From NCBI GenBank assembly GCA_963803435.1, contig CAWDML010000003.1, forward strand, positions 1,028,664 to 1,092,663: 64,000 bases of DNA. Direction: 5' to 3'. Positions 1 to 64,000 of the stretch are shown one piece after another. A program made the translations under genes and the position numbers. The notes beneath the pieces are model-generated. The model was not told where the DNA came from. It worked only from the letters and a program-made list of their open reading frames with translations, and ran no database searches. The DNA is from an uncultured delta proteobacterium (GTDB taxonomy: Bacteria; Myxococcota; Kuafuiibacteriia; Kuafuiibacteriales; Kuafuiibacteriaceae). Every line of letters begins with the position of its first letter. Within the stretch, counting starts at the first letter, position 1.

Positions 1-26
1 AGGAGGCCTTCGAAGCCGAGCGGAAG

Positions 27-743
27 GTGACGTTCGCGAAGGTCTACCGCGCCACGGTCGATCCCAAGAACGTCCGCTTCGATCCCTACGACGCCGAGGC
101 AGGCGCGCTTCCGGTGGCGACCGAGCGGGCGCTGCCGGCCCTCGACGGTGCGCTCCTCCTCACGGTGATGGACCGCCAGGGCGCTGCGTTCGAGGTGAAG
201 GTGGACGAGGCGAAGCGGCTCGTCGAGCAGGCGAGCCAGAAGCAGCTGCGCCTCGCGGTGACGTTTCAGGTCGACGACCATCTCGCCGACCAGGTCAGCC
301 CCTGCTTCAGCTATCCGAAGAGCGAGAGCGCCTCGCTCCGCGTGCGACCGCTCCGCTATGCGCTCCTCGACTCGGGAGGCCAGGAGCTGGCCGCGGTCTC
401 CACCCCACGCATGGAGGCGCTCGACGAATGGCTCGAGCACAAGGGCGCGAAGACCGAGCTCTCGAGCCACGTCGTCAACGGCGTCGTCAATCAGGCGGCG
501 CTCGATCGGGCGATCGAGGGGAAGCGGAGCGCGGTCGACGCCTGTCTCGAGCGGGCCGGCGATGCGCCCTCGTTCGGCCTGCTGGCCGCCGTCGCGGGCG
601 GGAAGCTGGCGGACGTCAAGGTGGAGATGGAGGCGTCCGACGATCCCGACGCGGCGGCATGCCTGGCACGCACGCTGGCGGGGACGGCCGCACCGCGGGC
701 TTCGGGCGGCGCGTCGGTCAGCGTGGTGGTCTCGCGCGAGTAG
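27..743 (+). CDS. hypothetical protein, no family recognised; possibly 5'-truncated by the window edge
   Basis: 238-aa ORF with the GC3-rich codon usage of the real genes here. The frame stays open back to nt 3, and the listed GTG start lies 20 nt after AGGAGG at nt 1-6, so the true start is uncertain. Confidence 0.45.
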   Translation: MTFAKVYRATVDPKNVRFDPYDAEAGALPVATERALPALDGALLLTVMDRQGAAFEVKVDEAKRLVEQASQKQLRLAVTFQVDDHLADQVSPCFSYPKSESASLRVRPLRYALLDSGGQELAAVSTPRMEALDEWLEHKGAKTELSSHVVNGVVNQAALDRAIEGKRSAVDACLERAGDAPSFGLLAAVAGGKLADVKVEMEASDDPDAAACLARTLAGTAAPRASGGASVSVVVSRE

Positions 744-784
744 CCGGGCAGGGCATCGGAAGAGATCGCGGGGCGGGCGGCAGG

Positions 785-1345
785 TCAGCCCGGACGCCAG
801 AACACGCGGATCCCGGCGACGCCCTCGACGCCGGTGGCGAGCACGGCGTCGACGTCGTCCACTCCGATCCCGCCGAGCGCATAGATTCCTCCGGCGACGG
901 CGGCCTCGCGCAGCGCCGGGAGCCCGAGCGGCGCGCCCTTGCCCGGGCTCGGGAAGACCGGTGAGAGCGTCACCAGATGGGCCCCCTCGCGCCGGCGTGC
1001 GATCGCGTCGGCGGCGGTATGGGCCGAGGCGCCGATCGAACGGCCCGGTCCGAGCAACGCCCGCGCGTCCTCAACCTTCAGGCCGTCCTCGGGCAGGTGC
1101 ACGCCGACACCGTCGAAGCAGAGCGCGAGGTCGGCGCGGCTGTTCACCAGGAGGCGGGCGCCCGACATCGAGGGGAGCAGCGCTTCGATCCAGCTGAAGA
1201 GCTCGCGCACGGGTAGGTCCTTCTCGCGAAGCTGGATTGTGAGCGCGGGTCCGTAGCGCCTGCAGAGCGCGCGGATCGCGTCCACCGGATCGGGTCCCAT
1301 CAGGCGGCGGTCGGTGATGGCGTAGAGCGCGCGGGCGCGGATCAA
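785..1345 (-). CDS. thiE: thiamine-phosphate synthase
   Basis: 186 aa. YAITDRR...IQLREKDL...GASAHT...[12 protein letters not shown]...ALGGI matches the ThiE/TMP-TENI pattern. The start overlaps the thiG stop by 4 nt. Confidence 0.85.
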
Positions 1346-2106
1346 GAGATCAGGCCTTCGAGGGGCGAGGACGCGGTGGCGTACAGCTTCCTCGGCACTC
1401 GCCCGGCGAGGAAGGCCTTGCGCCCGGCGATGACGCCGTCGCGCATGGCTTCGGCCATGAGCAGCGGATCGCGGGCGCCGGCGATCCCGGTGTTCATGAG
1501 GACGGCGGTGACGCCGAGCTCCATCGCGACGGCCGCGTCGGAGGCTGTCCCGACGCCGGCATCGACGATCACCGGAACCTTGGCTTGCTCGAGGATGATG
1601 CGGAGGTTGTACGGGTTCCGGATCCCCAGCCCCGAGCCGATCGGCGCCGCCAGCGGCATGACCGCCGCACAGCCCAGCTCCTGCAGTCGGAGCGAAGCCA
1701 CCGGATCGTCGGTGATGTACGGAAGCACGTGGAAGCCTTCCTTCACCAGCGTCGCGGCCGCCGCCAGGGTCTCGGGGACGTCGGGGAAGAGGGTGGCCGG
1801 GTCGCCGATGACCTCGAGCTTCACAAAGTCGGTCATGCCGGCCTCGCGCGCCAGGCGCGCCGTGCGGACCGCGTCGTCGGCGGTGTAGCAGCCCGCGGTG
1901 TTGGGGAGCAGCTTCACGCCCTCGGGGATGGCGGACAGGATCGAGTCGCTGCCGGTCAGGCTGACGCGGCGCACCGCGACGGTCACGATCTCAGCGCCCG
2001 AGCGGACGATCGCCTCCCGCGTCTCGGCCGCGTCGCGGTACTTGCCGGTGCCGACGATCAGCCGCGAGCGGAACGTGTGGCCGGCGAGTTGAAACGTGTC
2101 GTTCAT
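1342..2106 (-). CDS. thiG: thiazole synthase
   Basis: 254 aa. N-terminal [19 protein letters not shown] and full-length ThiG-like sequence ([36 protein letters not shown]). Confidence 0.95.
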
Positions 2107-2310
2107 TCAGACTCCTCCACCGACGAAGGAGACGATCTCGACCTGGTCCCCCTCCGAGAGGATGCGGTGGTCGAGCTGGTCCCGACGGATCACGTCGAGG
2201 TTCACCTCGACCGCGACGCGCGCCTCCTTGATCGAGAGCGCCTGGAGCAGCGCGCGCACGCTGACGCCCTCGGCGATCTCACGCCCCTCACCGTTGACGG
2301 TGATCCGCAT
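2107..2310 (-). CDS. thiS: sulfur-carrier protein ThiS
   Basis: Internal start MRITVNGE (Met36 of the 102-aa track ORF) gives 67 aa ending ...EIVSFVGGGV, the C-terminal GG hallmark of ThiS. The stop abuts the thiG start. The longer N-terminal extension would overlap the upstream gene. Confidence 0.8.
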   Translation of the reverse strand: MRITVNGEGREIAEGVSVRALLQALSIKEARVAVEVNLDVIRRDQLDHRILSEGDQVEIVSFVGGGV

Positions 2311-2342
2311 CGGGGCGAGCAGAGTCCGGGCGAACGGACGAG

Positions 2343-5300
2343 TCAACCGGCAGTGTCGAGGATCCCGCGCGCCGTGTCCTTCATGTCGTCGGGCGCGTTG
2401 GGCAGGTCGATGCACTTCTTCAACGCCTTGCGTGCGTCAGGGGTGAGGCGTCCCCGGCTCTTCGCGATCCCGAGCTGGCACCAGGCGTCGCCGCGGTTGG
2501 CATCGGCGCGAACCGCGCGCTCGTAGTACTTCGTGGCGTCCTTGTCCTCGCCGCGACGGCTGAGAATGTTTCCAACCTGCAGGAGCGCTTTCGCGTTGTT
2601 CGGATCGAACTTGATCGCCTTCTGGAACGCCTCCATCGCGTCCGAGTCCTTGTTCTGGCGCGTGTAGGCTTCGCCGATGTCGGCCCAGATGGTCCGATCC
2701 TCGGGCCGGGACTCCTGATACTTCCGGAAGGCATCGAGCGCCTTGTCGAACTGGTGCCGCTCGATGGCGGTCCATCCCAGGGCCCGATGCGCGTTGGCGA
2801 GGCGGCTGTTGAGGCTGACGGCCTTCTCGTAGGCGGTGATCGCCTCGTACAGGGAGTTGTTCGCCTCGAGCACGCGCCCCAGCCAGTACTGATACTCGGC
2901 GTTGCGCGGCTCCAGCTCGGCCGCGTTGCGCATCGCCTGCGCCGCGTCGTCGTTGCGCTTCTCGCTCAGCGCGGCGCGGGCCTCCCAGAAGAGCACGTCG
3001 GCGCGGCGCTCCCCGCCTGCGAGCTCGATCTTGTGGGCCCTGGCCAGCGAGGCCTTCGCCTTCTCCAGCTCCGGCGGAGTCCGGTCGAGGAAGGCGGCCA
3101 CCATCTTGAGGTGCGGGCGGACGTCCTTCTCGTCGAAGGAGGCGGCCTCCTCGTAGAGCGCGAGCGCACCGGTGAGGTCGCCTTCGATCTCGAGCGCACG
3201 ACCGTACTCGAAGAGCACCGTGGGGTTCTTGGGCGACTGGGCGAGCGCTGCCAGGTAGACGGGGATCGACTCGGCCAGGCGGGTCGAATCGGACGGCTTG
3301 CGCTCGCGGAGGGCCATGTCGCGGAGTGCGTTGGCGCATCCGACCTGCGCGGCCACCAGCTCATCGTCGAGCTCCATCGCCTGCTGGAAGGTCGCGAGGG
3401 CCTCCTCGAGCTGGTTGCGCCGCGCGTAGCACTCGCCGAGGAGCACGTGCGCGACCGCGTTGTTCGAAGCCAGCTTGACCGCCTGGGTCGCGTCGTCGAA
3501 CGCCGCGTCGACGTCGCCGAGCGAGAGCTCGATGCGACCCAGCTCGATCAGCGGCATCGGATCGTCGCGGGCGAGCTTGATCGCGCGGGCGAGCGCGCCA
3601 CGGGCGTCGGTGATCTTGCCGAGCTTGATGTTGAAGCGCGCCTCCCAGAGGGACACGCGGTGATCCTTGGGCAGCGCGGTCCGGGCGCTCTCCAGATCGA
3701 GGAACGCCTTGGCGACATCGTCGAGCGCGAAGAAGACGCGGGCCCGCGCGATCAGGAGGTTGCCGTCGTTCGGCGCGCGCGCGATGTTCACGCCGATCCG
3801 CTGCTGCGCCTCGTCGAGCTTGCCGCTCTCCGCCAGCGCCGCCGCCGCCGTGGCCACGTACGCGTTGTTGGTGGGATCGAGGCGCGCGGCCTCGAGCGCC
3901 GCCTCGACCGCCCGCGGATCGCTCAGCATCCCGGCGTCGTCGAAGGCGACCGCGGTGGCGTTGAGGAAGCTCGCTCGATCCGTCGGCGGCAGCCCTCGTT
4001 CCGCCTTGCTGGCGGTGATGGCCATGGTCCGCCGGCGATCGCCGTAGCGGTTCAGCGCCTTGAAGATCGCGGAGGCCATCACGCCCGAGCGTGCGTGCGC
4101 CGGCTGGGCCTCGAGGGCCTTCATGTACCAGACCGCGGCGTCGTCGGCCGCGGTCGGCGACTCGCTCGCCGCCACCACGTCGCCGATCGCGTGGAGCGCC
4201 GGGGCGTAGTTGGGGGCGGCGACGATGGCCTTGTCGAGGGCCTCGAGCGCGCCCGGGACGTCGTTCAACTTGAAGCGGGCGAGGCCGAGGAGCAGCGCCA
4301 GCTCCTTGTCGTCGCTCCGTTGCTCGAGCAGCGCGGCCAGCTGGCTCGCCGCCGACTCGGCCTGTCCCGTGAGGATCTCCAGCGCCGAGCGGGCCTTGAG
4401 GATCTCCACGTTCGCGGCGGCGGCGTTGCCGCCCATCGCCTTGGCGAGATCGACGGTGTTGAGCGCGTCGACGCTCTTCTTGAGCTCCGCGATTGGGAAG
4501 TCCTTCTCCCCGTAGGCCAGGGTGGCGAAGCCGCGCGCCTTGGCCTCCGCCAGCATGTTGTCGGGGAGGCCGGGCCCCGCCTGCTCGATCGTCGCGAAGA
4601 CCGAGCGGAAGGCCTCGTACGAGTGCTCGTCGATCAGGTTGGCGATCTCCTTGGGATCGGCGACCTTCGGCGGCGGGGGCGGCGGCTTCACCGGCTCGGG
4701 GGGCGGAGCCTCGCGGGTGATGGCGGCGATCAGGCCTTTGACTCCGAACGCGCCGTACGGCGTGAAGAGCTGCGTGAAGACGCCGATCAGGACGGCGACG
4801 ATCACGGCCAGGAAGATCAGGATGGGCTTTCGATAGGTCTGCCAGATCGGCGGCAGGTCCGGGATCTCGCCCACCTCGAGCTCGTCGTCGCCGCGGGGGC
4901 GCGCGCGGGGCTCGCGGGGCGGCGGCGCGCCGGAGGGCGCATGGACCGCAGGATCCTCTTCCTCCAGATCGAGGCTGGTGAACGTGGGATCGGCGTATGA
5001 GGGACCCGGCGGCGGCGGAACGGGGGCGCTGCGCGCGGGCGCGTTGGACTCGAGCCCGAGATCCAGATCGGCGCCTATCCCCAGATCGACGTTGCCGAAC
5101 GCCAGCATCGGATCGGAGCTCGCGGCGGCGGCTTGGTTGATCGCCTGGTTGAGCTCCGGGTGGCTCGTCATCGCGCGCCAGGAGACGCCGTCCTCCGAGA
5201 TGTCCTCGTTGCCGGTGTACTCGGCGTTCCTCAGCATCGCGAGGATCCGGCCCAGACCTACCGGACCTTCGACGCGGCCGTTCCGGCGGCGCACCTTGAA

Positions 5301-5756
5301 CTCGGGCTGCGCCGCGCCGTGGCCAATCCCCCCGGCTTTCTCGGCGGTGCTGTCGATGAAGTCGAGGACGCCGCTCTCGTTCAGCGTCCGGCCCTTCGGC
5401 GCCGGCGGCGGAGGCTTGGCGAGGCCGGGCAGGTTGCGCGGGCCCGGGAAATCCATTCCGCGGGGGACGGGAAGGTTGTCGCCGGAGTCGTCGAGCCCGA
5501 GGTCGAGGTCGTCGAGGAGATCGTCCGAGGCGCCGTGCTTCTTGGCGACCGCGCCCGGGAGGGCGACGGCGCTGCTCTTCCGGCCAGGGAGCGGAACAGG
5601 GTTACTGCTACGCGTACCCGGCAGCGCCACCGCCTCTTCGCGCTTCGCGACGAAGGTATGGGCGCACTTGGGGCACTTGATGGTGACGCCGCTGGGCGGC
5701 ACACGGCTGTCGTCCACCGAGTATTTGGTTTGGCAGGACGGGCACGAAACGTTCAT
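2343..5756 (-). CDS. MJ0042-type zinc-ribbon / GYF-like / single-TM / TPR-repeat protein
   Basis: 1137 aa. N-terminus MNVSCPSCQTKYSVDD...IKCPKCAHTF (double CxxC zinc ribbon). Next comes a Pro-rich linker, a GYF_2-like segment (FKVRRRNGRVEGPVGL...WRAMTSHPEL), a hydrophobic helix ILIFLAVIVAVLIGVF, then about 700 aa of TPR-like repeats. Confidence 0.85.
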   Translation of the reverse strand: MNVSCPSCQTKYSVDDSRVPPSGVTIKCPKCAHTFVAKREEAVALPGTRSSNPVPLPGRKSSAVALPGAVAKKHGASDDLLDDLDLGLDDSGDNLPVPRGMDFPGPRNLPGLAKPPPPAPKGRTLNESGVLDFIDSTAEKAGGIGHGAAQPEFKVRRRNGRVEGPVGLGRILAMLRNAEYTGNEDISEDGVSWRAMTSHPELNQAINQAAAASSDPMLAFGNVDLGIGADLDLGLESNAPARSAPVPPPPGPSYADPTFTSLDLEEEDPAVHAPSGAPPPREPRARPRGDDELEVGEIPDLPPIWQTYRKPILIFLAVIVAVLIGVFTQLFTPYGAFGVKGLIAAITREAPPPEPVKPPPPPPKVADPKEIANLIDEHSYEAFRSVFATIEQAGPGLPDNMLAEAKARGFATLAYGEKDFPIAELKKSVDALNTVDLAKAMGGNAAAANVEILKARSALEILTGQAESAASQLAALLEQRSDDKELALLLGLARFKLNDVPGALEALDKAIVAAPNYAPALHAIGDVVAASESPTAADDAAVWYMKALEAQPAHARSGVMASAIFKALNRYGDRRRTMAITASKAERGLPPTDRASFLNATAVAFDDAGMLSDPRAVEAALEAARLDPTNNAYVATAAAALAESGKLDEAQQRIGVNIARAPNDGNLLIARARVFFALDDVAKAFLDLESARTALPKDHRVSLWEARFNIKLGKITDARGALARAIKLARDDPMPLIELGRIELSLGDVDAAFDDATQAVKLASNNAVAHVLLGECYARRNQLEEALATFQQAMELDDELVAAQVGCANALRDMALRERKPSDSTRLAESIPVYLAALAQSPKNPTVLFEYGRALEIEGDLTGALALYEEAASFDEKDVRPHLKMVAAFLDRTPPELEKAKASLARAHKIELAGGERRADVLFWEARAALSEKRNDDAAQAMRNAAELEPRNAEYQYWLGRVLEANNSLYEAITAYEKAVSLNSRLANAHRALGWTAIERHQFDKALDAFRKYQESRPEDRTIWADIGEAYTRQNKDSDAMEAFQKAIKFDPNNAKALLQVGNILSRRGEDKDATKYYERAVRADANRGDAWCQLGIAKSRGRLTPDARKALKKCIDLPNAPDDMKDTARGILDTAG

Positions 5757-5859
5757 CGCGGTCGATCTCGGGACGGCTTGGGAACGCTACCAGGAGGTCG
5801 GAGTCCTGTCGATGTGGCCGACCTTGACGGGTTTTGGGCTGGCGGTTATCTGACCCGGA

Positions 5860-6570
5860 ATGGCCCAAGCTGGTTTCTTCAGTCGGCTCACCAACCTGTG
5901 GAAGGGTTTTCTTTCACTCTGGGTCGCAGACTTGGAGAAGGAGCACCCCGAGATCGCGTACGAAAACTCGATCAACTCGATGATCGAAAAGTACGGGACG
6001 CTCAAGAAGGCGACCGCCGCGATCATCCGGCGCCGCGAGGACGTCGAGACGCGGCTCGCGAAGCAACGTCGAGAGCTCGCGCAGGTCGACGGCGATCTCA
6101 ACACCGCCATCGAGCAGGAGGAGGACGAGCTGGCCCTCATCCTGATCAACAAGAAGAACACCCTCGAGGGTGAGATCGGCGAGCTGACCGCCGATCTGGA
6201 GCAGGCGCGCACGGACGCCGAGGACGCGAAATCGTCGCTCCTCAACGTGCAGGCCGAGATCAACAAGCTGAAGACCGAGAAGGATCGGATGCTCGCCAAG
6301 ATGGAGAGCGCCAAGGCGCGCATCAAGGTCCAGGAGCAGCTCGACGGACTGTCGGTCGACGCCGAAGTCGCCGCGCTCGACAACGTCCGCCAGCACATCA
6401 ATCAGCTGTCGGCCGAGGCAAAGCTCAACAAGGAGCTCTCCGGCGAGTCGCTCGAGGGCCGCCTCAAGAAGCTGCGCCAGCAGACCGGCGACGTCACCGC
6501 GAAGAAGCAGCTCGACGAGCTGAAGGCGAAGCGCGCCGCCGCCAAGGCCGGCCAGCAGAAGACGATGTAG
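5860..6570 (+). CDS. pspA: PspA/IM30 (phage-shock protein A / Vipp1) family protein
   Basis: 236 aa, fully coiled-coil. N-terminal amphipathic FFSRLTNLWKGFLSLWV, then heptad-rich sequence ending in a basic tail. Architecture and length match PspA/IM30. Confidence 0.7.
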   Translation: MAQAGFFSRLTNLWKGFLSLWVADLEKEHPEIAYENSINSMIEKYGTLKKATAAIIRRREDVETRLAKQRRELAQVDGDLNTAIEQEEDELALILINKKNTLEGEIGELTADLEQARTDAEDAKSSLLNVQAEINKLKTEKDRMLAKMESAKARIKVQEQLDGLSVDAEVAALDNVRQHINQLSAEAKLNKELSGESLEGRLKKLRQQTGDVTAKKQLDELKAKRAAAKAGQQKTM

Positions 6571-6638
6571 CCGAGCGCCACCCGATGTCGTTCTCCGTTG
6601 ACTAACCCCCGCGGAATGGGCCAAACACCCTCCCGCAC

Positions 6639-6712
6639 GCACCCATAGCTTAGCTGGATAGAGCGCCGGACTACGAATCCGGAGGTCGGCCGTTCGAATC
6701 GGTCTGGGTGCG
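6639..6712 (+). tRNA. tRNA-Arg(ACG): tRNA-Arg, anticodon ACG
   Basis: Cloverleaf read by hand. Acceptor GCACCCA/TGGGTGC, D-arm TAGCTTAGCTGGATAGAGC, anticodon stem CCGGA/TCCGG with loop CTACGAA, T-arm GGCCG-TTCGAAT-CGGTC, discriminator G. No encoded CCA. Confidence 0.9.
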
Positions 6713-6872
6713 CTTCGACCCGAGTTGTTCCCTCGGCGGACATGGGAGGTCCAACCTGTTTCCGCCTTGGACCATCCTCACCCGAAACCTGTCTCTCCCC
6801 TGCTGGCCCGTGTCCTGCTACCGATTCCACACCGTACCTTCCAGCCATTCAGGCTGGGCCTCCCAGACGGTG

Positions 6873-6904
6873 GAAGGGCGAGTGCTGCCGGGCTCTCGCC
6901 CTTC
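6873..6904 (+). other. perfect 10-bp inverted repeat hairpin in the non-coding tract downstream of tRNA-Arg
   Basis: GAAGGGCGAG-tgctgccgggct-CTCGCCCTTC. A second 6-bp hairpin, CCAGCC-attca-GGCTGG, lies at 6841-6857. No T-tract follows either hairpin. Confidence 0.4.
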
Positions 6905-7001
6905 CGACCGGACTTCCTCGGGGATGATTTCTCCTCGGATTCCGTAGGACTGCACGAGGTTGCGCCGAGATCGGCGCAGCTTGTTAGGATCCGCCGGAGC
7001 C

Positions 7002-7808
7002 ATGCGCCTCGCCGTCCTCGCCCTCCTCTTGGCCGCCTGTGCGAGTCAACCGCCGCCGCGCGCGCGGCCGGCGGCGCCGCCCCAAGCGCAGCCCACCGCC
7101 AAGAAGGGCGATTACTCGGGACCCGTCTGGTTCGATCCGGAGGGCAAGAAGGTCCTCCGCAAGAGCGACGAGAAGATGGGCAAGATCGCGATCGAGCACA
7201 AGTTCGCCGCCGAGATCTCGGTGGACGGGCAGCGCGTGGCGACCGCGCCGTACACCGGAGAGATCGCGCTGGTGGCCGGTCCGCACCGCATCACGATCCA
7301 GGAGCCGGGGTGCGCGCCGCGCGACCTCGACATCACCGTGCCGGAGGGCGAGCAGGCGCTCCCGATCAACACAGTCGGGCCGTGCCTGCCGCCGGGCACG
7401 GTGGCGGTCGCTCCGCCGCCCCCCCCGCCGCCGGGGCTCGATCCGAATCAACAGCTCGTCTATCAGCAGCAGAGCAACACGCCGGCGTGGATCGTGACGG
7501 GCGTGGCCGGAGCGCTCGTGATCGCGGGCGGGGTGTTCATCGGGACCCATGTCGCCGCCGCCAAGCGTCGCGACAAGCTGATCGAGGAGGATCCCAATCG
7601 CTTCGACGCGCGTCCGGTGCGCAAGGCGGACAACGAGGCCTACGTGTGGAGCATCGCTTCGGTGTCGTCGTTCAGCGGGGCTGCGGTCGCGCTGACCACC
7701 GCCATCATCCTGTTCGTCACGAATTCGGACGAAGCGCCACCCGACTATAACTTCGGGACCGGAACCGCCGGGGGCGCACGGACGCTCACGTTCGATCTCG
7801 GCTTTTGA
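7002..7808 (+). CDS. lipoprotein with PEGA-like domain and C-terminal TM segment
   Basis: ATG at 7002 gives MRLAVLALLLAAC (lipobox). PEGA-like stretch PYTGEIALVAGPHRITIQEPGCAPRDLDITVPEGE. Hydrophobic helix WIVTGVAGALVIAGGVFIG. Confidence 0.6.
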   Translation: MRLAVLALLLAACASQPPPRARPAAPPQAQPTAKKGDYSGPVWFDPEGKKVLRKSDEKMGKIAIEHKFAAEISVDGQRVATAPYTGEIALVAGPHRITIQEPGCAPRDLDITVPEGEQALPINTVGPCLPPGTVAVAPPPPPPPGLDPNQQLVYQQQSNTPAWIVTGVAGALVIAGGVFIGTHVAAAKRRDKLIEEDPNRFDARPVRKADNEAYVWSIASVSSFSGAAVALTTAIILFVTNSDEAPPDYNFGTGTAGGARTLTFDLGF

Positions 7809-7813
7809 CTTCG

Positions 7814-10306
7814 ATGCGCTGGCTTCTCGTCATCTGTGCCGTCTCGCTCCTCGGGGCGTGCCGCAAGAATCCCGAGTGCTTCGGAACCAGCGAGTGCGAG
7901 CCGGGCACCGTCTGCTTCGAGAACGCCTGCGTGGATCCCAAGGACGCGGACGCGGGTGTCGTCACCTTCTGGCAGGACGTCGAGCCGATCGTCTCGACAC
8001 GCTGTCAGACCTGCCACACGGATCCGCCGCAGAACAGCGCGCCGTTTCCTCTCCTGGACTATCGCGACACCCAAGGCGACTCGATGGGCCAGCCGATCTA
8101 TCGGGTCATGGCGTCGCGGGTGCGCGATCAAGGCAATCCCATGCCGCCGCGCCCGAACGCATCGCTGGCCCCGCGCGAGCAGGACGTGATCGCGGCCTGG
8201 GCGCAGAGCGGCGCGCCGGAGGGCCTTCCGCCGTTCTCGTGGGTGGCGGACGTGGAGCCGGTGGTGCGCGCCAACTGCCAGGGCTGTCACTCGAACCCGC
8301 CCCAGAACGGCGCACCGATGCCGCTCGTGACCTTCGCCGACACGCAGATCCCGAGCCGATCGGGCCGCCCGATCTGGGAGACGATGGGGCGGCGGACGAG
8401 CAGCCTGACCGCGCCGATGCCGCCCCCGGGGGCGGGCACCCTCGACGCCAATGGCCGCCGGATCATCCGCGTCTGGGCGGCCACCGGCGGGCCGGAGCGT
8501 CCGTCGGGCGGGACCGTCGCCCCGTACGACGCGGGTGTGCCCACCGGGACGAGCCCGCTGGTCGGCGTGGGCGCGCCGCAGTCGATCACCTCCGGGTATC
8601 AGTCGATGGAGGGGCTCGCGTGGGATCCGGTCGGCGGCGTGCTGTACTTCTCGGACGTCGGGGAGCGCACCATCTACCGGCTGACCCCGCCCACCATCGT
8701 CGATGTGTTGCGGAGCGAGAGCGACGCGGCGCGCGGGCTGCGCGTGGATCAGGACGGCAACGTGGTGGCCGCCGAGATCGCAGCGCGCCGGGTCACGCGA
8801 CAGACGCCCGGAGGCGCGACCACGGTCGTCGCCGATCGCTTCCGGGCCAATCGGTTCAACTCTCCCGCCAACGTGGCGGTGCGGATCTCCGACGGGACGG
8901 TGTACTTCACGGATCCACCGCTCGGTCTGGTGACGGCGCCGCGCGAGCTCCCGTACGCGGGGCTGTTCCGCGTCACGCGCCAGGGCTCGGTGTTCGTCGA
9001 GTGGCAGGGGGTCGAAGGCACTGCGCCCACCGGTGTGACGCTCTCGCCGGACGAGCGATCGCTCTATCTCGTCGATCGTGTCGACGGCGTGATCCGAGCG
9101 TTCGACGTCGCTTCGGGCGGCGAGCTCGCCAACGAACGGGTCTTCGCATTCACGGGAACGACGCCGCAGGGGGTCACGGTCGATCGAAACGGCAACGTCT
9201 ACGTGGCGACCGCCTCCGGTATCGAGGTCTACTCGCCGGAGGGGGCGCCCTGGGGCACGCTCTCGACGCCGGCGACGCCCACCGACGTGGCCTTCGGCGG
9301 GGCCGCGCTCGACACGCTCTACGTGGCCACGGCCGGCGCGCTGTACGCGATCCAGGTCGCGATCCCCGGCACCGACTGGGGCCGCAGCGCCGAACCCCCG
9401 GACGCAGGCATGCCGGACGGCGGCCCGCGCCCCGACGGAGGCACGCCCGACGCGGGACCGGCCAACCCGGTCACCGGAGCCGGGAGCTATCAGTTCATCC
9501 AGGGCGGCTTTCGCTTCCTCGACGGACCCGAGTGGTCGGCCGTCGATCAGCGGCTGTTCTTCTGCGACTGGGGCGCGGGCGGCGACGTGATCTATCAGTA
9601 CGACGGGACCGTCACCATGTTCCGCATGCCGGGCCGGCAGTCGGCGGGGCTGGCACTCGATCCTTCGACCGGCGATCTGATCGCGGCCGAGATGGACACG
9701 CGGCGCATCACGCGCACGCCGTCCGGCGGCGCCGCCGCGTCGCTGGTGGAGCGCTATCAAGGCAATCTATTCAATGGACCCAACGACGTGGTGGTACGGA
9801 GCGACGGCACCATCTACTTCACGGATCCGCCGTACGGGCTGATGGGGCGGCCGCGCGAGCTGGGGTTCAACGGGCTGTTCCGGATCCCGACCGCCTCCAC
9901 GGCTGCGGTGCTGGAGTGGCAGGGCGATCAGTTCCAGGATGAGCCGAACGGCGTCGAGCTGTCGCCGGACGAGATGCGCCTCTACGTCTCCAACACCACG
10001 CGCAACGAGGTCAGCGTGTTCGACGTGATGCCGGACGGCTCGCTCGCCAACCGGCGCCAGTTCGCGCAGACGCTCTCGATCCCGGACGGCATGGCGATCG
10101 ACGCCGACGGCAACCTCTACGTGGCGGCGCGCGACGGGATCCAGGTGTTCCGTCCCGACGGCACGGCCTGGGGAACCATCGCGAACCCGCCGGGCGTACG
10201 CGGTACCAACCTGGTCTTCGGCGGGTCCAACCTGCGGACGGTGTTCCTGACCACGCCCACCGATCTGTACCGGTTCCAGGGCGCGGTGGCGGGATGGAGC
10301 CGATGA
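7814..10306 (+). CDS. lipoprotein with 2x CXXCH (PSCyt1-like) modules and 2x SMP-30/gluconolactonase/LRE-like beta-propellers
   Basis: ATG at 7814 gives MRWLLVICAVSLLGAC (lipobox). Motifs WQDVEPIVSTRCQTCH and VADVEPVVRANCQGCH. Two propeller regions carry FNSPANVAV..DGTVYFTDP and FNGPNDVVV..DGTIYFTDP. Confidence 0.8.
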   Translation: MRWLLVICAVSLLGACRKNPECFGTSECEPGTVCFENACVDPKDADAGVVTFWQDVEPIVSTRCQTCHTDPPQNSAPFPLLDYRDTQGDSMGQPIYRVMASRVRDQGNPMPPRPNASLAPREQDVIAAWAQSGAPEGLPPFSWVADVEPVVRANCQGCHSNPPQNGAPMPLVTFADTQIPSRSGRPIWETMGRRTSSLTAPMPPPGAGTLDANGRRIIRVWAATGGPERPSGGTVAPYDAGVPTGTSPLVGVGAPQSITSGYQSMEGLAWDPVGGVLYFSDVGERTIYRLTPPTIVDVLRSESDAARGLRVDQDGNVVAAEIAARRVTRQTPGGATTVVADRFRANRFNSPANVAVRISDGTVYFTDPPLGLVTAPRELPYAGLFRVTRQGSVFVEWQGVEGTAPTGVTLSPDERSLYLVDRVDGVIRAFDVASGGELANERVFAFTGTTPQGVTVDRNGNVYVATASGIEVYSPEGAPWGTLSTPATPTDVAFGGAALDTLYVATAGALYAIQVAIPGTDWGRSAEPPDAGMPDGGPRPDGGTPDAGPANPVTGAGSYQFIQGGFRFLDGPEWSAVDQRLFFCDWGAGGDVIYQYDGTVTMFRMPGRQSAGLALDPSTGDLIAAEMDTRRITRTPSGGAAASLVERYQGNLFNGPNDVVVRSDGTIYFTDPPYGLMGRPRELGFNGLFRIPTASTAAVLEWQGDQFQDEPNGVELSPDEMRLYVSNTTRNEVSVFDVMPDGSLANRRQFAQTLSIPDGMAIDADGNLYVAARDGIQVFRPDGTAWGTIANPPGVRGTNLVFGGSNLRTVFLTTPTDLYRFQGAVAGWSR

Positions 10307-12726
10307 GGCTCGCGATCTCGAGCTGCCTCTCGTTGGCGGTGCTCGGCGGGTGCCGGCTGAATCCGGAGTGCTTCGGCACCAGCGAGTGTCCGGACGGGAC
10401 GTTCTGCTTCGAGCAGGAGTGCGTGCCGGCCTCGCCGGACGGCGGGACGTACACCTGGTGGGGCGACGTCGAGCCGATCGTGCGGGACCGCTGCCAGACC
10501 TGTCACGACAACCCGACGGCGAACGGGGCGCCGATCTCGCTGGTGACCTACGCCGACGTGACGGCGCAGGCGAGCACCGGCGTCCCAGTGCACCGGCAGA
10601 TGTACGAGCGAGTGAAGTCGACGAGCACGCCCATGCCGCCGCCGCCCAACCCCGGCCTGTCGTCCTCCGAGATCGACATCTTCAAGACCTGGACGCGCGA
10701 GGGCGCGCCCGAGGGCGATCCACCGTTCACCTGGTATCGGGACGTGCAGCCGATCGTGGCGGGCAACTGCCTCGGGTGCCACTCGGATCCGCCGCAGAAC
10801 CAGGCGCCCATCCCGCTGGTGTCGTGGGAGAACACGCAGGTCACCGGGTCGACCAACGAGCCGGTGCACGTGATCATGGCCCGCCGGGTCGACGCGCAGA
10901 TGAGCTTCATGCCGCCGACCGGACGGCTCCCGATCGGGCAGATCAACGTGATCCGGGCGTGGTCGCGGATCGGCGCGCCGCGGGGCCGGACCACCGAGCT
11001 GCCGGACGGCGGGCTGCCGGACGTCGGGATGCCCCAGACGCCGAGCCCGCTCGAGGGCGTGGGGCAGCTGGATCAGATCTCGACCGGCTACGTGTTCCTC
11101 GACGGCCCGGACTGGCGCGCGCCCACCCGCGTGCTCGTGTTCGCGGACGTCACCGGCGACACGATCTATCAGCTGACGCCGCCCAGCACGGTGGTCCCGC
11201 TTCGAACGCCGAGCGGTCGCGCGGAGGGCCTGCGCTCGGACCCGGACGATCAGCTGGTGGCCGCTGAGCGCGAGAGCCGCTCGATCACGAGGACCGACGA
11301 CCAGGGCACTGTCACGACGGTGACGGACCGCTACAACGGCAACCGATTCAACTCCCCGAACGACATCGCCGTACGGCTGAGCGACGGCACCATCTACTTC
11401 ACTGATCCGCCGCTCGGCCTCGACGGCCGGCCGCGCGAGATCAACTTCAACGGGCTGTTCCGGATCTCGCCGGCGGGCACCGTCACCGCCGAGTGGGAGG
11501 GCCCTGAAGGCTCCGAGCCGCACGGCCTCGATCTCTCTCCCGACGAGCGCACGCTCTATCTGTCGGACTCGCGGGACTCGGTGGTGCGGGCCTTCACGGT
11601 CAACCCGGACGGCACGCTCGCGAACGAGCGGATCTTCGTCTACACGGAGGCGTCGCCGGCAGGGATCGCACCGGACGAGAACGGCAACATCTTCGTGGCG
11701 ACCGCCGCGGGCGTGCAGGTGTTCGCCGACAACGGTTGGGTGTGGGGCACGATCCCGATCCCGGAGCAGCCGACCAACCTGGCGTTCGGCGGCGACGATC
11801 GGCGCACGCTCTACGTCACCACCGCGTCGACGCTCTACGCGATCTCGGTCCAGATCCCGGGGACGGACTGGAACCGCGCGATGCCGGACGCCGGCGCCAA
11901 CCCGCTGGAGGGCGTGGGCGCGGCGGAGGCCTTCGGTCCGATGACGTACCAGTTCCTGGAGGGGCCCGACTGGGACGCGGCCAATCAAAGGCTGGTGTTC
12001 TCCGACATCAACGGGGACACCATCTACGAGTTCAGGGCGCCCGATCAGTTCAACGCGATCCGGAACCCCAGCAACATGGCGAACGGGCTGTTCGTGGAGC
12101 CGAGCGGCTCGATCCTGATGTGCGAGCACGGCGGGCGCCGCGTCGAGCGGCTGGGCACCGACATGGCGGTCTCGGTCGTCACGGACAACTACAACGGGAT
12201 GATGTTCAACTCGCCCAACGACATCACCGAGCGCAGCGACGGGACGATCTACTTCTCGGATCCGGACTACGGGCTCGCCGGCCGGCCGATGGAGCTCAAC
12301 TTCCAGGGCGTCTTCCGTCTGACGCCCGGAGGCGTGTTGACCGTCGAGTGGCAGGGCTCGCTGACCGAGCGCCCGAACGGGCTGGTGTTCTCGCCGGACG
12401 AGCAGATCCTCTACGTCACCGACACCGAGAATCGCCGCGTGTATCGCTTCGACGTGGGGACGGATGGGGCGCTGACCGGGATGGGGCTGTTCGTCGACGC
12501 GATGGGCGATACGCCCGACGGGCTCGCCATCGATCGCGACGGCAACGTCTATCTGGCCTCCAGCCTCGGGATCGAGGTCTACCGCCCCGACGGGACGCAC
12601 TGGGGGAACATCCCGGTGGCCGAGGCGCCGTCCAACGTGGTGTTCGGTGGCGCGGAGCGACGGACGCTCTACATCACGACGCCGCACCGGCTGTATCGCG
12701 TCGACGTGCCGATCCCGGCGCCCTGA
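10303..12726 (+). CDS. paralogous lipoprotein with 2x CXXCH modules and 2x SMP-30/gluconolactonase/LRE-like propellers
   Basis: ATGA start/stop overlap with the preceding paralog. MRLAISSCLSLAVLGGC lipobox. Motifs WGDVEPIVRDRCQTCH and YRDVQPIVAGNCLGCH. Propeller motifs FNSPNDIAV..DGTIYFTDP and FNSPNDITE..DGTIYFSDP. Confidence 0.8.
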   Translation: MRLAISSCLSLAVLGGCRLNPECFGTSECPDGTFCFEQECVPASPDGGTYTWWGDVEPIVRDRCQTCHDNPTANGAPISLVTYADVTAQASTGVPVHRQMYERVKSTSTPMPPPPNPGLSSSEIDIFKTWTREGAPEGDPPFTWYRDVQPIVAGNCLGCHSDPPQNQAPIPLVSWENTQVTGSTNEPVHVIMARRVDAQMSFMPPTGRLPIGQINVIRAWSRIGAPRGRTTELPDGGLPDVGMPQTPSPLEGVGQLDQISTGYVFLDGPDWRAPTRVLVFADVTGDTIYQLTPPSTVVPLRTPSGRAEGLRSDPDDQLVAAERESRSITRTDDQGTVTTVTDRYNGNRFNSPNDIAVRLSDGTIYFTDPPLGLDGRPREINFNGLFRISPAGTVTAEWEGPEGSEPHGLDLSPDERTLYLSDSRDSVVRAFTVNPDGTLANERIFVYTEASPAGIAPDENGNIFVATAAGVQVFADNGWVWGTIPIPEQPTNLAFGGDDRRTLYVTTASTLYAISVQIPGTDWNRAMPDAGANPLEGVGAAEAFGPMTYQFLEGPDWDAANQRLVFSDINGDTIYEFRAPDQFNAIRNPSNMANGLFVEPSGSILMCEHGGRRVERLGTDMAVSVVTDNYNGMMFNSPNDITERSDGTIYFSDPDYGLAGRPMELNFQGVFRLTPGGVLTVEWQGSLTERPNGLVFSPDEQILYVTDTENRRVYRFDVGTDGALTGMGLFVDAMGDTPDGLAIDRDGNVYLASSLGIEVYRPDGTHWGNIPVAEAPSNVVFGGAERRTLYITTPHRLYRVDVPIPAP

Positions 12727-12730
12727 GCGA

Positions 12731-14089
12731 TCACTTCAGGAGCGACTTCACGTCGATCGCGTCCCAGAGCGCGGCCGGGAAGCTGTTCCGCGTGACGCTG
12801 CGGCGGTGCGTGAGGGAGCGCGTCGCGTCGATGCCGAGCTTCGCGACCTTGCCGTCCGCGCCGGGACAGGAGGGATCGAGCGGCGTGCCCTGGGCACCGG
12901 CGAGGATCCGGAGATCGCGGTCGGCCTGAACGTTGAGCGCCATCGCCGAGAGGACCTGGCGGAAGTCGTGGGCGTCGACATCGTCGTCCACCACGATCAC
13001 CTGCTTCGCGTAGATGTCGCCGGACAGGATGGCGTCGATGATCCGCTCGGGCTCGTCGTCGTCTTGCTTGGCGAGCGCGACGATCGCGGTCAGGGGCGCA
13101 GCCAGCACCACGCGCGTGACGTTCGGTGAGGCGCGGCGGGCGTCCTCCAGCGTCCGGTGCTCGATCCCGAGCATCGGCAGGACCAGGTGCTCCATCTGTC
13201 CGCTCACGACGTCCTGGAAGACGGCGTCGTCCCGGTGCGCGAGCAGGCTGACGGTGAGCACGGGCGACTCGGTCTTGCCGGTGCCGTAGCCGGTGAACTC
13301 GCCGAAGGGCCCCTCCTCGATCCGCTCCTCCGGGTCGACCGTGCCCTCCAGCACGAACTCAGCGAACGCCGGCACGATCAGATCGGGCTGCGAGCGGGTG
13401 GCGGTCACCGGGAGCGCGTGTCCCAGCAGGCCTCCGATGACGTCGTACTCCTCGATGTCGGGTGAGCCGGAGTAGAGCGCGCCGAGGGCCCAGGCGGGGT
13501 GCCAGCCGATGAAGGCGGCGACGGGCATGGGTACCCCGAGCGCCCGGTACTCTTCGAAGATGCGATCGAGGTGCTTCTTCTTCTCGATGAAGATCCCGGT
13601 CCGGTTCCGTCCCGCGATCATCAGGCGGTGGAAGCTGAGGTTGATCTTCTTCGTGCCCGGATCCCGCGCCGCCACGATCGCTGCCGTGAGATACGGCGCG
13701 CCGGCGTCGTGCTCGTGATAGACGAGCTGGGGAAGGATCGAGAGGTCGACCTCGCCGCCCGTGAACACGCGGTCGTAGGCGGGGGCCTCGCCGCTCTCCT
13801 CGGGCCGGATCGGGTGCGCGCAGCCCTCGCTCCAGCGGGCCGAGAGCCCCTTGAGCGGGACGCCCATCGCCAGCGCCAGGCGGCCCTGTGAGCCCGCCAC
13901 GGAGCTCACCATGGGGAAGGCGGTGCCCGTGACCCGTTCGAAGCGGACGATCGGGGTGCGCTGGCGATCCTCCAGCTTGGCCACGATGACGGCGGTCTCG
14001 TGGCGCGGGGAGACCTCGCGTTCGATCACCAGGAGGTCGCGCGGGCGCGCTGTCTTCACTTCGTCGAGGAACGTGCGCAGGTCGCTCAC
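12731..14089 (-). CDS. UbiD-family (prFMN-dependent) decarboxylase
   Basis: A GTG start overlapping the ligase stop (GTGA) gives 452 aa. N-terminus SDLRTFLDEVKTARPRDLLVIEREVSPRHE with UbiD-like sequence throughout (FIGWHPAWALGAL, GPFGEFTGYGTGK). The 182-codon N-terminal extension in the track ORF overlaps the ligase gene and looks non-coding. Confidence 0.85.
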   Translation of the reverse strand: MSDLRTFLDEVKTARPRDLLVIEREVSPRHETAVIVAKLEDRQRTPIVRFERVTGTAFPMVSSVAGSQGRLALAMGVPLKGLSARWSEGCAHPIRPEESGEAPAYDRVFTGGEVDLSILPQLVYHEHDAGAPYLTAAIVAARDPGTKKINLSFHRLMIAGRNRTGIFIEKKKHLDRIFEEYRALGVPMPVAAFIGWHPAWALGALYSGSPDIEEYDVIGGLLGHALPVTATRSQPDLIVPAFAEFVLEGTVDPEERIEEGPFGEFTGYGTGKTESPVLTVSLLAHRDDAVFQDVVSGQMEHLVLPMLGIEHRTLEDARRASPNVTRVVLAAPLTAIVALAKQDDDEPERIIDAILSGDIYAKQVIVVDDDVDAHDFRQVLSAMALNVQADRDLRILAGAQGTPLDPSCPGADGKVAKLGIDATRSLTHRRSVTRNSFPAALWDAIDVKSLLK

Positions 14090-15582
14090 AGATCCATCTT
14101 CTCTTGGACGATCTTGGTGACGGCGGGGCGATCGATCTTCCCCGAGTTGGTCTTGGGGAGGGCGTCGACCACGTGCAGGACCCGCGGGACCCGGACGAAG
14201 GACATCGACTTGAGGCAGTGATGCCGCAGCGTGGCGAGGTCGAGCGTCCGGCCGTCGCGGAGCGCGACGCATGCGACGATGCGCTCGCCGAGATCGCGAT
14301 CGGGCACGCCCAGGACGCACGACTCCTTCACGTCGGGGTGGGCGTCGAGGACGTCCTCGATCTCCTTGGGGAAGATGCGCTCGCCCGACGACTTGATCAT
14401 CTGGCTGCTGCGGCCCACCAGAAAGAGGAAGCCCTCCGGATCGAAGCGCCCCAGATCGCCGGTGCGCAGCCGGCCGCGCTCGTCGATCCGGCCCGAGCTT
14501 CGCTCGTCGCCCGAGACGTAGCCTCTCATGATGTGCGGGCCGCTGGCGACGACCTCCCCGATCTGGCCGTTCGCGACGGGCTCGCCGTCGTCGCCCACGA
14601 CGTCGACCCGCGTGCCCGGGAGCGCGCGCCCGCACGAGCCTCGCTTCGCGAACACGTGATCCGGCCCGATGTACGTGATCCTCGGCGAGGCCTCGGTCTG
14701 CCCGTACGCGAGGTGGACCCCGACGTTGGGCAGGGCCGCCCTCAGCTGATCGAGCTCATCGACCGAGAGGGCGCCGCCGGTGATCAGGACGTACTTCAGG
14801 TCCGGGAGGCTGGCGTTGGCGAACGGCTTCATCAGCTGCTTGAAGTGGTAGGGGACGCCGGAGAAGCCGCTGACGCCGTGGTGTGCGATCTCGTCCACCA
14901 CCTGCTTGGGGAAGTGGAAGCCCGCCGAGAAGCAGAGCCGGCCGCCGACCAGCGCGTGCGTCAGGAGCTGCATCCGGCCGTGGATGAACGAGAGCGGCAC
15001 CAGCACCAGGATGCTGTCCTCGTGCGTCAGCTTCACCCACTCGTTGGCCGCGCTGACGTTCGAGATCAGGTTCGTGTGCGAGAGCATCACCCCCTTGGGA
15101 CGGCCGGTGCTCCCCGAGGTGTAGATGATGAGCGCCGGATCGTCCGGTGACACGGCCGGACGCTCGAGGCGCGGGGGGCTCGGGAGATCCGACAGCTCGC
15201 TCAGCACGCGAGCGGGCGCGTGGTGGAGGCCGTCCGGGCCCATCTTCTCGAGCAGCTTCGGCTGCGCCAGCAGCGCGCTCGGCCGGGACTCCTCGAGGAT
15301 GCCGTCGATCGTGTCGCGCGCCGCCAGGTGCGGGACGTCGACCACCTGGGCACCGAGACGCTGCACGCCCCAGAAGGCGAGCAGGGCCGGCGGCTCGTTC
15401 TCCCAGAGGATGGCCACGCGATCGCCCGGCTTCACGCCCTGGGATGCAAGGTGGCCTGCGATCCGGCCGGCCTCTTCCTCGAGCTCCGCCCAGGTGAAGC
15501 GGACCTCCTTGGGAAAGACCGCCGCCTCCCGGTCGGGCAGCTTCTCGGCGGCGGACGCCAGCAGGTCGAGGAGGAGCATCAC
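14086..15582 (-). CDS. AMP-dependent synthetase/ligase (adenylate-forming enzyme)
   Basis: 498 aa. AMP-binding core IIYTSGSTGRPKGVMLSH, YGQTE, TGDLGRFDPEGFLFLVGRSSQMIKSSGERI, and C-terminal KTNSGKIDR. Confidence 0.9.
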   Translation of the reverse strand: MMLLLDLLASAAEKLPDREAAVFPKEVRFTWAELEEEAGRIAGHLASQGVKPGDRVAILWENEPPALLAFWGVQRLGAQVVDVPHLAARDTIDGILEESRPSALLAQPKLLEKMGPDGLHHAPARVLSELSDLPSPPRLERPAVSPDDPALIIYTSGSTGRPKGVMLSHTNLISNVSAANEWVKLTHEDSILVLVPLSFIHGRMQLLTHALVGGRLCFSAGFHFPKQVVDEIAHHGVSGFSGVPYHFKQLMKPFANASLPDLKYVLITGGALSVDELDQLRAALPNVGVHLAYGQTEASPRITYIGPDHVFAKRGSCGRALPGTRVDVVGDDGEPVANGQIGEVVASGPHIMRGYVSGDERSSGRIDERGRLRTGDLGRFDPEGFLFLVGRSSQMIKSSGERIFPKEIEDVLDAHPDVKESCVLGVPDRDLGERIVACVALRDGRTLDLATLRHHCLKSMSFVRVPRVLHVVDALPKTNSGKIDRPAVTKIVQEKMDL

Positions 15583-15818
15583 TTCGTGCGTTGCTTCTCG
15601 ATGAACTGGGCCAGGCGCGCCACGGTCCCGAACTGGTCGGGCGTGATGTCGTCGAGCTCCACCTGGAAGCCGTAGTTGTCTTCCATCCAGACCACGAGCT
15701 CCATCACGGCGGTCGAGTCGACGATCTCCGTGAGGTCTGAGTGCTGCGTCAGGCCCTTCGCGGAGCTGGCGAGCTGGGTGCCGATGTATTGGATCAGAGC
15801 CTCCTCGATCGAGGACAT
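15579..15818 (-). CDS. acyl/peptidyl carrier protein
   Basis: 79 aa, acidic. Candidate phosphopantetheine site in LTEIVDSTAVMELV. The stop overlaps the ligase GTG start (GTGA). Confidence 0.8.
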   Translation of the reverse strand: MSSIEEALIQYIGTQLASSAKGLTQHSDLTEIVDSTAVMELVVWMEDNYGFQVELDDITPDQFGTVARLAQFIEKQRTK

Positions 15819-15830
15819 GCCGTGGTCATA

Positions 15831-17222
15831 CTAGAAGCGATACGCGACCGCTAGAGTGCTCTTGAGCTCGAGCAGACCGAGCGCAGCGTTCTCGAGATCT
15901 TGCTCGCCAGGCGGAACGGCCCGGGTGGGACGCTCCGAAAACGCCACACGGTCGAACCCGAGGCGGCTGTCCAGCGAGAGCCCGAGGCCGGCGAAGAGCC
16001 ACACGCGGACGGCGAAGCGGCCGCCGGCGGTGAAGCCGCCCCGGCTCCTCCCCGTGTCGGTCGGACGCTCCCGGTAGAGCGGGATGTAGCCGCCGTGCCC
16101 GCCCGCCTCGATCTCGAGCACGCGACCGATCGGGATTCGGAGCGACAGGGCCGCGACGACCGCGAGGGCGGTGGCTTCGGGGATGACGTCGAGCGGGTGT
16201 TCCTCGACCGAGGCGATCGAGAGGTGGGCGCCGAGTCCGGGGATCAGCACCGGCGCGTCGGCGGCGCCGAACGCGAACGGATAGATGATCAGCGCGAACA
16301 TGTCGAAGATGGTGCCGCGCGGCCGGCTCGAGCCCTCACCGGTGTCGATGGCGTAGCGGACCGGTTGCAGCCCGAGGTCGACAGCGACGCCGAGGCCGGC
16401 GTCGGGGATCACGAACTCGCCGCCGAGCTCGAACAGCGAGGTGGGCCCGAGGCGATAGGACAGCGACGAGTCGCCAATCGCCTCGGCGGTGACCTGCACC
16501 GAGCGGATCCAGCCGGAGCCGGCGCCCAGGCGGACGCGGCCGAGGGCGGTGCGCGACACCGGCGCGTCGGGCTCGGGGTCGGGCTCGGGCTCCGGCTCGG
16601 GGGCGACGATCCGCTCGAGCGGCGGCGGGGGATCGGAGGCGGCCAGCTCGACCGGCTCCGGCGGTGGTGGATCCGGCGGGGGATCATCCGCGATCTCGGG
16701 CTCGGGCTCGGGCTCGGGCTCGCGGTCGGCGATGGGGATCGGTGGCGCGTCGCTGGTCTCGGGGGCCTCGGGTGAGATGCGCGCGAGCGCCTCGGCTGCG
16801 ATCGCCTCGGCCGCCGCCCCGGCTCCACCGCGCCCGTAGCGCCGGGCGAATCGCAGCGACACCACGCCCGTGTCGGCGTCGATCAGCCGGGCCTTGACCG
16901 TGAACGGCGGATCGCCGGTCACCTTGGCGAGGGAGACCAACAGGAGCCAGCGCGCCCCGGCGGTCCGGGCTGCCTTTGCAAGATAGCCTGCATTGCGCGC
17001 CTTCTTGCCGCGAAGACGCAGCCGCCGCTTCCGGATCGCGAAGTCACCCTGCGGTATCAGGGCGACCTTGCCGGCCAGCGTGCCCTCCAGCGTGGACTGG
17101 ACCTTGTCGCGGCCCAGCCGCTCCGGGCCGATGGTCTCGACCACCCAGCGGCCCGCGTCCGGAACGGCGGCCATCAAGACCACCACGGCGCTCCACACGA
17201 AACCGGCCATGAAGTCGTGCAT
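15831..17222 (-). CDS. hypothetical envelope protein with Glu/Pro-rich linker and beta-barrel-like C-terminal half
   Basis: Start chosen at MHDFMAGFVWSAVVVLMAAVP (Met17 of the track ORF). EPEPEPEPE/PPPDPPPP low-complexity linker. The C-terminal part has alternating hydrophobic residues and ends ...LAVAYRF, an OM-barrel-like terminal Phe. Confidence 0.5.
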   Translation of the reverse strand: MHDFMAGFVWSAVVVLMAAVPDAGRWVVETIGPERLGRDKVQSTLEGTLAGKVALIPQGDFAIRKRRLRLRGKKARNAGYLAKAARTAGARWLLLVSLAKVTGDPPFTVKARLIDADTGVVSLRFARRYGRGGAGAAAEAIAAEALARISPEAPETSDAPPIPIADREPEPEPEPEIADDPPPDPPPPEPVELAASDPPPPLERIVAPEPEPEPDPEPDAPVSRTALGRVRLGAGSGWIRSVQVTAEAIGDSSLSYRLGPTSLFELGGEFVIPDAGLGVAVDLGLQPVRYAIDTGEGSSRPRGTIFDMFALIIYPFAFGAADAPVLIPGLGAHLSIASVEEHPLDVIPEATALAVVAALSLRIPIGRVLEIEAGGHGGYIPLYRERPTDTGRSRGGFTAGGRFAVRVWLFAGLGLSLDSRLGFDRVAFSERPTRAVPPGEQDLENAALGLLELKSTLAVAYRF

Positions 17223-17278
17223 TGTACGACGGAACCGCACGTCGCATCCCGCCCGGACTCTCACTACCATCCGCGGTC

Positions 17279-18625
17279 GTGCTGCGGTTCATCTGGCCGG
17301 CCGCGCTCCTGTTGGGCTGCGTGCCCGAGGGAATCCAGTATCCGAACCCCACCGACGGGGGAACGTCGCCCGACGCCGAGACGATGGTCGACGGGGACGC
17401 AGGTCCACCCGGCGACAGCGGTGGGGTCCCGGACAGCGGTCCGGCCGGCCAGCTCGTGATCCGCGCGGGCGGCGTGCCGGTCGATCCCGGCGGCACCTTC
17501 GACTTCGGCCCCCTCGGCGTGGGCGGTACGCGCACCGTGGTGTTCACGATCGACAACGGTACCGCGGCGGCGGTGACGCTGACCGGCTCGCCGCCGGTCG
17601 CGATCTCTGGGGCTGGGGCCGCCGCCTTCACGGCGACGCCGCCGTCGGCCACCTCCGTCGCCCCGGGCGCGAGCGCCGACTTCTCCATCGCCGCCGCACC
17701 GACCGCCACCGGTCCGCTCTCCGCGGCGGTCAGCGTCGCCTACGACGGCGGCGCCTACGACTTCAGTGTCTCGGTGACGGGACGCCCGCCGGGCGTCTGG
17801 GTGGGCGTCGGCAACAACGGCCGGCGCGCGCTGTCCCTCGACGGCGCCGCCTGGTCGAACGAGCAGACGTTCGGCGGCAGCGACGACTCGAACCTGTTCC
17901 GGACCGTCGGCTTCGGCAACGGCGTGTTCGTCGCCGCTGGCGGCGGGCAGAACGGCCTCCTGTATTGGAGCGAGAACGGCGTCGACTGGACCGACGCCAG
18001 CGACACGCTGGGATGGTTCGGCGGGATCGCGTTCGGCAACGGAATGTTCCTGGCCGTGGGGTCGAATGGGCGCTATCTCACCAGCACCAACGGCAAGAGC
18101 TGGGGCGGCGGGGATCGCGACTTCGCGCAGCACTTCCGCGCCGTCGCGTTCGGCAACGGGGAGTTCGTGCTGGTGGGCGACGAGGGTCGGCGCACCAGCA
18201 CCACGAACGGCGCCGACTTCACACCGACCGTGCTGGGCGGTGATCGACTCACGGCGGTCGTCTACACCGGCGATCGATTCGTGGCGGTGGGCCTCAACGG
18301 CCGCCGCGTGGTCTCGATGGACGGCGAGAGCTGGATGTTCGATCAGATCGCCACCGACGGGCTTGGGTTCTTCGACGTGGCCTATGGCAACGGTCGCGTC
18401 ATCGCCGTCGGCGGCATTGGCGTGGTGGTATCGGAGGACGGCGGCGAGACGTGGACGCAGGATCGCGGCGCTCCGCTCATGAACGCGTTGACCTACGGCA
18501 ACGGACAGTTCGTCGGCACGGGCGACTTCGACGGGGTTGTCTTCACCTCGGGCGACGGCGTCAGCTGGACCCGCCACGACAACGCGGGCCCCGCCGGGTT
18601 CACCAAGATCGCCTACGGTGAGTGA
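17279..18625 (+). CDS. lipoprotein with N-terminal Ig/ASH-like domain and 7 repeats of a (F/Y)GNGxFVAVG beta-propeller motif
   Basis: GTG at 17279 gives MLRFIWPAALLLGC (lipobox). Repeats seen: FGNGVFVAAGG, FGNGMFLAVGSNG, FGNGEFVLVGDEG, YTGDRFVAVGLNG, YGNGRVIAVGGIG, YGNGQFVGTGDFDG, each followed by S.DG..W. Confidence 0.6.
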   Translation: MLRFIWPAALLLGCVPEGIQYPNPTDGGTSPDAETMVDGDAGPPGDSGGVPDSGPAGQLVIRAGGVPVDPGGTFDFGPLGVGGTRTVVFTIDNGTAAAVTLTGSPPVAISGAGAAAFTATPPSATSVAPGASADFSIAAAPTATGPLSAAVSVAYDGGAYDFSVSVTGRPPGVWVGVGNNGRRALSLDGAAWSNEQTFGGSDDSNLFRTVGFGNGVFVAAGGGQNGLLYWSENGVDWTDASDTLGWFGGIAFGNGMFLAVGSNGRYLTSTNGKSWGGGDRDFAQHFRAVAFGNGEFVLVGDEGRRTSTTNGADFTPTVLGGDRLTAVVYTGDRFVAVGLNGRRVVSMDGESWMFDQIATDGLGFFDVAYGNGRVIAVGGIGVVVSEDGGETWTQDRGAPLMNALTYGNGQFVGTGDFDGVVFTSGDGVSWTRHDNAGPAGFTKIAYGE

Positions 18626-20145
18626 GCCGCCAGCGGGGGGATGCCGTCCGCCGACAGCAGCTGCCGCTTCAAGCGCTTGGCCACGAAGATGCCGAGCGGG
18701 ATCAGGAGCACGGTGCCGGCGGCCGCGGTCGACAGCTCGACGCGGATCGGGATGAAGCGCCGGAGCAGGTAGGGGAGGCCGGCGCCGAGGAATGCCAGCA
18801 CGAAGCCGAGCAGGGTCCACTTGGCGTCGCCCTTGGCCGCCGGGATCCCGTGGCGGCGCAGCTGCAGGACGACCACGATCTGCCCGCACATCGAGCCCAT
18901 GCCCATGCCCACCAGGAAGCCGCCCAGTCCGAACAGGTGGAACAGCCCGAGCGCCGAGCACGCCGATACGGTCAGCTTGATGAGGTTGGCGAAGGCCTGG
19001 CTCTGGGCGTCACCGACCGCCAGCAGCGCCTTCGAGTGGGCCTCCTGAAGGTGGAGGAACCAGGTCCCGATCATCGCGATCTGCACCATCCAGCCGGCGT
19101 CGAGATAGCGATTGTCGTAGAAGACCCAGTAGAAGGCCGGGGCGAAGAACACCATCCCGAGGATCGCGAACAGCCCCGCCGAGAGGACCAGCTTCTGGCC
19201 GTGGAGGAAGTACGCGTTGAGCGTCGCCGGATCCTTGCGGGCGCCTTCCGAGAGCGCGGGCAGGAGCACCGAGCCCACCACCATGCCGGCGACCTCGATC
19301 GGGATGAACGCGAGCGTGGCGGCCAGGTAATAGACGCCGACGTCGCCGAGGTTGAGGAGCTTGCCGAGGAGCAGGTAGTCGAGGCGGTTCGCGAGATACG
19401 TGACCAGCGTGGAGAGGAAGATCCACTTGCCGAAGCCGAAGATCGCCCGCGCCGCCTCCGGCTCGAGCTGGAAGCGGTTGCGGATGCCGGGGAGGATCGT
19501 GTGCGTGAGCATCGTGCGCACGCCCGCCGCGGTGACCGAGCCGACCACGAGCGCCCAGACGCTCCGGTAGACATACGCGAACGAGATCATGACCACCATC
19601 GCGCACGCCTGGCTGGTCATCTCGACGGCGACCACCCGCCCGAGCCGGATCTTCCGTCGCATGCTGGCGATGTTGGTGGAGTCGAACCCGTTGAAGAGGG
19701 CCGAGATGCAGGCCACCGGGGCCAACGTGAGCAGGTTGGGCTGCTCGTAGAAGAGGGAGAGCGGGTACGCGAAGAGGAGGCCGAGGAGCAAGAGCGACAC
19801 ACCCCGCATGACCTGGATCGTCCAGGCCGTGTTGAGGAAGACCGGCTCGTCGCCCCGCTTGTGCTGGATGATGTTCGGCAGGATCCCGACGTCGGAGATC
19901 ATGCTCAGACCCATGACGAGGAAGTTCACCATCGTCATCAGGCCGAACGCCTCCGGGAACAGGAGGCGCGACAGGACCATGTTGCTGATCAACCGCAGCA
20001 TCTTGCTGCCGCCCTGGCCGAAGAGGCTGATCAGGGTGCCCCGGATGACCCGCTGCTTGATGTTCTCCTTGGGGGCTTCGACGACGACCGGGGTGGGAGG
20101 ATCCAACACCGCAGGCTGATCGAAGGGGTCGGGGGCGCTGCTCAT
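18613..20145 (-). CDS. MOP-superfamily oligo/polysaccharide flippase (Wzx-like)
   Basis: 510 aa, polytopic. N-terminus RVIRGTLISLFGQGGSKMLRLISNMVLSRLLFPEAFGLM is typical of Polysacc_synt flippases. Confidence 0.8.
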   Translation of the reverse strand: MSSAPDPFDQPAVLDPPTPVVVEAPKENIKQRVIRGTLISLFGQGGSKMLRLISNMVLSRLLFPEAFGLMTMVNFLVMGLSMISDVGILPNIIQHKRGDEPVFLNTAWTIQVMRGVSLLLLGLLFAYPLSLFYEQPNLLTLAPVACISALFNGFDSTNIASMRRKIRLGRVVAVEMTSQACAMVVMISFAYVYRSVWALVVGSVTAAGVRTMLTHTILPGIRNRFQLEPEAARAIFGFGKWIFLSTLVTYLANRLDYLLLGKLLNLGDVGVYYLAATLAFIPIEVAGMVVGSVLLPALSEGARKDPATLNAYFLHGQKLVLSAGLFAILGMVFFAPAFYWVFYDNRYLDAGWMVQIAMIGTWFLHLQEAHSKALLAVGDAQSQAFANLIKLTVSACSALGLFHLFGLGGFLVGMGMGSMCGQIVVVLQLRRHGIPAAKGDAKWTLLGFVLAFLGAGLPYLLRRFIPIRVELSTAAAGTVLLIPLGIFVAKRLKRQLLSADGIPPLAAHSP

Positions 20146-20232
20146 TCCTCGTTACAACCGCGCTCGGCGCCGGTGCGCTTCGCGTGGCCTCAACAATGAC
20201 AGACAGGACCTCGGGATCCCAGCGGCGAATCG

Positions 20233-21585
20233 CTACAGACCTGCGAGCGGTCCCGTCGGAAGACCGGCCGGCCCAAACGAGGTGTCGGGGAAGCCGAAGG
20301 CGTTGAGCACCGATGTGTAGAGCTGCATCGTGTCGTGCTGGCTCACGGTGTCGTAGTTATTGGCAGGGTGATTGATGAAACGACCCGTGGGTACGCCGGG
20401 GTTACCGGCCAGGAGGATCGCAAGGTTGTTGCGGTTATGGACCGAGCCGTCGCCGAAGTCGCTCAACCAGAGAACATAGGTCGAGTCGAGCAGGGTCCCG
20501 TTGTCGTCGGTGACCGCCGCCAGACGATCGAGCAGCATACGGAACATCTCGGTATAGAACCGGAATCCTACCTGCAGGGCGGCTTCGCTCTGCCCCTGGT
20601 GAACCATCGTGTGCCAGGTGTCATAGCCGGGCTGGAGGATCGGCCCGCCGTTGTAGCTCAACCATGGGAACCGGGGATCCTGCCCGGTGCCGAAGTAGAC
20701 CGTCCCGACGTGGGTGCGCCCGCACGCGAACGCCATGGTCATGAGCTCGATCATGAGGGGCGCGGTGACGTTGTCGTCGACCGGGAAGTTGTAGCCCGCC
20801 GGCGGATCGATCACGGGCAGCGCGCAAGCGTTGCTGACCGGGGCCTGGGTCAGCCGGTGCTCGAGGCTGCGCACCTTCTCGGCATGGGCGTCGAGGCGCT
20901 CGCGGTCCTCGGCGCCGACATGGCTGCGGAGGCTGTCGAAGCTCCCCTTCACGGCGTCGAGCACGCTCTGGCGCCGCATCCGGAGCCGGGCCAGCGCCGG
21001 GTCCTCCATCCCGTCGGGCGCGAACCCGCCGAAGACGCGATCGAACGCCACGCGCGGGTCGGCCAGGCTGGTCACCGGATCGTTGGCGCCGTAGTGGAAG
21101 ATGCCGCTCCGGATGGTGTTACCCACGGTGCCGTCCATCCCCACCGCCAGGTTGATCGAAGAGAACGGGACGTCGCCTCCGAGACGATTGGCGAGCTCCT
21201 GATCGAGCGAGATCCAATCCGACAGCCCCTGCCAGGGCTCGGCGTTGCCATAGCCGCCGCCGGTCATGAGGTTGTTGCGGGCCTTGTTGTGATCGTCGCC
21301 CGTGGTGAGACGGTGCGCGGCTCCGTTGCCCACGCCGTGGACCACGATGACGCGATCCTTCACCTCGTTGAGCGGCTCGAGCAGGTAGGGCAGGGTGAAG
21401 TCGGTCTCGCTGCCCGAGGGCCGCCAGCTCCGCATCACCGTCCCCTGGTGATGGAAGAAGACGAGCAGGCGTTTCGGTGTCCGCGTCTGGGCGAACGCCT
21501 TCGCCGGACGCATGACGTCGAGGAACGGCAGCGCCAGCGTCGCGCCTCCGATCCCGCGAAGGAGGGTCCTGCGGGTGATCTTCAC
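20233..21585 (-). CDS. DUF1552-family protein with Tat-type signal
   Basis: 450 aa. N-terminus MKITRRTLLRGIGGATLALPFLD (twin-arginine type). Recognised by recall as the DUF1552 partner of DUF1592-type proteins. 4-nt overlap with the upstream gene. Confidence 0.75.
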   Translation of the reverse strand: MKITRRTLLRGIGGATLALPFLDVMRPAKAFAQTRTPKRLLVFFHHQGTVMRSWRPSGSETDFTLPYLLEPLNEVKDRVIVVHGVGNGAAHRLTTGDDHNKARNNLMTGGGYGNAEPWQGLSDWISLDQELANRLGGDVPFSSINLAVGMDGTVGNTIRSGIFHYGANDPVTSLADPRVAFDRVFGGFAPDGMEDPALARLRMRRQSVLDAVKGSFDSLRSHVGAEDRERLDAHAEKVRSLEHRLTQAPVSNACALPVIDPPAGYNFPVDDNVTAPLMIELMTMAFACGRTHVGTVYFGTGQDPRFPWLSYNGGPILQPGYDTWHTMVHQGQSEAALQVGFRFYTEMFRMLLDRLAAVTDDNGTLLDSTYVLWLSDFGDGSVHNRNNLAILLAGNPGVPTGRFINHPANNYDTVSQHDTMQLYTSVLNAFGFPDTSFGPAGLPTGPLAGL

Positions 21586-23570
21586 TGAGCGGTCCTCCGG
21601 TAGCGGAACGCGTCGCTCTCGACGATCCCGAGCATCAGATCCTGAACGTTGCCTCCGTTGCCGGTGAAGCGCTGCTGCACGCGCGAGAGGCTGCAGTCAC
21701 CTTCGGTCTCCACGCGGCCGATCGCGTAGCGGTACCACTGCGCAGCGTAGCAGTCGCGGACGACCGAGGACTCCACCAGCCGGTCCGTGAGGTCGAGGGC
21801 GTCCTCGAACTCGATCGACAGATCCTGGTACGCGCCGTAGGTGTCGATGTCTCGGCCGTTGGCGTAGACGTCGCGGAACTGGCCGATGCCGTCGTAGCGC
21901 TCGAACGCGAAGCCCAGCGGATCGATCTTGTCGTGACAGGCGGCGCAGGCCGCCTCCTGGCGGTGCATCGCGAAGCGTTCGCGGATGGTGGAGCCGTCGA
22001 TCTGCGGGATCTCGCCGGCCACCAGGCCCGGCGGGATCACCAGGTCCTGACACAGCATGTTGCGGATGACGAAGACGCCGCGCGCGATCGGCGCAGAGGA
22101 GGCGTCGTGCGCGTGCTTGGTGAGAAAGGCGGCGCGCGTGAGCAGGCCGGAGCGCTCGTCGTTCGGCAGCGTGACCTCGCGGAAGTCCCCCGGTCCGCTC
22201 GAGCCGGAGTCGACGCCGTAGATCGGATCGAGCAGCGTGTCGCTGAACGACGTCCGCGTGGTCAGCAGATCGGTGAGGTTGCCGTTCTTGGTGAACACGA
22301 CGTCGGCCACCACCCGATCGATCTCCTGAACCATGGAGCGCGCGAGCGCGGGCGAATAGGTGGGATAGACCGACGCGTCCTTCTGGAGCTCGTCGAGCGC
22401 GAAGAGCCGCAGCCAGTCGCGGTGGAAGGCGGCCACCACCTCCTTGGCCCGTGGGTCGGCGATCATGCGCTCGGCCTGGCCAGCCAGGACGTCCGGATCG
22501 GTGAGGCTGCCGTCGGCCGCGAGCGCGAAGAGGGCCTCGTCCGGCATGGTGTTCCAGAAGAAGTAGGAGAGCCGCTGCGCCACGGCGTAGGCGTCGACCG
22601 CCTCCACGCCCTCGCCGGCCGGGGTGCCGTCGAGGTCGTCGATGTAGAGGAACTGCGGAGACTGGAGGGCCGTCTCGATGATCATGCCGACCTTCTCGGG
22701 CAGGTCGAAGTCCGGCAGCTGATAGATCGACATGAGGATCGCCCGCTCTTCGTCGCGGAGCGGGTGGCGATACGCGTGGAGCCCGAACCGATCGACGAAG
22801 GCAGCCACGCACTCCGCCTCGCTCTGCCCGGTGGCGCACTCGAGCAGCCCGCCCAGATCCTGCGTGGCCTGGGCGGAGATCGACTCGGCGGACAGCAGGA
22901 TGTCCTCGGCCTTCGACTCGGACACGATGTTCGCGTTGATGAACGTGGTGAAGCCGGCGGTGATGAGCGTCTCGGGGAAGAGCCCGGCGGGATCGACGCG
23001 GCCGGCGAACAGATCCCGGACCGTGTTCTCGTACTGGATGGAGGTCAGCGGGCGGAGCGGGCTCTCGCCGGGGTGCGGACCCGGAGTGGTGCACTCGTTC
23101 GGGGCCTCGCCGACGTAGCACTCTTCGGGGTGGTCGAACCGGAAGACCAGCTCTTGCATCTCTTGAAACCGGTCGTCCTCCACCGGGAAGCGCCGCCCGC
23201 CGCCGTGGGAGACGGACAGCGTCGGCTTGAGCAGGATGATCGACATGCCGTCGACCGCGTTCTCGGCCACCGACTTCAGGGTCTCGTAGTTGTGCGCCAG
23301 GTAGTCGGGCTGATCGGGCAGCTCGAGGATCAGCCGCGTCTGCCCGGCGAAGCCGCCCATGTGGTGGCAGTTCATGCAGTCGGGCTCCAGGATCTGCGCC
23401 GAGATCACGTCGCGGAAGAAGTCCTGGTTCGTGGGACAGGGGCGATCCGTGGCGTCGATGGGGCCCGTGATCCGCTCGGCGACCCAGCAGCCTGTGAGCG
23501 AGATCAGGAGCAGCGAAACGGCGCGCCTCAAACTGCGCGGATGGTATCGCCTCCCCTCTTCGAGAACCAA
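21582..23570 (-). CDS. DUF1592/DUF1588/DUF1585-type protein with CXXCH motifs
   Basis: 662 aa. N-terminal CMNCHH and C-terminal CAACHDKIDPLGFAFERYDGIGQFR are hallmark motifs of the planctomycete/myxobacterial PSD-PSCyt family that pairs with DUF1552. Confidence 0.75.
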   Translation of the reverse strand: MVLEEGRRYHPRSLRRAVSLLLISLTGCWVAERITGPIDATDRPCPTNQDFFRDVISAQILEPDCMNCHHMGGFAGQTRLILELPDQPDYLAHNYETLKSVAENAVDGMSIILLKPTLSVSHGGGRRFPVEDDRFQEMQELVFRFDHPEECYVGEAPNECTTPGPHPGESPLRPLTSIQYENTVRDLFAGRVDPAGLFPETLITAGFTTFINANIVSESKAEDILLSAESISAQATQDLGGLLECATGQSEAECVAAFVDRFGLHAYRHPLRDEERAILMSIYQLPDFDLPEKVGMIIETALQSPQFLYIDDLDGTPAGEGVEAVDAYAVAQRLSYFFWNTMPDEALFALAADGSLTDPDVLAGQAERMIADPRAKEVVAAFHRDWLRLFALDELQKDASVYPTYSPALARSMVQEIDRVVADVVFTKNGNLTDLLTTRTSFSDTLLDPIYGVDSGSSGPGDFREVTLPNDERSGLLTRAAFLTKHAHDASSAPIARGVFVIRNMLCQDLVIPPGLVAGEIPQIDGSTIRERFAMHRQEAACAACHDKIDPLGFAFERYDGIGQFRDVYANGRDIDTYGAYQDLSIEFEDALDLTDRLVESSVVRDCYAAQWYRYAIGRVETEGDCSLSRVQQRFTGNGGNVQDLMLGIVESDAFRYRRTAQ

Positions 23571-23574
23571 CGTT

Positions 23575-23597
23575 CCAAAACCCGTGTGGGGAACGGG
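23575..23597 (-). terminator. weak candidate intrinsic terminator downstream of aspartokinase
   Basis: The minus strand reads CCCGT-tccccac-ACGGG followed by TTTT, about 45 nt after the ask stop. The stem is only 5 bp. Confidence 0.3.
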
Positions 23598-23641
23598 CGG
23601 GCGTGGGTCGGAGTGACGACGGTCGAGTAACCGATGAGGCG

Positions 23642-24982
23642 CTACGCGAGGGCCTCGCCCGGCGTGAACAGCGCGCTGTGGAGGCTCCTGACGGCCTTAC
23701 CGATCTCGGCGTCGTCGATCAGGAGCCCGATGTTGATGTTGTTGGCGCCGTGGGAAACCATCTCGACGTTCACGCCGGCGTCGCGAAGCGCCCCAAAGAC
23801 GCGCGCTCCGAGGCCGGTCTGGTGTTTCACATTGCGACCGACGATCGAGACGATCGTCTTGTCCCGCGCCACCGTGACCCGCCCGTGCTGCGACAGCGCG
23901 TCCTGCAGCTCCTGAAGATCCGTGAGCATGGGCGTCGTCATGGACACCGAGATGTGTGAGGTCGAGATCATGTCGACGTCGATCCGGAGGCGTCCCATGA
24001 TCTCGAAGACGCGGGCCAGGAACCCGTGCTGGCCGAGCATCGTCGGATTCTCGATGGTGATCACCCACTGCCGCTCCTTGTAGGCGATCGAGGTGATCGG
24101 ATCGGTGGCCTCACCGCCGTCCACCGTGATCACCGTGCCCGGGTGATGGGGGCGGTTGGTGTTGAGGACACGGACCGGCACGTTCCTCTCGACGGCGGGC
24201 AAGAGCGTGCTGGGGTGGAGGACGCGGCCGCCGTACTGCGCCAGCTCGCTGGCCTCGGCGAAGCTCATCCGCGGGATGCTGCGGGCGCTCGGGATCAAGC
24301 TCGGATCCGCGGTCATCACGCCGTCGGTGTCGGTCCAGATCTCGCACTCCTCGGCGCCGAGGGCCGCGGCGAACACGGTGGCGGTGTAGTCGCTGCCGTT
24401 GCGACCGACCGTGGTGATCTCGCCGCTGTGCGTCTTGCCGATGAACCCCGTGACGATCGGGACCATACCCGCCCCCACCTTCTCCTGGTACGCGGTGCGC
24501 ATCAGCTGCTCGTGACCCTTGATCGGTCGCGCCTGGCCGAAGGTCTCCCCGGTGATGAAGCCCAGCTCGAACGCATCGAAGGCCCGAGCCGCCATGCCCT
24601 GCGCAGAGAAGAAGGCGGCGATCACCCGTGTGCTGAGGCGCTCACCGAAGCTCTGCACGAAGTCGAGGACGCGAGGGCTGACCTCCCGGACCAACGAGAT
24701 GCCGCGCAGGACGTCCTCGAGCTCCCGGTAGAAGCCGTCGAGCATCGTCGGGTCGACACCGAGGGTCTCGACGACCCGGCGCTGGCGATCGATGATCGGT
24801 GCGGCATCCGGATCGCCCTTGGCGGCGCGGCGGGCGGCGCCGATCAACAGATCGGTCACGCCTTTGTGGGCGGAGCACACGACCAGCGGCCTTCGGGAGG
24901 CGCGCCCCTTCACGATCTCGAAGACCTTTTGGATCTGCTCTGCGTCCGCGACGCTCGAGCCGCCAAACTTCATGACCAGCAT
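23642..24982 (-). CDS. ask: aspartate kinase
   Basis: Start at [15 protein letters not shown] gives 446 aa. Motifs [38 protein letters not shown], and two ACT-like C-terminal repeats. The upstream 594 codons of the track ORF are Arg/Gly-rich junk antisense to the next gene. Confidence 0.92.
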
Positions 24983-25030
24983 GGCCCGGACTAGCAATGC
25001 CGCGATGCCGTGCGTCAAGACGGTGCTGGC

Positions 25031-26860
25031 ATGATCGTGCCCGACTACGGCAGTATCCGGGTCACCCTGGCGAAGAAGGACGACCAGCCGCCGAAGCGCC
25101 GGCGGACCACGCAGCCCGGGCACGTGGACATCCTGCTGCCCGAGCAGCAGCGGGTGAGCCCCGGCGAGGTCGCGCGGCCGGAGCCGGTCCCTGCGCTCTC
25201 GGAGTCGGACGAGCGGATCCGACGCCTGCCCCCGAATCTGGGGACCCTCGGCCGCGGTCGGATCTTCGTCCAGAGGCCGCCCGGAGCCGTGGATCCCGCG
25301 GCCACGCCCGCGCCTCCCGCCGTGGTGGCGCCCGTACCTCGGCGGCGCTGGCCCTGGCTCCTGCTCGCGCTCCTCGTGTTCGTTGCCGGCGCTGCCGGCG
25401 GGGTGTTCCGCGATCGGATCTTCCCGCCGGAGAAGCCAAAGCCCGTGCACGTCGCGCCCGTCCAGGAGGTCGCGCGGACGCCGCTGGCGCAGATTCCTCC
25501 GGCGGCCACGTTCTTCAACTCGGGCCCGTTCGACGAGCAACGCCTCGGCGACGCCTTCTTCGCGCCGGACGGCCGCCGCTACGCGTTCCTCTTCCGCGAG
25601 GGGGGCGAGTACGGCTTCGCCGGCGCCGGACGGGAGAAGACGCCCAACATGCTCGATCTGAACGGGCGGCGCATTCACCTCGGGATTGCGGTCGCGCAGG
25701 AGGCGAGCGCCCGTCGCGCCGGCTACTTCCCGGCGACGGACCGCTTCTGGTACCTCGCCCGCACGGGCGACGGCCAGCGGCTGATCCTCGAGGACGATCA
25801 GAGCGAGGTCTTCGACACCATCGGCGCGCCCATCGAGGCGCTGCACGACAAGGAGATTGGCTACACCGGCAAGCGCGGCGACCACTGGTTCGTGATCGTC
25901 GGCGACTGGACCAGCGCCCCGTACGACGCGCCGATCCGCGGGCCCTGGTTCAGCCCGAACGGGGACGGCTTCGCGTTCCTGGTGGGCGGCGACGGCGAGC
26001 GCCTGCGGCGCGGACAACGGCAGGTCGTGATCTGCGACCTCGCCACCAAGGCCTGCGACAAGCGCCCGAACAACCCCGCCCGTGCGATCGAGGAGTTCCT
26101 TCAGGTCGGCAACGAGGACGAGCTCTTCTTCGCCCTCGATTGGTATGGGCGCGAGTCGACCGGCGACGCCAACGAGGACCTGGAGAAGATGGCGATCTCC
26201 AAGCGGGGCGGCCGGTGGCAATATGCGGTCATCACGAGGGCGAGCGCCAGCCTGGTCGACGTTCCGCTCGGCGAGCAGGCCGTCGATCTGGGGGAGCTCG
26301 CCGAACGATCCGGGATCGATCGCCCCTGGGTGGACCGCATCGTCGTCAGCCCCGACGGTCAGAGCATCGCGATGGTGGTGGCCGGCCGCAATTACGTCGC
26401 CGGGGACGGCATCATGCTCCACCGGACCAAGGACGGTCAGGTGGAGACCGTGCCGGAGTACGTGCGCTGCAAGTTCGCTTCGCGACCGTTCGCCCGCCGC
26501 GACTGGCTGGTGATGAGCAAGGACGAATCGAAGATCGCCTACTGCACGCTCGAGCCCGCGGTCGGTGAGCGCGTGGTGATCAATGAGCACAAGCTGAAGC
26601 CGTACACGTTCGTGATGAGCCGGCCCGTCTTCTCCCCGGACGGGCAGACCGTCGCTTACTTCGCGATCCAGGAGCGCAAGTGGTACCTCGTGGCAGGCCT
26701 CCGGGAGGAGGGCCCCTACGACGAGCTCTTCGGCGAGCCCCACTTCAGCGCGGACGGCAACCACATCTGGTACGGCGCTCGGCGTGGCCGCACGATCTAC
26801 TTCGTGAAGCTCTCATTGAAACCGCTCGCGCAACCCGCGGACGCGACCGTGGATCTCTGA
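25031..26860 (+). CDS. single-pass membrane protein with TolB/WD40-like (FSPDG) repeats
   Basis: ATG at 25031 (alternative GTG at 25010). TM helix WPWLLLALLVFVAGAAGGVF. Recurring WFSPNGDGFAF, VVSPDGQSIAM, VFSPDGQTVAY, HFSADGNHIWY. Confidence 0.55.
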   Translation: MIVPDYGSIRVTLAKKDDQPPKRRRTTQPGHVDILLPEQQRVSPGEVARPEPVPALSESDERIRRLPPNLGTLGRGRIFVQRPPGAVDPAATPAPPAVVAPVPRRRWPWLLLALLVFVAGAAGGVFRDRIFPPEKPKPVHVAPVQEVARTPLAQIPPAATFFNSGPFDEQRLGDAFFAPDGRRYAFLFREGGEYGFAGAGREKTPNMLDLNGRRIHLGIAVAQEASARRAGYFPATDRFWYLARTGDGQRLILEDDQSEVFDTIGAPIEALHDKEIGYTGKRGDHWFVIVGDWTSAPYDAPIRGPWFSPNGDGFAFLVGGDGERLRRGQRQVVICDLATKACDKRPNNPARAIEEFLQVGNEDELFFALDWYGRESTGDANEDLEKMAISKRGGRWQYAVITRASASLVDVPLGEQAVDLGELAERSGIDRPWVDRIVVSPDGQSIAMVVAGRNYVAGDGIMLHRTKDGQVETVPEYVRCKFASRPFARRDWLVMSKDESKIAYCTLEPAVGERVVINEHKLKPYTFVMSRPVFSPDGQTVAYFAIQERKWYLVAGLREEGPYDELFGEPHFSADGNHIWYGARRGRTIYFVKLSLKPLAQPADATVDL

Positions 26861-26875
26861 CAGGCCCGTCGATCG

Positions 26876-28329
26876 ATGCTCTTCAACTCGGTCCCGTTCC
26901 TGATCTTCTTCCCGATCGTCGTCGCGGCCTACTTCATCGTCCCGTTTCGCGCGCGATGGCTCCTGCTCCTCGCGGCCTCCTACTACTTCTACATGCAGTG
27001 GGAGCCGAGCTACGCGATCCTGATCGTGATCTCGACCAGCCTCGACTACCTGGCGACGATGATGATGAGGAACAAGGCGTCGAAGGCCGAGCGTCGCCCC
27101 TGGCTGTTCGTCAGCCTGGCCGGCAACCTGGGGATGCTCTTCTTCTTCAAGTACTACAACTGGTTCAACCAGAACCTGATCGACGTGACCGGGCACGATC
27201 TCCTGCCCTTCTCGAACCTCCTCCTGCCAGTGGGGATCAGCTTCTACACGTTCCAGTCTCTCAGCTACACCATCGACGTCTACCGCGGGCGCCTCGAGGC
27301 GGAGACGCACCCCGGCGTGTTCGCGCTCTACGTCGCGCTACTTCCCGCAGCTGGTGGCCGGCCCGATCGAGCGTGCCAAGAGTCTCCTCCCGCAGCTCAA
27401 GAGCGAGCACCGCTTCGACTACAAGAACGCAACCGACGGCCTCAAGCTGATGGCTGTGGGGCATGTTCAAGAAGGTCTGTGTGGCGGACCGCCTGGCGCC
27501 CTTCACCAAGGCGGTCTTTCACGGCGATCCGCACGCGTTCCCCGGATCGGTCTTGACGCTGTCGGCCGCGTTCTTCTGCCTGCAGGTCTACTGCGACTTC
27601 TCGGGCTACTCCGACATCGCCTGCGGGTCGGCGCAGGTGATGGGCGTCCGGTTGATGGAGAACTTCCGGCGTCCGTTCTTCTCACGAAGCATCGAGGAGC
27701 TGTGGAGGCGCTGGCACATGTCGCTGGTCGGCTGGATCAACGACTACGTCTACCAGCCGATCGCCTACGCGGCGCGGCGGGCCTCCAGCGCGCGCAAGCA
27801 GCTCAACGTGGTCTTCGTCTTCCTGGTCACCGGGCTGTGGCACGGCGCCAGCTGGAAGTTCGTGGCCTGGGGCGGTCTCAACGGCCTCATGGTGGTCGCG
27901 CACGTGGTCTCGCTCCCGGTTCGGCGCCGGACGATCGAGGTGCTCCGCCTCGATCGGATCCCTCGCCTCCACGCGGCCTTCTCCATCGCGTTCACGTTCA
28001 TGCTCTTCTCGTTGGGCTCGGTCTTCTTCGCGGCGAAGGACTTCACCTCGGCCGCCGCCATCTTCCGTGGTCTACCCTTCGGCTGGGGCGACCTCGCCGG
28101 CCTGAAGTCGGCGCTCCTCGGCGGCGGCGCCTCGAACCTGCTGCTGCTGGCCGGCGGTATCGCCATCCTGATGGCGGGTGACATCCTCCAGGAGAAGACG
28201 GGCGGCGTGCGCCTGTGGCTCTCCTCTCGTCCCGGCTGGGTCCGCTGGTCGCTCTACTACGGGCTCGTCCTCTGGATCGTGCTGTTCGGTGTGTTCGAGC
28301 GCGAGGAGTTCGTGTACTTCCAGTTCTAG
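26876..28329 (+). pseudogene. MBOAT-family O-acyltransferase (AlgI/DltB-like) interrupted by two +1 frameshifts
   Basis: Three frames splice into one canonical MBOAT. Segment 1 ends ...PVGISFYTFQSLSYTIDVYRG...FALYVA (frame of 26876). Segment 2 is YFPQLVAGPIERAKSLLPQL...LKLMA (frame of 27354). Segment 3 is WGMFKKVCVADRLA...WRRWHMSLVGWINDYVY...WHGASW (frame of 27463). Extra bases at about 27338 and 27456. Confidence 0.8.
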
Positions 28330-28336
28330 GTTCCGG

Positions 28337-28940
28337 ATGGCGCTCTCGCCCAAAGACGTTCGCCTCATCCGCCTGTTCGCCGCGATCGTCCTGGCGCGCT
28401 GGGACGAGGTGGAGTCGATCCGCCGCGCCGCGCCGGGAGGCGAGCCCGACGTCGCCTGGCGGGAAGCCGTCCTGCAGACCCAGCTCTTTGCCGGGATCCC
28501 GCGTACGGTGGAGGCCTTCGAGGTGCTGGAGCGCGCCGGCGGGCTCGGGTCCCCCGCGCCGGACGAGGGCGCTCGGTGCGTGGACGACGGCCGTGCGCTC
28601 TTTGATCGCATCTATGCCGAGCTCGCCGACGACGTGGTCGCGCGCCTGGACGGCTTCCACCCCGAGCTCGCCGGATCGATCCTGGATCACGCCTACGGCC
28701 GCATCCTCTCGCGACCGGGTCTGTCGCCGGATCGCCGGGAGCTGCTCGCGGTGGTGGCGCTCGCGATCACGCGCGCAAGAGCGACAGCTCATGAGCCATC
28801 TCCGAGGCGCGGTCCGCTGCGGCGCGACTGCCGGCGAGGTCCGCGCGGCGCTCGGCGCGGTCGCCGATCTGATGGACGCGCCCGCGCGCGCCGCCGTGCG
28901 ATCGCTGGTCGAGCGCTTCGCCTCCGGGGGACCGCGGTGA
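28337..28940 (+). pseudogene. carboxymuconolactone-decarboxylase (AhpD-like) family protein with one +1 frameshift
   Basis: ATG at 28337. The frame of 28178 reads ...LSPDRRELLAVVALAITR. The frame of 28215 continues QERQLMSHLRGAVRCGATAGEVRAAL, the CMD-family core. Junction at about 28775 inside a CGCGCGC run. Confidence 0.6.
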
Positions 28941-29884
28941 AGGAGGTCCTCCGGGATCTGGCCGGCTCCGCGCTCGGGCTGGTCGGGATCACCTCGCCGA
29001 GCCGCCTCGGTCGGGACCGCCTCACGGTGGCGACCTTCCACCGCGTGCTCCCGGAGGTCGAACGCAACCGCTATCCCTATCCGATGCTGGCGGTGACGCC
29101 CGAGGAGCTCGGCGGGCTCCTCGACTTCTTCTCGGCCCACTTCCTCTGCACCACGCTGGCCGGTGCCTTCCGCCTCTTCTCGCTCGACGTTCGGCCCGAA
29201 CGCCCCCTCCTGGCGCTCACGTTCGACGACGGCCAGCTCGACAACTTCGTGCACGCGCGGCCCGCCCTCGAGTCGCGCAACCTGCGAGCGACCTTCTACG
29301 TCCCGTTCGAGGCGATCGAGCGGCGGGAGCCGCTCTGGCACGACCGCCTGGGCTTCGCGCTGATGGCCGCAGGCGAGGGCGATCGCGTGGCGGAGCGCGT
29401 CGAGGAGGCGAAGACGTGGAGCCCGGAGGTGCGAGCACAGGCGGTCGCGCGCCTATCGACGGCCGCGATCCCGGACTGGGCCTCTCTCATGACGTGGGAT
29501 CAGGTGCGGACCCTCGCCGCCGCGGGGCACGAGATCGGATCGCACTCGCTGTCGCACGCACTGCTCCCGCAGCTCGACGACGCCGCGATCGAGCGCGAGG
29601 TCGCCGGCTCGAAGGCGGCGATCGAGGCGAAGATCGATCGCCCGCTCGCGTCGTTCTGCTATCCGAACGGCGACACCGACGATCGCGCCGCCCGCGCCGT
29701 CGCGCACGCGGGATATGCCTGTGCGGTCACCACCCAATGGGGCGTGAACAATCGAGGGAGCGATCCGTTTCGCCTCAGGCGGTTCGACATGAACCCCCGG
29801 TATTCGATCTCCCGCAGCGGACGCCTCTCGCCGTCGCGCGTCGCCTGGCGCATGAGCGGGCTCCATCCGGGTCTCCGGTTCTGA
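28937..29884 (+). CDS. polysaccharide deacetylase (NodB-homology) family protein
   Basis: GTG at 28937 overlaps the preceding stop (GTGA). Motifs LTFDDGQLDNF, GHEIGSHSLSH, FCYPNGD. Confidence 0.8.
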   Translation: MKEVLRDLAGSALGLVGITSPSRLGRDRLTVATFHRVLPEVERNRYPYPMLAVTPEELGGLLDFFSAHFLCTTLAGAFRLFSLDVRPERPLLALTFDDGQLDNFVHARPALESRNLRATFYVPFEAIERREPLWHDRLGFALMAAGEGDRVAERVEEAKTWSPEVRAQAVARLSTAAIPDWASLMTWDQVRTLAAAGHEIGSHSLSHALLPQLDDAAIEREVAGSKAAIEAKIDRPLASFCYPNGDTDDRAARAVAHAGYACAVTTQWGVNNRGSDPFRLRRFDMNPRYSISRSGRLSPSRVAWRMSGLHPGLRF

Positions 29885-29929
29885 GCGTGCAGCCTGGCGC
29901 CCGGAATCGATCTATGCGATCACACCCGC

Positions 29930-30499
29930 ATGCGCGCGATCTCGATGGCGATCGCCTTGCTCGCCGGCTGCGGTAGCAGTCTGCCCTATGTCTGGGTGGA
30001 CATGCTCCCGGCCGACAACTCCGACCCGGTGATCCAGACCGGTGACGAGCTCACCGTGCTCGTGAAGGACCAGAAGGATCTCTCCGGCGCCTTCCCGGTG
30101 CTCCCGGACGGAACCTACGTGCAGCCCATCCTCGGGCCGGTGAAGGTGGCGGGCGTGACGCCCGTGGAGGCGTCCAAGCGGCTGGCCAACCTGCTCGAGG
30201 GCATCGTGGTCAAGCCGCTGGTGGCGATCACGATCACCACGCCTCGGCCGATCAACGTCGCGATCATCGGCGAGGTCCGCACGCCCGGTAAGTACCCGGT
30301 GCGGCGGGGCGAGGGTGTGCTCGAGGTCCTGGCCGCCGCGGGTGGGATCAACGAGTTCGCCTCGGACGACGGCATCTACGTGCTCCGAAAGTATCCGAGC
30401 CGCCAGCGGGTCCGCTTTCGGTACAGCCGGCTGGTGGGCGGCGATCTCCGGAGCGTGCAGTTCGAGCTTCAAGACGGGGACATCATCGTGGTGGAATGA
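29930..30499 (+). CDS. short outer-membrane polysaccharide export (OPX/Wza-like) lipoprotein lacking a membrane-spanning C-terminal domain
   Basis: 189 aa. MRAISMAIALLAGC lipobox. Poly_export motif (GDELTVLV...PVLPDGTYVQPILGPVKVAGVT) followed by one SLBB-like unit (VAIIGEVRTPGKYPV). Confidence 0.8.
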   Translation: MRAISMAIALLAGCGSSLPYVWVDMLPADNSDPVIQTGDELTVLVKDQKDLSGAFPVLPDGTYVQPILGPVKVAGVTPVEASKRLANLLEGIVVKPLVAITITTPRPINVAIIGEVRTPGKYPVRRGEGVLEVLAAAGGINEFASDDGIYVLRKYPSRQRVRFRYSRLVGGDLRSVQFELQDGDIIVVE

Positions 30500-30514
30500 T
30501 CGGGCGGAGCTCGG

Positions 30515-31831
30515 TTGTACCTCGCCGTCCCCATCCTCATCGGTCTGACCGCTTCGCAGTTCGAGGCCACGGCCAACATCGGCCTGCAGGCCGAGAACCG
30601 GACGGGTGAACGACCGCTGGCGGTGTCGGGTGAGCAGGCGCTGGTCAGCGAGTTCGAGGTGGTGCCGAGCGGAGCGCTGGCGTTTCGTTTCAAGCGAACG
30701 ACGCTCAGCGTCTCGTACACGCCGCGGCTCTACACGCGGCTCGATCTCCGCGGGGGCAACACCAGCGAGTCGACGCGTCCGCTGTTCCTGCACGGCTTCT
30801 CGGCCGCGTTCACCCAGGCCTTCACGCACCGCTTCCGCATGAGTCTTTCGGGGTTCGGCTCGGTCGGGGAGGTCGACTACGGCAACGTCAATCTGGTCTC
30901 GGGCACGCCGCAACAGGTCCCACGCCAGGGCGCCCAGGGCACCACCCGGGGTACCTCGGCGGCGGGCAGCCTGCCGGCGAACCAGACCACGTTTGCCACC
31001 CAGAACTACGGCGGCAACCTGAGCTTCGTCTGGGACGTCGCGCGAAACCACACGATCACGCTGGGCGGCGGCGGCAACTACAACTCCTCTCTGGGCGTGA
31101 ACGACACCTTCCCGGTGAACTACGGCGGCAGCGCCGACCTCGGGTGGTCCTGGCGCTTCACTCCGAACTACGCCTTCAACCTGGGCGCGGCCTACGGCGA
31201 GACCCGCGTCGATCCGACCGGACCGGGGATCGGCCGCTTCCGCTCGGTCTCGATGAGCGCCGGCTTCGACGCCCGCTTCTCCCGCGTCTTCAACGCCAGC
31301 TTCGGCGGGGGCGCGCTGATCGCCGACAACCATCCGGCGCCCGACGCTGTGGCGATGACGCAGATCCAGCCGGGCATCTCCGCGATCCCCACCGGCAACG
31401 TGGCCTTTACGTTCATCCCCACCTCGGGGCGCGGCAACTTTCACCTGACCACCACGTTCGGGGTCGGGCTCGAGGGCTTCGTCGATCCGCTGCAGGCGCA
31501 AGGCTTCACGCCGCGCGTGGCGCTGGCCTGGAACCTCAACCTGATCTTCTACCAGGACTGGAGCTTCACCCCCAACGCGTCGCTGTTCACGCCGGCCTCG
31601 CTGCATCCCCCGACCTGTCCGCAGGGCACCGATTGCAGCAATAGCCTCAACGAGACCCTGATCTCCGTCTCGGTGCCGCTCGCCTATCGCATCAACGACG
31701 GCCTCAGTATCGCGCTCGGCGCGCGCATCTCGCTGCGCGGGACGCACCTCGGCGCCGACCAGGTCCAGTTCCCCGATCGATTCATCCTCGGCTTTCTCTC
31801 GTTCACGGCTGGCGAAGCGATAAGGCTTTGA
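30515..31831 (+). CDS. predicted outer-membrane beta-barrel protein (Wzp-like porin candidate)
   Basis: 438 aa from a TTG start 15 nt after the OPX stop, in the same frame. Alternating hydrophobic/aromatic beta-strand pattern rich in G/S/N/T/F/Y. No family motif recognised. The assignment rests on context. Confidence 0.45.
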   Translation: MYLAVPILIGLTASQFEATANIGLQAENRTGERPLAVSGEQALVSEFEVVPSGALAFRFKRTTLSVSYTPRLYTRLDLRGGNTSESTRPLFLHGFSAAFTQAFTHRFRMSLSGFGSVGEVDYGNVNLVSGTPQQVPRQGAQGTTRGTSAAGSLPANQTTFATQNYGGNLSFVWDVARNHTITLGGGGNYNSSLGVNDTFPVNYGGSADLGWSWRFTPNYAFNLGAAYGETRVDPTGPGIGRFRSVSMSAGFDARFSRVFNASFGGGALIADNHPAPDAVAMTQIQPGISAIPTGNVAFTFIPTSGRGNFHLTTTFGVGLEGFVDPLQAQGFTPRVALAWNLNLIFYQDWSFTPNASLFTPASLHPPTCPQGTDCSNSLNETLISVSVPLAYRINDGLSIALGARISLRGTHLGADQVQFPDRFILGFLSFTAGEAIRL

Positions 31832-33791
31832 CGTCGGCGGCGGCGGCCGCGCCGGCGTGGGACGGCTTCTTCGTCAGCAGCCCGGCCCGGTGCATCCGCT
31901 TGAGCTGGCGGAGGGCGGTGACGAGCATCGCGACCACGAAGCCGACGCCGCCCATCGAGATGGCGCGGTTCATGATCTTCTTCCGCGCCGACACGAACTC
32001 GAGGTTCGGGGGCGTGATGATGTCGTAACGGGACTTGATCGAGGCTCGCTCCAGATCGAGCTGCATCTTGGTGGTCTGCAGTGTCTCGAAGATCTGCGTG
32101 TGGAGCTTCTTGGTGGCGTCGTAGGTGCGGTTGAGCTCTGCATACTCCGCCTCGAGGTCGGGGAGGCGCTCGACGATCTGCTGCACGCGCTTCAGGTCCT
32201 TCTGCACGCGGGCGGCTTCCTGTCCGGCGATGCGCGCGGAGACCTGACGCTCGATCAGGGTCTTCTTCATCGTGTCGTGCAGCGGATTGCGGCGCTGCTC
32301 GATCAACGGCTCCTCCTTGGCCCGCTCGGAGAGCTCGCGGAGCTTCTGCGCCTGCTCCTCGAGCGCGATCACCTGGGGATGCTCGGGACCCTTGCCCTCC
32401 GCCTTGAGCGTCGCCAGCTGCCGGTTCGTCTCCACCAGCGCGTTCTGGTACGGCTGGGTCATCGTGATCTTGTCCTCGACCAGCGGCTTCTCCTCGGAGA
32501 GACGCTGCCGATCGAGCTCCACCTCGGCGTAGAGCCGGGCCGCCTGCATCGAGGCCTCGCTCTGCTGCGTGCGGAGCTGGAACAGATAGTCGTAGTACTG
32601 GCGGGCCTGGTCGGGCAGGCCGTCGATGTTCTCCTTCTTGAACTCGAGGAGCGCGGTCTCGGTGCGGCGGAGCTCCTTCTCGGAGTCTTCCAGCCGCTTG
32701 CTCAGGAACTCGGCCTCGAGGCGGATCTTCTTCAACGTCTTGTCGATCTCGGTCTCGAGATAGATCTCGAAGTGTTCCTTGAGGAACCGGACCGACCACT
32801 CGGGGTTCCGGTCGATGAACACGCCCTGATACGTGATGGGCCCGTTCGGCTTGGGCACACCGACCACGTTGAACTCGAGGTTCTTCTGGATCTCCGCCAG
32901 CCGCTCGGCCGAGAGGTCGGTCTCGCCGAGGGCGCGCAGCGTCCGCTCGATCAGCGGCAGCGCCCGGAAGTTCTGCTCCGCGGAGGTGAAGAAGCCGACG
33001 TTCTGCCGGTTGTACGCCACCACCGGATTCTGGGCGGTCTCCGGCCGGAGGCTCACCTCGAAGACGGCCTTTCGCGGCGGCGGCTTGATGAAGTAACTGC
33101 CCGCGCCAGCCACCATGAACACGCAGGTCATGGCCACGATCGACCGCCAGTAGGGGAGGAAGAACTGGAGGATCTTCTGGGCCTGCGAGAAGAGCTCCTT
33201 GAGGTTCAGCTCCTCGTCCTCTTCGGGCGCCGAAAGACGTGCGTGGTACTCGGGCGGGAGCCCCGGCGGCGGCACGTGCGGATAGCCGACGTAGGGCGGT
33301 GCATAGGAGACGGGCACGTCGGGGCCCGCGCTCAGCATCTTCCGGGCTGGGGCGTGCGGCTCCGCCGCAGCGTGTCCGTTCGGCGTCTCGGTTCCGCGCG
33401 CGCGATGGAGGGCCTGCTGGGCGTTTTGGCGGATCCCGCGCGGAACGGATTCGCTGCCCGGCGCCGTTCGTCCGACCTCGATCGTGCTCCTGTCCGTGAC
33501 GTACTCGAAGATGGTCTCGCCGCACTGGATGAGGTCACCGTCGTTGAGGAAGACCTCGGTGATCGGCTGGTTGTTCACGTAGGTCCCGTTTGTGGAACCC
33601 AGGTCACGGAGGAGATGGCGACCGTGCGAGATGATGATCTGACAGTGCTGCGACGACACGCGATCGTCGTCCAGCTCGAGCTGGGCGCCGCCGCCGGCCC
33701 GACCCACGCACTGCTCGGTGTGATCGAGCGTGTACAACCGGCCCATGTTGTTGCCGGTGCATACCCAAAGGTGTGCTTGCTGCCGGTTCAT
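31803..33791 (-). CDS. FHA domain fused to a Wzz/GumC-type polysaccharide co-polymerase (PCP), no kinase domain
   Basis: 662 aa. N-terminal FHA (GRAGGGAQLELDDDRVSSQHCQII...LRDLGSTNGTYVNNQPI). TM1 IVAMTCVFMVAGAGSYF. A long coiled-coil periplasmic region. TM2 GGVGFVVAMLVTAL. Short C-terminal tail without Walker motifs. Confidence 0.8.
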   Translation of the reverse strand: MNRQQAHLWVCTGNNMGRLYTLDHTEQCVGRAGGGAQLELDDDRVSSQHCQIIISHGRHLLRDLGSTNGTYVNNQPITEVFLNDGDLIQCGETIFEYVTDRSTIEVGRTAPGSESVPRGIRQNAQQALHRARGTETPNGHAAAEPHAPARKMLSAGPDVPVSYAPPYVGYPHVPPPGLPPEYHARLSAPEEDEELNLKELFSQAQKILQFFLPYWRSIVAMTCVFMVAGAGSYFIKPPPRKAVFEVSLRPETAQNPVVAYNRQNVGFFTSAEQNFRALPLIERTLRALGETDLSAERLAEIQKNLEFNVVGVPKPNGPITYQGVFIDRNPEWSVRFLKEHFEIYLETEIDKTLKKIRLEAEFLSKRLEDSEKELRRTETALLEFKKENIDGLPDQARQYYDYLFQLRTQQSEASMQAARLYAEVELDRQRLSEEKPLVEDKITMTQPYQNALVETNRQLATLKAEGKGPEHPQVIALEEQAQKLRELSERAKEEPLIEQRRNPLHDTMKKTLIERQVSARIAGQEAARVQKDLKRVQQIVERLPDLEAEYAELNRTYDATKKLHTQIFETLQTTKMQLDLERASIKSRYDIITPPNLEFVSARKKIMNRAISMGGVGFVVAMLVTALRQLKRMHRAGLLTKKPSHAGAAAAADVKALSLRQP

Positions 33792-34172
33792 CGGCGCTCT
33801 CGTTCAAAGGTGATGAGAACCAGGGTCTTCGTGACACGCCGCCTGGGAGTGAAGATTAACAGGCACGCGGACTTGAGACCACGCGACGGACGGCCCATCC
33901 CACCCACCTCTGGCCCAGAACCCATCGCCGCCGACAGTCCATTCCGGTGGTCGCCCCTTGTCACGGTCAAACCCCACCGAGGAAGGTCACTCGGGGTTCG
34001 GCCGTACCTGTCGGAGAGCCGTACTGTATCCAAGATGTCCTCCGACACCGAGAACGCCGTCACACGATGTTGCGTGCCTGCACTCCTCCTTGAGCAATCT
34101 GAGGGCGCGGGGAGCACGGCCCTCCGCGACGCAGGGGCTCGGTCCGGACTCCAGCGCGGGGTGTAGTCGGCG

Positions 34173-35621
34173 ATGCATAGGCGTCAGGCAGACCTTTTCG
34201 CGAAGGGGCTCATCGTCTTCGACGTGGCGATCAGCGTCGCCGCCTACCTGACCACGTTCTTCCTCCGCCAGCAGCTGGCGCTGGCGGCCAAGATGTCGCC
34301 CGGCTTCCCGTCTTGGCTCCAGGTGCCGCTCGTCACCGAGGCGACCTCCTATCACCTCGTGCTCCTGGCGCTCCCGCCGGTCTGGGGCGTCGCCCTCTAC
34401 CTGTCGGGCTGTACCCAGTTCCGCGGGCGCTACGCCCACATGTTCATGCGGCATGTGCGGGCGGTCGCGGTCGGCCTCGCCATCATGGTGGCCGGGCTCT
34501 TCCTCTTCAAGCTGCAGACGGTCGCCCGCTCCTTCGTGGTGGCCTTCGGGGTCGTGAACGTCGTGTTCCTCTCGCTGGGTCGGCTCGCGATCATGGAGAC
34601 CGCCGCCTTCATCCGCCGCAAGCAGGTCGACGGCCACCGGGTGTTGATCGTCGGGTGCGGGGAGATGGGTTACAACTTCGCGCGCTCCCTCCTCACGGAT
34701 CGCACCTTCAACGTGCGGCTGCTGGGCCACGTGTGCGTCCCGAATGACGTCGACGATCCGCGCATCGAGGCCCCCATACTGGGGAAGATGGCCCAGCTCG
34801 ACGAGGTGCTCGACAACGACGCCGTCGACGAGGTCGTGTTCGCGATCGGGGACGTCGATCAGGAGCTCCTCGCCAACGCGCTCCACTTCTGCGACGAGCG
34901 CGGCGTCGACGTGCTCCTGCCGCTGCCGCCGGCGCTGCCTGCCCGTGCCCGGGTCGAGATCGCGAACGTCGAAGGCTTCGACGTCCCACTGCTCGGGCTC
35001 CGCCGCACGCCGAGCGGAGAGGCCCGCCTCTTCTTCAAGCGGCTGCTCGACCTGGCCACGGTCTCCATCCTGATCCTGCTCAGCTCGCCCGTGATGTTCC
35101 TGGTCGCCCTCGCGATCCGTCTCGAGTCGAAGGGGCCGATCCTGTTCCGCCAGACGCGCTGTGGTCGCAACGGACGGACCTTTACGATGCTGAAGTTCCG
35201 CTCGATGGTGGCCGACGCCGAGGCGCAGAAGATGAAGCTCCTGCACCTGAACGAGATGAGCGGGCCCGTCTTCAAGATCCGGCGCGATCCGCGGATCACC
35301 CGCGTGGGGGCGTTCATCCGCAAGACCAGCCTCGACGAGCTCCCGCAGTTCTTCAACATCTTCCTCGGCGACATGAGCCTGGTGGGCCCGCGCCCGCCGA
35401 TCCCCTCCGAGGTCGAGCAGTACAAGCCGTGGCAACGGCGCCGCCTCTCCGTGAAGCCGGGTCTCACCGGCTTGTGGCAGGTCTCGGGCAGGAACAACAT
35501 CGACTTCGAGGAGTGGATGAAGCTGGACCTTCGCTACATCGACGAGTGGTCGCTCTGGCTGGACCTCAAGATCCTGCTGCGCACGTTGCCGGCCGTCTTT
35601 TCCAAGTCCGGCGCCAGCTGA
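34173..35621 (+). CDS. polyprenyl-phosphate sugar-phosphate transferase (WbaP/EpsZ-type priming enzyme)
   Basis: 482 aa. N-terminal TM bundle, Rossmann-like middle region, and C-terminal Bac_transf core KRLLDL...PILFRQTRCGRNGRTFTMLKFRSM...PRITRVG..IRKTSLDELPQFFN...GDMSLVGPRP. Confidence 0.9.
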   Translation: MHRRQADLFAKGLIVFDVAISVAAYLTTFFLRQQLALAAKMSPGFPSWLQVPLVTEATSYHLVLLALPPVWGVALYLSGCTQFRGRYAHMFMRHVRAVAVGLAIMVAGLFLFKLQTVARSFVVAFGVVNVVFLSLGRLAIMETAAFIRRKQVDGHRVLIVGCGEMGYNFARSLLTDRTFNVRLLGHVCVPNDVDDPRIEAPILGKMAQLDEVLDNDAVDEVVFAIGDVDQELLANALHFCDERGVDVLLPLPPALPARARVEIANVEGFDVPLLGLRRTPSGEARLFFKRLLDLATVSILILLSSPVMFLVALAIRLESKGPILFRQTRCGRNGRTFTMLKFRSMVADAEAQKMKLLHLNEMSGPVFKIRRDPRITRVGAFIRKTSLDELPQFFNIFLGDMSLVGPRPPIPSEVEQYKPWQRRRLSVKPGLTGLWQVSGRNNIDFEEWMKLDLRYIDEWSLWLDLKILLRTLPAVFSKSGAS

Positions 35622-35624
35622 CCG

Positions 35625-36636
35625 ATGCGCCCGGGCAACGTCCCCCAGATCCACGGGCTCGGCGCCGTCGCGATCGGGCGAAACGAAGGCGAACGCTTGC
35701 GCCGCTGTCTCGTCTCGTTGATCGAGCGCGTGGAGCACACGGTGTACGTCGACTCGGGATCGACCGACGGGAGCGTCGAGCTGGCACGGTCGCTGGGGGT
35801 CGCGGTGGTCGCCCTGGATCTCTCGGTGCCGTTCACCGCGGCGCGCGCCCGGAACGAGGGGTGGACCGCGCTCCGCCGCGTGCATCCGGACCTCGAATAC
35901 GTTCAGTTCGTCGACGGCGACTGCGAGGTGGTGGAGGGCTGGCTCGAAACCGCGCACGCGACCCTGGCCGGCCGTCCCCAGCTGGGCGTGGTGTGCGGGC
36001 GCCGCCGGGAGCGCTTCCCGGAGGCGTCGATCTACAACCGGCTGGCGGACATCGAGTGGGACACGCCCGTCGGAGAGGCCGACGCCTGCGGCGGTGATGC
36101 GATGATGCGGCTGGCCGCGCTGGTGGAGGTGGGCGGATTCGATCCCACCGTGATCGCCGGCGAGGAGCCGGAGCTCTGCGTGCGGCTCCGCCGGGCCGGT
36201 TGGCGGATCGAGCGGCTCGGCACCGAGATGACGCTGCACGACGCCGCGATGAGCCACTTCTCCCAGTGGTGGCGGCGCGCGCTGCGGGCCGGCCACTCCT
36301 TCGCCGAGGGCGCGCATCGTCACGGTGGTGCGCCCGAGCGTCACTGGGTGAGGGAGTCGCGGCGGATTCTGGCTTTACGGGGCGGTGCTCCCGGTGCTCG
36401 CGATCGGCGGTGCGCTCCCGACCTTCGGGCTCAGCCTGGGGCTCTTCGCAGGCTACCCGGTCAGCGCCTATCGGGCGTATCGAGCGGCCCGCCGGCGCGG
36501 CCGCTCCGAGGAGGAGGCCATCCTGTACGGGATCGCGTGCACCGTGGGAAAGTTTCCCGAGGCGTTCGGCGCCGCGCGCTTTCATTGGGGACGGACGGTG
36601 GGACGAAGATCCGGCTTGATCGAGTACAAGAGGTGA
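35625..36636 (+). pseudogene. family-2 glycosyltransferase with one +1 frameshift
   Basis: Frame of 35625: AVAIGRNEGERL...YVDSGSTDGS...FVDGDCEV...ERHWVRESRRIL. Frame of 36385 continues LYGAVLPVLAIGGALP...ACTVGKFPEAFG...SGLIEYKR. Extra base at about 36372. Confidence 0.7.
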
Positions 36637-36637
36637 G

Positions 36638-37390
36638 GTGGGACCCACCGTGCTCCTGAACGCGGTCCGCATCACCAACGTCTCCATGAACGAGGCGCTG
36701 GCGATGATCGAGGCGGCGGTGCGGACGGGCGAGCGGCGCTGCGGCTTCTTCGTCAACGCCGATTGCATGAACATCAGCGCCCGCGATCCCGATTACCACC
36801 GGATCCTCGGCCGCGAGGACGCCTGGGTCTTCGGTGACGGCGCGGGGATCCGGCTGGCCGGCGCCATCAGCCGCCAGCCGTTGCGCGACAACGTCAACGG
36901 CACCGACATGTTCCCGCTGCTCTGCAACCGATGCGCCTCGAACGGGCAGCGGCTCTTTCTCCTGGGCGCCCGCCCGCAGGTGGCGGACGATGTCGCGCGA
37001 CGCATGTCCGCTCTCCACCCCGGCCTCCAGATCGCCGGCACACATCACGGTTATTTCGCGCACGAGGACTGTGAGGGCGTGCTCGACGCGATCAACACCT
37101 CCGGCGCCGACATCGTGCTGGTGGCCTTCGGAGCTCCCCTCCAGGAGCGGTTCATCGCCCGACATCGCGAGCGACTGCGCGCGCCGGTGGTGATGGGCGT
37201 CGGCGGGCTCTTCGACTTCTACTCGGGCCGGATCCCGCGAGCGCCACGGCTGGTCCGCGACGTCTCTCTCGAGTGGGCCTGGCGCCTGGCGATGGAGCCG
37301 CGGCGGATGTGGCGCCGCTACCTGGTGGGCAACTTCACGTTCATCGGGCGCGTCCTGTGGTGGGAGCTGGGACGGAGGAACGTCCGGTGA
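36638..37390 (+). CDS. WecB/TagA/CpsF-family (GT26) glycosyltransferase
   Basis: 250 aa. Motifs FFVNADCMN, DGAGIRLA, NVNGTDMF, RLFLLGARP, ADIVLVAFGAPLQE, MGVGGLFDFYSG...PRAP...LEWAWRL..EPRR. Confidence 0.85.
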   Translation: MGPTVLLNAVRITNVSMNEALAMIEAAVRTGERRCGFFVNADCMNISARDPDYHRILGREDAWVFGDGAGIRLAGAISRQPLRDNVNGTDMFPLLCNRCASNGQRLFLLGARPQVADDVARRMSALHPGLQIAGTHHGYFAHEDCEGVLDAINTSGADIVLVAFGAPLQERFIARHRERLRAPVVMGVGGLFDFYSGRIPRAPRLVRDVSLEWAWRLAMEPRRMWRRYLVGNFTFIGRVLWWELGRRNVR

Positions 37391-37392
37391 GC

Positions 37393-38598
37393 ATGCTGCT
37401 CTACCCGATCGAGCTCGGCCTCCTGGTCTTGACCGGGCTCCTCGCCATCCCCAGCCTCGTCTTCTTCTTCGAGTGCACCGCCTCGCTGCTACCGGAGCCG
37501 CGGACGAAGGAGGAGGGCGAGGCGAGCGAGCCGAGCACGGTCATCGTGGTCCCGGCGCACGACGAGGCTGCCGGGATCGCGGCGACGCTCGAGTCGCTCG
37601 ACAAGGCGCGCGGGGAGAAGCAGCGCATCCTGGTGGTGGCGGACAACTGCACCGACGATACGGCTGGCATCGCCCGCGCGAGCGGCGCCGAATCGATCGA
37701 GCGGACCGACCAGGAGCACCGCGGCAAAGGCCACGCGATCGTGTTCGCGCTCGATCACCTCGCTGCCGATCCGCCCGAGGTCGTGATCATCGTCGACGCC
37801 GACTGCCGGGCCGGCGAGGGAGCGATGCGGACGCTGGCGCGGCGCGCCCACGAGACGGATCGCCCGGTGCAGGCCGACTACGTGATGGGCCCGCCGGCGA
37901 AGCACACCCCGATGAGCGTGGTCTCGGGCCTCGCCGTGCTGGTGAAGAACAAGGTCCGGCCGGCCGGACTCCGCAAGCTCGGGCTGCCCTGCCACCTCAC
38001 CGGCAGCGGGATGGCGTTCCCGTGGGACGTGATCCGGAAGGCGCCGCCGACCGAGTCGTATCTGGTCGAGGACATGCTGATCGGCATCGAGCTGGCGCAC
38101 CTCGGCCATCCGCCCCTCTCCTGCGCCGAAGCCGAGGTCACCAGCGAGCTCCCCGAGCGCGACGAGGCCGCGCAGGGCCAGCGCCGCCGCTGGGAGCATG
38201 GCCACCTCTCGACGCTGTTCGACCGCGGCCCGCGCCTCGTGCTGCAGGGCGTCCTCCGCGGCGACCTCGATCTGCTGGCGATGGGGTTCGACCTGCTGGT
38301 CCCTCCGATGGCCCTCCAGGTGATGCTGTTGATCGCCGCCGTCGGGCTGTCGTTCGGGGGCTGGGCGATCGGCTTGTCGTACCTGCCGCTCACGACCGCG
38401 GCCTTCTCGCTGTCGCTGGTCGCGGTTGCCGTGATGGTCGCGTGGCTCGCCTACGGGCGAAAGACGCTCCCGTTTCGCTATCTGGCCTTCGTCCCGTTGT
38501 ATCTGGTGTGGAAGATACCGCTGTATCTCGCGTTCTTCTTTCGGAGAAAGCAGCGCACCTGGGAACGCACCGAGCGCAAGGCTGAGCCTAAAGGCTAA
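37393..38598 (+). CDS. membrane-integrated family-2 glycosyltransferase with Q-x-x-R-W motif (processive/synthase-like)
   Basis: ATG at 37393 (alternative GTG at 37387 overlapping the upstream stop). N-terminal TM, VIVVPAHDEA...VVADNCTDDT...IIVDADC, then QGQRRRWEHG and C-terminal TM helices. Confidence 0.8.
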   Translation: MLLYPIELGLLVLTGLLAIPSLVFFFECTASLLPEPRTKEEGEASEPSTVIVVPAHDEAAGIAATLESLDKARGEKQRILVVADNCTDDTAGIARASGAESIERTDQEHRGKGHAIVFALDHLAADPPEVVIIVDADCRAGEGAMRTLARRAHETDRPVQADYVMGPPAKHTPMSVVSGLAVLVKNKVRPAGLRKLGLPCHLTGSGMAFPWDVIRKAPPTESYLVEDMLIGIELAHLGHPPLSCAEAEVTSELPERDEAAQGQRRRWEHGHLSTLFDRGPRLVLQGVLRGDLDLLAMGFDLLVPPMALQVMLLIAAVGLSFGGWAIGLSYLPLTTAAFSLSLVAVAVMVAWLAYGRKTLPFRYLAFVPLYLVWKIPLYLAFFFRRKQRTWERTERKAEPKG

Positions 38599-38699
38599 CC
38601 AGACTCCACGTCCCGGGGACAGGACAGCACGAAGGAAGAAAATGGGCCCGGGCTCTGCTGGGCTCCAACCGTCGACAGTCCACGGTTGACAGTCGACAG

Positions 38700-38818
38700 A
38701 TTCGGACGCGGTTTCGAGTTGGTTGCGCGGGTCAGCCGGGCGTCTATTGGATGCCGGTGTACGAAGTGCTCGAGGGGGCTATCGACATGGTGATCGGCAA
38801 CGCGCACCACATGAGCAA
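38700..38818 (+). mobile_element. short fragment of an IS110-family transposase gene
   Basis: Translates to ...GVYWMPVYEVLEGAIDMVIGNAHHMSK, the conserved N-terminal IS110/DEDD block. It is cut off on both sides. Confidence 0.45.
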
Positions 38819-39095
38819 GGCGGTCTACGCCCGCAGGAAGAGTATCGTCGAACCGGCGCTCGGACAGATCAAAGCGGCACGAGGATTCCGCCGGTTCTCG
38901 CTCCGCTCCTTCTTCAAGGTACGAGCCGAGTGGACGCTCGTCTGCCTCACCCACAACCTGCTCAAGCTCTACCGATCGAAGCTCGCGACTGTCGCGAGCG
39001 TCTGACTCAAGGCAGCCATCTTCAGATCGGGACCCGGACCGGGACCGGGACCCGGACCGGGGTCGCGTGAGCGCTTACGCGCTCCACGCTCCTAG
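38816..39095 (+). repeat. 280-bp solo copy of the 3' end of the IS1182-like element (last ~60 transposase codons, GGGACC-type hexamer tract, terminal repeat)
   Basis: Near-identical to 56104-56389, with a handful of substitutions and one hexamer unit fewer. Encodes ...AVYARRKSIVEPALGQIKAARGFRRFSLRSFFKVRAEWTLVCLTHNLLKLYRSKL and ends ...GCGCTCCACGCTCCTAG. Confidence 0.8.
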
Positions 39096-39223
39096 CGAGG
39101 CTGCCTCAAACGCTCGACCCTTGTGCGGGATCTGTAGAGCATCCGGCTGATCTCGTCGATCTCGCTTGCTGACCCGCCCAGGGACGCAAGATCGCGCTCT
39201 TCATGACCACTGATCTTGCTGTC

Positions 39224-39248
39224 GGCTCGCACCTGAAGACTGCGAGCC
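39224..39248 (-). terminator. candidate terminator hairpin after phoU
   Basis: The minus strand reads GGCTCGCA-gtcttcagg-TGCGAGCC, a perfect 8-bp stem 22 nt downstream of the phoU stop. No U-tract. Confidence 0.35.
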
Positions 39249-39269
39249 CCAGCGGTCGCCCGAAGACTC

Positions 39270-39950
39270 CTAGCGATCCAGCTTCCCCGCGTGGCGGACG
39301 TCCTTGCCCTTCACCATGAAGATCACCTGCTCGGCGAGGTTCGTGCTGTGATCGGCCATCCGCTCGAGCCACTTGGCGACCGACTGGACGTGGATGCCGC
39401 GCTCGACGGTGGTCGAGTCCTTGATCATGACGGCGAGGACGTCGCGGAAGACGCGGGTGTAGAGCTGATCGACCTCGGCGTCGCGGGCGATGACCTGCTG
39501 CGCGCGGTCGGCGTCGGCAGCGACGAAGGCGTCGATGGACTCGCGGACCATCGACTCCACGATCTCGGCCATGCGCGGGATGTCTTCCCAGGGCTTGAGC
39601 TGCGGCACCGTAGAAAGATCGATGGCGCGCTCACAGATGTTGACCGCGAGGTCGCCGATGCGTTCGAGGTCGGTGACCATCTTGAGCGCGAGCGTGACGA
39701 AGCGGAGGTCGGAGGCCATCGGCTGGCGCTTCGCGAGGATGATCAGGCAGAGCTCGTCGATGGCGAGCTCGGCTCGGTTGACCTTGTGGTCGGACTCGAT
39801 GGTGGCGCGCGCGAGATCGGGATCGCGCTCGATCAGCGCCTTGACCGAGTCGGCGATCATCTGCTCGACCCGGCCCGCCATCAGCAGCAGACCCTCGCGG
39901 AGCCCCCGGAGCTGATTCTCGTACTCTCGGTCGGTGTGGCTCTTGCGCAT
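39270..39950 (-). CDS. phoU: phosphate signalling complex protein PhoU
   Basis: 226 aa with two PhoU repeats (ELAIDELCLIILAKRQPMASDLRF, ERIGDLAVNI, LERMADHSTNLAEQV). Confidence 0.92.
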   Translation of the reverse strand: MRKSHTDREYENQLRGLREGLLLMAGRVEQMIADSVKALIERDPDLARATIESDHKVNRAELAIDELCLIILAKRQPMASDLRFVTLALKMVTDLERIGDLAVNICERAIDLSTVPQLKPWEDIPRMAEIVESMVRESIDAFVAADADRAQQVIARDAEVDQLYTRVFRDVLAVMIKDSTTVERGIHVQSVAKWLERMADHSTNLAEQVIFMVKGKDVRHAGKLDR

Positions 39951-39953
39951 GGA

Positions 39954-40706
39954 TCAGCCGAACTTGCCGGTGATGTAGTCCTCGGTTCTCGAATCCCCCG
40001 GCGAGGTGAAGATGCGATCGGTCTCAGCGTACTCGACAAGCTCACCGGAAAGGAAGAAAGCGGTCCGCTGCGACACGCGTGCGGCCTGCTGCATGTTGTG
40101 GGTGACGACGATGATCGTGTAGCGCTCTTTCAGTTGATGGATGAGGTCTTCGATCCGCGCGGTGGCCACCGGGTCGAGGGCGGAGCAGGGCTCGTCCATG
40201 AGGAGCACCTCGGGCTCGACGGCGAGGGCCCGGGCGATGCAGAGCCGCTGTTGCTGTCCGCCCGAGAGCCCAATGCCTGGATTTTCCAGTCGATCTTTGA
40301 CCTCTTCCCACAGGGCGGCCTGCTCGAGCGCCCGCTCGAGGATGCCGTCGGCGGAGGCGCGGTCGAGGCGGCCGGTGAGGCGGAGACCGGCCAGGACGTT
40401 GTCCCGGATCGACATCGTCGGAAACGGGTTCGGTTTCTGGAAGACCATCCCGACCCGGCGGCGGAGCTGGACCGGGTGGACGTTCGGCCCGTAGACGTCC
40501 TCGCCGTCCAAGAGGACCCGGCCCTCGATGCGGGCGCCCGGGACGATCTCGTGCATACGGTTGAGGCAGCGGATGAACGTCGACTTGCCGCAGCCGGACG
40601 GACCGATGATCGCCGTGACCTCGCACGCGGGGATCGCCAGATTGATCCCGCGCAAGACCTCATGCGATCCGAACCATGCGCGCACGTGCTCGGTGTCGAC
40701 CTTCAC
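39954..40706 (-). CDS. pstB: phosphate ABC transporter ATP-binding protein
   Basis: 250 aa. Walker [10 protein letters not shown], signature [14 protein letters not shown], Walker [13 protein letters not shown]. PstB-specific N-terminal context. Confidence 0.95.
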
Positions 40707-41539
40707 TCGGTGGTCCTCCGCTGGAGTCGACTCCGGACGACGATCGCGGCCAGGTTGAGCAGGAGCATCAGCAGCAGCAGGACGATGATCCCGGCGGCGG
40801 CGTTCTGGAGGAAGGCCCGCTGCGGGCGCGAGACCCAGTTGAAGATCTGGATCGGGAGCGCCGTGAACGGCGAGGTCGGGCCGTTCGGCAGGAACGTGAC
40901 GTAAGCGAGCGCGCCGACCACGATCAGCGGCGCAGTCTCCCCGATCGCGCGAGAGGTGGCGAGGATCGCACCGGTGAGGATGCCCGGCAGCGCCATCGGA
41001 AGGACCACGCGGCGGATCGTCTGCCAGCGGGTTGCGCCCAGCGCATAGCAGGCCTCGCGGATCCCCAGCGGGACGCTCCGGAGAGCCTCGCGGGAGGCGA
41101 TGATCACGAGAGGCAGGACCAGCAACGCCATGGTGAAGGCGCCGGCGAGTAGGCTGCGACCCATTCCGAGCGTCCGCACGAAGACCCCCAGTCCGAGCAG
41201 GCCGTAGATGATCGAGGGGACGCCGGCGAGGTTCGCGATGTTGATCTCGATGAGGCTCGCGAGGCGGCCCCGCTGGCCGTACTCCTCGAGGTAGATGGCG
41301 GCGCCCACGCCGATCGGCAGCGCGACCGCGGCGGTCATTGCGATCAGGTAGGCGCTGCCCACCAAGCCGGGCAGGATCCCGGCGAGCGCCGCGCGGCGCG
41401 ACGGGAACCCGAGGATGAACGAGAGATCGAGCCGGCCGGCGGCGTCGATGAGGAGGTGGCCGACGAGGATCGCGAGCACCGCCAGCGGCAGCAGTACGGC
41501 GAACAAGCAGAGCCCGATGAAGACGCGCTCGGATCTCAC
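40703..41539 (-). CDS. pstA: phosphate ABC transporter permease PstA
   Basis: GTG at 41539 overlaps the pstC stop (GTGA) and gives 278 aa. Motifs [21 protein letters not shown] and [11 protein letters not shown]. Confidence 0.9.
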
Positions 41540-42418
41540 GCGGCGGCCCGGAAGCGGCTTCGGAGTCGCTGGCTCATCAGGTTCATGGCGAAGGTCAGGA
41601 CGAAGAGCGCGGTCCCCACGACGAAGATGGTGCGGTACTCGAGCGAGCCGGCGGGCGTGTCGCCGAGACTGACCTGGACGATGTAGGCGGTCATCGTCTC
41701 CACCGGAACGCGGGGATCGAGCGTCAGCCGCGGCTGCTGGCCCGCGGCGATCGCCACGATCATCGTCTCGCCGATCGCGCGCGAGATCGCCAGGATCACG
41801 GAGGCCGCGATCCCCGAGAGCGCCGACGGCAGGACCACGCGGAAGATCGCGGGCAGCCGTCCCGAGCCCAGCGCGTAGGCGGCCTCCCGGAGGCTGTTGG
41901 GGACGGAGAAGAGCGCGTCCTCTCCGAGCGAGGAGATCATCGGAATGATCATCGATCCCCATGACCAGGCCGGCGCTGAGCGAGTTGAAGCCCGCCAGAC
42001 CCGGGATCACCTTCTGGAGCAGCGGCGTCACCAGCACGAGCGCAAAGTAGCCGAACACGATCGTCGGCACGCCCGCCAGGACCTCGAGGGCCGGCTTGAG
42101 GATCCGGCGGAGGTGCTGGGGGGCAAACTCGCTGAGGTAGATGGCCGCCAAGAGCCCGCAGGGGAGAGCCACCGCGATCGCGATCGCCGAGGTGAGGAAC
42201 GTGCCCGCGACCAGGGGCCAGATCCCGAAGTGCTTGTCCGCGAACAGCGGTGTCCACTCGGTGTCGCCGAGGAAGGCGAACAGCGGGACCTCGGCGAAGA
42301 ACTCGTACGTCTCGAAGGCGAGCACGCCCAGGATTCCGGCGGTGGTGAGGATCGAGACCAGGCCGCAGGCGAGCAGCGCCAGCTCGATCAGACGCTCGCG
42401 CCCGCTACTTCCGGGCAA
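41536..42418 (-). pseudogene. pstC: phosphate ABC transporter permease PstC with one +1 frameshift
   Basis: The N-terminal 154 codons (frame of 42418) end ...[12 protein letters not shown]. The frame of 41952 continues [33 protein letters not shown]...[10 protein letters not shown]. Removing the single base at about 41953 restores a canonical PstC. Confidence 0.85.
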
Positions 42419-43394
42419 GCAGCGCCTCGACAGTCACGCCGACCTTCGCGCCGCCGCCGTCGAACACCGAGCCGGTGATCCGGTCGTGGAGACGCCGGCG
42501 AACGAGCGTGTACGCGCGGTCGGGGAGGGGAAGGTATCCGACCTCGGCGACCAGCTCGCGCGCGTGGTCGAGGTAGAAGTCGGCAAAGGCCTGGACCTCG
42601 GGACGCTCGACCGCGCTTCGCTTCACGTAGATGAACAGGGGGCGCGAGAGCGGCTGATACGTGCCGTTCGCGACGGTGACCTTCGAGGGCGCGATCGGGC
42701 CCTCGCCGTCGTCCGCGCGGCCGTCGTCGATCGGGACCAGCTTCAGCCGGTCCTGGTTCTCGAAGTAGTACGCGAACCCGAAGAACCCGAGCGCCAGCGG
42801 GTCGGTCGAGATCCCCTGGACCAGCATGTTGTCGTCTTCGCTCGAGGTGTAGTCGCCGCGGCTCGAGTGCTCGGTGCCGACGATCGCCTCGGTGAAATAG
42901 TCGTAGGTTCCAGAGTCGACGCCGGGCCCGAACAGGTGGATCTCGCGGTCGGGCCAGCCGGTCCGCACCTGGGACCAGCGCGTGACCTTTCGCTGCGCGT
43001 CGGGCTCCCACAACGTCTTCAGCTCGCCGACCGTCAGGTGATCGACCCAGTCGTTCTTCGCGTGCACGACCAGCGCCAGGCCGTCGTAAGCGATCGGGAG
43101 CTCGATGTACTCGATGCCACTCTTCCGACAAAGCTCGACCTCGCTCGGCTCGATCGGGCGGGAGGCGCCGGAGATCGCCGTCTCGCCGCCGCAAAACTTC
43201 TTGAACCCGCCGCCGGTCCCCGAGACCCCGACGGTCACCCGCTCCGCACCGGTCTTCTGGAACTCCTCGGCGACCGCCTCGGTGATGGGATAGACGGTGC
43301 TGGATCCGTCGATGGCGATCACCGCGCCCGGGTGGCTCTTGCAGCCTACGAAGACGGAGGCGCTCGAGAGGATGAGGAGGGAGAGCGCCTTCAT
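42405..43394 (-). CDS. pstS: phosphate ABC transporter substrate-binding lipoprotein
   Basis: 329 aa. [13 protein letters not shown] lipobox. PstS-family motifs [20 protein letters not shown] and [14 protein letters not shown]. Confidence 0.9.
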
Positions 43395-45163
43395 GCGTCG
43401 GTTGTGACTTCCTCGGGTGACAGAGAGGTGACAGCGGGGCGAATTCTGACCCAGAAGATCGAACCCTTGGGCGTGGCGGATTCGAAGCCGACCGTGCCGC
43501 CCATGGCGTTGGCGAGGTGCTTGACGATCGAGAGCCCGAGGCCGGTCCCACCGACCTCGCGCGATCGCCCCGGATCGACGCGATAAAAGCGCTCGAAGAT
43601 CCGCGTGCGATGCCTCGGTTCGACGCCGGGACCGTCGTCCTCGACCTCGATGTGGACGCCGCCGTCGCTCGATCGGCCGCGCACGACCACGCGCCCGGCC
43701 GCGGGCGTATACTTCACGGCGTTCTCGAGCAGGTTGGTGAGCACGTGCTCGAGCGCCTGGGGATCGGCCTCGGCCTGCAGATCCTTCGGCACCTCGATCT
43801 CGACGCGGATGCCTTTCCCCTGCGCCGGCTCGGCGACGCTCTCGACGGCGTGGCGAACGATCGGCTCCAGGGAGGTGGGACCGAGCTGGAGCTCGTACTC
43901 ACCGGCCTCCATGCGAGACAGGTCGAGGAGATCGGCGATGATCCGGGAGAGACGCTCGGCGTTGCGATGCACGGCGTCGAGGAAGGCGCGCGCGTGCTTG
44001 GGATCGTCGAGGGCGCCACCGAGCAGAGTCTCGGCGTTCGCGCGGATCACCGCGACCGGCGTGCGCAGCTCGTGCGACACGTTGGCCACGAAGTCCCGGC
44101 GGACGGCCTCCAGCCGGCGCATCTCCGTGACATCGTGGAGCACCACCACGCACCCGCCGCTGGTGCGGAGCGGCGCCGCGCGTGCACCCAGCGTGCGCTT
44201 GTCGCCGAGGCTGAACTCACAGAATGCCCGCGTGTCGGCTCGCGCCACCAGATCGGCCAGCGCCGGGGCGCGCACCGCCTCGAGGAGCGCCTGGCCGGCC
44301 GCCGGCGAGATCCCGAGCAGCTCCCGGGCGGCGCGGTTGGCCCGCAGGATCCGCTGGTGCTCGTCCAGCGCCAGCACGCCCTCGGTCATGTCGTCGAGGA
44401 TCGTCTCCAGGTGATCGCGCTCGGCCACTAGGTCGGCGACGGTGCGCTCCAGCTCCGCGATCACCTGGTTGAAGGAGCCGGCGAGCCGCCCCAGCTCGTC
44501 GGTCGACGAGACCGGCACGCGACCCTTGCCGCCGGACGCGATCGAGCGGGCGCTGTCGACCAGCTCCCCGATGGCGCGCCAGGCGAAGTGCGAGGCCAGC
44601 CCGCTCATGAAGACCGCGACGGCGAGCCCCAGGAGCGCGCCGAACAGGAGCAGGATCCGGAGGTGACCCACCGCTTCGTCGACCTGGGCCAGCGGTGTCG
44701 AGACCCGCACGACTCCGGCGTGCGCCTTGGTGCGATAGGGGACCGCGACGTAGAGCATGTCCGTCCGGATCGTGGTGCTGAAGCGACGGGAGCTCCCGCG
44801 GGCCCGGCGCACGGCCTCCTCGACCTCGGGCCGGTGGCCGTGGTTCTCCAGCTCGGCGACACGCTCCGGCGGGAGCGTCGAGTCCCCCAGCACCACGCCG
44901 TTCTCTGCGATGACCGTGACGCGGGCCTCCGTCGACGCCCCCAGGCGATCGGCGATCGGATCGATGGCAGCGATGGTGGGCTCGGGATCCGCAACCTCGA
45001 GGAGGTCCGTGCCGCTGTTCGCGATGATCGTCAGCTCGGACTCGATCCGGTCCTCGAGCGAGGTGCGCAGGGCGTGCTCCAGATACAGACCGCTGGCCAG
45101 CCCCACCGGAAGCATCACGAGCAGCGAGACGACGAAGAGCTTTCCCCGGACGCCGAGCTTCAA
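43391..45163 (-). CDS. phoR: PhoR-type sensor histidine kinase
   Basis: 590 aa. N-terminal TM and sensor, second TM, HAMP, PAS, HisKA ([12 protein letters not shown]), HATPase ([11 protein letters not shown]). Sits between phoB and pstS. Confidence 0.85.
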
Positions 45164-45867
45164 GGACGTTCCTCGTCCTGTTGGGCGCGGAAGCGGTAGC
45201 CGACGCCCCGGAGCGTCTCGATGTAGTCGCCCGCGGCGCCCAGCTTCTGTCGCAGCCGCTTGACGTGTGTGTCGACGGTCCGGGTGGTGACGTCGGCGGT
45301 GATGCCCCAGACGTCGGAGAGCAGCATCTCCCGCGTCTGTACGCGACCACGGCGGTTGATGAAGACGAAGAGCAGCTTGAACTCGAGCGCGGTGAGGATG
45401 ATCTCCTCCGCGTCGACCCAGACGCGATGACCGCTGGCGTCGATGCGCAGCTTGCCGAAGGCGACCTCGCTGGTCTCGGCGGGCGCCGGGGGTTGCGAGC
45501 GCCTCCGGATCGCGCGCACCCGTAGCAGGAGCTCGCGCACCGAGAATGGCTTGACCACGTAGTCATCGGCGCCGACCTCGAAGCCGACCACGCGATCGAT
45601 CTCCTCGCCCTTGGCCGTCAGCATCACCACCGGGACGTGGCGCGTGCAATCGTTCATCTTGAGGTGTCGGCAGACCTCGGTGCCCGAAACGTCCGGCAGC
45701 ATCAGGTCGAGCAGCACCAGATCGGGGAGCCGTCCGCGCGAGACCATCTCGATGGCCTGCGCGCCGTCGCGTGCGACCTCGGTCTCGTAGCCCTCGCGTT
45801 CGAGGTTGTAGGCGAGCGTGTCGGCGAGATCCTGCTCGTCCTCGACGATGAGGATCAGGTCCGACAT
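45160..45867 (-). CDS. phoB: OmpR/PhoB-family response regulator
   Basis: 235 aa. Receiver domain (ILIVEDE...DLVLLDLMLPD...LTAKG) plus winged-helix domain (TALEFKLLF...VWG...RTVDTHVKRLRQKL...IETLRGVGYRF). Confidence 0.9.
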   Translation of the reverse strand: MSDLILIVEDEQDLADTLAYNLEREGYETEVARDGAQAIEMVSRGRLPDLVLLDLMLPDVSGTEVCRHLKMNDCTRHVPVVMLTAKGEEIDRVVGFEVGADDYVVKPFSVRELLLRVRAIRRRSQPPAPAETSEVAFGKLRIDASGHRVWVDAEEIILTALEFKLLFVFINRRGRVQTREMLLSDVWGITADVTTRTVDTHVKRLRQKLGAAGDYIETLRGVGYRFRAQQDEERP

Positions 45868-45882
45868 GGCCTCCCCTTATGT

Positions 45883-46665
45883 CTAGGAGCCTCGGCTGTC
45901 CAGCATCGCCTTGAGCGCATAGGCCTCGCGGCACAGGCCCTTGATCTCCTGGTCCAGGCGGTCCCGCTGCTTCCCAGGCTTCACGTCCATCAGGCGGGCC
46001 AGGGCGGCGGCGCAGTGCTCGCTCAACGGCCCGGACTCGTCGGCCTTTTCGGCCTTGGCGGCCTCGCGGAGGTGGAACTGCACCGTGGCGATCGCGGCCG
46101 GACCCTCGCAGAAGGCGGTCGCGCTCTTGAGCAGCTTCTTCGTCTTCTTGTCCTTCCTCTTGGACTCGCCCACCACGCGCGCGGTGATCCCAATCTTCTT
46201 ACAAGCCTCCTCCGGATCCCCCTTCTTCTTGGCGGTCTGGACCGCCTTCTTGAAGTCCGCCTTGAGCGACGACGCGGTGAACATCCGCTTCATCGTGGGC
46301 GACAGCTCCGGCATCGGTGGCTCGGGCTCGGCGGCCTTCTTCATCAGCTTCCGGGACTCGATCGCCTCCGGACAGAACGAGTCGAGCTGCTGGGCGAACT
46401 GCTGGAGCTTCACGTCGGACGCGTTCGCTGCCAGCCGCTCGGCGACCTTGGGCTCGAGCTCGATACATTGATCTCGCCGTTTCGCGCTGTCGCCCGCGCG
46501 CTTCGTCTGCACAATCTCGGCGAAGGCGGCTTCGAGCTCCTTGAGGTCGCTCTTGCCTTTGTCCATCTGGGCCGCCTCGCCCGCCGCGTCGACCGCCTCG
46601 CTCGGCTTCTCCTTGGCCTCCGAGCACGCGAACGCCAGCAGCCCCATCCACAGGATCGATCTCAT
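45883..46665 (-). CDS. hypothetical lipoprotein, Lys/Glu/Ala-rich helical
   Basis: Start at MRSILWMGLLAFAC (lipobox; Met34 of the track ORF), 260 aa. No family recognised. Confidence 0.55.
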   Translation of the reverse strand: MRSILWMGLLAFACSEAKEKPSEAVDAAGEAAQMDKGKSDLKELEAAFAEIVQTKRAGDSAKRRDQCIELEPKVAERLAANASDVKLQQFAQQLDSFCPEAIESRKLMKKAAEPEPPMPELSPTMKRMFTASSLKADFKKAVQTAKKKGDPEEACKKIGITARVVGESKRKDKKTKKLLKSATAFCEGPAAIATVQFHLREAAKAEKADESGPLSEHCAAALARLMDVKPGKQRDRLDQEIKGLCREAYALKAMLDSRGS

Positions 46666-46682
46666 CGGCCGCCCTTTTACTG

Positions 46683-49454
46683 TCACTGAGCGGTGATCGT
46701 CACGGTATACGAGTTCACGCAGAGCGGATCGCCGGCGGTGGCGTCGCCCGCCTGGAGAATCCACGTCCCGACGGGGCTTTGCCCGTTGAACGCGGTCAGA
46801 TCACCCGTGTTCGGGAGGAAGGTGCCGCTCACGGGCGTGTTGGCGGGGATGGCGACGGCGCTCTGATCGAAGGTCACTGTCACCGGGGAGATCGCGACGC
46901 CCCCGGACCAGGTGCCGGGCGGGGCCAGCACCACCTGGGTATTCGTGGGGCCCTGGATCCGGAAGCTGGTCTCCGCGTGGTAGGCGTCTGCGCTGGCCGG
47001 GGCGGCGCAGCTGCCGTCGGTCTTGAGGAAGTTGATGGTGACGTCGACATCCGTGATGACGGCCCCCGGCGGGAAGGCGCCGGCGGCGAAGTCGACCATC
47101 CCCACGTTGACGCCGAAGGGAGGCGTCGCGTCCACGCTCACGGTGGGGCCGGGCCAGGTCCCGCTCACGGTGACGATGCCGAGCTCGACCAGCAGGGTCG
47201 CGGTGCCCGACACCGCGGTGGGTACGTGCCGGGCCGTGACGGTGACCGTCCCCACGGCGACGCCGGTGGCGACGCCCCGGGATCCCTCGACGTTGCTGAT
47301 GGTCGCCGGGCTGCTGGACACGCTCCACGTCACGGAGTTCGTCACGATGTAACGCGCGCCGTTGGAGAAGGACCCGATCGCGGTGAAGGCCACGGTGTCG
47401 CCGATGTCAACGGTCGTGCTGGGCGGCTGCACGCCGATCGCGTTCAGCGTGATCCCACCGGAGACGGTCATGGTCGCCGACTGTCCCGACGCGGCGCTGC
47501 CGATCCCGGTACCCGGGTCGACCGCCGAGATGGTGGCGACGCCGGCCGCGAGACCCGTGCCCACGCCGCGCGAGCCGGTGGCGTTGCTCATGTGAACGGC
47601 CGTGGTGTTGTCGGAGCCCCAGCTCACCAGCGTGGTGAGGTCCTGCGTGGCTCCGTTGTCGTACGAGCCCACCGCGATGAACTGGACGTCCGCCCCCACG
47701 GGTACGGTGGTGGAGGTCATCACCGCGAGCGACACGAGGTTGGCGATCGAGACGTTCACGTTCGCCGACTGGTTGCTGGTCGTGCTGCTCACCTGCGTCG
47801 CCGGATCGGTCGCCGAGATCACGGCGCTGCCCGACTGCTGTGCGGTCGCCAGGCCGCCGGGGGCGATCGTGATCGCGGGGGAGCTGCTGTCCCAGACCAC
47901 CGTCTGCGTGATGACCTGCTGCGAGTCGTCCGTGTAGTGCCCGGTCGCGGTGAACTGCTGCGTGCCGCCGACCACCATGGTGCGCGTCGGGGGCGTCACC
48001 GCGATCGAGGTGAGCGCCGGCGGCGTGATGGTCAGCTGCGCCGACTGGTTGGCGTCGTCGCTGCTCAACCCGCTCGGCGGATCGAACGCGGAGATCGTGG
48101 TGGCACCGACGGCCACGCTGGTGACGAGACCCGCGGCGTCGATGGTGGCCGCGCCGACGTTCGACGAGTCCCAGAGGACGCGCGCGCTGAGGTCGGCGCT
48201 CGAGTTGTCGGAGTAGAGGCCGATCGCGCGGTACTGCTGCGTGAGCCCGAGGGCCAGGTTGGTCTGCGGCGGCAGGATCACGATGCTCTGGAGCCGGGCG
48301 GGGAGGATGGTGAGCACCCCGGAGGTGTGGGTGTCCTCGCTGCTCTTGCCGCTGGTCGGCTCGACCACGGAGAGCGTGGTCGTGCCGGGCCCGACGGTCG
48401 TGATCTCGCCCTGGGCGCCCGGAGTATTGCTCACGGTGGCGACGCTGGGATCGGAGGAGGACCAGGTGACGGCGGCGGTCAGATCGCGGGTGGCGCCGTC
48501 GGTGTAGTCGGCGGTGGCGTGGAAGCTGATGCGCTCACCCTGTCCGATCACCGCGGACGTGGGGGTGACGGTGAGCGTCAGGATCGCGGCGGGCACCACG
48601 CGAAGCGAGACCGAGGCGTGGACGCCGGAGTCGACGTGCGTGGCGGTGATCGAGGTGAGTCCCGCGGTGAGCGCGCTGGCGAGCCCGGCCGCGTCGATGG
48701 AGGCGATGGCCTCGCTCGAGGACGACCATTGCGCGGTGGCGGTGATGTCGGCGTCGGTGCCGTCGGCGTAGTGGGCCATGGCCGTGAACTGCTGCGTGCT
48801 CCCGACGGGTACCTGGACGGTGGCCGGCTCGACGGTGATCGACATGGGAGCGCGCGCGGAGACCGTGATCACCGCCGGGGTCGCCTGCATTCCGCTCGTC
48901 GGATCCGTGGCGGAGATCGACGCGACGCCTCGGGCGACGGCGGTGACCAACCCGCTCGCCACGCTGGCGACTGTCTCGTCCGTGGTGGTCCAGTCGACGG
49001 CGGTCGTGACGTCCATGGTCGTCCCGTCCTCGAAGTGGGCCATCGCGCGGATCTGGACCGTGGCGCCCTCGTCGATCGTCGCGGTGGTGGGGTCGATGGT
49101 GAGCCCGGTGATCTGTCCGGCGGCGACGACGACGTTCGCGGAGGCGGTCTGATCGTCGAGGGCGGCCTCGATCTTGGTGGTGCCGGCGGCGACGGCGGTG
49201 ACCACGCCGTTGACCACGGTGGCGACGGTCTCGTCGCTCGAGCTCCACGCGACGCTGGCCGTGATGTCCTTGGTGGTGCCGTCGCTGTACGCACCGCTCG
49301 CCGTGAAGGTGGCGGTGGCGTCGCGCTCGAGCATCGCGCTTCCGGGCGACAGCGTGATGCTCTCGAGGGTGGTCTGCCCCGGCGGGGGTTGGCGCCGATC
49401 GTTGGAGCAGGCGAAGAGGAGGGTCGGGATCAGGAGATAGAGCACGCTCCGCAT
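46683..49454 (-). CDS. surface lipoprotein with 8 tandem Big_2 (bacterial Ig-like) repeats and a C-terminal proprotein-convertase P-domain-like module
   Basis: Start at MRSVLYLLIPTLLFAC (Met283 of the track ORF), 923 aa. Eight ~85-90-aa repeats with the pattern Q(F/Y)xAxGxYSDGTxxDLTxxVxWxSS...A. C-terminus GTWxLxxxDxxxGD is typical of P-domains. Confidence 0.85.
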   Translation of the reverse strand: MRSVLYLLIPTLLFACSNDRRQPPPGQTTLESITLSPGSAMLERDATATFTASGAYSDGTTKDITASVAWSSSDETVATVVNGVVTAVAAGTTKIEAALDDQTASANVVVAAGQITGLTIDPTTATIDEGATVQIRAMAHFEDGTTMDVTTAVDWTTTDETVASVASGLVTAVARGVASISATDPTSGMQATPAVITVSARAPMSITVEPATVQVPVGSTQQFTAMAHYADGTDADITATAQWSSSSEAIASIDAAGLASALTAGLTSITATHVDSGVHASVSLRVVPAAILTLTVTPTSAVIGQGERISFHATADYTDGATRDLTAAVTWSSSDPSVATVSNTPGAQGEITTVGPGTTTLSVVEPTSGKSSEDTHTSGVLTILPARLQSIVILPPQTNLALGLTQQYRAIGLYSDNSSADLSARVLWDSSNVGAATIDAAGLVTSVAVGATTISAFDPPSGLSSDDANQSAQLTITPPALTSIAVTPPTRTMVVGGTQQFTATGHYTDDSQQVITQTVVWDSSSPAITIAPGGLATAQQSGSAVISATDPATQVSSTTSNQSANVNVSIANLVSLAVMTSTTVPVGADVQFIAVGSYDNGATQDLTTLVSWGSDNTTAVHMSNATGSRGVGTGLAAGVATISAVDPGTGIGSAASGQSATMTVSGGITLNAIGVQPPSTTVDIGDTVAFTAIGSFSNGARYIVTNSVTWSVSSSPATISNVEGSRGVATGVAVGTVTVTARHVPTAVSGTATLLVELGIVTVSGTWPGPTVSVDATPPFGVNVGMVDFAAGAFPPGAVITDVDVTINFLKTDGSCAAPASADAYHAETSFRIQGPTNTQVVLAPPGTWSGGVAISPVTVTFDQSAVAIPANTPVSGTFLPNTGDLTAFNGQSPVGTWILQAGDATAGDPLCVNSYTVTITAQ

Positions 49455-49468
49455 GGCGGAGCAGGCTA

Positions 49469-50116
49469 TCAGAAGTGCACGCCGATATTCACGAGAACTC
49501 CGACCCCCATCCCCCAACAGGCGCCGTCGGCCTGGCCGGCGCGCTCCCGGGCGGCCTCGAGGGTCTGTATTCTGTCGTTCTCGAGGAGACGGCGGATCGA
49601 CACGCCCGGCCGCGCCATCGCCAGCGCGTCGACGGCCACCACCGCCCCCACCGAGAGGGCGGGCCACATCAGATAGTCCAGGCCGAGCCGGGCGGAGGCG
49701 AACAGCCCGTCGCTGTCGAGCCCGTCGTCGAGGCCCCGGAACATCCTCCGGGCGGTGCCGACGGTCGCGTAGCCGAACCCCAACCCGAGGTACGGCTCGA
49801 AGCGCGCGAGGGGGATCCGGAAGCCGAGCTCGGGCCCGACGCGCCACAACCAGCCTTGCGCGAGGTGGGTCGCCTTCCCCCGGAGACCGAGCGTTACGAA
49901 GTAGAGGCGGCCTCCCAGGCCGAGCGAGAGCGCGGGGCCGCCCGCGCTGGAGGGCTGGACCTCGGCGTCGAGGCCCTCGGTGTCGACGGCGAGCGTCTTC
50001 AGCCAGAGGTGGTCGTAGCCGGACTGAGCGTCGGCCCAGACCCACGTCGACGCGCGCGCCCCTGTGGGGCAGAAGATCGCGAGGGCCGAGGCGACGAGGG
50101 CGACTTTCGCATGCAT
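49469..50116 (-). CDS. small outer-membrane beta-barrel protein
   Basis: 215 aa. Signal peptide MHAKVALVASALAIFCPTGARA, Gly/aromatic beta-strand pattern, C-terminal ...LVNIGVHF. Confidence 0.6.
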   Translation of the reverse strand: MHAKVALVASALAIFCPTGARASTWVWADAQSGYDHLWLKTLAVDTEGLDAEVQPSSAGGPALSLGLGGRLYFVTLGLRGKATHLAQGWLWRVGPELGFRIPLARFEPYLGLGFGYATVGTARRMFRGLDDGLDSDGLFASARLGLDYLMWPALSVGAVVAVDALAMARPGVSIRRLLENDRIQTLEAARERAGQADGACWGMGVGVLVNIGVHF

Positions 50117-50197
50117 CGATCCTGCGGAGAGGGTGCAAGCGCAGGACCACCGGCACGCGAATTTGCTTCGCGTCGAGGCGACCTAGGAGCGTGTAGC

Positions 50198-51218
50198 CGG
50201 GTCGAATCGACAGCTGGCACTTCGCGCGAAACTGGTGCTGAGCAGTTCCACTGGCGCGACCGATGCGGCGGTGGCGCGAACCATCACGTGTCTCACACAC
50301 GTTCGTCTGTGGAGAAGGCGGTTTGCGGAGTGCGTCTCGAGGGGCTGTACGACCAGCCTCGCGTCGGCGCTCCGCGAAAGATCAGTGATGATCAGGTTGA
50401 AGAGATCGTGGTGCAAACGCTGGAAACGACGCCGAAGGGCCGTACGCTTGGAGCACGCGGAAGATGGCAAAGAATGCCGGGGTGAGCGCCAGTAGCGTCG
50501 GACGGATCTGGCGGGCGCTGGCCTCAAGCCCACGTCGTTCGCGGTTTCAAGTTGTCGAACGATCCGCAGTTCATCTCGAAGATTCGCGACGTCGTCGGTC
50601 TGTACATGAGCCGCCCGACAACGCTGTCGTGTTCTCCTTCGACGAGAAGCCGCAGGTCCAGGCGCTGGAGCGTGCTCAACCACCTTCCGATATCTCGGGA
50701 TGCCCGAGCGACAGACCCACAACTACATCCGCCACGGAACGCTCGACCTCTTCGCCGCCCTCAACGTCGCCACGGGCAAGGTCATCGCGCAGACCAAGGC
50801 ACGACACCGAGCGAAGGACTTCGTCGCATTCCTCGGGACATCGACAACGCGGTAGAGCCGGAACTTGACGTTCACGTCATCCTCGACAACCTCGCGACGC
50901 ACAAGACCACAGGTTAAGAGGTGGCTGCTACGCAATCCGCGCTTCCAGCTCCACTTCACACCAACCTATTCCTCATGGCTAAACCTGGTGGAACGGTTCT
51001 TCGCACTGCTGACCGAGGAAGCACTCACTCGCGGCTCCACACCAGCGTCCGGTACTTCGCAAGGCATCGTCGACTACGTCGAAGTGCACAACGAAGAAGG
51101 CAAGCCCTTCGTATGGACGAAGACGGCCGACGAGATCCTCGACAAGATCATGGATTTCGGCAGACGCACAAAGCAGGTCCACGCGGATAAATGCGCTAGA
51201 AATCAGTGATCCAGCTGA
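50198..51218 (+). mobile_element. decayed IS630-family element (transposase pseudogene, N-terminally truncated, many frame disruptions)
   Basis: Conserved IS630 blocks are scattered over all three + frames: VRLWRRRFAE / LEGLYDQPRVGAPRKISDDQVEEIVVQTLETTPKG / MAKNAGVSASSVGRIWRA / FKLSNDPQFISKIRDVVGLYM / AVVFSFDEKPQVQALER / ERQTHNYIRHGTLDLFAALNVATGKVI / LDVHVILDNLATHKT / VKRWLLRNPRFQLHFTPTYSSWLNLVERFF / KPFVWTKTADEIL. Possible terminal repeats are CAGCTGGCAC (50211) and its approximate inverse at 51211-51218. Confidence 0.75.
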
Positions 51219-51292
51219 CTAGGAGCGTGTAGCGCGTAGCGCTACCGCGAGCCCGGTCCGGGTCCCGGTCCCGGTCCCGGTCCCGATGGCGA

Positions 51293-51661
51293 TCATGCAG
51301 CCCGGCGTGCGTTCATCGACTTGATGAGGCGCGTGAGCATCTCGACAACGCGCTTGAGCTTGGCTCTGGCGGCTTGGAGCTTCTGCCCGTTGGCGAGTCG
51401 GCGCCTCAAGCAGGTGTGGAGTGAGGCGGCGCTTTCGGTGCCAGTGCGAAGTGCCATCCGGTAGAAGCGAGCCTTCTCAGGTGGATTGAACTCTCCGGCG
51501 CCCTCGGCGGTGTTGTTCACGATGGAATCGGATGCCCACCGAAGCTGATCGCGGACGTGAGCGTGACCGGGTTGCAGTTCTTGTGCGATCTCTTCAGCGA
51601 TGTCGGCATACTCGACGGCGAGCTGGTAGACCTCGAGCTTCTCGTGATCGAAAGTGACCAT
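51293..51661 (-). CDS. four-helix-bundle protein (23S rRNA intervening-sequence protein family)
   Basis: 122 aa. FDHEKLEVYQLAVEYADIAEEIA...VRDQLRWASDSIVNNTAEGAGEF...FYRMALRTGTESAASLH...VVEMLTRLIKSM matches the family pattern. Confidence 0.8.
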   Translation of the reverse strand: MVTFDHEKLEVYQLAVEYADIAEEIAQELQPGHAHVRDQLRWASDSIVNNTAEGAGEFNPPEKARFYRMALRTGTESAASLHTCLRRRLANGQKLQAARAKLKRVVEMLTRLIKSMNARRAA

Positions 51662-51991
51662 GCAAGCTTGGAGAAAGTCATCCCCACTTCACGACGATCA
51701 ACGAGTTTCGGCTCGTCCACCTGGAGGCGCTGAAAGCGCTCTTCCTCGAAGTCCTGAAGCTTTGCCAGAAAGCAGGTTTGGTGCGCTCGGACACGTCGCA
51801 CTCGATGGCTCCAAGGTGCAGGCGAACGCGAGCAAGCACAAGGCGATGACCTACGAGCGGATGGCCGAGGAGGAGAAGCGGCTGTCTCTCGAGATCGAAG
51901 AACTGCTGGAGCGAGCGGGCACGATCGACCAAGAGGAAGACGAGCGGCTGGGCGTTGAAGAGACTGAAGAGGCCATCCCAGCGGAGCTCGC
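51662..51991 (+). pseudogene. IS1182-family transposase, central fragment upstream of the nested insertion
   Basis: HFTTINEFRLVHLEALKALFLEVLKLCQKAGLV, then (after a 1-nt frame change) LGHVALDGSKVQANASKHKAMTYERMAEEEKRL...EEAIPAEL. The N-terminal ~120 codons of the family are absent. Confidence 0.7.
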
Positions 51992-52151
51992 TGTGGGTTC
52001 CCGCGCTCGGTCCCCACTCGTTTCGCGGGCGAGTTTGTGATGGTCGAGGGCCGGATTCCCGCGGTGCCCGCTGCGGTGAAGCGGTCGGGAATGGTGGCGG
52101 GATTCGGGAACGACGGAGACGGGAGGGCGGACGAGCCAGAGGCGAGGACCT

Positions 52152-52376
52152 TCAGAAGGGGAGATCGTCGATGTCGAGGTGCCCGTCCTCGTCCGGCTCG
52201 TAGAGGCGAGCCTCTTCTGCCGCGATACAGCTGATCTCGGGTTCGTAGGCGTCCCAGATCGCGGCCGCGACCTCGCCGAGGACATCAAACAATAGAGTGG
52301 CTTGCTCGGCGGTCATCGCCGGCAAGGTGATGGTCGCGTAGAGCTGGGATCGGCAGTGGGGCGGACGACTCTGCAT
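52152..52376 (-). CDS. small acidic transposon protein ending in an SSB-tail-like DIDDLPF
   Basis: 74 aa. ATGA overlap with the ATPase stop. C-terminus ...EPDEDGHLDIDDLPF. Confidence 0.5.
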   Translation of the reverse strand: MQSRPPHCRSQLYATITLPAMTAEQATLLFDVLGEVAAAIWDAYEPEISCIAAEEARLYEPDEDGHLDIDDLPF

Positions 52377-53173
52377 CAGGCGACCTCCGGCGTGGCGGCC
52401 TGGACATGCTCGACGGTGACGGTCTTCGCGCGCGCGATCGCAGCCGCGTTGAGCGCATGGTGGGCCAAGGCGTTGACCTTACGCGGCAGGCCGTTCGTGG
52501 ACTGATAAATCGCTTCCATCGCGGCCGGCTCGAAGAGGGGCAGCTCGCATCCCGCGAGCCGGAGCAGGTGCCCCAGGTAGGGCGGCAGCTCGTCGCGCGT
52601 GAGCGCGGCGAGGTGATGGCGGACGATGATGCGCTGCGAGAGGGCTTCGTGGACCGCCATGGAGAGCCGCCTCCGTAGCTCTGCCTGCCCGATGAAGAGC
52701 AGACAGAGACGGTTCTCCGAATCCATCTGGTAGTTGGTGAGGAGCCGCAGCTCCTCCAACACATCGCTGCGGAGCCGGTGCGCTTCGTCAATGATCAGCA
52801 GTGGGCGGATCTTGGACTCCTGGCAGAGTCGCGTGACCTCGGTGCGGATACAGGTGTGCAGGGCCGCGCGACTCCTCTCGGTGGGCAGGCCCAGCTCCCA
52901 AGCGATCATCTTGTAGAGGTCCATGACGTTGCCGGTGGTGAGCGCGACGTAGAAGACGCGAAAGAGGCCCGTGTGCAGCGCGCTGACGACCTTCCGGGTC
53001 ACGGTGGTCTTGCCTCCGCCTGGCTCTCCGGTGAGCAGGCCGATGCCGCAGAGATCGAGGAGGTAGAGGAGCCGGACTTCCCACTCCTTGGCGCTGGCTG
53101 AGATGAAGAGGTCCTCTGCGGCGAGGTCCTTTGCGAACGGGTGACGGGTCAAGGCGAAGTGTCTGCGATACAT
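52376..53173 (-). CDS. ExeA/TniB-like AAA+ ATPase (transposition helper)
   Basis: 265 aa from MYRRHFALTRHPF. Walker A GEPGGGKTT, Walker B LLIIDEAH. C-terminus TNGLPRKVNALAHHAL is typical of ExeA-family proteins. The start overlaps the transposase stop. Confidence 0.85.
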   Translation of the reverse strand: MYRRHFALTRHPFAKDLAAEDLFISASAKEWEVRLLYLLDLCGIGLLTGEPGGGKTTVTRKVVSALHTGLFRVFYVALTTGNVMDLYKMIAWELGLPTERSRAALHTCIRTEVTRLCQESKIRPLLIIDEAHRLRSDVLEELRLLTNYQMDSENRLCLLFIGQAELRRRLSMAVHEALSQRIIVRHHLAALTRDELPPYLGHLLRLAGCELPLFEPAAMEAIYQSTNGLPRKVNALAHHALNAAAIARAKTVTVEHVQAATPEVA

Positions 53174-54546
53174 CAGCGGTCCTCCTGGTCGTCGTTCTGG
53201 GCGAGGCGGGCGAGGTCGAGCCCTCGCCGCGGGGGCTCGGTGGTGGCCTTGGAGGGCGGCGCCTCGGCGGCGGGCATCGACTCCAATTCCGCCGAGGGAC
53301 GGTCCCGGCGGACGAAGCAGTTGGCGTAGGCATCGACGACCTTGGCGGTCTGCACAATCTGCCCCTTGTGCAAGACCTTGATCGGCCGGCCGGGAGTCGA
53401 CGGGTCGTAGCGGAGCGTGACGGTCTCGTCGACGAGGGCGGCGTCGACCTCGTATCCGATTCCGTTGAGGCTCACGACTCAATCCTTGTGGACCTTGCGT
53501 TGAGCCTCGAAGAGGAACAGGTCGTCGAGGTCGAGGCTGGCGCCGTAGCGGACCTCGTCGGCGACCTGCGCCCAGCGGTCGATGGGGGTGTCGCCGTCGA
53601 GACCGCGGTGCGGAGCGCGATGGTACTCGCCTTCGACCCAGGCCCACAGCCGGCGATTGAGCGCGTCGAGGCTGCTGAGGTCCTCGGGCCTGAGGTGCGG
53701 CAGGAGTTGCATCCGCACAGTTCTGAAAAATCGCTCTTGCTTACCCTTGGCCTGTGGATGGTAGGCGCGCGCGTGGATCAACGTCACGCCGAGCTTGGCG
53801 CAGACGAGGGCGAGGTGCTGGGACCGATACGCGGAACCGTTATCGACGAACAAGCGTTTCGGAAGTCCTCTCCGCAAGATGGCCTGCTTCAGACAAGGCA
53901 AGAAGGCGGCGGTGCTCTCGGACGCCTGGAAGGCCGCGAAGGGGATGACGCGCGTGGCGTCGTCGAGGAAGGCGATCAGGAAGGTCTTCTTCTTCCTGCG
54001 GCCCTCGCAGATCACGGCGGGGCCGTGCATCACGTCGCTCATCCAGAGATCGCCGGCCTTCTGGAAAGCGAACTTGCGGTGGTCCTTGGTGGTCGGGGCG
54101 GCGGGCAGCTTCTGCATCAGGCCGTGGCGCGTGAAGAGTCGGTGAACGGTCGACGGAGGTAGCGGTAGATCGAGGGGGATCTTTCCGGAGTCGAGTGCCT
54201 CCTTGATGACGGCCTTCACCGTCCAGTCGCGGTGCTCGTCCTTGAGGGCGACGAGGAGGTCCTGAACCTCCTGCGGTATCTTGCGCGAGGTCTCGGCATC
54301 GCGCCTGGTCTTGGGGATCAGGGCGTCAAAGCCGCCCTTTCGGTAGAGCTTGAGCCAGTGGCGGATGGTCTCCACGGCGACGCGCCGCCGCAGAGAGTTG
54401 GGGATCTCGTAGTCCTTGTCGGCCTTGAAGTGAAGCAGATCGTAGAGGCCGCGGTGTCCCGGCGCGAGGTGGACGAGGTCCCCCAGCACGCTGTGCCGAA
54501 ACAACGCAATCTCGTGAGCGAGCTTCTTCTTGTGGTCGTCTTCCAT
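53173..54546 (-). pseudogene. Mu-type DDE transposase (HTH + rve + Mu-transposase C-terminal domain) with an in-frame TGA
   Basis: 355-aa ORF (DLWMSDVMHG...LFVDNGSAYRS...YHPQAKGKQERFFRT) ends ...RKVHKD-TGA. The same frame continues VVSLNGIGYEVDAALVDETVTLRYDP..., the Mu transposase C-terminal domain. Stop codon at 53479-53481. Confidence 0.8.
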
Positions 54547-54591
54547 CGGTAACTCCTCGGTGTGGGCTCGCGATGTGCGAGCGTCCGAGGA

Positions 54592-55260
54592 CTACCGATG
54601 CTTGGTCGGCGGATCTGCGCCCGTGTCGTGTTGGAGCGGCTTTGGACGCGGCCACCGCTGGGCGGGCCGGGGACCGAAACCGAGAGGTGGGGACAGACGC
54701 GGCAACCCGCTCGCTGCAATCTCGCGCAGCGCGACCAGGACACACGAGATGTCGAGACGCGCAGCGAGGGAGGTCAGCGTCGGCGCGCAGCCGGCGAGGC
54801 GATCAGGCACGAGGCCGATCAGCGCGTTCGCCGAGGCGTACACGAGGGCGAGGCGCCGACGCAGCCATCGCAAGGCACCTTGCACCTCGATATCGGGGCG
54901 AAGCCTGGCGGCGACCTCCTCCCAGCTCAGCCCTTGATGGCGACCTGCCTCGGCCTCTCGAACGACATCATCGACTCTGGCGAGCGAGCCCGGTAGCCGC
55001 GAGGACAGGCAGTCGGGCAACAGGCTGAAGGTCTGGTGAGCTTGCGGGCAATACCAGCGAGCGACGCGGGTCCCTGGGGGCGTCATCCGCTCGTACGGCG
55101 TGTGCCTCGCGAAGTCGCAGCCGCCCTTTGGATGCACAGGGCAGAAGTCCAGCGTTGCGTTCTCCCAGCCTCGCTCGCTAACGTACTCGTCGCTGGACAG
55201 CGCCGTCGCGAAGCGAAGCTGCACAGCCTGGCCCGCACGGGGCGAACCGTGGCGGGCCAT
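54592..55260 (-). CDS. hypothetical Cys/His-motif protein, first gene of the nested transposon (recalled as DUF6431-like, unverified)
   Basis: 222 aa. CPVHPKGGC...ARWYCPQAHQTFSLLPDCL looks like a zinc-ribbon accessory protein of IS/transposons. Confidence 0.5.
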   Translation of the reverse strand: MARHGSPRAGQAVQLRFATALSSDEYVSERGWENATLDFCPVHPKGGCDFARHTPYERMTPPGTRVARWYCPQAHQTFSLLPDCLSSRLPGSLARVDDVVREAEAGRHQGLSWEEVAARLRPDIEVQGALRWLRRRLALVYASANALIGLVPDRLAGCAPTLTSLAARLDISCVLVALREIAASGLPRLSPPLGFGPRPAQRWPRPKPLQHDTGADPPTKHR

Positions 55261-55437
55261 CTCCTCTCCCGCCTGCCGGTAGCACGACGGCAGGGTGGTG
55301 GCTGCGACCAGATGAGCGAAGCCGGGACGGCTCGCTGGCCGCCGGCTCCGCGCTCTCTTACCTACCAGCCCGGATCAGCGCTGAGCTACCATGGGATGGA
55401 GGGGGCGGTGGATCACGATACAGTCCGAGACCCAACA

Positions 55438-56293
55438 CTCGCTCGCCGTGAATCCCGCCTTGCCCGCATTCGAGAAGCGAAGGCTGCGCTGGAACAGGAT
55501 GCCGCCAGGGCTCGCGCGGAGAAATTGCGCAGGCAAGCCGAAGAGCAGCAGAGCAAAGCGGATGATGCTCTTGTGGATCGGGTGGAGCAGAAGCGAGCGA
55601 GAACTCGAGCCGAGACGAACCATCCCCATCCCCAGACCCAACTGAACGAAATGATGGATGGCCGCATCATCGCGTTCCTGCAAATGTGGACGGCACACCG
55701 AGGCCCAACGCTCAGAGGAACTTCACCGACTCAGACAGCAGGATCATGTTGAAGGAGGGAGCGTACCTCCAGGCCTACAATGCCCAAGTTGTCGTAGATG
55801 AGCACGCTCAGGTGATTGTCGCCGAAGGGGTCAGCAACCAGGCACCTGATCAGCAACACCTCGTCCCGATGCTCCGTGATGTGTTCGGCAACTGCGGCGA
55901 TGCTCCGCGGAAGATGACGGCAGACAACGGCTATCGAGCGCGACCAACATCGAATTCTGCGACAACAATCAGATCGATGCCCACATCGCTGTTGGACGCG
56001 AACAGAACCAAGACGCGTCGACTCCGTCCTCATCAGCTTCGGAGCCCACACCTGCCTCGCTCGCTCGCAAGCGAATGCGAGACAAGTTGCAAACGCGCGA
56101 CGGCAAGGCGGTCTACCCCCGCAGGAAGAGTATCGTCGAACCGGCGCTCGGACAGATCAAAGCGGCACGAGGATTCCGCCGGTTCTCGCTCCGCTCCTTC
56201 TTCAAGGTACAAGCCGAGTGGACGCTGGTCTGCCTCACCCACAACCTGCTCAAGCTCTACCGATCGAAGCTCGCGACCGTCGCGAGCGTCTGA
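55438..56293 (+). pseudogene. IS1182-family transposase, C-terminal part downstream of the nested insertion (further frameshifts)
   Basis: ARRESRLARIREAKAALEQDA... / NFTDSDSRIMLKEGAYLQAYNAQVVVDEHAQVIVAEGVSNQAPDQQHLVPML...KMTADNGY / (frame change at about 55935) SSATNIEFCDNNQIDAHIAVGRE...AVYPRRKSIVEPALGQIKAARGFRRFSLRSFFKVQAEWTLVCLTHNLLKL. Confidence 0.75.
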
Positions 56294-56389
56294 CTCAAGC
56301 CAGCCATCTTCAGATCGGGACCCGGACCGGGACCGGGACCGGGACCCGGACCGGGGTCGCGTGAGCGCTTACGCGCTACACGCTCCTAG
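56104..56389 (+). repeat. 286-bp right end of the IS1182-like element, direct repeat partner of 38816-39095
   Basis: Aligned by eye base for base with 38816-39095. One extra GGGACC unit in the hexamer tract and about 6 substitutions. Confidence 0.8.
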
Positions 56390-56393
56390 GCGG

Positions 56394-56768
56394 TCAGGGC
56401 GAGGGCGCCTTCTGCTCCATGAACACCAGCACGACGCCCACCAGGACCAGCACGAAGCCGGCGAGCTTGGTGGCGGTGAGCGGCTCCTTGAACGAGATCG
56501 AGGCGTAGGCGGCGACGATGATCAACCCGAGGCTGGTCATCACCGGATAGCCCACCGAGAGATCGATCCGCGTGAGCGCGAAGGAGTAGCCCGCGAGCGC
56601 GACGACGAAGCAGGCGACGCCGAGGATCAGGAGCGGCTGGAGCGCCATGCTGAGCGCGGTCTGGATCGGACCCTGGCCCATCTCGACGTTTCGCATCGCC
56701 CCCTTGATCAGGATGTTCGCGGTGGCGTTGAAGATGATGCCGATGACGAGCGCGATGTAGTGCAGCAT
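56394..56768 (-). CDS. SMR/DMT-type 4-TM small membrane protein (ArnE/ArnF-like), candidate lipid-linked sugar flippase
   Basis: 124 aa with four hydrophobic helices (IALVIGIIFNATANILIK..., LLILGVACFVVALAGY, MTSLGLIIVAAYASI, LAGFVLVLVGVVLV). Last gene of the DprE1 operon. Confidence 0.6.
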   Translation of the reverse strand: MLHYIALVIGIIFNATANILIKGAMRNVEMGQGPIQTALSMALQPLLILGVACFVVALAGYSFALTRIDLSVGYPVMTSLGLIIVAAYASISFKEPLTATKLAGFVLVLVGVVLVFMEQKAPSP

Positions 56769-56772
56769 GACC

Positions 56773-58119
56773 TCACACGATGCCGAGGCGTCTCGCCTGG
56801 GAGGATGCGAAGCGTTGGTTCGGATCGATCTCCGTCTTCATGCGCCTGAAGTCGGGCAGGCGTGGGTACATGGCGGCGAAGCTCTCGCGGTTGGTGAGGG
56901 CGTCCTTCGCGAGGTAGAGGCGGCCGTCGTACTTGAGCAGGATGCGATCGAGGTCGCGGGCGAGCTCGGGCAGATCCGGGGTGAAGGGGAGGTCGAGCGC
57001 CAGTGTGTGGCCCTCGAACAGGTAGGACAGCGGGCTTCGGTTGGCCGGGCCGCTCGCCTTGAGCACCGAGAGGAACGAGGCTCGCCGGCTCTTCGAGATC
57101 CGCTCGAGGATCGCGACCAACCCGGGGAGGGTCGTACGCGGCGGGAAGAGCACCTGGTACTGGACGAAGCCGCGCTTGCCGTAGATCCGGTTCCAGTGGA
57201 GCACGCGATCGAGCGGATAGTAGAACGAGTCGTAGTCCACCACGCGCTCGTTGTTGCCCTGGACGCCGTAGAACAGCGTGTTGAAGGCGCGCACGCTCCA
57301 CTCGTTCAGCAGGAAGTTGGGGAGCTCGAGCGGCACGCTCGCCTTGAAGCTCGAAGCCAGCCGCAGCGGATCCCTGCGGAGGTGCGGAGGGAGATCCTCG
57401 GCGCGGCCCTCGTTGGAGAGCATCAGCACCGAGCGACCGAGCGATCGCCCGGTGGCCAAGCAGTCGACCCACGCGACGGAGTAGCGATAGTCGTGGTTGG
57501 TCTCGGCGAGGTGGCGCAGCGACTCTTCGAGGTCGTGCGCCTTGATGTAACGGACCGAGAAGTAGGAGGTCTCCACCCGGCGCAGGCGCACCTTGGCGCT
57601 GAGGATGATGCCGGTGAGGCCCATGCCACCGACGGTGATCCAGAACAGCGCGCTGGTCTCGCCCTCGGGTTGGAGACGGAGCACGCGACCGTCGGCGAGC
57701 ATCAGCTCGATCTCGTCCACGTGCGTGCCGAAGGAGCCGTCGACGTGGTGGTTCTTGCCGTGGATATCGGCCGCGATGGCGCCGCCGATGGTGACGTGCT
57801 TGGTCCCGGGCGTCACCGGGACGACCCAGCCGCGCGGAAGCAGATGCTGGATGATCTCCTCGATCGAGACGCCCGCTTCGCACTCGAGCACGCCGGTCTT
57901 CTCGTCGAACGAGAGGAACCGGTTGAACCGCGTCTGCACGATGACGCCGCGTCCGCCGTTGATCGCGGAGTCGCCGTACGCACGCCCTAGGCCCCGCGGG
58001 ATGTAGTCGGCGGAGCGCCCCGAGGTGATCAGGTCGCGGAGCTGATCGAGGGTGTCGGGCCGGCTCACCAGGCACCGCTCGATCGGATGGTTGCCCCATC
58101 CACCGATCAGCTGCTCCAT
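56773..58119 (-). CDS. DprE1-like FAD-dependent polyprenylphosphoryl-ribose 2'-oxidase
   Basis: Start at MEQLIGGWGNH gives 448 aa. Collinear by eye with M. tuberculosis DprE1: GLGRAYGDSAINGG, VTPGTKHVTIGGAIAADIHGKNHH, ALFWITVGGMGLTGII, FYYPLDRVLHWNRIYGKRGFVQYQ, GRLYLAKDALTNRESFAAMYPR. Confidence 0.85.
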   Translation of the reverse strand: MEQLIGGWGNHPIERCLVSRPDTLDQLRDLITSGRSADYIPRGLGRAYGDSAINGGRGVIVQTRFNRFLSFDEKTGVLECEAGVSIEEIIQHLLPRGWVVPVTPGTKHVTIGGAIAADIHGKNHHVDGSFGTHVDEIELMLADGRVLRLQPEGETSALFWITVGGMGLTGIILSAKVRLRRVETSYFSVRYIKAHDLEESLRHLAETNHDYRYSVAWVDCLATGRSLGRSVLMLSNEGRAEDLPPHLRRDPLRLASSFKASVPLELPNFLLNEWSVRAFNTLFYGVQGNNERVVDYDSFYYPLDRVLHWNRIYGKRGFVQYQVLFPPRTTLPGLVAILERISKSRRASFLSVLKASGPANRSPLSYLFEGHTLALDLPFTPDLPELARDLDRILLKYDGRLYLAKDALTNRESFAAMYPRLPDFRRMKTEIDPNQRFASSQARRLGIV

Positions 58120-58130
58120 GAACGCCACGG

Positions 58131-59777
58131 TCACCTCGCCACCGCGGTCGAGCTGGTGCCGGTCTTCTTGCGCTCGAGCACACCCAGGTTGTGCTCGTAG
58201 TCGGCGACCACGACCTCGAAGTTCTCGTCGATGCGCGGCATCGTGCGCCAGTCGAGCATCCCCAGCCAATCCGCGAGGTAGACGATCTGGGTCTCGTCCA
58301 CCACGTAGTCCGCGATCCGGCTCTCCACCAACGCGTTGTACGCGAGTGGGTTCACCTTTCCGTCCAGGTTGATGGTCCGATCGTGAAAATATCCGAGGGT
58401 GCCGGTCTGGATGGCGCCCACCCAGGTGGTGTCGGGGACGTGCTCGTCGACCCATCGCACCACCTGGAAGTGCATGTGGGCCTTGCCCTTGTCGTAGGCG
58501 CGCAGGTGGAGGCCGATCACGACGACCACCACCAGGGCGGGGAGGGCGATCGCCAGGGGTCGGCTGAACTTGAGCAGCCGATGGTGGACGCGGAGGACCA
58601 CCGCGGACCAGGCCAGGGCGATCAACGGCGAGAGCGGAAACATGTAGCGGGAGACGAACCAGTGGGCCCCGAAGAAGAGGCCGTAGAAGACGACCAGGCC
58701 CGCACCGAAGATCGAGGTGAGGACGATCAGCGCCCGCTCGGCCGGCTTGGCGCGCGCCCAGATGAGCAGGAAGAGCGGCGTCAGCAGCACCAAGAAGATC
58801 GAGGTGGCGATCACCGTGGGTGCCTGCAGCTGGAAGGTCTCAGGGATCGGGATCAGCACGCCGGCGTATTCGGTGAGGACCGGCGGCAGGTAGTAGAGGT
58901 TGGAGGCGAACGTACCGGTGAGGCTCTCGGCGCGGCCGCTCACCGGCATGATGTGGCCGAAGTTGAGGTAGTTGTACGCGAGCCAGGGGAGCGCCACCAG
59001 GATCGAGACCGAGCCGAAGACGAGCGCGCGGCGGAAGCGCTTCTCGACGGCGTCGAGGCCGTAGTCGAGCCCGCAGTAGAGGTGGACCAGGCAGGCGGCC
59101 AGGATCAGAAAGACGGCGTCGTTGCGAACCCAGAAGGCCGCCCCGAGCAGCACTCCGACCGCCGCGCACTTCGGATAAGACCAGAGCGTCTCGCGACGGT
59201 GATCCGGCTCGATGAAGGCCATCGCGACCGCAATCGTGACCACGCCATATAGGCCGGTCTCGAGGCAGTTCATCGAGTGCGGCGCCACCAGGGAGCTGGC
59301 GTACCAGGCAGAGGCCGCCAGCAGGCTGATCTCGCGCTTGGTCTGGCGGCGCTGGAAGACCGCGAGGCCGAGCCGGTAGAGGAGGTACGCGGCCAGCCCG
59401 CTCCCGACGAGCTCGACCATCTGTGCGAGAAGTACGCCGATCGTCTTGCTTCCGGCGCTCGCGAGGAAGCACAGCGTCCAGATCAGCGTGACGAGCGGCT
59501 GGGTACCGTTGGTCGCGATCGTCCCGTCGGCGACCGAGAAGCCCTTCCCGATGGCGAGGTTTCTCGCGATCGTGAGCATCAGGTACCCGTCCTCGGTCGG
59601 GTACATCTGGAGCATGCGCCCGCCTTGGTCGAACAGCGGCGCGACCCGAGCGACGAAGCCGATCACGAAGAGCGCGACCACCACGATGCGGAGGCCGAAG
59701 GACAGGCCGGGACGGGCCACGAAGACATTGGAGAACTCGCGCTCCTTCGCCGTCTGCAGCTGGGACTCGCCCGTCAT
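58131..59777 (-). CDS. GT-C-fold polytopic membrane glycosyltransferase (ArnT/PMT/Emb-like)
   Basis: Start at MTGESQLQ (Met59 of the track ORF) gives 548 aa. More than 10 predicted TM helices. The first-loop acidic motif YPTEDGYLMLTIARNL resembles the GT-C D/E motif. C-terminal soluble domain. Confidence 0.7.
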   Translation of the reverse strand: MTGESQLQTAKEREFSNVFVARPGLSFGLRIVVVALFVIGFVARVAPLFDQGGRMLQMYPTEDGYLMLTIARNLAIGKGFSVADGTIATNGTQPLVTLIWTLCFLASAGSKTIGVLLAQMVELVGSGLAAYLLYRLGLAVFQRRQTKREISLLAASAWYASSLVAPHSMNCLETGLYGVVTIAVAMAFIEPDHRRETLWSYPKCAAVGVLLGAAFWVRNDAVFLILAACLVHLYCGLDYGLDAVEKRFRRALVFGSVSILVALPWLAYNYLNFGHIMPVSGRAESLTGTFASNLYYLPPVLTEYAGVLIPIPETFQLQAPTVIATSIFLVLLTPLFLLIWARAKPAERALIVLTSIFGAGLVVFYGLFFGAHWFVSRYMFPLSPLIALAWSAVVLRVHHRLLKFSRPLAIALPALVVVVVIGLHLRAYDKGKAHMHFQVVRWVDEHVPDTTWVGAIQTGTLGYFHDRTINLDGKVNPLAYNALVESRIADYVVDETQIVYLADWLGMLDWRTMPRIDENFEVVVADYEHNLGVLERKKTGTSSTAVAR

Positions 59778-59815
59778 CGCAGCTCCGCGGTCGTACACAT
59801 CGTCCGTCCCCGGGG

Positions 59816-61023
59816 TCAAGGCGACCCGGTCAACCGTGCAAGGAGAGGCTCCACCGCGCGGTCGACATCGAACTCCCTTTCCACACGCGCACGGCCGGCA
59901 TGGGCCATGCGGCGTGCGAGCTCCGGGTCGGCGGCCAGCTCGAGCATCCAATCGGTGAGCTCAGGCCAGTTGCCGGGGGCGAACAGGAGACCGGTCTCAC
60001 GGTGAATCACCAGCTCCGGGATCCCGGCGACGCACGGGGCGATCACCGGCAGCTCGAGCGCCAGCGCCTCCATCAGCACGACCGGGAGGCCCTCCATGAA
60101 GCTCGTCATCACGAATAAATCCGCGCCGGCCATCTCCTCCAGGACCTTCTCCTCCGCGAGACGCCCCGGCATCGACACGCGCGGTCCCATTCCGCGCGCC
60201 TCGATCTGGCGGCGGACGATGTCGAGGTCCGGGCCGTCGCCGACCAGGCGGAGCTCGGCGTCGAGGCCGCGCTCGACCGCCGAAGCGAACGCATCAATCA
60301 GACCGACGTGACCCTTCTCGGGCGAGATGCGCCCGACGGTGAGGATCCGGAGGCGGCCGCCCGGCGGGCGCACGCGCTTCTCCGGCAGGCGCGACAGAAT
60401 CGACCCCGCAGCGGGAGACGAACAGCTTGGACCAGTGCGCCGGGTTCGAGGTGCGAAACGCTTGAGCCCGCCCGAAGTGGGTGACGCACGCGACGAAGCG
60501 AGCGTGCGCGATCTTGTCGGCGAGCAGGAGCCCGCTCGGATAGTCGAAGCAGGAGATGCCGTGGAGGGTGAGGCTCCAGTCGAGGTCGAGGTAGCGGCTG
60601 GCGAGATAGCCGACAATCGCGGCCGCGTTGGCGAAGTGGTTGTGGAGGTGATCGATGTCCTTCGCCTCCAGCTCGGCCGCCAGAGATCATCGCCTCCTGG
60701 AAGTAGAACAGCGACCAGAGCTGACCGCGGACGCCGGGGACCCGGTGGGTGAGGGCGTCCTTGAGCGTGCGCAGGTACCGGAGCGGTCTCTTGACGAAGG
60801 CGCTGGTGTTGGCCTCGATCAGCTGGAGCAGCTGGGGACGCAGGATGTAGAAGGTCTCGCCGACGTCCTTCGCGTCGCGCTCGGAGAGCACGTTGTCGTC
60901 GACCGGCCGGCGTACGCTGAACGTGTGGACCTCGACGCCGCGCCGCCGGAGCGCGTCGATCTCGCGCCGGATGAAGGTGTGCGAGGGAGCGGGGTACTCG
61001 CTGACCAGGCAGGCGATCCGCAT
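59816..61023 (-). pseudogene. GT4-family glycosyltransferase with two +1 frameshifts
   Basis: Three frames assemble into one GT4. Segment 1: MRIACLVSEYPAPSHTFIRREI...LFYFQEAMI. Segment 2: LAAELEAKDIDHLHNHFANAAAIVGYLASRYLDLDWSLTLHG...VSRCGVD. Segment 3: LSRLPEKRV...LRILTVGRISPEKGH...FVMTSFMEGLPVVLMEALA..PVIA. Extra bases at about 60684 and 60398. Confidence 0.8.
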
Positions 61024-61027
61024 CGAT

Positions 61028-61777
61028 TCAGAGCTTGAGCCGCTTGAAGATCGACTCGGGGATCGAGCGGATCGTCGTCATGATGCCCCGCCAGAACCAG
61101 GGCGTGTACACGATGTCGCGCTTGGCGCGGATCGCCCGATCGATGGCGCGCGCGACGGTCTCTGGGGAGGCGACCAGCGGCGAGCCCGGGTCGAGCAGGC
61201 CCTGGGTCATCGGCGTGTCGACGAAGCCCGGTCGGACCTCGAGCACATGGACGCCGCTCTTGTGAAGTCGGTTGCGAAGCCCGCCGAGATACGCGGACAG
61301 CCCCGCCTTGGACGCGCCGTAGGTGTAGTTGCTCTGCCGTCCGCGGTCGCCGGCCACCGAGGAGATCGCCGCGATCCATCCGGCGCCGCGCGACTCCATC
61401 TCGGTCGCCACGAGGCTGAGGATCGAGACCGCCGAGGTGAAGTTGACGTCGAGCGTCCGGCGCGCCGCGGTGAAGTCTCTCTCGGTCGTCGCCTGATCCG
61501 CCATGTAGCCGTAGGCCAGCACCACGCCGTCGAAGGGGCCGCCGGCCGCCGCCTGCGCGCGCCGGTAGAAGGCCTCGTGCCCGTCGAAGTCGAGGGCTTC
61601 GAACGGCTCCACCTGGACGCGGGCGCGGGTTCGAATCGCCAGATCGGCGGCGTCCCGCTCGAGCTCGTCCGCGCGCCGTCCGGCGAGGACCAGATCGACC
61701 CCGCGCTCGGCCATGACGTGCCCGAGCGCGCGCGCGATCCCGCTGGTCGCGCCGAGCATCAACACCCTCTCGGTCAT
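61028..61777 (-). CDS. DprE2-like short-chain dehydrogenase (polyprenylphospho-2-keto-pentose reductase)
   Basis: Start at MTERVLMLGATSGIA gives 249 aa. Motifs SSVAGDRGRQSNYTYGASKAGL and RPGFVDTPM. The C-terminus WFWRGIMTTIRSIPESIFKRLKL mirrors the DprE2 C-terminus ...VLRHIPRSIFRKLPI. Confidence 0.8.
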   Translation of the reverse strand: MTERVLMLGATSGIARALGHVMAERGVDLVLAGRRADELERDAADLAIRTRARVQVEPFEALDFDGHEAFYRRAQAAAGGPFDGVVLAYGYMADQATTERDFTAARRTLDVNFTSAVSILSLVATEMESRGAGWIAAISSVAGDRGRQSNYTYGASKAGLSAYLGGLRNRLHKSGVHVLEVRPGFVDTPMTQGLLDPGSPLVASPETVARAIDRAIRAKRDIVYTPWFWRGIMTTIRSIPESIFKRLKL

Positions 61778-61802
61778 CGCGTCGAGAGAACCTCGCCGCG
61801 CG

Positions 61803-62993
61803 TTATTTCTCAAGCCGCTCCACGATCGCTCTTGCAGTTTCCCGCGCACCCTCGGCGTTCAGGTGGGGGTCGTGGTTGAAGTAGTGGTCGGCCCGGGTGA
61901 GGCGGGCGTGCAGATCGAGGGTGTCGACGCCCGCCGCCTCGAGGCGCTCGATGAACTCGCGCGTCGGCGCGGCGTAGGTCTCGGGCGCGGCCTCGCCCTT
62001 CATCGGGATCACGACCACGGTGAAGGTCGCCCCGCGTGACTCGGCGACCGCCTTCATGCGCAGGGTGGCGGCCAGCGCCAGCTCGATGCCCTCCTCACGA
62101 TAGTTCTCGAGCGGTCCGATCACACGGTCCCGATCGGGCTCCACCAGCCGCCCGAGCAGCACGCGTACCCCGACGAGAGACAGCACCTTGCGGAGGGTGG
62201 TGTCGTCCTCCTTGGCCTCGACGTGCTCGCGGTAGTCCTCTTCGGTGTACGCCGTCCCGTCCGGTCGTGCCACGGGGACCAGGTACCCCTCGTAGACCTG
62301 GTAGTTGCCGAAGCGGGCGTCGTCGCGCAGGTCGTTGCCGTTGAAGATGTAGATGACGTCGTGCGCAGGGAGGTCTCGGGTCGCCTCGAGCTTTGCGACC
62401 GTCTCTCCGGGGCCGAACCCGAGCACGCCCAGGTCGTAAGCATCGATGCGACCTTTGGTGAGCGACTCAATCGACGCGTCGATGGTGTCGTGCTGCGGCA
62501 GACCGTAGCCGAACGCGACCGAGTCTCCAATCAGGAGGACCCGCCGGTCCGGGTTCGGCGCGGGTTCGGCGTCACGGTCGCCCCGGCTGTTGATCTCGAT
62601 GTCGGCCGTGACCACCCCGTCCTGAAAGACGCCGGTCCAGTAGGGCGTCAGGTTGAAGCCCCACGGGGTCTCGACGACGCTTCCCCGGAGCGTGATGACC
62701 GGATCGATCCGGGCCTCGTAGGGCGTCACGACCAGCAGCCCGACCTCGACCAGGAGCAGCGAGAAGTACGCGGCGCCGAAGAGCAAGATGAGTTGACGCG
62801 TCATCCGCGCCAGCGTGCCGTCCTGCGGAAGAACGCCGACGGCGATCACCCCGGCGCCGAGGAACAGCATGAGCTGCTGGAGGGCACCGAAACCCTTCTC
62901 CCCCCACCCGGCGAGCTCGGCGATGCTCGTGATCGCGAGCAGCAAGACGCCGACCGCGAGCGCCGTGTTCTGGTAGGTGGATCGGCGTACCAA
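61803..62993 (-). CDS. membrane-anchored SGNH/GDSL-family hydrolase or acyltransferase (AlgX/DltD-like context)
   Basis: 396 aa. Three N-terminal hydrophobic helices, then VLLIGDSVAFGYGL (block I GDS), IYIFNGNDL (block III), and a late DPHLN (block V DxxH). Confidence 0.7.
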   Translation of the reverse strand: MVRRSTYQNTALAVGVLLLAITSIAELAGWGEKGFGALQQLMLFLGAGVIAVGVLPQDGTLARMTRQLILLFGAAYFSLLLVEVGLLVVTPYEARIDPVITLRGSVVETPWGFNLTPYWTGVFQDGVVTADIEINSRGDRDAEPAPNPDRRVLLIGDSVAFGYGLPQHDTIDASIESLTKGRIDAYDLGVLGFGPGETVAKLEATRDLPAHDVIYIFNGNDLRDDARFGNYQVYEGYLVPVARPDGTAYTEEDYREHVEAKEDDTTLRKVLSLVGVRVLLGRLVEPDRDRVIGPLENYREEGIELALAATLRMKAVAESRGATFTVVVIPMKGEAAPETYAAPTREFIERLEAAGVDTLDLHARLTRADHYFNHDPHLNAEGARETARAIVERLEK

Positions 62994-63048
62994 GGCGCGT
63001 CCTTGACCCCGGATCCTGATGGAGATACGTCATTCTGGGCAACCGTCG

Positions 63049-64000
63049 ATGTCCGAGCCCGCCATCGAGTCTGCGAACGCTCGTCCACTCTGCCTCGATC
63101 TGGACGGAACGCTGATCGCAACCGATGCGTTGTGGGAGTCGCTCCTTCTCCTGATCAAGCATCGTCCGTTCAGTGTGCTGCTCCTGCCGTTCTGGCTGAT
63201 CCGTGGGCGGGCCCATCTGAAGCGAAAGATCGCGGACCGCGTGGTGCCGAATCCGGCCGCGCTCCCCTATCGCCCCGAGGTGATCGCGTACGTCGAGAAG
63301 GCCAAGGCCGAGGGTCGTGCAGTCTACCTGGTGACGGCCTCGGACCAACGGATCGCGAACGGCATCGCTCAGCATCTCGGTCTGTTCGACGAGGTGATCG
63401 GAAGCGACGGTGAGACGAACCTCAAGGCCGAGAAGAAGGCGGCCTTTCTCGAGTCGCGCTTCGGCGCCAAGGGCTACGACTACGCCGGCGACTCGGCGGC
63501 CGACGTGGTGCTCTTCGCGTCGGCGGCCCGTGCGATCCTGGTCTCGGCCAGCGAGAGGACGACCGCGCGCGCGCGCGCCTGCGCCGAGGTCGAGGAGCTG
63601 GTCCCGCGGGACTCCGCGAAGCTGCGGTGGATCATCAAGGCGATCCGGCCGCACCAGTGGATGAAGAACTCCCTGCTGTTCGTGGCTGCGATCCTGGCCC
63701 ACAAGTACACCGACCTCGAGGTGATGGGCCACGCGATCGCGGGGTTCGTCGCGTTCAGCCTGACGGCGTCGTCGGTGTACGTGCTCAACGACCTGCTCGA
63801 CCTGGAGTCCGATCGGCAGCACCGGACCAAGAAGAACCGCCCGTTTGCCGCGGGCAAGCTGTCGATCCCGCTGGGGCTGCTGCTCTCGCCCGCGATCGCC
63901 CTGGCCGGAATCGGCGTCGCGCTCCTGTTCACGCCGCTGCTGTTCACCGCGGTGCTCGGTGGCTACCTGGCGCTGACCACGGCCTACTCGGTCTATCTCA
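63049..64000 (+). CDS. HAD-phosphatase domain fused to a UbiA-family polyprenyl-phosphate phosphoribosyltransferase (3'-partial, runs off the window)
   Basis: Not in the ORF track because it has no stop in the window; I translated it by hand from ATG 63049. MSEPAIESANARPLCLDLDGTLIATD (HAD motif I DxDGT), TASDQ, GDSAADV, then IRPHQWMKNSLLF and NDLLDLESDRQHRTKKNRPFAAGKLS (UbiA Asp-rich motif as in decaprenyl-phosphate PRPP transferase). Confidence 0.8.
   Translation, partial: MSEPAIESANARPLCLDLDGTLIATDALWESLLLLIKHRPFSVLLLPFWLIRGRAHLKRKIADRVVPNPAALPYRPEVIAYVEKAKAEGRAVYLVTASDQRIANGIAQHLGLFDEVIGSDGETNLKAEKKAAFLESRFGAKGYDYAGDSAADVVLFASAARAILVSASERTTARARACAEVEELVPRDSAKLRWIIKAIRPHQWMKNSLLFVAAILAHKYTDLEVMGHAIAGFVAFSLTASSVYVLNDLLDLESDRQHRTKKNRPFAAGKLSIPLGLLLSPAIALAGIGVALLFTPLLFTAVLGGYLALTTAYSVYL

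Follow-up and report, generated by a model that had tools for sequence, protein, structure and literature searches.

A translationally coupled carrier protein, ligase and UbiD-family decarboxylase, probably one half of a conserved GH3-UbiD cassette, in an uncultured deltaproteobacterium

The prFMN-dependent enzymes of the UbiD family have been studied intensively for their reversible carboxylation and decarboxylation reactions, and only a handful of them have known substrates. The prFMN itself is made by enzymes of the UbiX family. To our knowledge, all characterised UbiD enzymes except the CoA-dependent phthalate enzymes use free acids. HmfF and HmfD illustrate this order of events, in that a free acid is decarboxylated and then activated, and UbiD-type arene carboxylases are likewise clustered with CoA ligases. 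A ligase and a decarboxylase also meet in exopolysaccharide (EPS) loci, where, as we take it from the TIGRFAMs description, the ligase TIGR03098 adjoins the PLP-dependent decarboxylase TIGR03099. In the case of phthaloyl-CoA decarboxylase, the UbiD enzyme acts on a dicarboxylic acid that is already thioester-activated at its other carboxylate (PMC6644310). UbiD/UbiX pairs are also found inside ACP-based biosynthetic clusters; with Tri9/Tri10 (UbiX/UbiD, from the triacsin pathway), TtnC/TtnD and SmdJ/SmdK, an alpha,beta-unsaturated acid is decarboxylated to an alkene (10.1101/2021.05.12.443849; PMC11350588).

The locus analysed here lies in a 64-kb window (the whole stretch of DNA under analysis, 64,000 nucleotides) from the genome of an uncultured deltaproteobacterium. 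It encodes a carrier protein, an adenylate-forming ligase and a UbiD-family enzyme, and to judge from homology and gene order this triad is very probably one half of an uncharacterised cassette of eight to nine genes, called the GH3-UbiD cassette below. In at least four phyla, members of one UbiD clade are passed on together with a carrier protein and loading ligase of their own. This points to an undescribed substrate class and pathway, and the pathway may produce a novel acyl modification of exopolysaccharides or envelope lipids.

The coupled triad

The original prediction described three minus-strand open reading frames of 79, 498 and 452 aa chained by GTGA overlaps, and this structure was confirmed. 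The genes for the carrier protein (15579..15818), the ligase (14086..15582) and the UbiD enzyme (12731..14089) follow one another on the minus strand, and at both junctions the sequence is GTGA, with the upstream stop overlapping the downstream GTG start; the UbiD and ligase genes thereby overlap by 4 nt. An ATG directly follows the GTG at the carrier/ligase junction, so the ligase may start one codon later, with the coupling unaffected. The arrangement is far from a chance one, and it is found again in at least four phyla, with orthologues of 47-65% identity. Synteny and co-occurrence in other genomes showed the triad to be conserved, and the proposal that it forms a coupled unit was borne out: the three genes are conserved jointly, translationally coupled, co-inherited, and have moved together in this genome. 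Six-frame searches of the whole genome with the KS (PF00109) and condensation (PF00668) families gave no match within the 64-kb window, in agreement with the original prediction.

The stand-alone acyl/aryl carrier protein is a PP-binding domain (PF00550, 26.7 bits against a cut-off of 20.8) with a predicted Asp-Ser phosphopantetheine site, Ser35 lying in the motif DSTA. This DS motif had been recognised at the outset, and D34-S35 proved invariant in an alignment of 11 orthologous cassette carrier proteins. Its NCBIfam matches (AmcB, AsbD, OlsHI-ACP and DltC) are weak, and all fall far under their cut-offs.

The ligase belongs to the ANL superfamily and has both an AMP-binding domain (E 1.7e-81; PF00501, 274 bits) and an AMP-binding_C domain (PF13193, 66 bits). 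The core motifs TSGSTGRPKG and YGQTE and the C-terminal SGK482 are present and invariant among orthologues, and R203 and R301 do not vary across the cassette ligases either. Its closest single-domain solved relative is the oxalate-CoA ligase 5ie0 (201 bits), followed by feruloyl-/fatty-acyl-CoA and malonyl-CoA synthetases; the high score obtained with LgrA is the sum of two domains. The protein falls under the cut-off of every NCBIfam model among the best 25 of 108 matches. An NRPS amino-acid adenylation domain was rejected because TIGR01733 scores 234 bits against a cut-off of 317 and because the A4 Asp, the amino-group ligand of such domains, is replaced by Ile200 (the LgrA "SFD" aligns to "SFI"). 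The exosortase-A-associated acyl-CoA ligase TIGR03098, the second-best NCBIfam match, was also rejected (318 bits against a cut-off of 592). Orthologues adjoining cassette UbiDs in other phyla are 47-60% identical, whereas the best paralogue in the same genome reaches at most 33%, which argues for a ligase dedicated to the cassette and not for a generic fatty-acyl-CoA synthetase. It presumably loads a non-amino carboxylic acid onto the carrier protein.

The UbiD-family prFMN-dependent (de)carboxylase is the sole UbiD of the genome. It contains all three UbiD Pfam domains (UbiD_N PF20695, 46 bits; UbiD PF01977, 177 bits; UbiD_C PF20696, 72 bits) and scores 271.5 bits with TIGR00148, above the cut-off of 244.85. 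Residues N150, H173 and E214, invariant in the cassette clade and predominant in the other UbiDs compared, are offset by 18-19 from Fdc1 N168, H191 and E233, the metal/phosphate ligands of prFMN; this correspondence was mapped by spacing and by the HmfF alignment, not by direct alignment to Fdc1. The catalytic motif is kept: R155 and E259-X4-E264 fit the R-Xn-E-X4-(E/D) network formed by R173, E277 and E282 in A. niger Fdc1 (PMC5818171), with identical spacings of 104 and 5 residues, and show no variation among 14 orthologues or across the full set of 87 sequences compared.

In the UbiD tree, the carrier/ligase-linked UbiDs form one clade (14 rows, SH-aLRT 99) and the Burkholderiaceae hmfF-type loci another, the window UbiD being 36-38% identical to the latter sequences; a sister-level clade has UbiD and ligase without any carrier protein. 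The closest structure is HmfF (6h6v, E 5e-55 over 405 residues), and many UbiD orthologues are annotated by JGI as FDCA decarboxylase. The counterpart of HmfF His296 is H301, so this residue is kept. The alignment column of HmfF Arg304, which we take to contact the distal carboxylate, is Arg in 17 of 17 hmfF-like sequences; it is Ile309 here, and Ile, Leu or Met in both ligase-linked clades. An assignment as HmfF itself was rejected on the separate clade and this hydrophobic column, even with His296 kept.

The wider cassette and its surroundings

The cassette comprises genes for an SDR, an alpha/beta-hydrolase (ABH), a GH3 amido-synthetase, an enolase-superfamily enzyme (MLE), the ACP, the ligase, the UbiD enzyme, an Sdh/Frd-like flavoprotein (FAD) and UbiX. 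That the triad is half of this larger conserved unit was missed in the original prediction. UbiDs of the cassette clade span Myxococcota, Planctomycetota, Acidobacteriota and Methylomirabilota, and the distribution is patchy, cross-phylum and among soil and sediment bacteria. In records from Sorangium, Planctomycetota, Acidobacteriota, Methylomirabilia and "Deltaproteobacteria", a UbiD of the cassette type has ACP and ligase genes beside it or close by, accompanied by SDR/ABH/GH3/MLE/FAD/UbiX genes; at one locus with a cassette-type UbiD (L102), neither a carrier nor a ligase gene occurs within 10 kb. Orthologues of the UbiD, ligase, flavoprotein and enolase genes share one distribution: each is found in the same 4 of 31 related genomes and in no other, also where the genes are unlinked. 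Several loci are situated among glycan genes, some are adjoined by a TonB receptor or RND pump, and no published pathway matching the cassette was found in the literature.

The cassette of this genome is divided: the triad lies in the window, and contig C2 has, at 113-122 kb, the flavoprotein, SDR, ABH, GH3, MLE and UbiX genes and a 4HBT thioesterase; contigs C2 and C3 are alike in GC content and tetranucleotide use (r 0.998). No UbiX lies in the window, as the original prediction had noted; the genome has exactly one, at C2:119288-119872 (TIGR00421, 184 bits against a cut-off of 108.9; no internal stops), adjoining the remaining cassette genes. The split arrangement shows that the genes for carrier, ligase and UbiD move jointly as a sub-module, and it gives a compact three-gene unit (plus UbiX) suited to heterologous reconstitution. 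The flavoprotein retains the equivalents of FrdA R287, H355 and R390, presumed to bind carboxylate, and lacks those of H232, T244 and E245, as well as the covalent His44; its gene in this genome has an in-frame TAG. The enolase-type enzyme and the alpha/beta-hydrolase weakly match muconate cycloisomerase and 3-oxoadipate enol-lactonase.

Upstream of the triad, 12 nt before the start of the carrier gene, ends a minus-strand gene (15831..17270) for a hypothetical envelope protein with an N-terminal hydrophobic segment, a Pro/Glu-rich linker and the C-terminus ...YRF. An 81%-identical relative has an unannotated 395-aa gene in the matching position. The protein matched no Pfam or NCBIfam family and has no homologue at other cassette loci; its gene, which from the short spacing may be co-transcribed with the triad, is outside the conserved cassette. 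Beyond it, at the edge of an EPS locus, lies a Wzx/MOP-type polysaccharide flippase gene (18613..20145, minus strand; Polysacc_synt_3, E 2.2e-50), and a flippase gene adjoins the triad in the 81%-identical relative too. The link to envelope acylation suggested in the original prediction is plausible in view of this position beside a flippase at the EPS locus edge in two genomes.

Possible reaction orders and products

As a tentative model, to which we would give somewhat less than an even chance, the triad serves the cassette as its module for acyl activation and decarboxylation and operates on a tethered substrate. The ligase would adenylate a small acid without an amino group, probably one of the dicarboxylic acids of the succinate/fumarate type, and load it onto the carrier as a half-thioester. 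The flavoprotein would then set an alpha,beta-unsaturation beside the remaining free carboxylate, and UbiD would remove that carboxylate from the tethered acyl group to give a vinyl- or acryloyl-type acyl-ACP. Finally, the hydrolase-fold and GH3 enzymes would incorporate the unit, through an ester or amide linkage, into a conjugate bound for the envelope or exopolysaccharide. Hints of a masked distal carboxylate come from the loss of Arg in the Arg304 column, from the carboxylate-binding residues of the flavoprotein and from the likeness of the ligase, with its Arg203 and Arg301, to oxalate- and malonate-CoA ligases.

We lean towards UbiD acting on a carrier-tethered acyl group, while regarding this as a possibility that falls clearly short of an even chance; the specific succinyl to fumaryl to acryloyl chemistry is decidedly unlikely. 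It is also doubtful, if conceivable, that this clade provides the first case of a prFMN enzyme using a carrier-tethered substrate, with a half-thioester of a dicarboxylic acid desaturated and decarboxylated on the carrier and the GH3 and hydrolase-fold enzymes attaching the product as a reactive group to an exopolysaccharide or envelope lipid. FAD that is bound non-covalently, as in the Frd/NadB type, usually serves reduction or oxidase chemistry rather than succinate-type dehydrogenation. This counts against the model, as do the in-frame TAG in the flavoprotein gene, the carrier-free clade of UbiD plus ligase and the locus L102. The premise of the original prediction that UbiD enzymes normally use free acids holds as a rule, with the phthaloyl- and isophthaloyl-CoA decarboxylases as exceptions (PMC6644310, PMC7976604).

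The adjacency of the UbiD and ligase genes also fits action on a free acid followed by activation, and the sequence is compatible with either order of the two reactions. UbiD might thus decarboxylate a free dicarboxylic (hetero)aromatic or unsaturated acid and the ligase activate the remaining carboxylate onto the carrier, by the logic of HmfF (FDCA to 2-furoate) and then HmfD (furoyl-CoA synthetase). This scheme, which we consider rather unlikely, has to contend with the separation of the cassette clade from the hmfF/hmfG loci, with a hydrophobic residue in place of Arg304, the presumed distal-carboxylate ligand, and with the lack of any other hmf-type catabolic gene in the cassette loci examined; on its side are the status of HmfF as closest solved and characterised relative, the JGI annotations, the carrier-free related clade and the conservation of HmfF His296 (PMC7976604). 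UbiD reactions are reversible, and the enzyme could instead carboxylate a neutral (hetero)aromatic or alkene, with the ligase trapping the unfavourable acid as an ACP thioester, pulling the equilibrium and supplying acyl-ACP to the rest of the cassette. HmfF is documented to carboxylate 2-furoate (PMC6644310), and anaerobic benzene/naphthalene UbiD-type carboxylases are clustered with CoA ligases (PMC6644310, PMC12016498); the 4-nt UbiD/ligase overlap also favours such a trap, and the Arg lost in both ligase-linked clades fits a substrate without a second carboxylate. The probability of this route is similarly low: it leaves the co-inherited flavoprotein, with its kept carboxylate-binding residues, without a role, the cassette shows no candidate pathway to a neutral precursor, and HmfF-type carboxylation in vitro requires very high CO2 (PMC6644310).

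Two further readings would change the purpose of the triad. The cassette could serve to break down an aromatic or heteroaromatic acid taken from the environment, with the carrier in place of CoA and no envelope product. Its patchy distribution is typical of accessory catabolic islands, and the matches to muconate cycloisomerase and the enol-lactonase and the TonB receptors or RND pumps are in keeping with this, but a dedicated carrier protein and a GH3 amide synthetase are typical marks of biosynthesis, several loci lie among glycan genes, and no ring-cleavage dioxygenase or beta-oxidation genes are present in the loci examined, so that a catabolic role seems improbable. The original prediction also offered a DltA/DltC-like pair feeding MBOAT/SGNH acylation elsewhere in the window, on the strength of a stand-alone carrier and ligase and of an MBOAT (26876-28329) and an SGNH-type protein (61803-62993) in the same window. 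This is largely refuted, and we give it hardly any weight: the carrier scores 16.1 bits with DltC (cut-off 68), the DltA model is absent among the best 25 of 108 ligase matches, and the amino-group Asp is Ile200. The would-be partners lie 11-46 kb from the triad; the MBOAT is broken up into separate ORFs, and the SGNH protein resembles AlgX. At six Pfam-annotated loci the triad has GH3/MLE/FAD/UbiX neighbours, with an MBOAT or DltD-like protein among the called genes of none.

Comparison with described systems

The cassette resembles the ornithine-lipid pathway of Singulisphaera acidiphila, with OlsH (GH3), OlsI (alpha/beta-hydrolase) and an ACP (PMC12493201), in combining a GH3 enzyme with a neighbouring alpha/beta-hydrolase and a small ACP. 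Among NCBIfam models, the cassette GH3 matches OlsH best, at 134 bits against a cut-off of 620, and the carrier reaches 26.4 bits with the OlsHI-ACP model (cut-off 130); the alpha/beta-hydrolase gave no OlsI-type match (Ols models NF052613, NF052616). UbiD, UbiX, a flavoprotein, an enolase-type enzyme and a ligase are all absent from the Ols pathway, and identity with it was rejected because the GH3 and ACP both fall far under the equivalog cut-offs. The pair TIGR03098/TIGR03099 shares the theme of a ligase and a decarboxylase at a polysaccharide locus, but there the decarboxylase is PLP-dependent, not prFMN-dependent. The Tri, Ttn and Smd enzymes are shown or proposed to act at a late stage of PKS pathways, on free acids after their release, whereas the window has no PKS and its UbiD falls in the HmfF-like part of the family.

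The Hmf system (HmfF/HmfG and HmfD of Cupriavidus basilensis; structure 6h6v from Pelotomaculum thermopropionicum) shares with the cassette the R-Xn-E-X4-E motif, the His296/H301 residue, a UbiX-type partner and a decarboxylase functionally followed by an adenylate-forming ligase. It differs in the separate clade and Arg304 column of its UbiD, in that the cassette ligase is paired with a dedicated carrier, its presumed loading target, rather than with CoA, and in that the cassette neighbours are GH3, enolase-type and Sdh-like genes instead of hmf catabolic genes. For the tethered-substrate reading, the phthaloyl- and isophthaloyl-CoA decarboxylases provide the precedent. Their thioester is to CoA, formed by a CoA transferase in a catabolic setting without a carrier protein, and it is by type of substrate that the cassette is likened to them.

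The carrier, ligase and UbiD genes

The original prediction had described three translationally coupled genes on the minus strand, and all three proved to be intact open reading frames whose families were confirmed by both Pfam and NCBIfam: a carrier protein (ACP) of 79 aa (15579-15818), an adenylate-forming ligase of 498 aa (14086-15582) and a UbiD-family protein of 452 aa (12731-14089). A GTGA is present at both junctions, with the stop codon overlapping the next GTG start, as had been proposed. At the ACP/ligase junction an ATG directly follows the GTG, so that the ligase possibly starts one codon later; the coupling of the two genes is unaffected by the choice of start codon. The UbiD stop codon lies 4 nt from that of a convergent gene for an 810-aa CXXCH/gluconolactonase-type lipoprotein, which ends at 12726 (window 12724-12733), leaving no space for a terminator between them. 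Upstream of the triad lies the gene for a hypothetical envelope protein (15831-17270); 12 nt separate its end from the carrier gene, and co-transcription of the two is possible. A scan of 12400-18800 for sigma-70 promoter and terminator consensus sequences found nothing above shuffled expectation. The part of the original prediction that concerned KS and condensation domains, neither of which was expected within the window, held up in six-frame family searches that covered the whole genome, and no PKS or NRPS machinery lies alongside the cassette genes.

A cassette shared across phyla and split in the source genome

A protein search with UbiD gave over 120 different 90%-clusters with identities of at least 53%, annotated as Myxococcota, 'Deltaproteobacteria', Planctomycetes or Sorangium. 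Most relatives are MAGs. Cassette partners lie within 10 kb of the UbiD orthologue in all but one of the long contigs examined, and in most of these contigs they form a single contiguous run, usually in the order [SDR]-hydrolase-GH3-enolase-ACP-ligase-UbiD-flavoprotein-[UbiX]. Loci with partners at this distance come from Sorangium sp. So ce1335, two Planctomycetota, three Acidobacteriota and one Methylomirabilia MAGs, and several further records. The exception, locus L102, keeps UbiD, flavoprotein and UbiX, with neither a carrier nor a ligase gene inside 10 kb. The genes inherited together encode the carrier, a loading ligase, the prFMN decarboxylase and a flavoprotein, as well as an SDR, an amide synthetase and two further enzymes, one with a hydrolase fold and one of the enolase type. 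In a set of 31 related genomes, UbiD, ligase, flavoprotein and enolase-type orthologues turned up in exactly the same 4, which span three genera and represent few events; one of the four has the flavoprotein on a different contig. This co-occurrence profile is perfect, and it agrees with the cross-phylum synteny.

The source genome is an assembly of about 10 Mb in 16 contigs (68% G+C), from a bin with 8.5% estimated contamination. It contains exactly one UbiD, the copy in the window, and exactly one UbiX, on another contig (C2:119288-119872). The UbiX neighbourhood also holds, on the minus strand, a flavoprotein resembling Sdh/Frd and, divergent from it, genes for an SDR, an alpha/beta-hydrolase, a GH3 amido-synthetase and an enolase-superfamily (MR_MLE) protein; UbiX is convergent, and a 4HBT thioesterase gene is close by. 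Longer frames for the flavoprotein (738 aa) and GH3 (690 aa) were rejected because their N-terminal extensions are spurious and overlap the SDR/hydrolase genes. An iron-type alcohol dehydrogenase frame adjoining UbiX (C2:119932-120762; L017:10433-11266 in our record of this locus) encodes 277 aa with only the start of the C-terminal domain, and may be truncated or frameshifted. Both loci are mid-contig, and C2 matches the contig of the window, C3, in G+C (68.5% vs 68.3%) and tetranucleotide use (r = 0.998); the separation of the two halves is therefore real and no assembly break. A metagenomic locus whose UbiD is 81% identical to that of the window runs, as the window does, from a flippase through two unannotated genes to ACP, ligase and UbiD; the split is therefore older than the two lineages, and the triad moved as a single block.

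A maximum-likelihood tree of 87 UbiD sequences, built with a quick search only, placed every carrier/ligase-linked UbiD in one clade (14 rows, SH-aLRT 99). A separate clade (Rokubacteria, Methylomirabilota, Alphaproteobacteria) has UbiD followed by a ligase and lacks the carrier, and the hmfF/hmfG-type loci of Burkholderiaceae form a further one. The UbiDs of the carrier-less clade (L024-L049; for example L028:9962-12759 and L039:9497-12767) are about 40% identical, the AMP-ligase directly after them is about 30% identical to the window ligase, and one such locus has an amidase upstream. A search for fused UbiD forms of 792-2260 aa found none, which is weak evidence. The cassettes of Sorangium sp. 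So ce1335 (L008) and a Methylomirabilia MAG (L019) both carry an extra PhyH-type dioxygenase and are strikingly alike (SDR 80%, PhyH 73% and hydrolase 70% identical), with their UbiDs as sister rows on short branches; this suggests either that the cassette recently crossed between phyla or that a contig was binned wrongly.

Active-site residues

The original prediction had raised the possibility that the ligase is a generic fatty-acyl-CoA synthetase. Its nearest paralogue in the source genome is at most 33% identical, against 47-60% for cassette orthologues in other phyla; it is therefore a dedicated enzyme and no housekeeping one. It reaches the cut-off of none of the NCBIfam models shown, and the solved structures that match it best over a single domain are those of oxalate-CoA ligase, feruloyl- and fatty-acyl-CoA synthetases and malonyl-CoA synthetase. 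LgrA heads the list of solved structures, but an NRPS-like ligase was rejected because two A domains, at about 115-123 bits each, add up to that score, whereas oxalate-CoA ligase scores 201 bits in one stretch. Ile200 replaces the amino-group-binding Asp of amino-acid adenylation domains, and R203 and R301 are invariant in the cassette. The three cassette-bearing related genomes have a second ligase copy, 47-50% identical, at another locus (G004:C59:73031-74470, G010:C2:2308508-2309992 and G013:C817:886-2325); the source genome has none at that level. The carrier protein keeps an invariant Asp-Ser and helix III Trp, and its matches to the stand-alone carriers AmcB, AsbD, OlsHI ACP and DltC are weak only. 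A predicted complex of carrier protein and UbiD, both input as alignments, scored 0.00, which counts neither for nor against an interaction.

An R-Xn-E-X4-(E/D) network is defined for UbiD enzymes in PMC5818171. Loss of catalytic residues was a further concern of the original prediction, and the window protein retains them as R155, E259 and E264, spaced as R173/E277/E282 of Fdc1. It also retains N150, H173 and E214, positions that we take to be the metal and phosphate ligands of prFMN. Among solved structures it is closest to the furandicarboxylate decarboxylase HmfF. A histidine at position 296/297 is key for furan-type substrates (PMC7976604). Its equivalent here, H301, is common to all clades compared. 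At the position of HmfF Arg304, 17 of 17 hmfF-type rows have Arg, and both ligase-linked clades have Ile, Leu or Met. If Arg304 contacts the distal carboxylate of FDCA, as we presume, the substrate of the carrier-linked clade would have no free second carboxylate when it meets UbiD. A mapping of HmfF Arg331 was dropped as unreliable, since hmfF-like rows have Ser there.

The flavoprotein aligns end to end with SdhA/FrdA. Of the E. coli FrdA residues, R287, H355 and R390 have equivalents in it; His44, to which FAD is covalently bound, is missing, as are H232, T244 and E245 of the capping domain. With the roles that we presume for these residues, the pattern suggests a substrate bearing one carboxylate beside a CH2-CH2 or CH=CH unit rather than a free C4-dicarboxylate, and the enzyme would form or reduce a C=C bond. 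In the source genome its gene has an in-frame TAG (C2:113475-113477; L017:3976-3978, minus strand), 63 codons before the normal end, in the context CTAGG where CCAGG is expected and relatives have CAG (Gln). The frame beyond is still open and perfectly conserved, including an ESRGSH motif, and the TAG may reflect a 5-methylcytosine deamination, a nonsense mutation or pseudogene of very recent origin, or a base-calling error where the DNA is methylated. The enolase-type protein (L017:8676-9755 and its orthologues) keeps the KxK motif and three metal ligands; because an invariant Arg (R269) occupies the place of the second catalytic Lys (K268) of the dipeptide epimerase YkfB, it is probably no classical two-base racemase. 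The best family match of the GH3 protein, far below cut-off, is OlsH, a recently described lyso-ornithine-lipid synthetase (PMC12493201).

A possible route and its alternatives

In the most likely model, the ligase would activate a small acid and the ACP would carry it. The flavoprotein and UbiD would modify this acid at a carboxylate in conjugation with a double bond, and the GH3 and hydrolase-fold enzymes would attach the acyl unit, as an amide and/or an ester, to an acceptor with an amine or hydroxyl group. UbiX belongs to the prFMN-synthase family. The order proposed is ligase, flavoprotein and then UbiD, all acting on a half-thioester, e.g. succinyl to fumaryl to acryloyl-ACP. We favor this order, tentatively and at rather less than an even prospect, because it alone explains together the dicarboxylate-type ligase, the 'half-succinate' site of the flavoprotein and the loss of the HmfF-type Arg. 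Decarboxylation on a thioester has a precedent in phthaloyl-CoA decarboxylase (PMC6644310). Most of the data are also fitted by decarboxylation of a free diacid before loading, the logic of HmfF followed by the furoyl-CoA synthetase HmfD, and by carboxylation of a neutral precursor that is then trapped as a thioester, though neither accounts for those three features jointly. A purely catabolic cassette is less likely.

Readings borrowed from other pathways fared worse. A menaquinone (MenC/MenE/MenH-like) assignment was rejected with all MenE, MenC and MenH matches far below cut-off, and no MenB, MenD or MenF was seen in the loci examined; a futalosine MqnL was rejected at 167 bits against the 496 of TIGR03701. 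The alternative of a Dlt-like system, with the ligase and carrier as a DltA/DltC-like pair, is essentially excluded. As to the membrane partners named for it, the MBOAT O-acyltransferase (26876-28329) is split into separate frames, with only the C-terminal half (profile positions 171-331) in one frame and a first frame that has no Pfam hit. The 'SGNH protein' (61803-62993, minus strand) has an AlgX-type SGNH domain and no DltD-type domain. The AlgX type is that of alginate-style polysaccharide O-acetylation.

The location of the triad hints that the product would be destined for the envelope or an exopolysaccharide. The triad is at the edge of an EPS locus both in the window and in the 81% relative, and in two other loci its neighbours are genes for sugar transfer or sugar modification; other cassette loci adjoin efflux or TonB genes instead.

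No report of this UbiD cassette or gene combination was found in the literature searched, and the pathway itself is unpublished. The window illustrates that the cassette can be split, carrier, ligase and UbiD then moving as one block, and that the carrier-linked UbiDs are a single clade distinct from HmfF. It adds residue-level hints of a masked distal carboxylate and an enolase-type enzyme without the second catalytic Lys. Every cassette protein falls in a known superfamily and all score below the cut-offs of characterised equivalogs, the known kinds involved being carrier-protein loading modules and prFMN decarboxylases.

Follow-up and report, generated by a model that had tools for sequence, protein, structure and literature searches.

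The right-hand end of the window (the whole 64,000-nucleotide stretch of DNA analysed here, from an uncultured member of the Myxococcota) carries, with a probability of about 0.6 in our estimate, a pathway to polyprenyl-phosphate-linked D-arabinofuranose (Araf) together with machinery for its periplasmic transfer, the two serving to decorate an eps-like, Wzx/Wzy-dependent exopolysaccharide or to supply its side chains. What the analysis shows directly is which families the proteins belong to, that their catalytic motifs are kept, that one of them has a GT-C fold, and that the genes form an operon whose synteny is conserved. D-Arabinofuranose is the most likely identity of the lipid-linked five-carbon sugar.

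Organisation of the module

The module consists of a minus-strand operon and a divergent gene encoding a HAD-UbiA fusion, in which phosphoribose phosphatase (PRP) is joined to polyprenyl-phosphate 5-phosphoribosyltransferase (PPPRS).

56394..56768, minus strand: four-TM SMR/ArnEF-type small membrane protein, 124 aa
56773..58128, minus strand: DprE1-like FAD-dependent oxidase, 451 aa as called in the database (GTG 58134 and ATG 58119 are other possible starts)
58131..59777, minus strand: GT-C fold glycosyltransferase (P0001), 548 aa
59816..61023, minus strand: EpsE-like GT4 glycosyltransferase
61028..61777, minus strand: DprE2-like classical SDR, 249 aa
61803..62993, minus strand: membrane-anchored SGNH/AlgX-like protein, 396 aa
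63049..64000, plus strand: HAD (PRP) fused to UbiA-type PPPRS (alternative start 63019), cut by the window end

The operon is read from the SGNH/AlgX-like gene through the SDR, GT4, GT-C and oxidase genes to the SMR-like gene, and the genes, order and strands listed in the initial annotation are all as it described them. Packing is tight, with intergenic gaps of 4-38 nt within the module, and the possible oxidase GTG start at 58134 overlaps the stop codon of the GT-C gene (GTGA). The pathway had been called complete. Its genes are indeed present, but the window end at 64000 truncates HAD-UbiA, of which about 317-327 of ~485 residues are visible (orthologues have 482-486 aa). Because a second GT-C, of the PMT_2 type, follows HAD-UbiA in the closest relative, its counterpart here is expected past coordinate 64000.

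Enzymes of the proposed donor pathway

The NCBIfam equivalog cut-offs for DprE1 and DprE2, which are tuned to mycobacteria, were narrowly missed by the oxidase (NF053785, 490 vs. 500 bits; next family 54 bits) and by the SDR (208 vs. 250 bits). Among solved structures, the oxidase matched DprE1 (4aut, 4fdn and others) at 1e-101 over residues 12-452 with 40.7% identity, and the next oxidase at 1e-13. The alignment is full-length and, as had been claimed, collinear, and the equivalents of Y60, H132, K134, Q334/Q336 and K418 are kept. The motifs DIHGKNHH (57745-57768), FVQYQ and YLAKDA with the catalytic Lys (56899-56916) are conserved; mycobacterial Asn385 is replaced by Thr and Cys387 by Ala (LALDLP, 56986-57003). 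The SDR exceeded the cut-off of NCBIfam PRK07102 (307 vs. 267 bits), and its top PDB match was DprE2 (21gq_C, 6.7e-36, 36.4% identity), compared to 2e-15 for the next SDR. It carries GATSGIA, YGASK, the S-Y-K residues and the DprE2-like C-terminus IPESIFKRL (61037-61063).

HAD-UbiA scored 397 bits against NCBIfam PRK08238 (cut-off 351) and was also hit by three models for decaprenyl-phosphate phosphoribosyltransferase. The visible UbiA domain matched Rv3806c (8j8j) at 4.9e-20, and a full-length orthologue did so at 5e-31. The motif NDLLDLESD (63787-63813) supplies N247, D248, D251 and D255, counted from 63049, and leads into KKNRP (motif region 63787-63843); the DxDxT motif of the HAD domain is DLDGT (63097-63111). 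The motifs cited in the initial annotation are thus real. Two points that it had left to sequence comparison, the membership of the oxidase and SDR in the DprE1 and DprE2 families and the grouping of the UbiA domain, both came out in its favour. The latter fell with Rv3806c and the models for decaprenyl-phosphate phosphoribosyltransferase, and a MenA, UbiA or CyoE affiliation was rejected. It had also been proposed that a HAD domain takes the place of the PAP2 enzyme, and experiments on a homologous fusion, ORF15, have demonstrated this (PMC11127046).

Candidate transport and transfer proteins

The SMR-like protein matched Pfam Multi_Drug_Res (29.6 bits, cut-off 23.7), with weaker matches to EamA and TMEM234; NCBIfam ArnF (30 bits) and ArnE (21 bits) stayed well under their cut-offs. 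It is 74% identical in two related loci, L082 and L084, with its operon position unchanged, and is a candidate flippase for polyprenyl-phosphate-pentofuranose.

The GT-C protein combines some 12 TM helices with a soluble domain of ~110 aa at its C-terminus. It matched no Pfam family and no PDB entry at the sequence level. Its AlphaFold2 model (pLDDT 90.8) gave STT3, ArnT (TM 0.57/0.58), AglB, AftB, AftA and PglB as top Foldseek matches, each with probability 1.0, and structure prediction thus bore out the GT-C identity assigned from the letters. An invariant E62-D63 (PTEDGY, 59583-59600) lies just past TM1.

The SGNH/AlgX-like protein, encoded by the first operon gene, shows the motifs GDS, GND and DPH, has hydrophobic stretches near its N-terminus, matched Pfam ALGX (36.7 bits, cut-off 26.5) and is a probable polysaccharide O-acetyltransferase or esterase. 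The closest relative has this gene in the corresponding place; L084 and L082 lack it. The C-terminal part of the GT4 matched Pfam Glycos_transf_1 (1e-35), and EPS_EpsE was its best NCBIfam match.

Polysaccharide genes in the window and in relatives

Elsewhere in the window we found further genes of an eps-like cluster. The stretch 34173..38598 on the plus strand forms its other half, assigned from Pfam and NCBIfam matches per gene; the genes upstream of it were assigned from Pfam unless stated.

18613..20145, minus strand: Wzx-type polysaccharide flippase (Polysacc_synt_3, 2e-50)
26876-28329, plus strand: MBOAT (AlgI-like), frameshifted, frame reconstructed
~28937-29884, plus strand: polysaccharide deacetylase
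29885-30499, plus strand: short OPX/Poly_export protein
30500-31831, plus strand: 443 aa protein with no Pfam match
31803-33803, minus strand: FHA protein
34173-35621, plus strand: Bac_transf phosphoglycosyltransferase (PGT)
35661-36633, plus strand: EpsD-like GT2, +T frameshift at 36367
36620-37390, plus strand: WecG-family GT
37387-38598, plus strand: EpsU-like GT2

The genes at 26876..33803 are homologous to neighbours of the module in L082. In close relatives the operon is conserved and lies inside an eps-like Wzx/Wzy polysaccharide cluster. It is shared with L084 (GT-C 70% identical) and with the contig of P0127, where the oxidase is 82% identical, the SGNH gene is present and the GT4 is intact. 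In L084 and L082, no more than ~2 kb separates the PGT, EpsD, WecG and EpsU-type genes from the SMR gene. Here the cluster is split by ~18 kb containing pst/pho genes and IS elements. L082 and L002/L089 retain HAD-UbiA, GT-C and a 73-75% identical SDR with no DprE1 nearby; the oxidase is therefore not obligatory to the module.

Proposed pathway

From these genes we infer the substrates, the lipid carrier, the flippase activity and the donor and acceptor of the GT-C as follows. On the cytoplasmic side of the membrane, the UbiA-type domain would move ribose-5-phosphate from PRPP onto undecaprenyl phosphate, and the fused HAD domain would strip the 5-phosphate to give Und-P-ribofuranose. The DprE1-like flavoenzyme would oxidise C2', and the DprE2-like SDR would reduce the 2'-keto intermediate to Und-P-arabinofuranose. 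The small SMR/ArnEF-like protein may then flip this donor to the periplasmic leaflet, where the 548 aa GT-C would put Araf on a polysaccharide presumably made by the co-transcribed GT4 together with the PGT, WecG and GT2 enzymes that the flanking cluster encodes. The PMT_2-type GT-C expected past the window end may also transfer Araf. The SGNH/AlgX-like protein and the MBOAT probably O-acetylate the polymer.

Alternative interpretations

The same donor might decorate a protein, LPS/O-antigen or another envelope glycan; we consider this unlikely, though deserving of attention. An acceptor cannot be read from sequence, GT-Cs with a comparable fold add sugars to proteins and to lipid A, and in Pseudomonas aeruginosa TfpW arabinosylates pilin. 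The ~18 kb between the operon and the remaining eps genes, and the Ser/Thr kinases and other unrelated genes that adjoin the module in relatives, also fit such a role. However, an EpsE-like GT4 sits within the operon, GT2 and WecG genes lie next to or near the module in L084, L082 (which also has PGT and OPX genes) and the contig of P0127, and P0001-family GT-Cs occur inside Wzx/Wzy clusters of cultured bacteria. Pilin genes were not seen among the annotated genes of the window or of the fetched relatives' loci. The initial annotation had the acceptor as unknown, which is not wholly so, since synteny points to the eps-like polysaccharide. A somewhat smaller chance is that the locus is decaying and yields no arabinosylated glycan, as frameshifts in the GT4, GT2 and MBOAT genes and the IS-associated splitting of the cluster could indicate. 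IS/transposase genes (52376-56300) lie directly 3' of the SMR gene, and a 549 aa lipoprotein gene found there in L084 is absent. The GT4 had been described as broken, and alignment with the intact orthologues of L084 and L082 confirmed two +T insertions, at 60684 and 60399; at least one frameshift affects the MBOAT. Dropping both bases from the GT4 opens a frame of 401 aa (intact orthologues, 398-405 aa). Each of the three frameshifts that were mapped consists of one extra T in a GAT(C)-T-CTG context, and the contig is 1.1 Mb long; a systematic long-read assembly error fits this pattern better than independent mutations, and the GT4 breaks are probably of this kind. Moreover, no break affects the five core genes (SMR, oxidase, GT-C, SDR and visible HAD-UbiA), which share 67-86% identity with those of relatives.

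It is improbable that the P0001 GT-C takes another lipid-linked sugar and leaves Araf to the PMT_2-like GT-C found immediately downstream of HAD-UbiA in relatives and Rhodovulum. Family membership does not prove the donor, because pathway genes lie within 10 kb at just 13 of 80 homologue loci (the full set at 8) and are missing over that distance at the other 67. However, all five plasmid or chromid records holding a P0001-family GT-C also hold a UbiA-type PPPRS, which is present on only 105 of 72,556 plasmids. A P0001-type GT-C directly follows HAD-UbiA in Jannaschia CCS1 and is its divergent neighbour in Kovacikia. Here the gene lies between those of the SDR and oxidase in one operon. No alternative polyprenyl-phosphate-sugar synthase was found nearby, and none of the GtrB/ArnC type (Und-P-hexose) appeared among the commonest GT-C neighbours. 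We regard it as very improbable that the oxidase and SDR make something other than Araf, such as a 2-keto-pentofuranose or, with some other lipid-linked sugar as substrate, another epimer. The missed equivalog cut-offs, the Asn385 and Cys387 replacements in the active-site region and the SDR genes without a nearby oxidase, which suggest that the chemistry may be flexible, would allow it. Against it stand the kept Lys418, His132, Lys134 and Gln334/336 equivalents in a collinear alignment; Cys387 is dispensable for DprE1 catalysis, with natural Ala/Ser variants in mycobacteria. Similarly distant Gram-negative homologues accompany Araf-containing glycans (PMC11127046; PMC5080398).

Relation to known systems

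Kelly et al. 2024 (PMC11127046) described a three-component pentofuranose glycosylation system consisting of a PRP-PPPRS fusion, a small transporter and a GT-C. In it, glycans acquire pentofuranoses through ORF15-type fusions, ArnEF-like transporters and GT-Cs, DprE1/E2 homologues accompany those glycans that contain Araf, and the pathway was generalised to many Gram-negative and Gram-positive glycans. For Nod factors, noeCHOP provides a DprE1/E2-type Araf precedent (PMC5080398). By its gene content, the present module is the DprE1/E2 (Araf) version of the three-component system. The interpretation in the initial annotation was thus borne out, while its novelty was overstated in view of the 2024 generalisation and the abundance of homologues. 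The novelty is modest and lies in the host, a member of the Myxococcota, and in a GT-C family, itself uncharacterised, whose members are found together with PPPRS genes. Cassettes homologous to this one abound among environmental Gram-negative bacteria; homologues are extremely common, and some pipelines already annotate them automatically as DprE1.

Gene order of the module

The genes that the initial annotation had described were all present in the region. Six of them form a minus-strand operon, and the seventh is divergent from it:

61803-62993, minus strand, SGNH/AlgX-like protein
61028-61777, minus strand, SDR
59816-61023, minus strand, GT4
58131-59777, minus strand, large polytopic membrane protein (GT-C)
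56773-58128, minus strand, FAD oxidase (other possible starts at 58134 and 58119)
56394-56768, minus strand, 124 aa protein with 4 TM segments (SMR-like)
from 63049 (or 63019), plus strand, HAD-UbiA fusion, running off the window end with about 317 of its about 485 residues visible

The intergenic gaps in the operon are 4-38 nt. A possible GTG start of the oxidase gene, at 58134, would overlap with the stop of the gene before it, an arrangement that fits one transcription unit. A promoter scan of the sequence returned no promoters, and a terminator scan returned no terminator-like sites above the background level.

Enzymes of the predicted donor pathway

The HAD-UbiA fusion, although cut by the window end, scored above the cut-off of NCBIfam PRK08238 (397 vs. 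351 bits), and three NCBIfam models of decaprenyl-phosphate phosphoribosyltransferase also matched it. Its N-terminus matched Pfam HAD with 43.6 bits and carries the DxDxT motif as DLDGT at residues 17-21, while the NDxxDxxxD motif of its UbiA domain consists of N247, D248, D251, and D255 (both counted from 63049). The latter numbering agrees with that of the experimentally dissected ORF15 of Citrobacter youngae, whose nucleophile is D18 (PMC11127046). The UbiA domain matched Rv3806c (PDB 8j8j) at 4.9e-20, or at 5e-31 with the full-length orthologue of L084, a locus from a close relative; its sole other PDB match was DGGGP synthase at 0.004. No meaningful match of this domain to MenA, UbiA, or CyoE types was found in NCBIfam or the PDB, the CyoE and UbiA models reaching at most 30 bits. 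The remainder of the 9-TM domain, with the motif of its second cytoplasmic loop (R...E), lies beyond the window end; in the L084 orthologue, KRYSE aligns with KRYAE of Rv3806c. The motif of the PRPP:polyprenyl-phosphate transferase noted earlier in the UbiA part is present, and the domain groups with Rv3806c and not with MenA, UbiA, or CyoE. A search of a phage collection gave one weak UbiA match only.

The resemblance of the oxidase to mycobacterial DprE1, first seen by eye, was borne out by a full-length collinear match to the solved enzyme (PDB 4aut, 1.1e-101, query residues 12-452 on chain residues 23-467) and by its catalytic residues. It is 40.7% identical to Mycobacterium smegmatis DprE1, and the next oxidase family among solved structures gave about 1e-13 to 8e-13. 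The protein matched Pfam FAD_binding_4 with 77 bits and scored 490 bits on the NCBIfam DprE1 equivalog NF053785, just under the cut-off of 500, with the next family at 54. In the HMMER alignment with M. smegmatis DprE1, the equivalents of Tyr60, His132, Lys134, Gln334/336, and the catalytic Lys418 of the M. tuberculosis enzyme are all kept, and the motifs carrying active-site residues are YLAKDA, DIHGKNHH, FVQYQ, and GRAYGD. The position of Asn385 is occupied by Thr and that of Cys387 by Ala (LALDLP), the latter also in the homologue from the Rhizobium cassette. Cys387 of DprE1 is the covalent target of benzothiazinones and is not needed for catalysis. The sequence evidence supports that the oxidase is DprE1-like, with a predicted role in C2' oxidation of polyprenyl-P-ribose. 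Its homologues are very abundant in metagenomes (at least 8,000, all with E ≤ 1e-10), and several of the closest among those listed carry the JGI annotation decaprenylphospho-beta-D-ribofuranose 2-oxidase.

The best solved relative of the SDR is DprE2 (PDB 21gq_C, 6.7e-36 over residues 3-248, 36.4% identity), followed by another SDR at 2e-15. The classical SDR features are present as a Gly-rich GATSGIA and a Ser-Tyr-Lys set (SS...YGASK). The DprE2 C-terminal signature claimed for this protein was found as well: its IPESIFKRL aligned with IPRSIFRKL of DprE2, giving the common motif IP(E/R)SIF. On the NCBIfam equivalog of mycobacterial DprE2, NF053786, it scored 208 bits, below the cut-off of 250, and it exceeded the cut-off of the generic PRK07102 (307 vs. 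267 bits). In the window, in L084, and on the contig of P0127, which is another close relative, the SDR is paired with a DprE1 homologue and the UbiA-type polyprenyl-phosphate 5-phosphoribosyltransferase (PPPRS) through the operon and its divergent gene. The full set of SDR, oxidase, and PPPRS was also found in 8 more distant loci.

The SMR-like protein scored 29.6 bits on Pfam Multi_Drug_Res (cut-off 23.7) and remained below the equivalog cut-offs of ArnF (30 vs. 99 bits) and ArnE (21 vs. 92 bits). It fits the SMR class of about 110-125 aa with 4 TM segments, and is a candidate lipid-sugar flippase.

In the mechanism proposed from homology and precedent, the UbiA domain would join PRPP and undecaprenyl phosphate to give Und-P-ribose-5-P, and the fused HAD domain would take off the 5-phosphate. 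The DprE1-like flavoenzyme would then oxidize C2', and the DprE2-like SDR would convert the keto intermediate to Und-P-arabinofuranose (Und-P-Araf). This donor would be flipped by the SMR/ArnEF-like protein, and the GT-C (or GT-Cs) would transfer Araf onto an eps-like polymer in the periplasm. The SGNH/AlgX-like protein, together with an MBOAT protein, would probably O-acetylate the same polymer. Family, motif, and predicted-fold evidence back, as far as sequence analysis can, the biochemical interpretation of donor pathway and GT-C that the initial annotation had put forward.

The GT-C family

The polytopic membrane protein had no Pfam family and no sequence-level PDB match in profile searches. 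Its AlphaFold2 model, built from 31 homologues, reached a pLDDT of 90.8, and Foldseek matched it with probability 1.0 to STT3, ArnT (TM about 0.57), AglB, AftB, AftA, and PglB. E62 and D63, just after TM1 in the first periplasmic loop, are invariant across the 31 homologues. All of these best structural matches are GT-C enzymes, and the confident model thus supports a GT-C(A) fold for the protein. A precomputed PF13231 match exists for some homologues only, and NCBIfam LA_3751/LA_3752 gave 44 bits (cut-off 200); the protein could not be assigned to the PMT_2/GT39, ArnT/GT83, or Emb/Aft sequence families.

The family comprises 1,086 clusters at 50% identity (E ≤ 1e-30) and is spread over Myxococcota, Planctomycetota, cyanobacteria, giant sulfur bacteria, roseobacters, and other groups. 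Its members lie nearly always within polysaccharide clusters. A strict linkage of the family to the Araf genes is ruled out, since a pathway gene lies within 10 kb of the GT-C in 13 of the 80 genome loci (the whole set in 8). A looser link is supported by co-occurrence at the level of the replicon: a UbiA-type PPPRS is encoded on all five plasmid or chromid records with this GT-C, compared with 105 of 72,556 plasmids overall. The carriers are as follows:

Jannaschia sp. CCS1 (L087, p1), GT-C directly adjoining PPPRS, without DprE1/2
Rhodovulum sulfidophilum DSM 2351 (L092, plasmid3), GT-C and PPPRS on the same replicon, without DprE1/E2
Rhodovulum sp. MB263, GT-C and PPPRS, on the basis of an accession common to both plasmid searches only
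Ruegeria sp. SCSIO 43209 (L088), GT-C and full cassette including DprE1/E2
Kovacikia minuta CCNUW1 (L091, pA), UbiA-DprE1-DprE2 operon divergent from GT-C

In addition, at least 10 top GT-C homologues lie on contigs equal in size to those of top oxidase homologues, an indirect sign of co-residence.

We also considered that neighboring GT2 proteins might be Und-P-hexose synthases of the GtrB/ArnC type. This was rejected as unsupported, as GtrB/ArnC matches were absent in NCBIfam and the PDB. The commonest GT2 neighbors of the GT-C gave EpsD/EpsU/MftF-type matches in the same collections; because they are EpsD/EpsU-like and not GtrB/ArnC-like, a competing lipid-linked hexose donor is not apparent. 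In a more far-reaching reading, to which we give a probability of about 0.4, the 548 aa GT-C would be the founding member of a CAZy-level family of its own. The family would transfer pentofuranose from polyprenyl phosphate to Wzx/Wzy exopolysaccharides, namely Araf in the presence of DprE1/E2 and ribofuranose (Ribf) in their absence. Variants that have the SDR and lack the oxidase might use a different epimerization chemistry. If this reading of the family is true, exopolysaccharides decorated with Araf or Ribf would be widespread in environmental Gram-negatives, myxobacteria included. An uncharacterized GT-C family is flagged as a candidate pentofuranosyltransferase, and cultured carriers of GT-C and PPPRS (K. 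minuta CCNUW1, Ruegeria sp. SCSIO 43209, Jannaschia sp. CCS1, and R. sulfidophilum DSM 2351) are tractable for distinguishing Ribf from Araf.

Setting in an eps-like locus

The same operon is found in close relatives known from metagenomes. In L084, whose GT-C is 70% identical to that of the window, HAD-UbiA is divergent from SDR > GT4 (403 aa, intact) > GT-C > oxidase > SMR, and downstream follow a lipoprotein gene and then genes for a GT2 and a WecG-family GT. On the contig of P0127, where the oxidase is 82% identical, the SGNH gene is at the same place as in the window, the GT4 is intact (398 aa), and HAD-UbiA is followed directly by the gene of a second GT-C, of the PMT_2 type. Homologues of the relatives' downstream genes were found at 28937-38598 of the window, where an EpsU-like GT2, WecG, an EpsD-like GT2, a Bac_transf phosphoglycosyltransferase, an FHA protein, a short OPX, and a deacetylase are encoded. 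A stretch of about 18 kb (38600-56394) separates the two halves of the cluster; in L084 and in L082, another relative, the distance between these halves is at most about 2 kb. Further features of the locus and the intervening stretch are:

18613-20145, Wzx (Pfam context search)
26876-28329, plus strand, MBOAT, AlgI-like (Pfam context search)
39270-45867, phoU-pstB-pstA/C-pstS-phoR-phoB, in the intervening stretch
46683-50300, 1205 aa protein with seven Big_2 repeats, in the intervening stretch
52376-53647, AAA_22 ATPase, in the intervening stretch
53479-54546, rve integrase, in the intervening stretch
55686-56300, weak DDE transposase remnant, ending beside the SMR stop codon

The synteny of the relatives and the unrelated blocks between the halves lead us to infer that the pentofuranose module is part of an eps-like Wzx/Wzy locus that is split in this genome. 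The best family matches of the surrounding GTs in NCBIfam are Eps proteins of Myxococcus xanthus. Best-match taxonomy pointed to Sandaracinaceae, Polyangiales, and Myxococcota MAGs, and the GC content is 66-69%. All three observations would fit an origin in Myxococcota. The acceptor had been left as unknown in the initial annotation; by context it is probably an eps-like polysaccharide. Where the transposase remnant meets the module, a short run of GGTCCC-type hexamer repeats (56310-56350) is found immediately 3' of the SMR stop codon.

Two relatives have a different gene content. L082 (6409-11943) and L089 (8511-13166; from the same species as L002) encode HAD-UbiA, the same GT-C, and an SDR 73-75% identical to that of the window. 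No DprE1 homologue was found within 10 kb in L082 or L002/L089, where the oxidase may be encoded elsewhere or a different chemistry may be used. The GT-C is fused to TPR repeats in L089, and in L082 the SMR gene directly follows the GT-C gene.

Several other genes of the locus are recorded here. The AlgI-like MBOAT (26876-28329, plus strand) and the membrane-anchored AlgX-like SGNH protein (61803-62993, minus strand; GDS, GND, and DPH motifs) lie in opposite halves of the cluster and look like a two-part periplasmic system for polysaccharide O-acetylation. The region 29885-31831 encodes a short OPX of about 200 aa, with Poly_export as its only domain, and after it a 443 aa protein without a Pfam match; the two resemble the pairs of OPX and beta-barrel porin reported in Myxococcus. 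Beside Wzx, at 20233-23570 on the minus strand, two genes encode proteins with DUF1552 (HXXSHH) and with DUF1592/DUF1588/DUF1585/DUF1587/DUF1595, respectively, and L089 has a similar pair near the module. The lipoprotein gene of L084 (8467-10116), which has no counterpart in the window, encodes a predicted 549 aa product; its motif EWSNEVWN is like that of clan GH-A, and it matched no Pfam family.

Comparison with known systems

D-arabinofuranose is best known from mycobacterial cell walls. A literature search combining DprE1 or arabinofuranose with myxobacteria brought up no work on this pathway, nor did we find a paper on it in Myxococcota, so that the earlier statement of being unaware of a description in this phylum stands. 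The novelty is lower than the initial annotation had judged, because the architecture was already defined by Kelly et al. 2024 (PMC11127046), who characterized experimentally a fusion of a phosphoribose phosphatase (PRP) with PPPRS, a small ArnEF-like transporter, and a GT-C. Their systems include ORF15-ORF14-ORF12 of C. youngae O1/O2 and, in Stenotrophomonas maltophilia and Rathayibacter, versions for Araf that have DprE1/E2; DprE1/E2 homologues are present wherever the glycan carries Araf (PMC11127046). The window shares with them the N-terminal HAD (PRP) fused to UbiA-type PPPRS, with N247/D248/D251/D255 at the same positions, the small ArnEF/EmrE-like transporter, a GT-C that has an additional periplasmic domain at its C-terminus, the DprE1/E2 homologues added for Araf, and the setting in a polysaccharide locus. 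By gene content and synteny, PPPRS, small transporter, and GT-C thus occur together in a glycan locus here. The window differs from the prototype in its Myxococcota-like host, in its eps-like Wzx/Wzy carrier as opposed to an ABC-transporter O-antigen pathway, in a GT-C family without Pfam or solved-structure sequence match, and in the GT4 and SGNH genes of the operon; a second GT-C is also likely. If our interpretation is true, some Myxococcota put D-arabinofuranose on an exopolysaccharide, and the 2024 "three-component pentofuranose" concept would come to include Wzx/Wzy EPS pathways and a further phylum, while neither a new mechanism would be opened nor a long-standing question resolved.

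The mycobacterial decaprenyl-phosphoryl-arabinose pathway consists of Rv3806c, Rv3807c, DprE1 (Rv3790), DprE2 (Rv3791), Rv3789, and the Emb/Aft GT-Cs. The window has the homologous four-step chemistry with a homologous transferase, oxidase (41% identical to M. smegmatis DprE1), and reductase (36% to M. tuberculosis DprE2), and its GT-C model is structurally akin to AftA and AftB. In contrast to mycobacteria, which use the PAP2 enzyme Rv3807c as phosphatase and the GtrA-like Rv3789 as transporter, the window has a fused HAD domain and an ArnEF-like transporter, Cys387 is replaced by Ala, and the carrier is presumably undecaprenyl phosphate instead of decaprenyl phosphate. The proposed role of the product is exopolysaccharide decoration, whereas the mycobacterial product builds the essential cell-wall arabinan.

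The same chemistry is known from the rhizobial noeCHOP genes for Nod-factor arabinosylation (PMC5080398). Alphaproteobacterial HAD-UbiA > GtrA > FAD oxidase > SDR cassettes, to which noeCHOP belongs and which were found on at least 105 plasmids, share with the window the fused HAD-UbiA, the oxidase (41% identical), and the SDR (43%), but differ in gene order and in their GtrA-type flippase. Among alphaproteobacteria, some roseobacter plasmids have the same GT-C family as the window; the rhizobial transferase beside the cassette showed no sequence similarity to the window GT-C. In Pseudomonas aeruginosa PA7/Pa5196, pilin is D-arabinofuranosylated by PPPRS, DprE1/E2 homologues, and the GT-C TfpW. 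Here, too, a Gram-negative bacterium makes the donor Und-P-Araf for use by a GT-C in the periplasm. Its PPPRS is not fused to a HAD phosphatase (PMC11127046), and its acceptor is pilin, of which no genes were seen among those annotated in the window.

The window cluster resembles the M. xanthus eps locus in having GTs with best NCBIfam matches to EpsE, EpsD, and EpsU, together with a PGT, Wzx, a short OPX, and an FHA protein. However, all GT scores are far below the equivalog cut-offs, so that the polysaccharide is a different one. To our knowledge, a DprE1/E2/PPPRS module has not been reported in the M. xanthus eps locus.

Frameshifts

The GT4 gene is broken by two single-T insertions, at 60684 and 60399, and the EpsD-like GT2 gene by one at 36367 in an almost identical GAT(C)-T-CTG context; the MBOAT gene needs at least one frame correction (about 27300-27560). 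A look-up of the repaired 401 aa GT4 for an intact copy in an independent assembly did not find it in the protein collection. The contig is 1.1 Mb long, and at least four indels fall within about 35 kb of it; three of the four are of one event type. This points to errors of the assembly more than to a targeted decay of the genes. The three mapped frameshifts are all at GATC-type sites, which suggests a systematic error of long-read assembly, possibly at methylated GATC sites, but GATC is very frequent in the window (826 sites), which limits the weight of this pattern.
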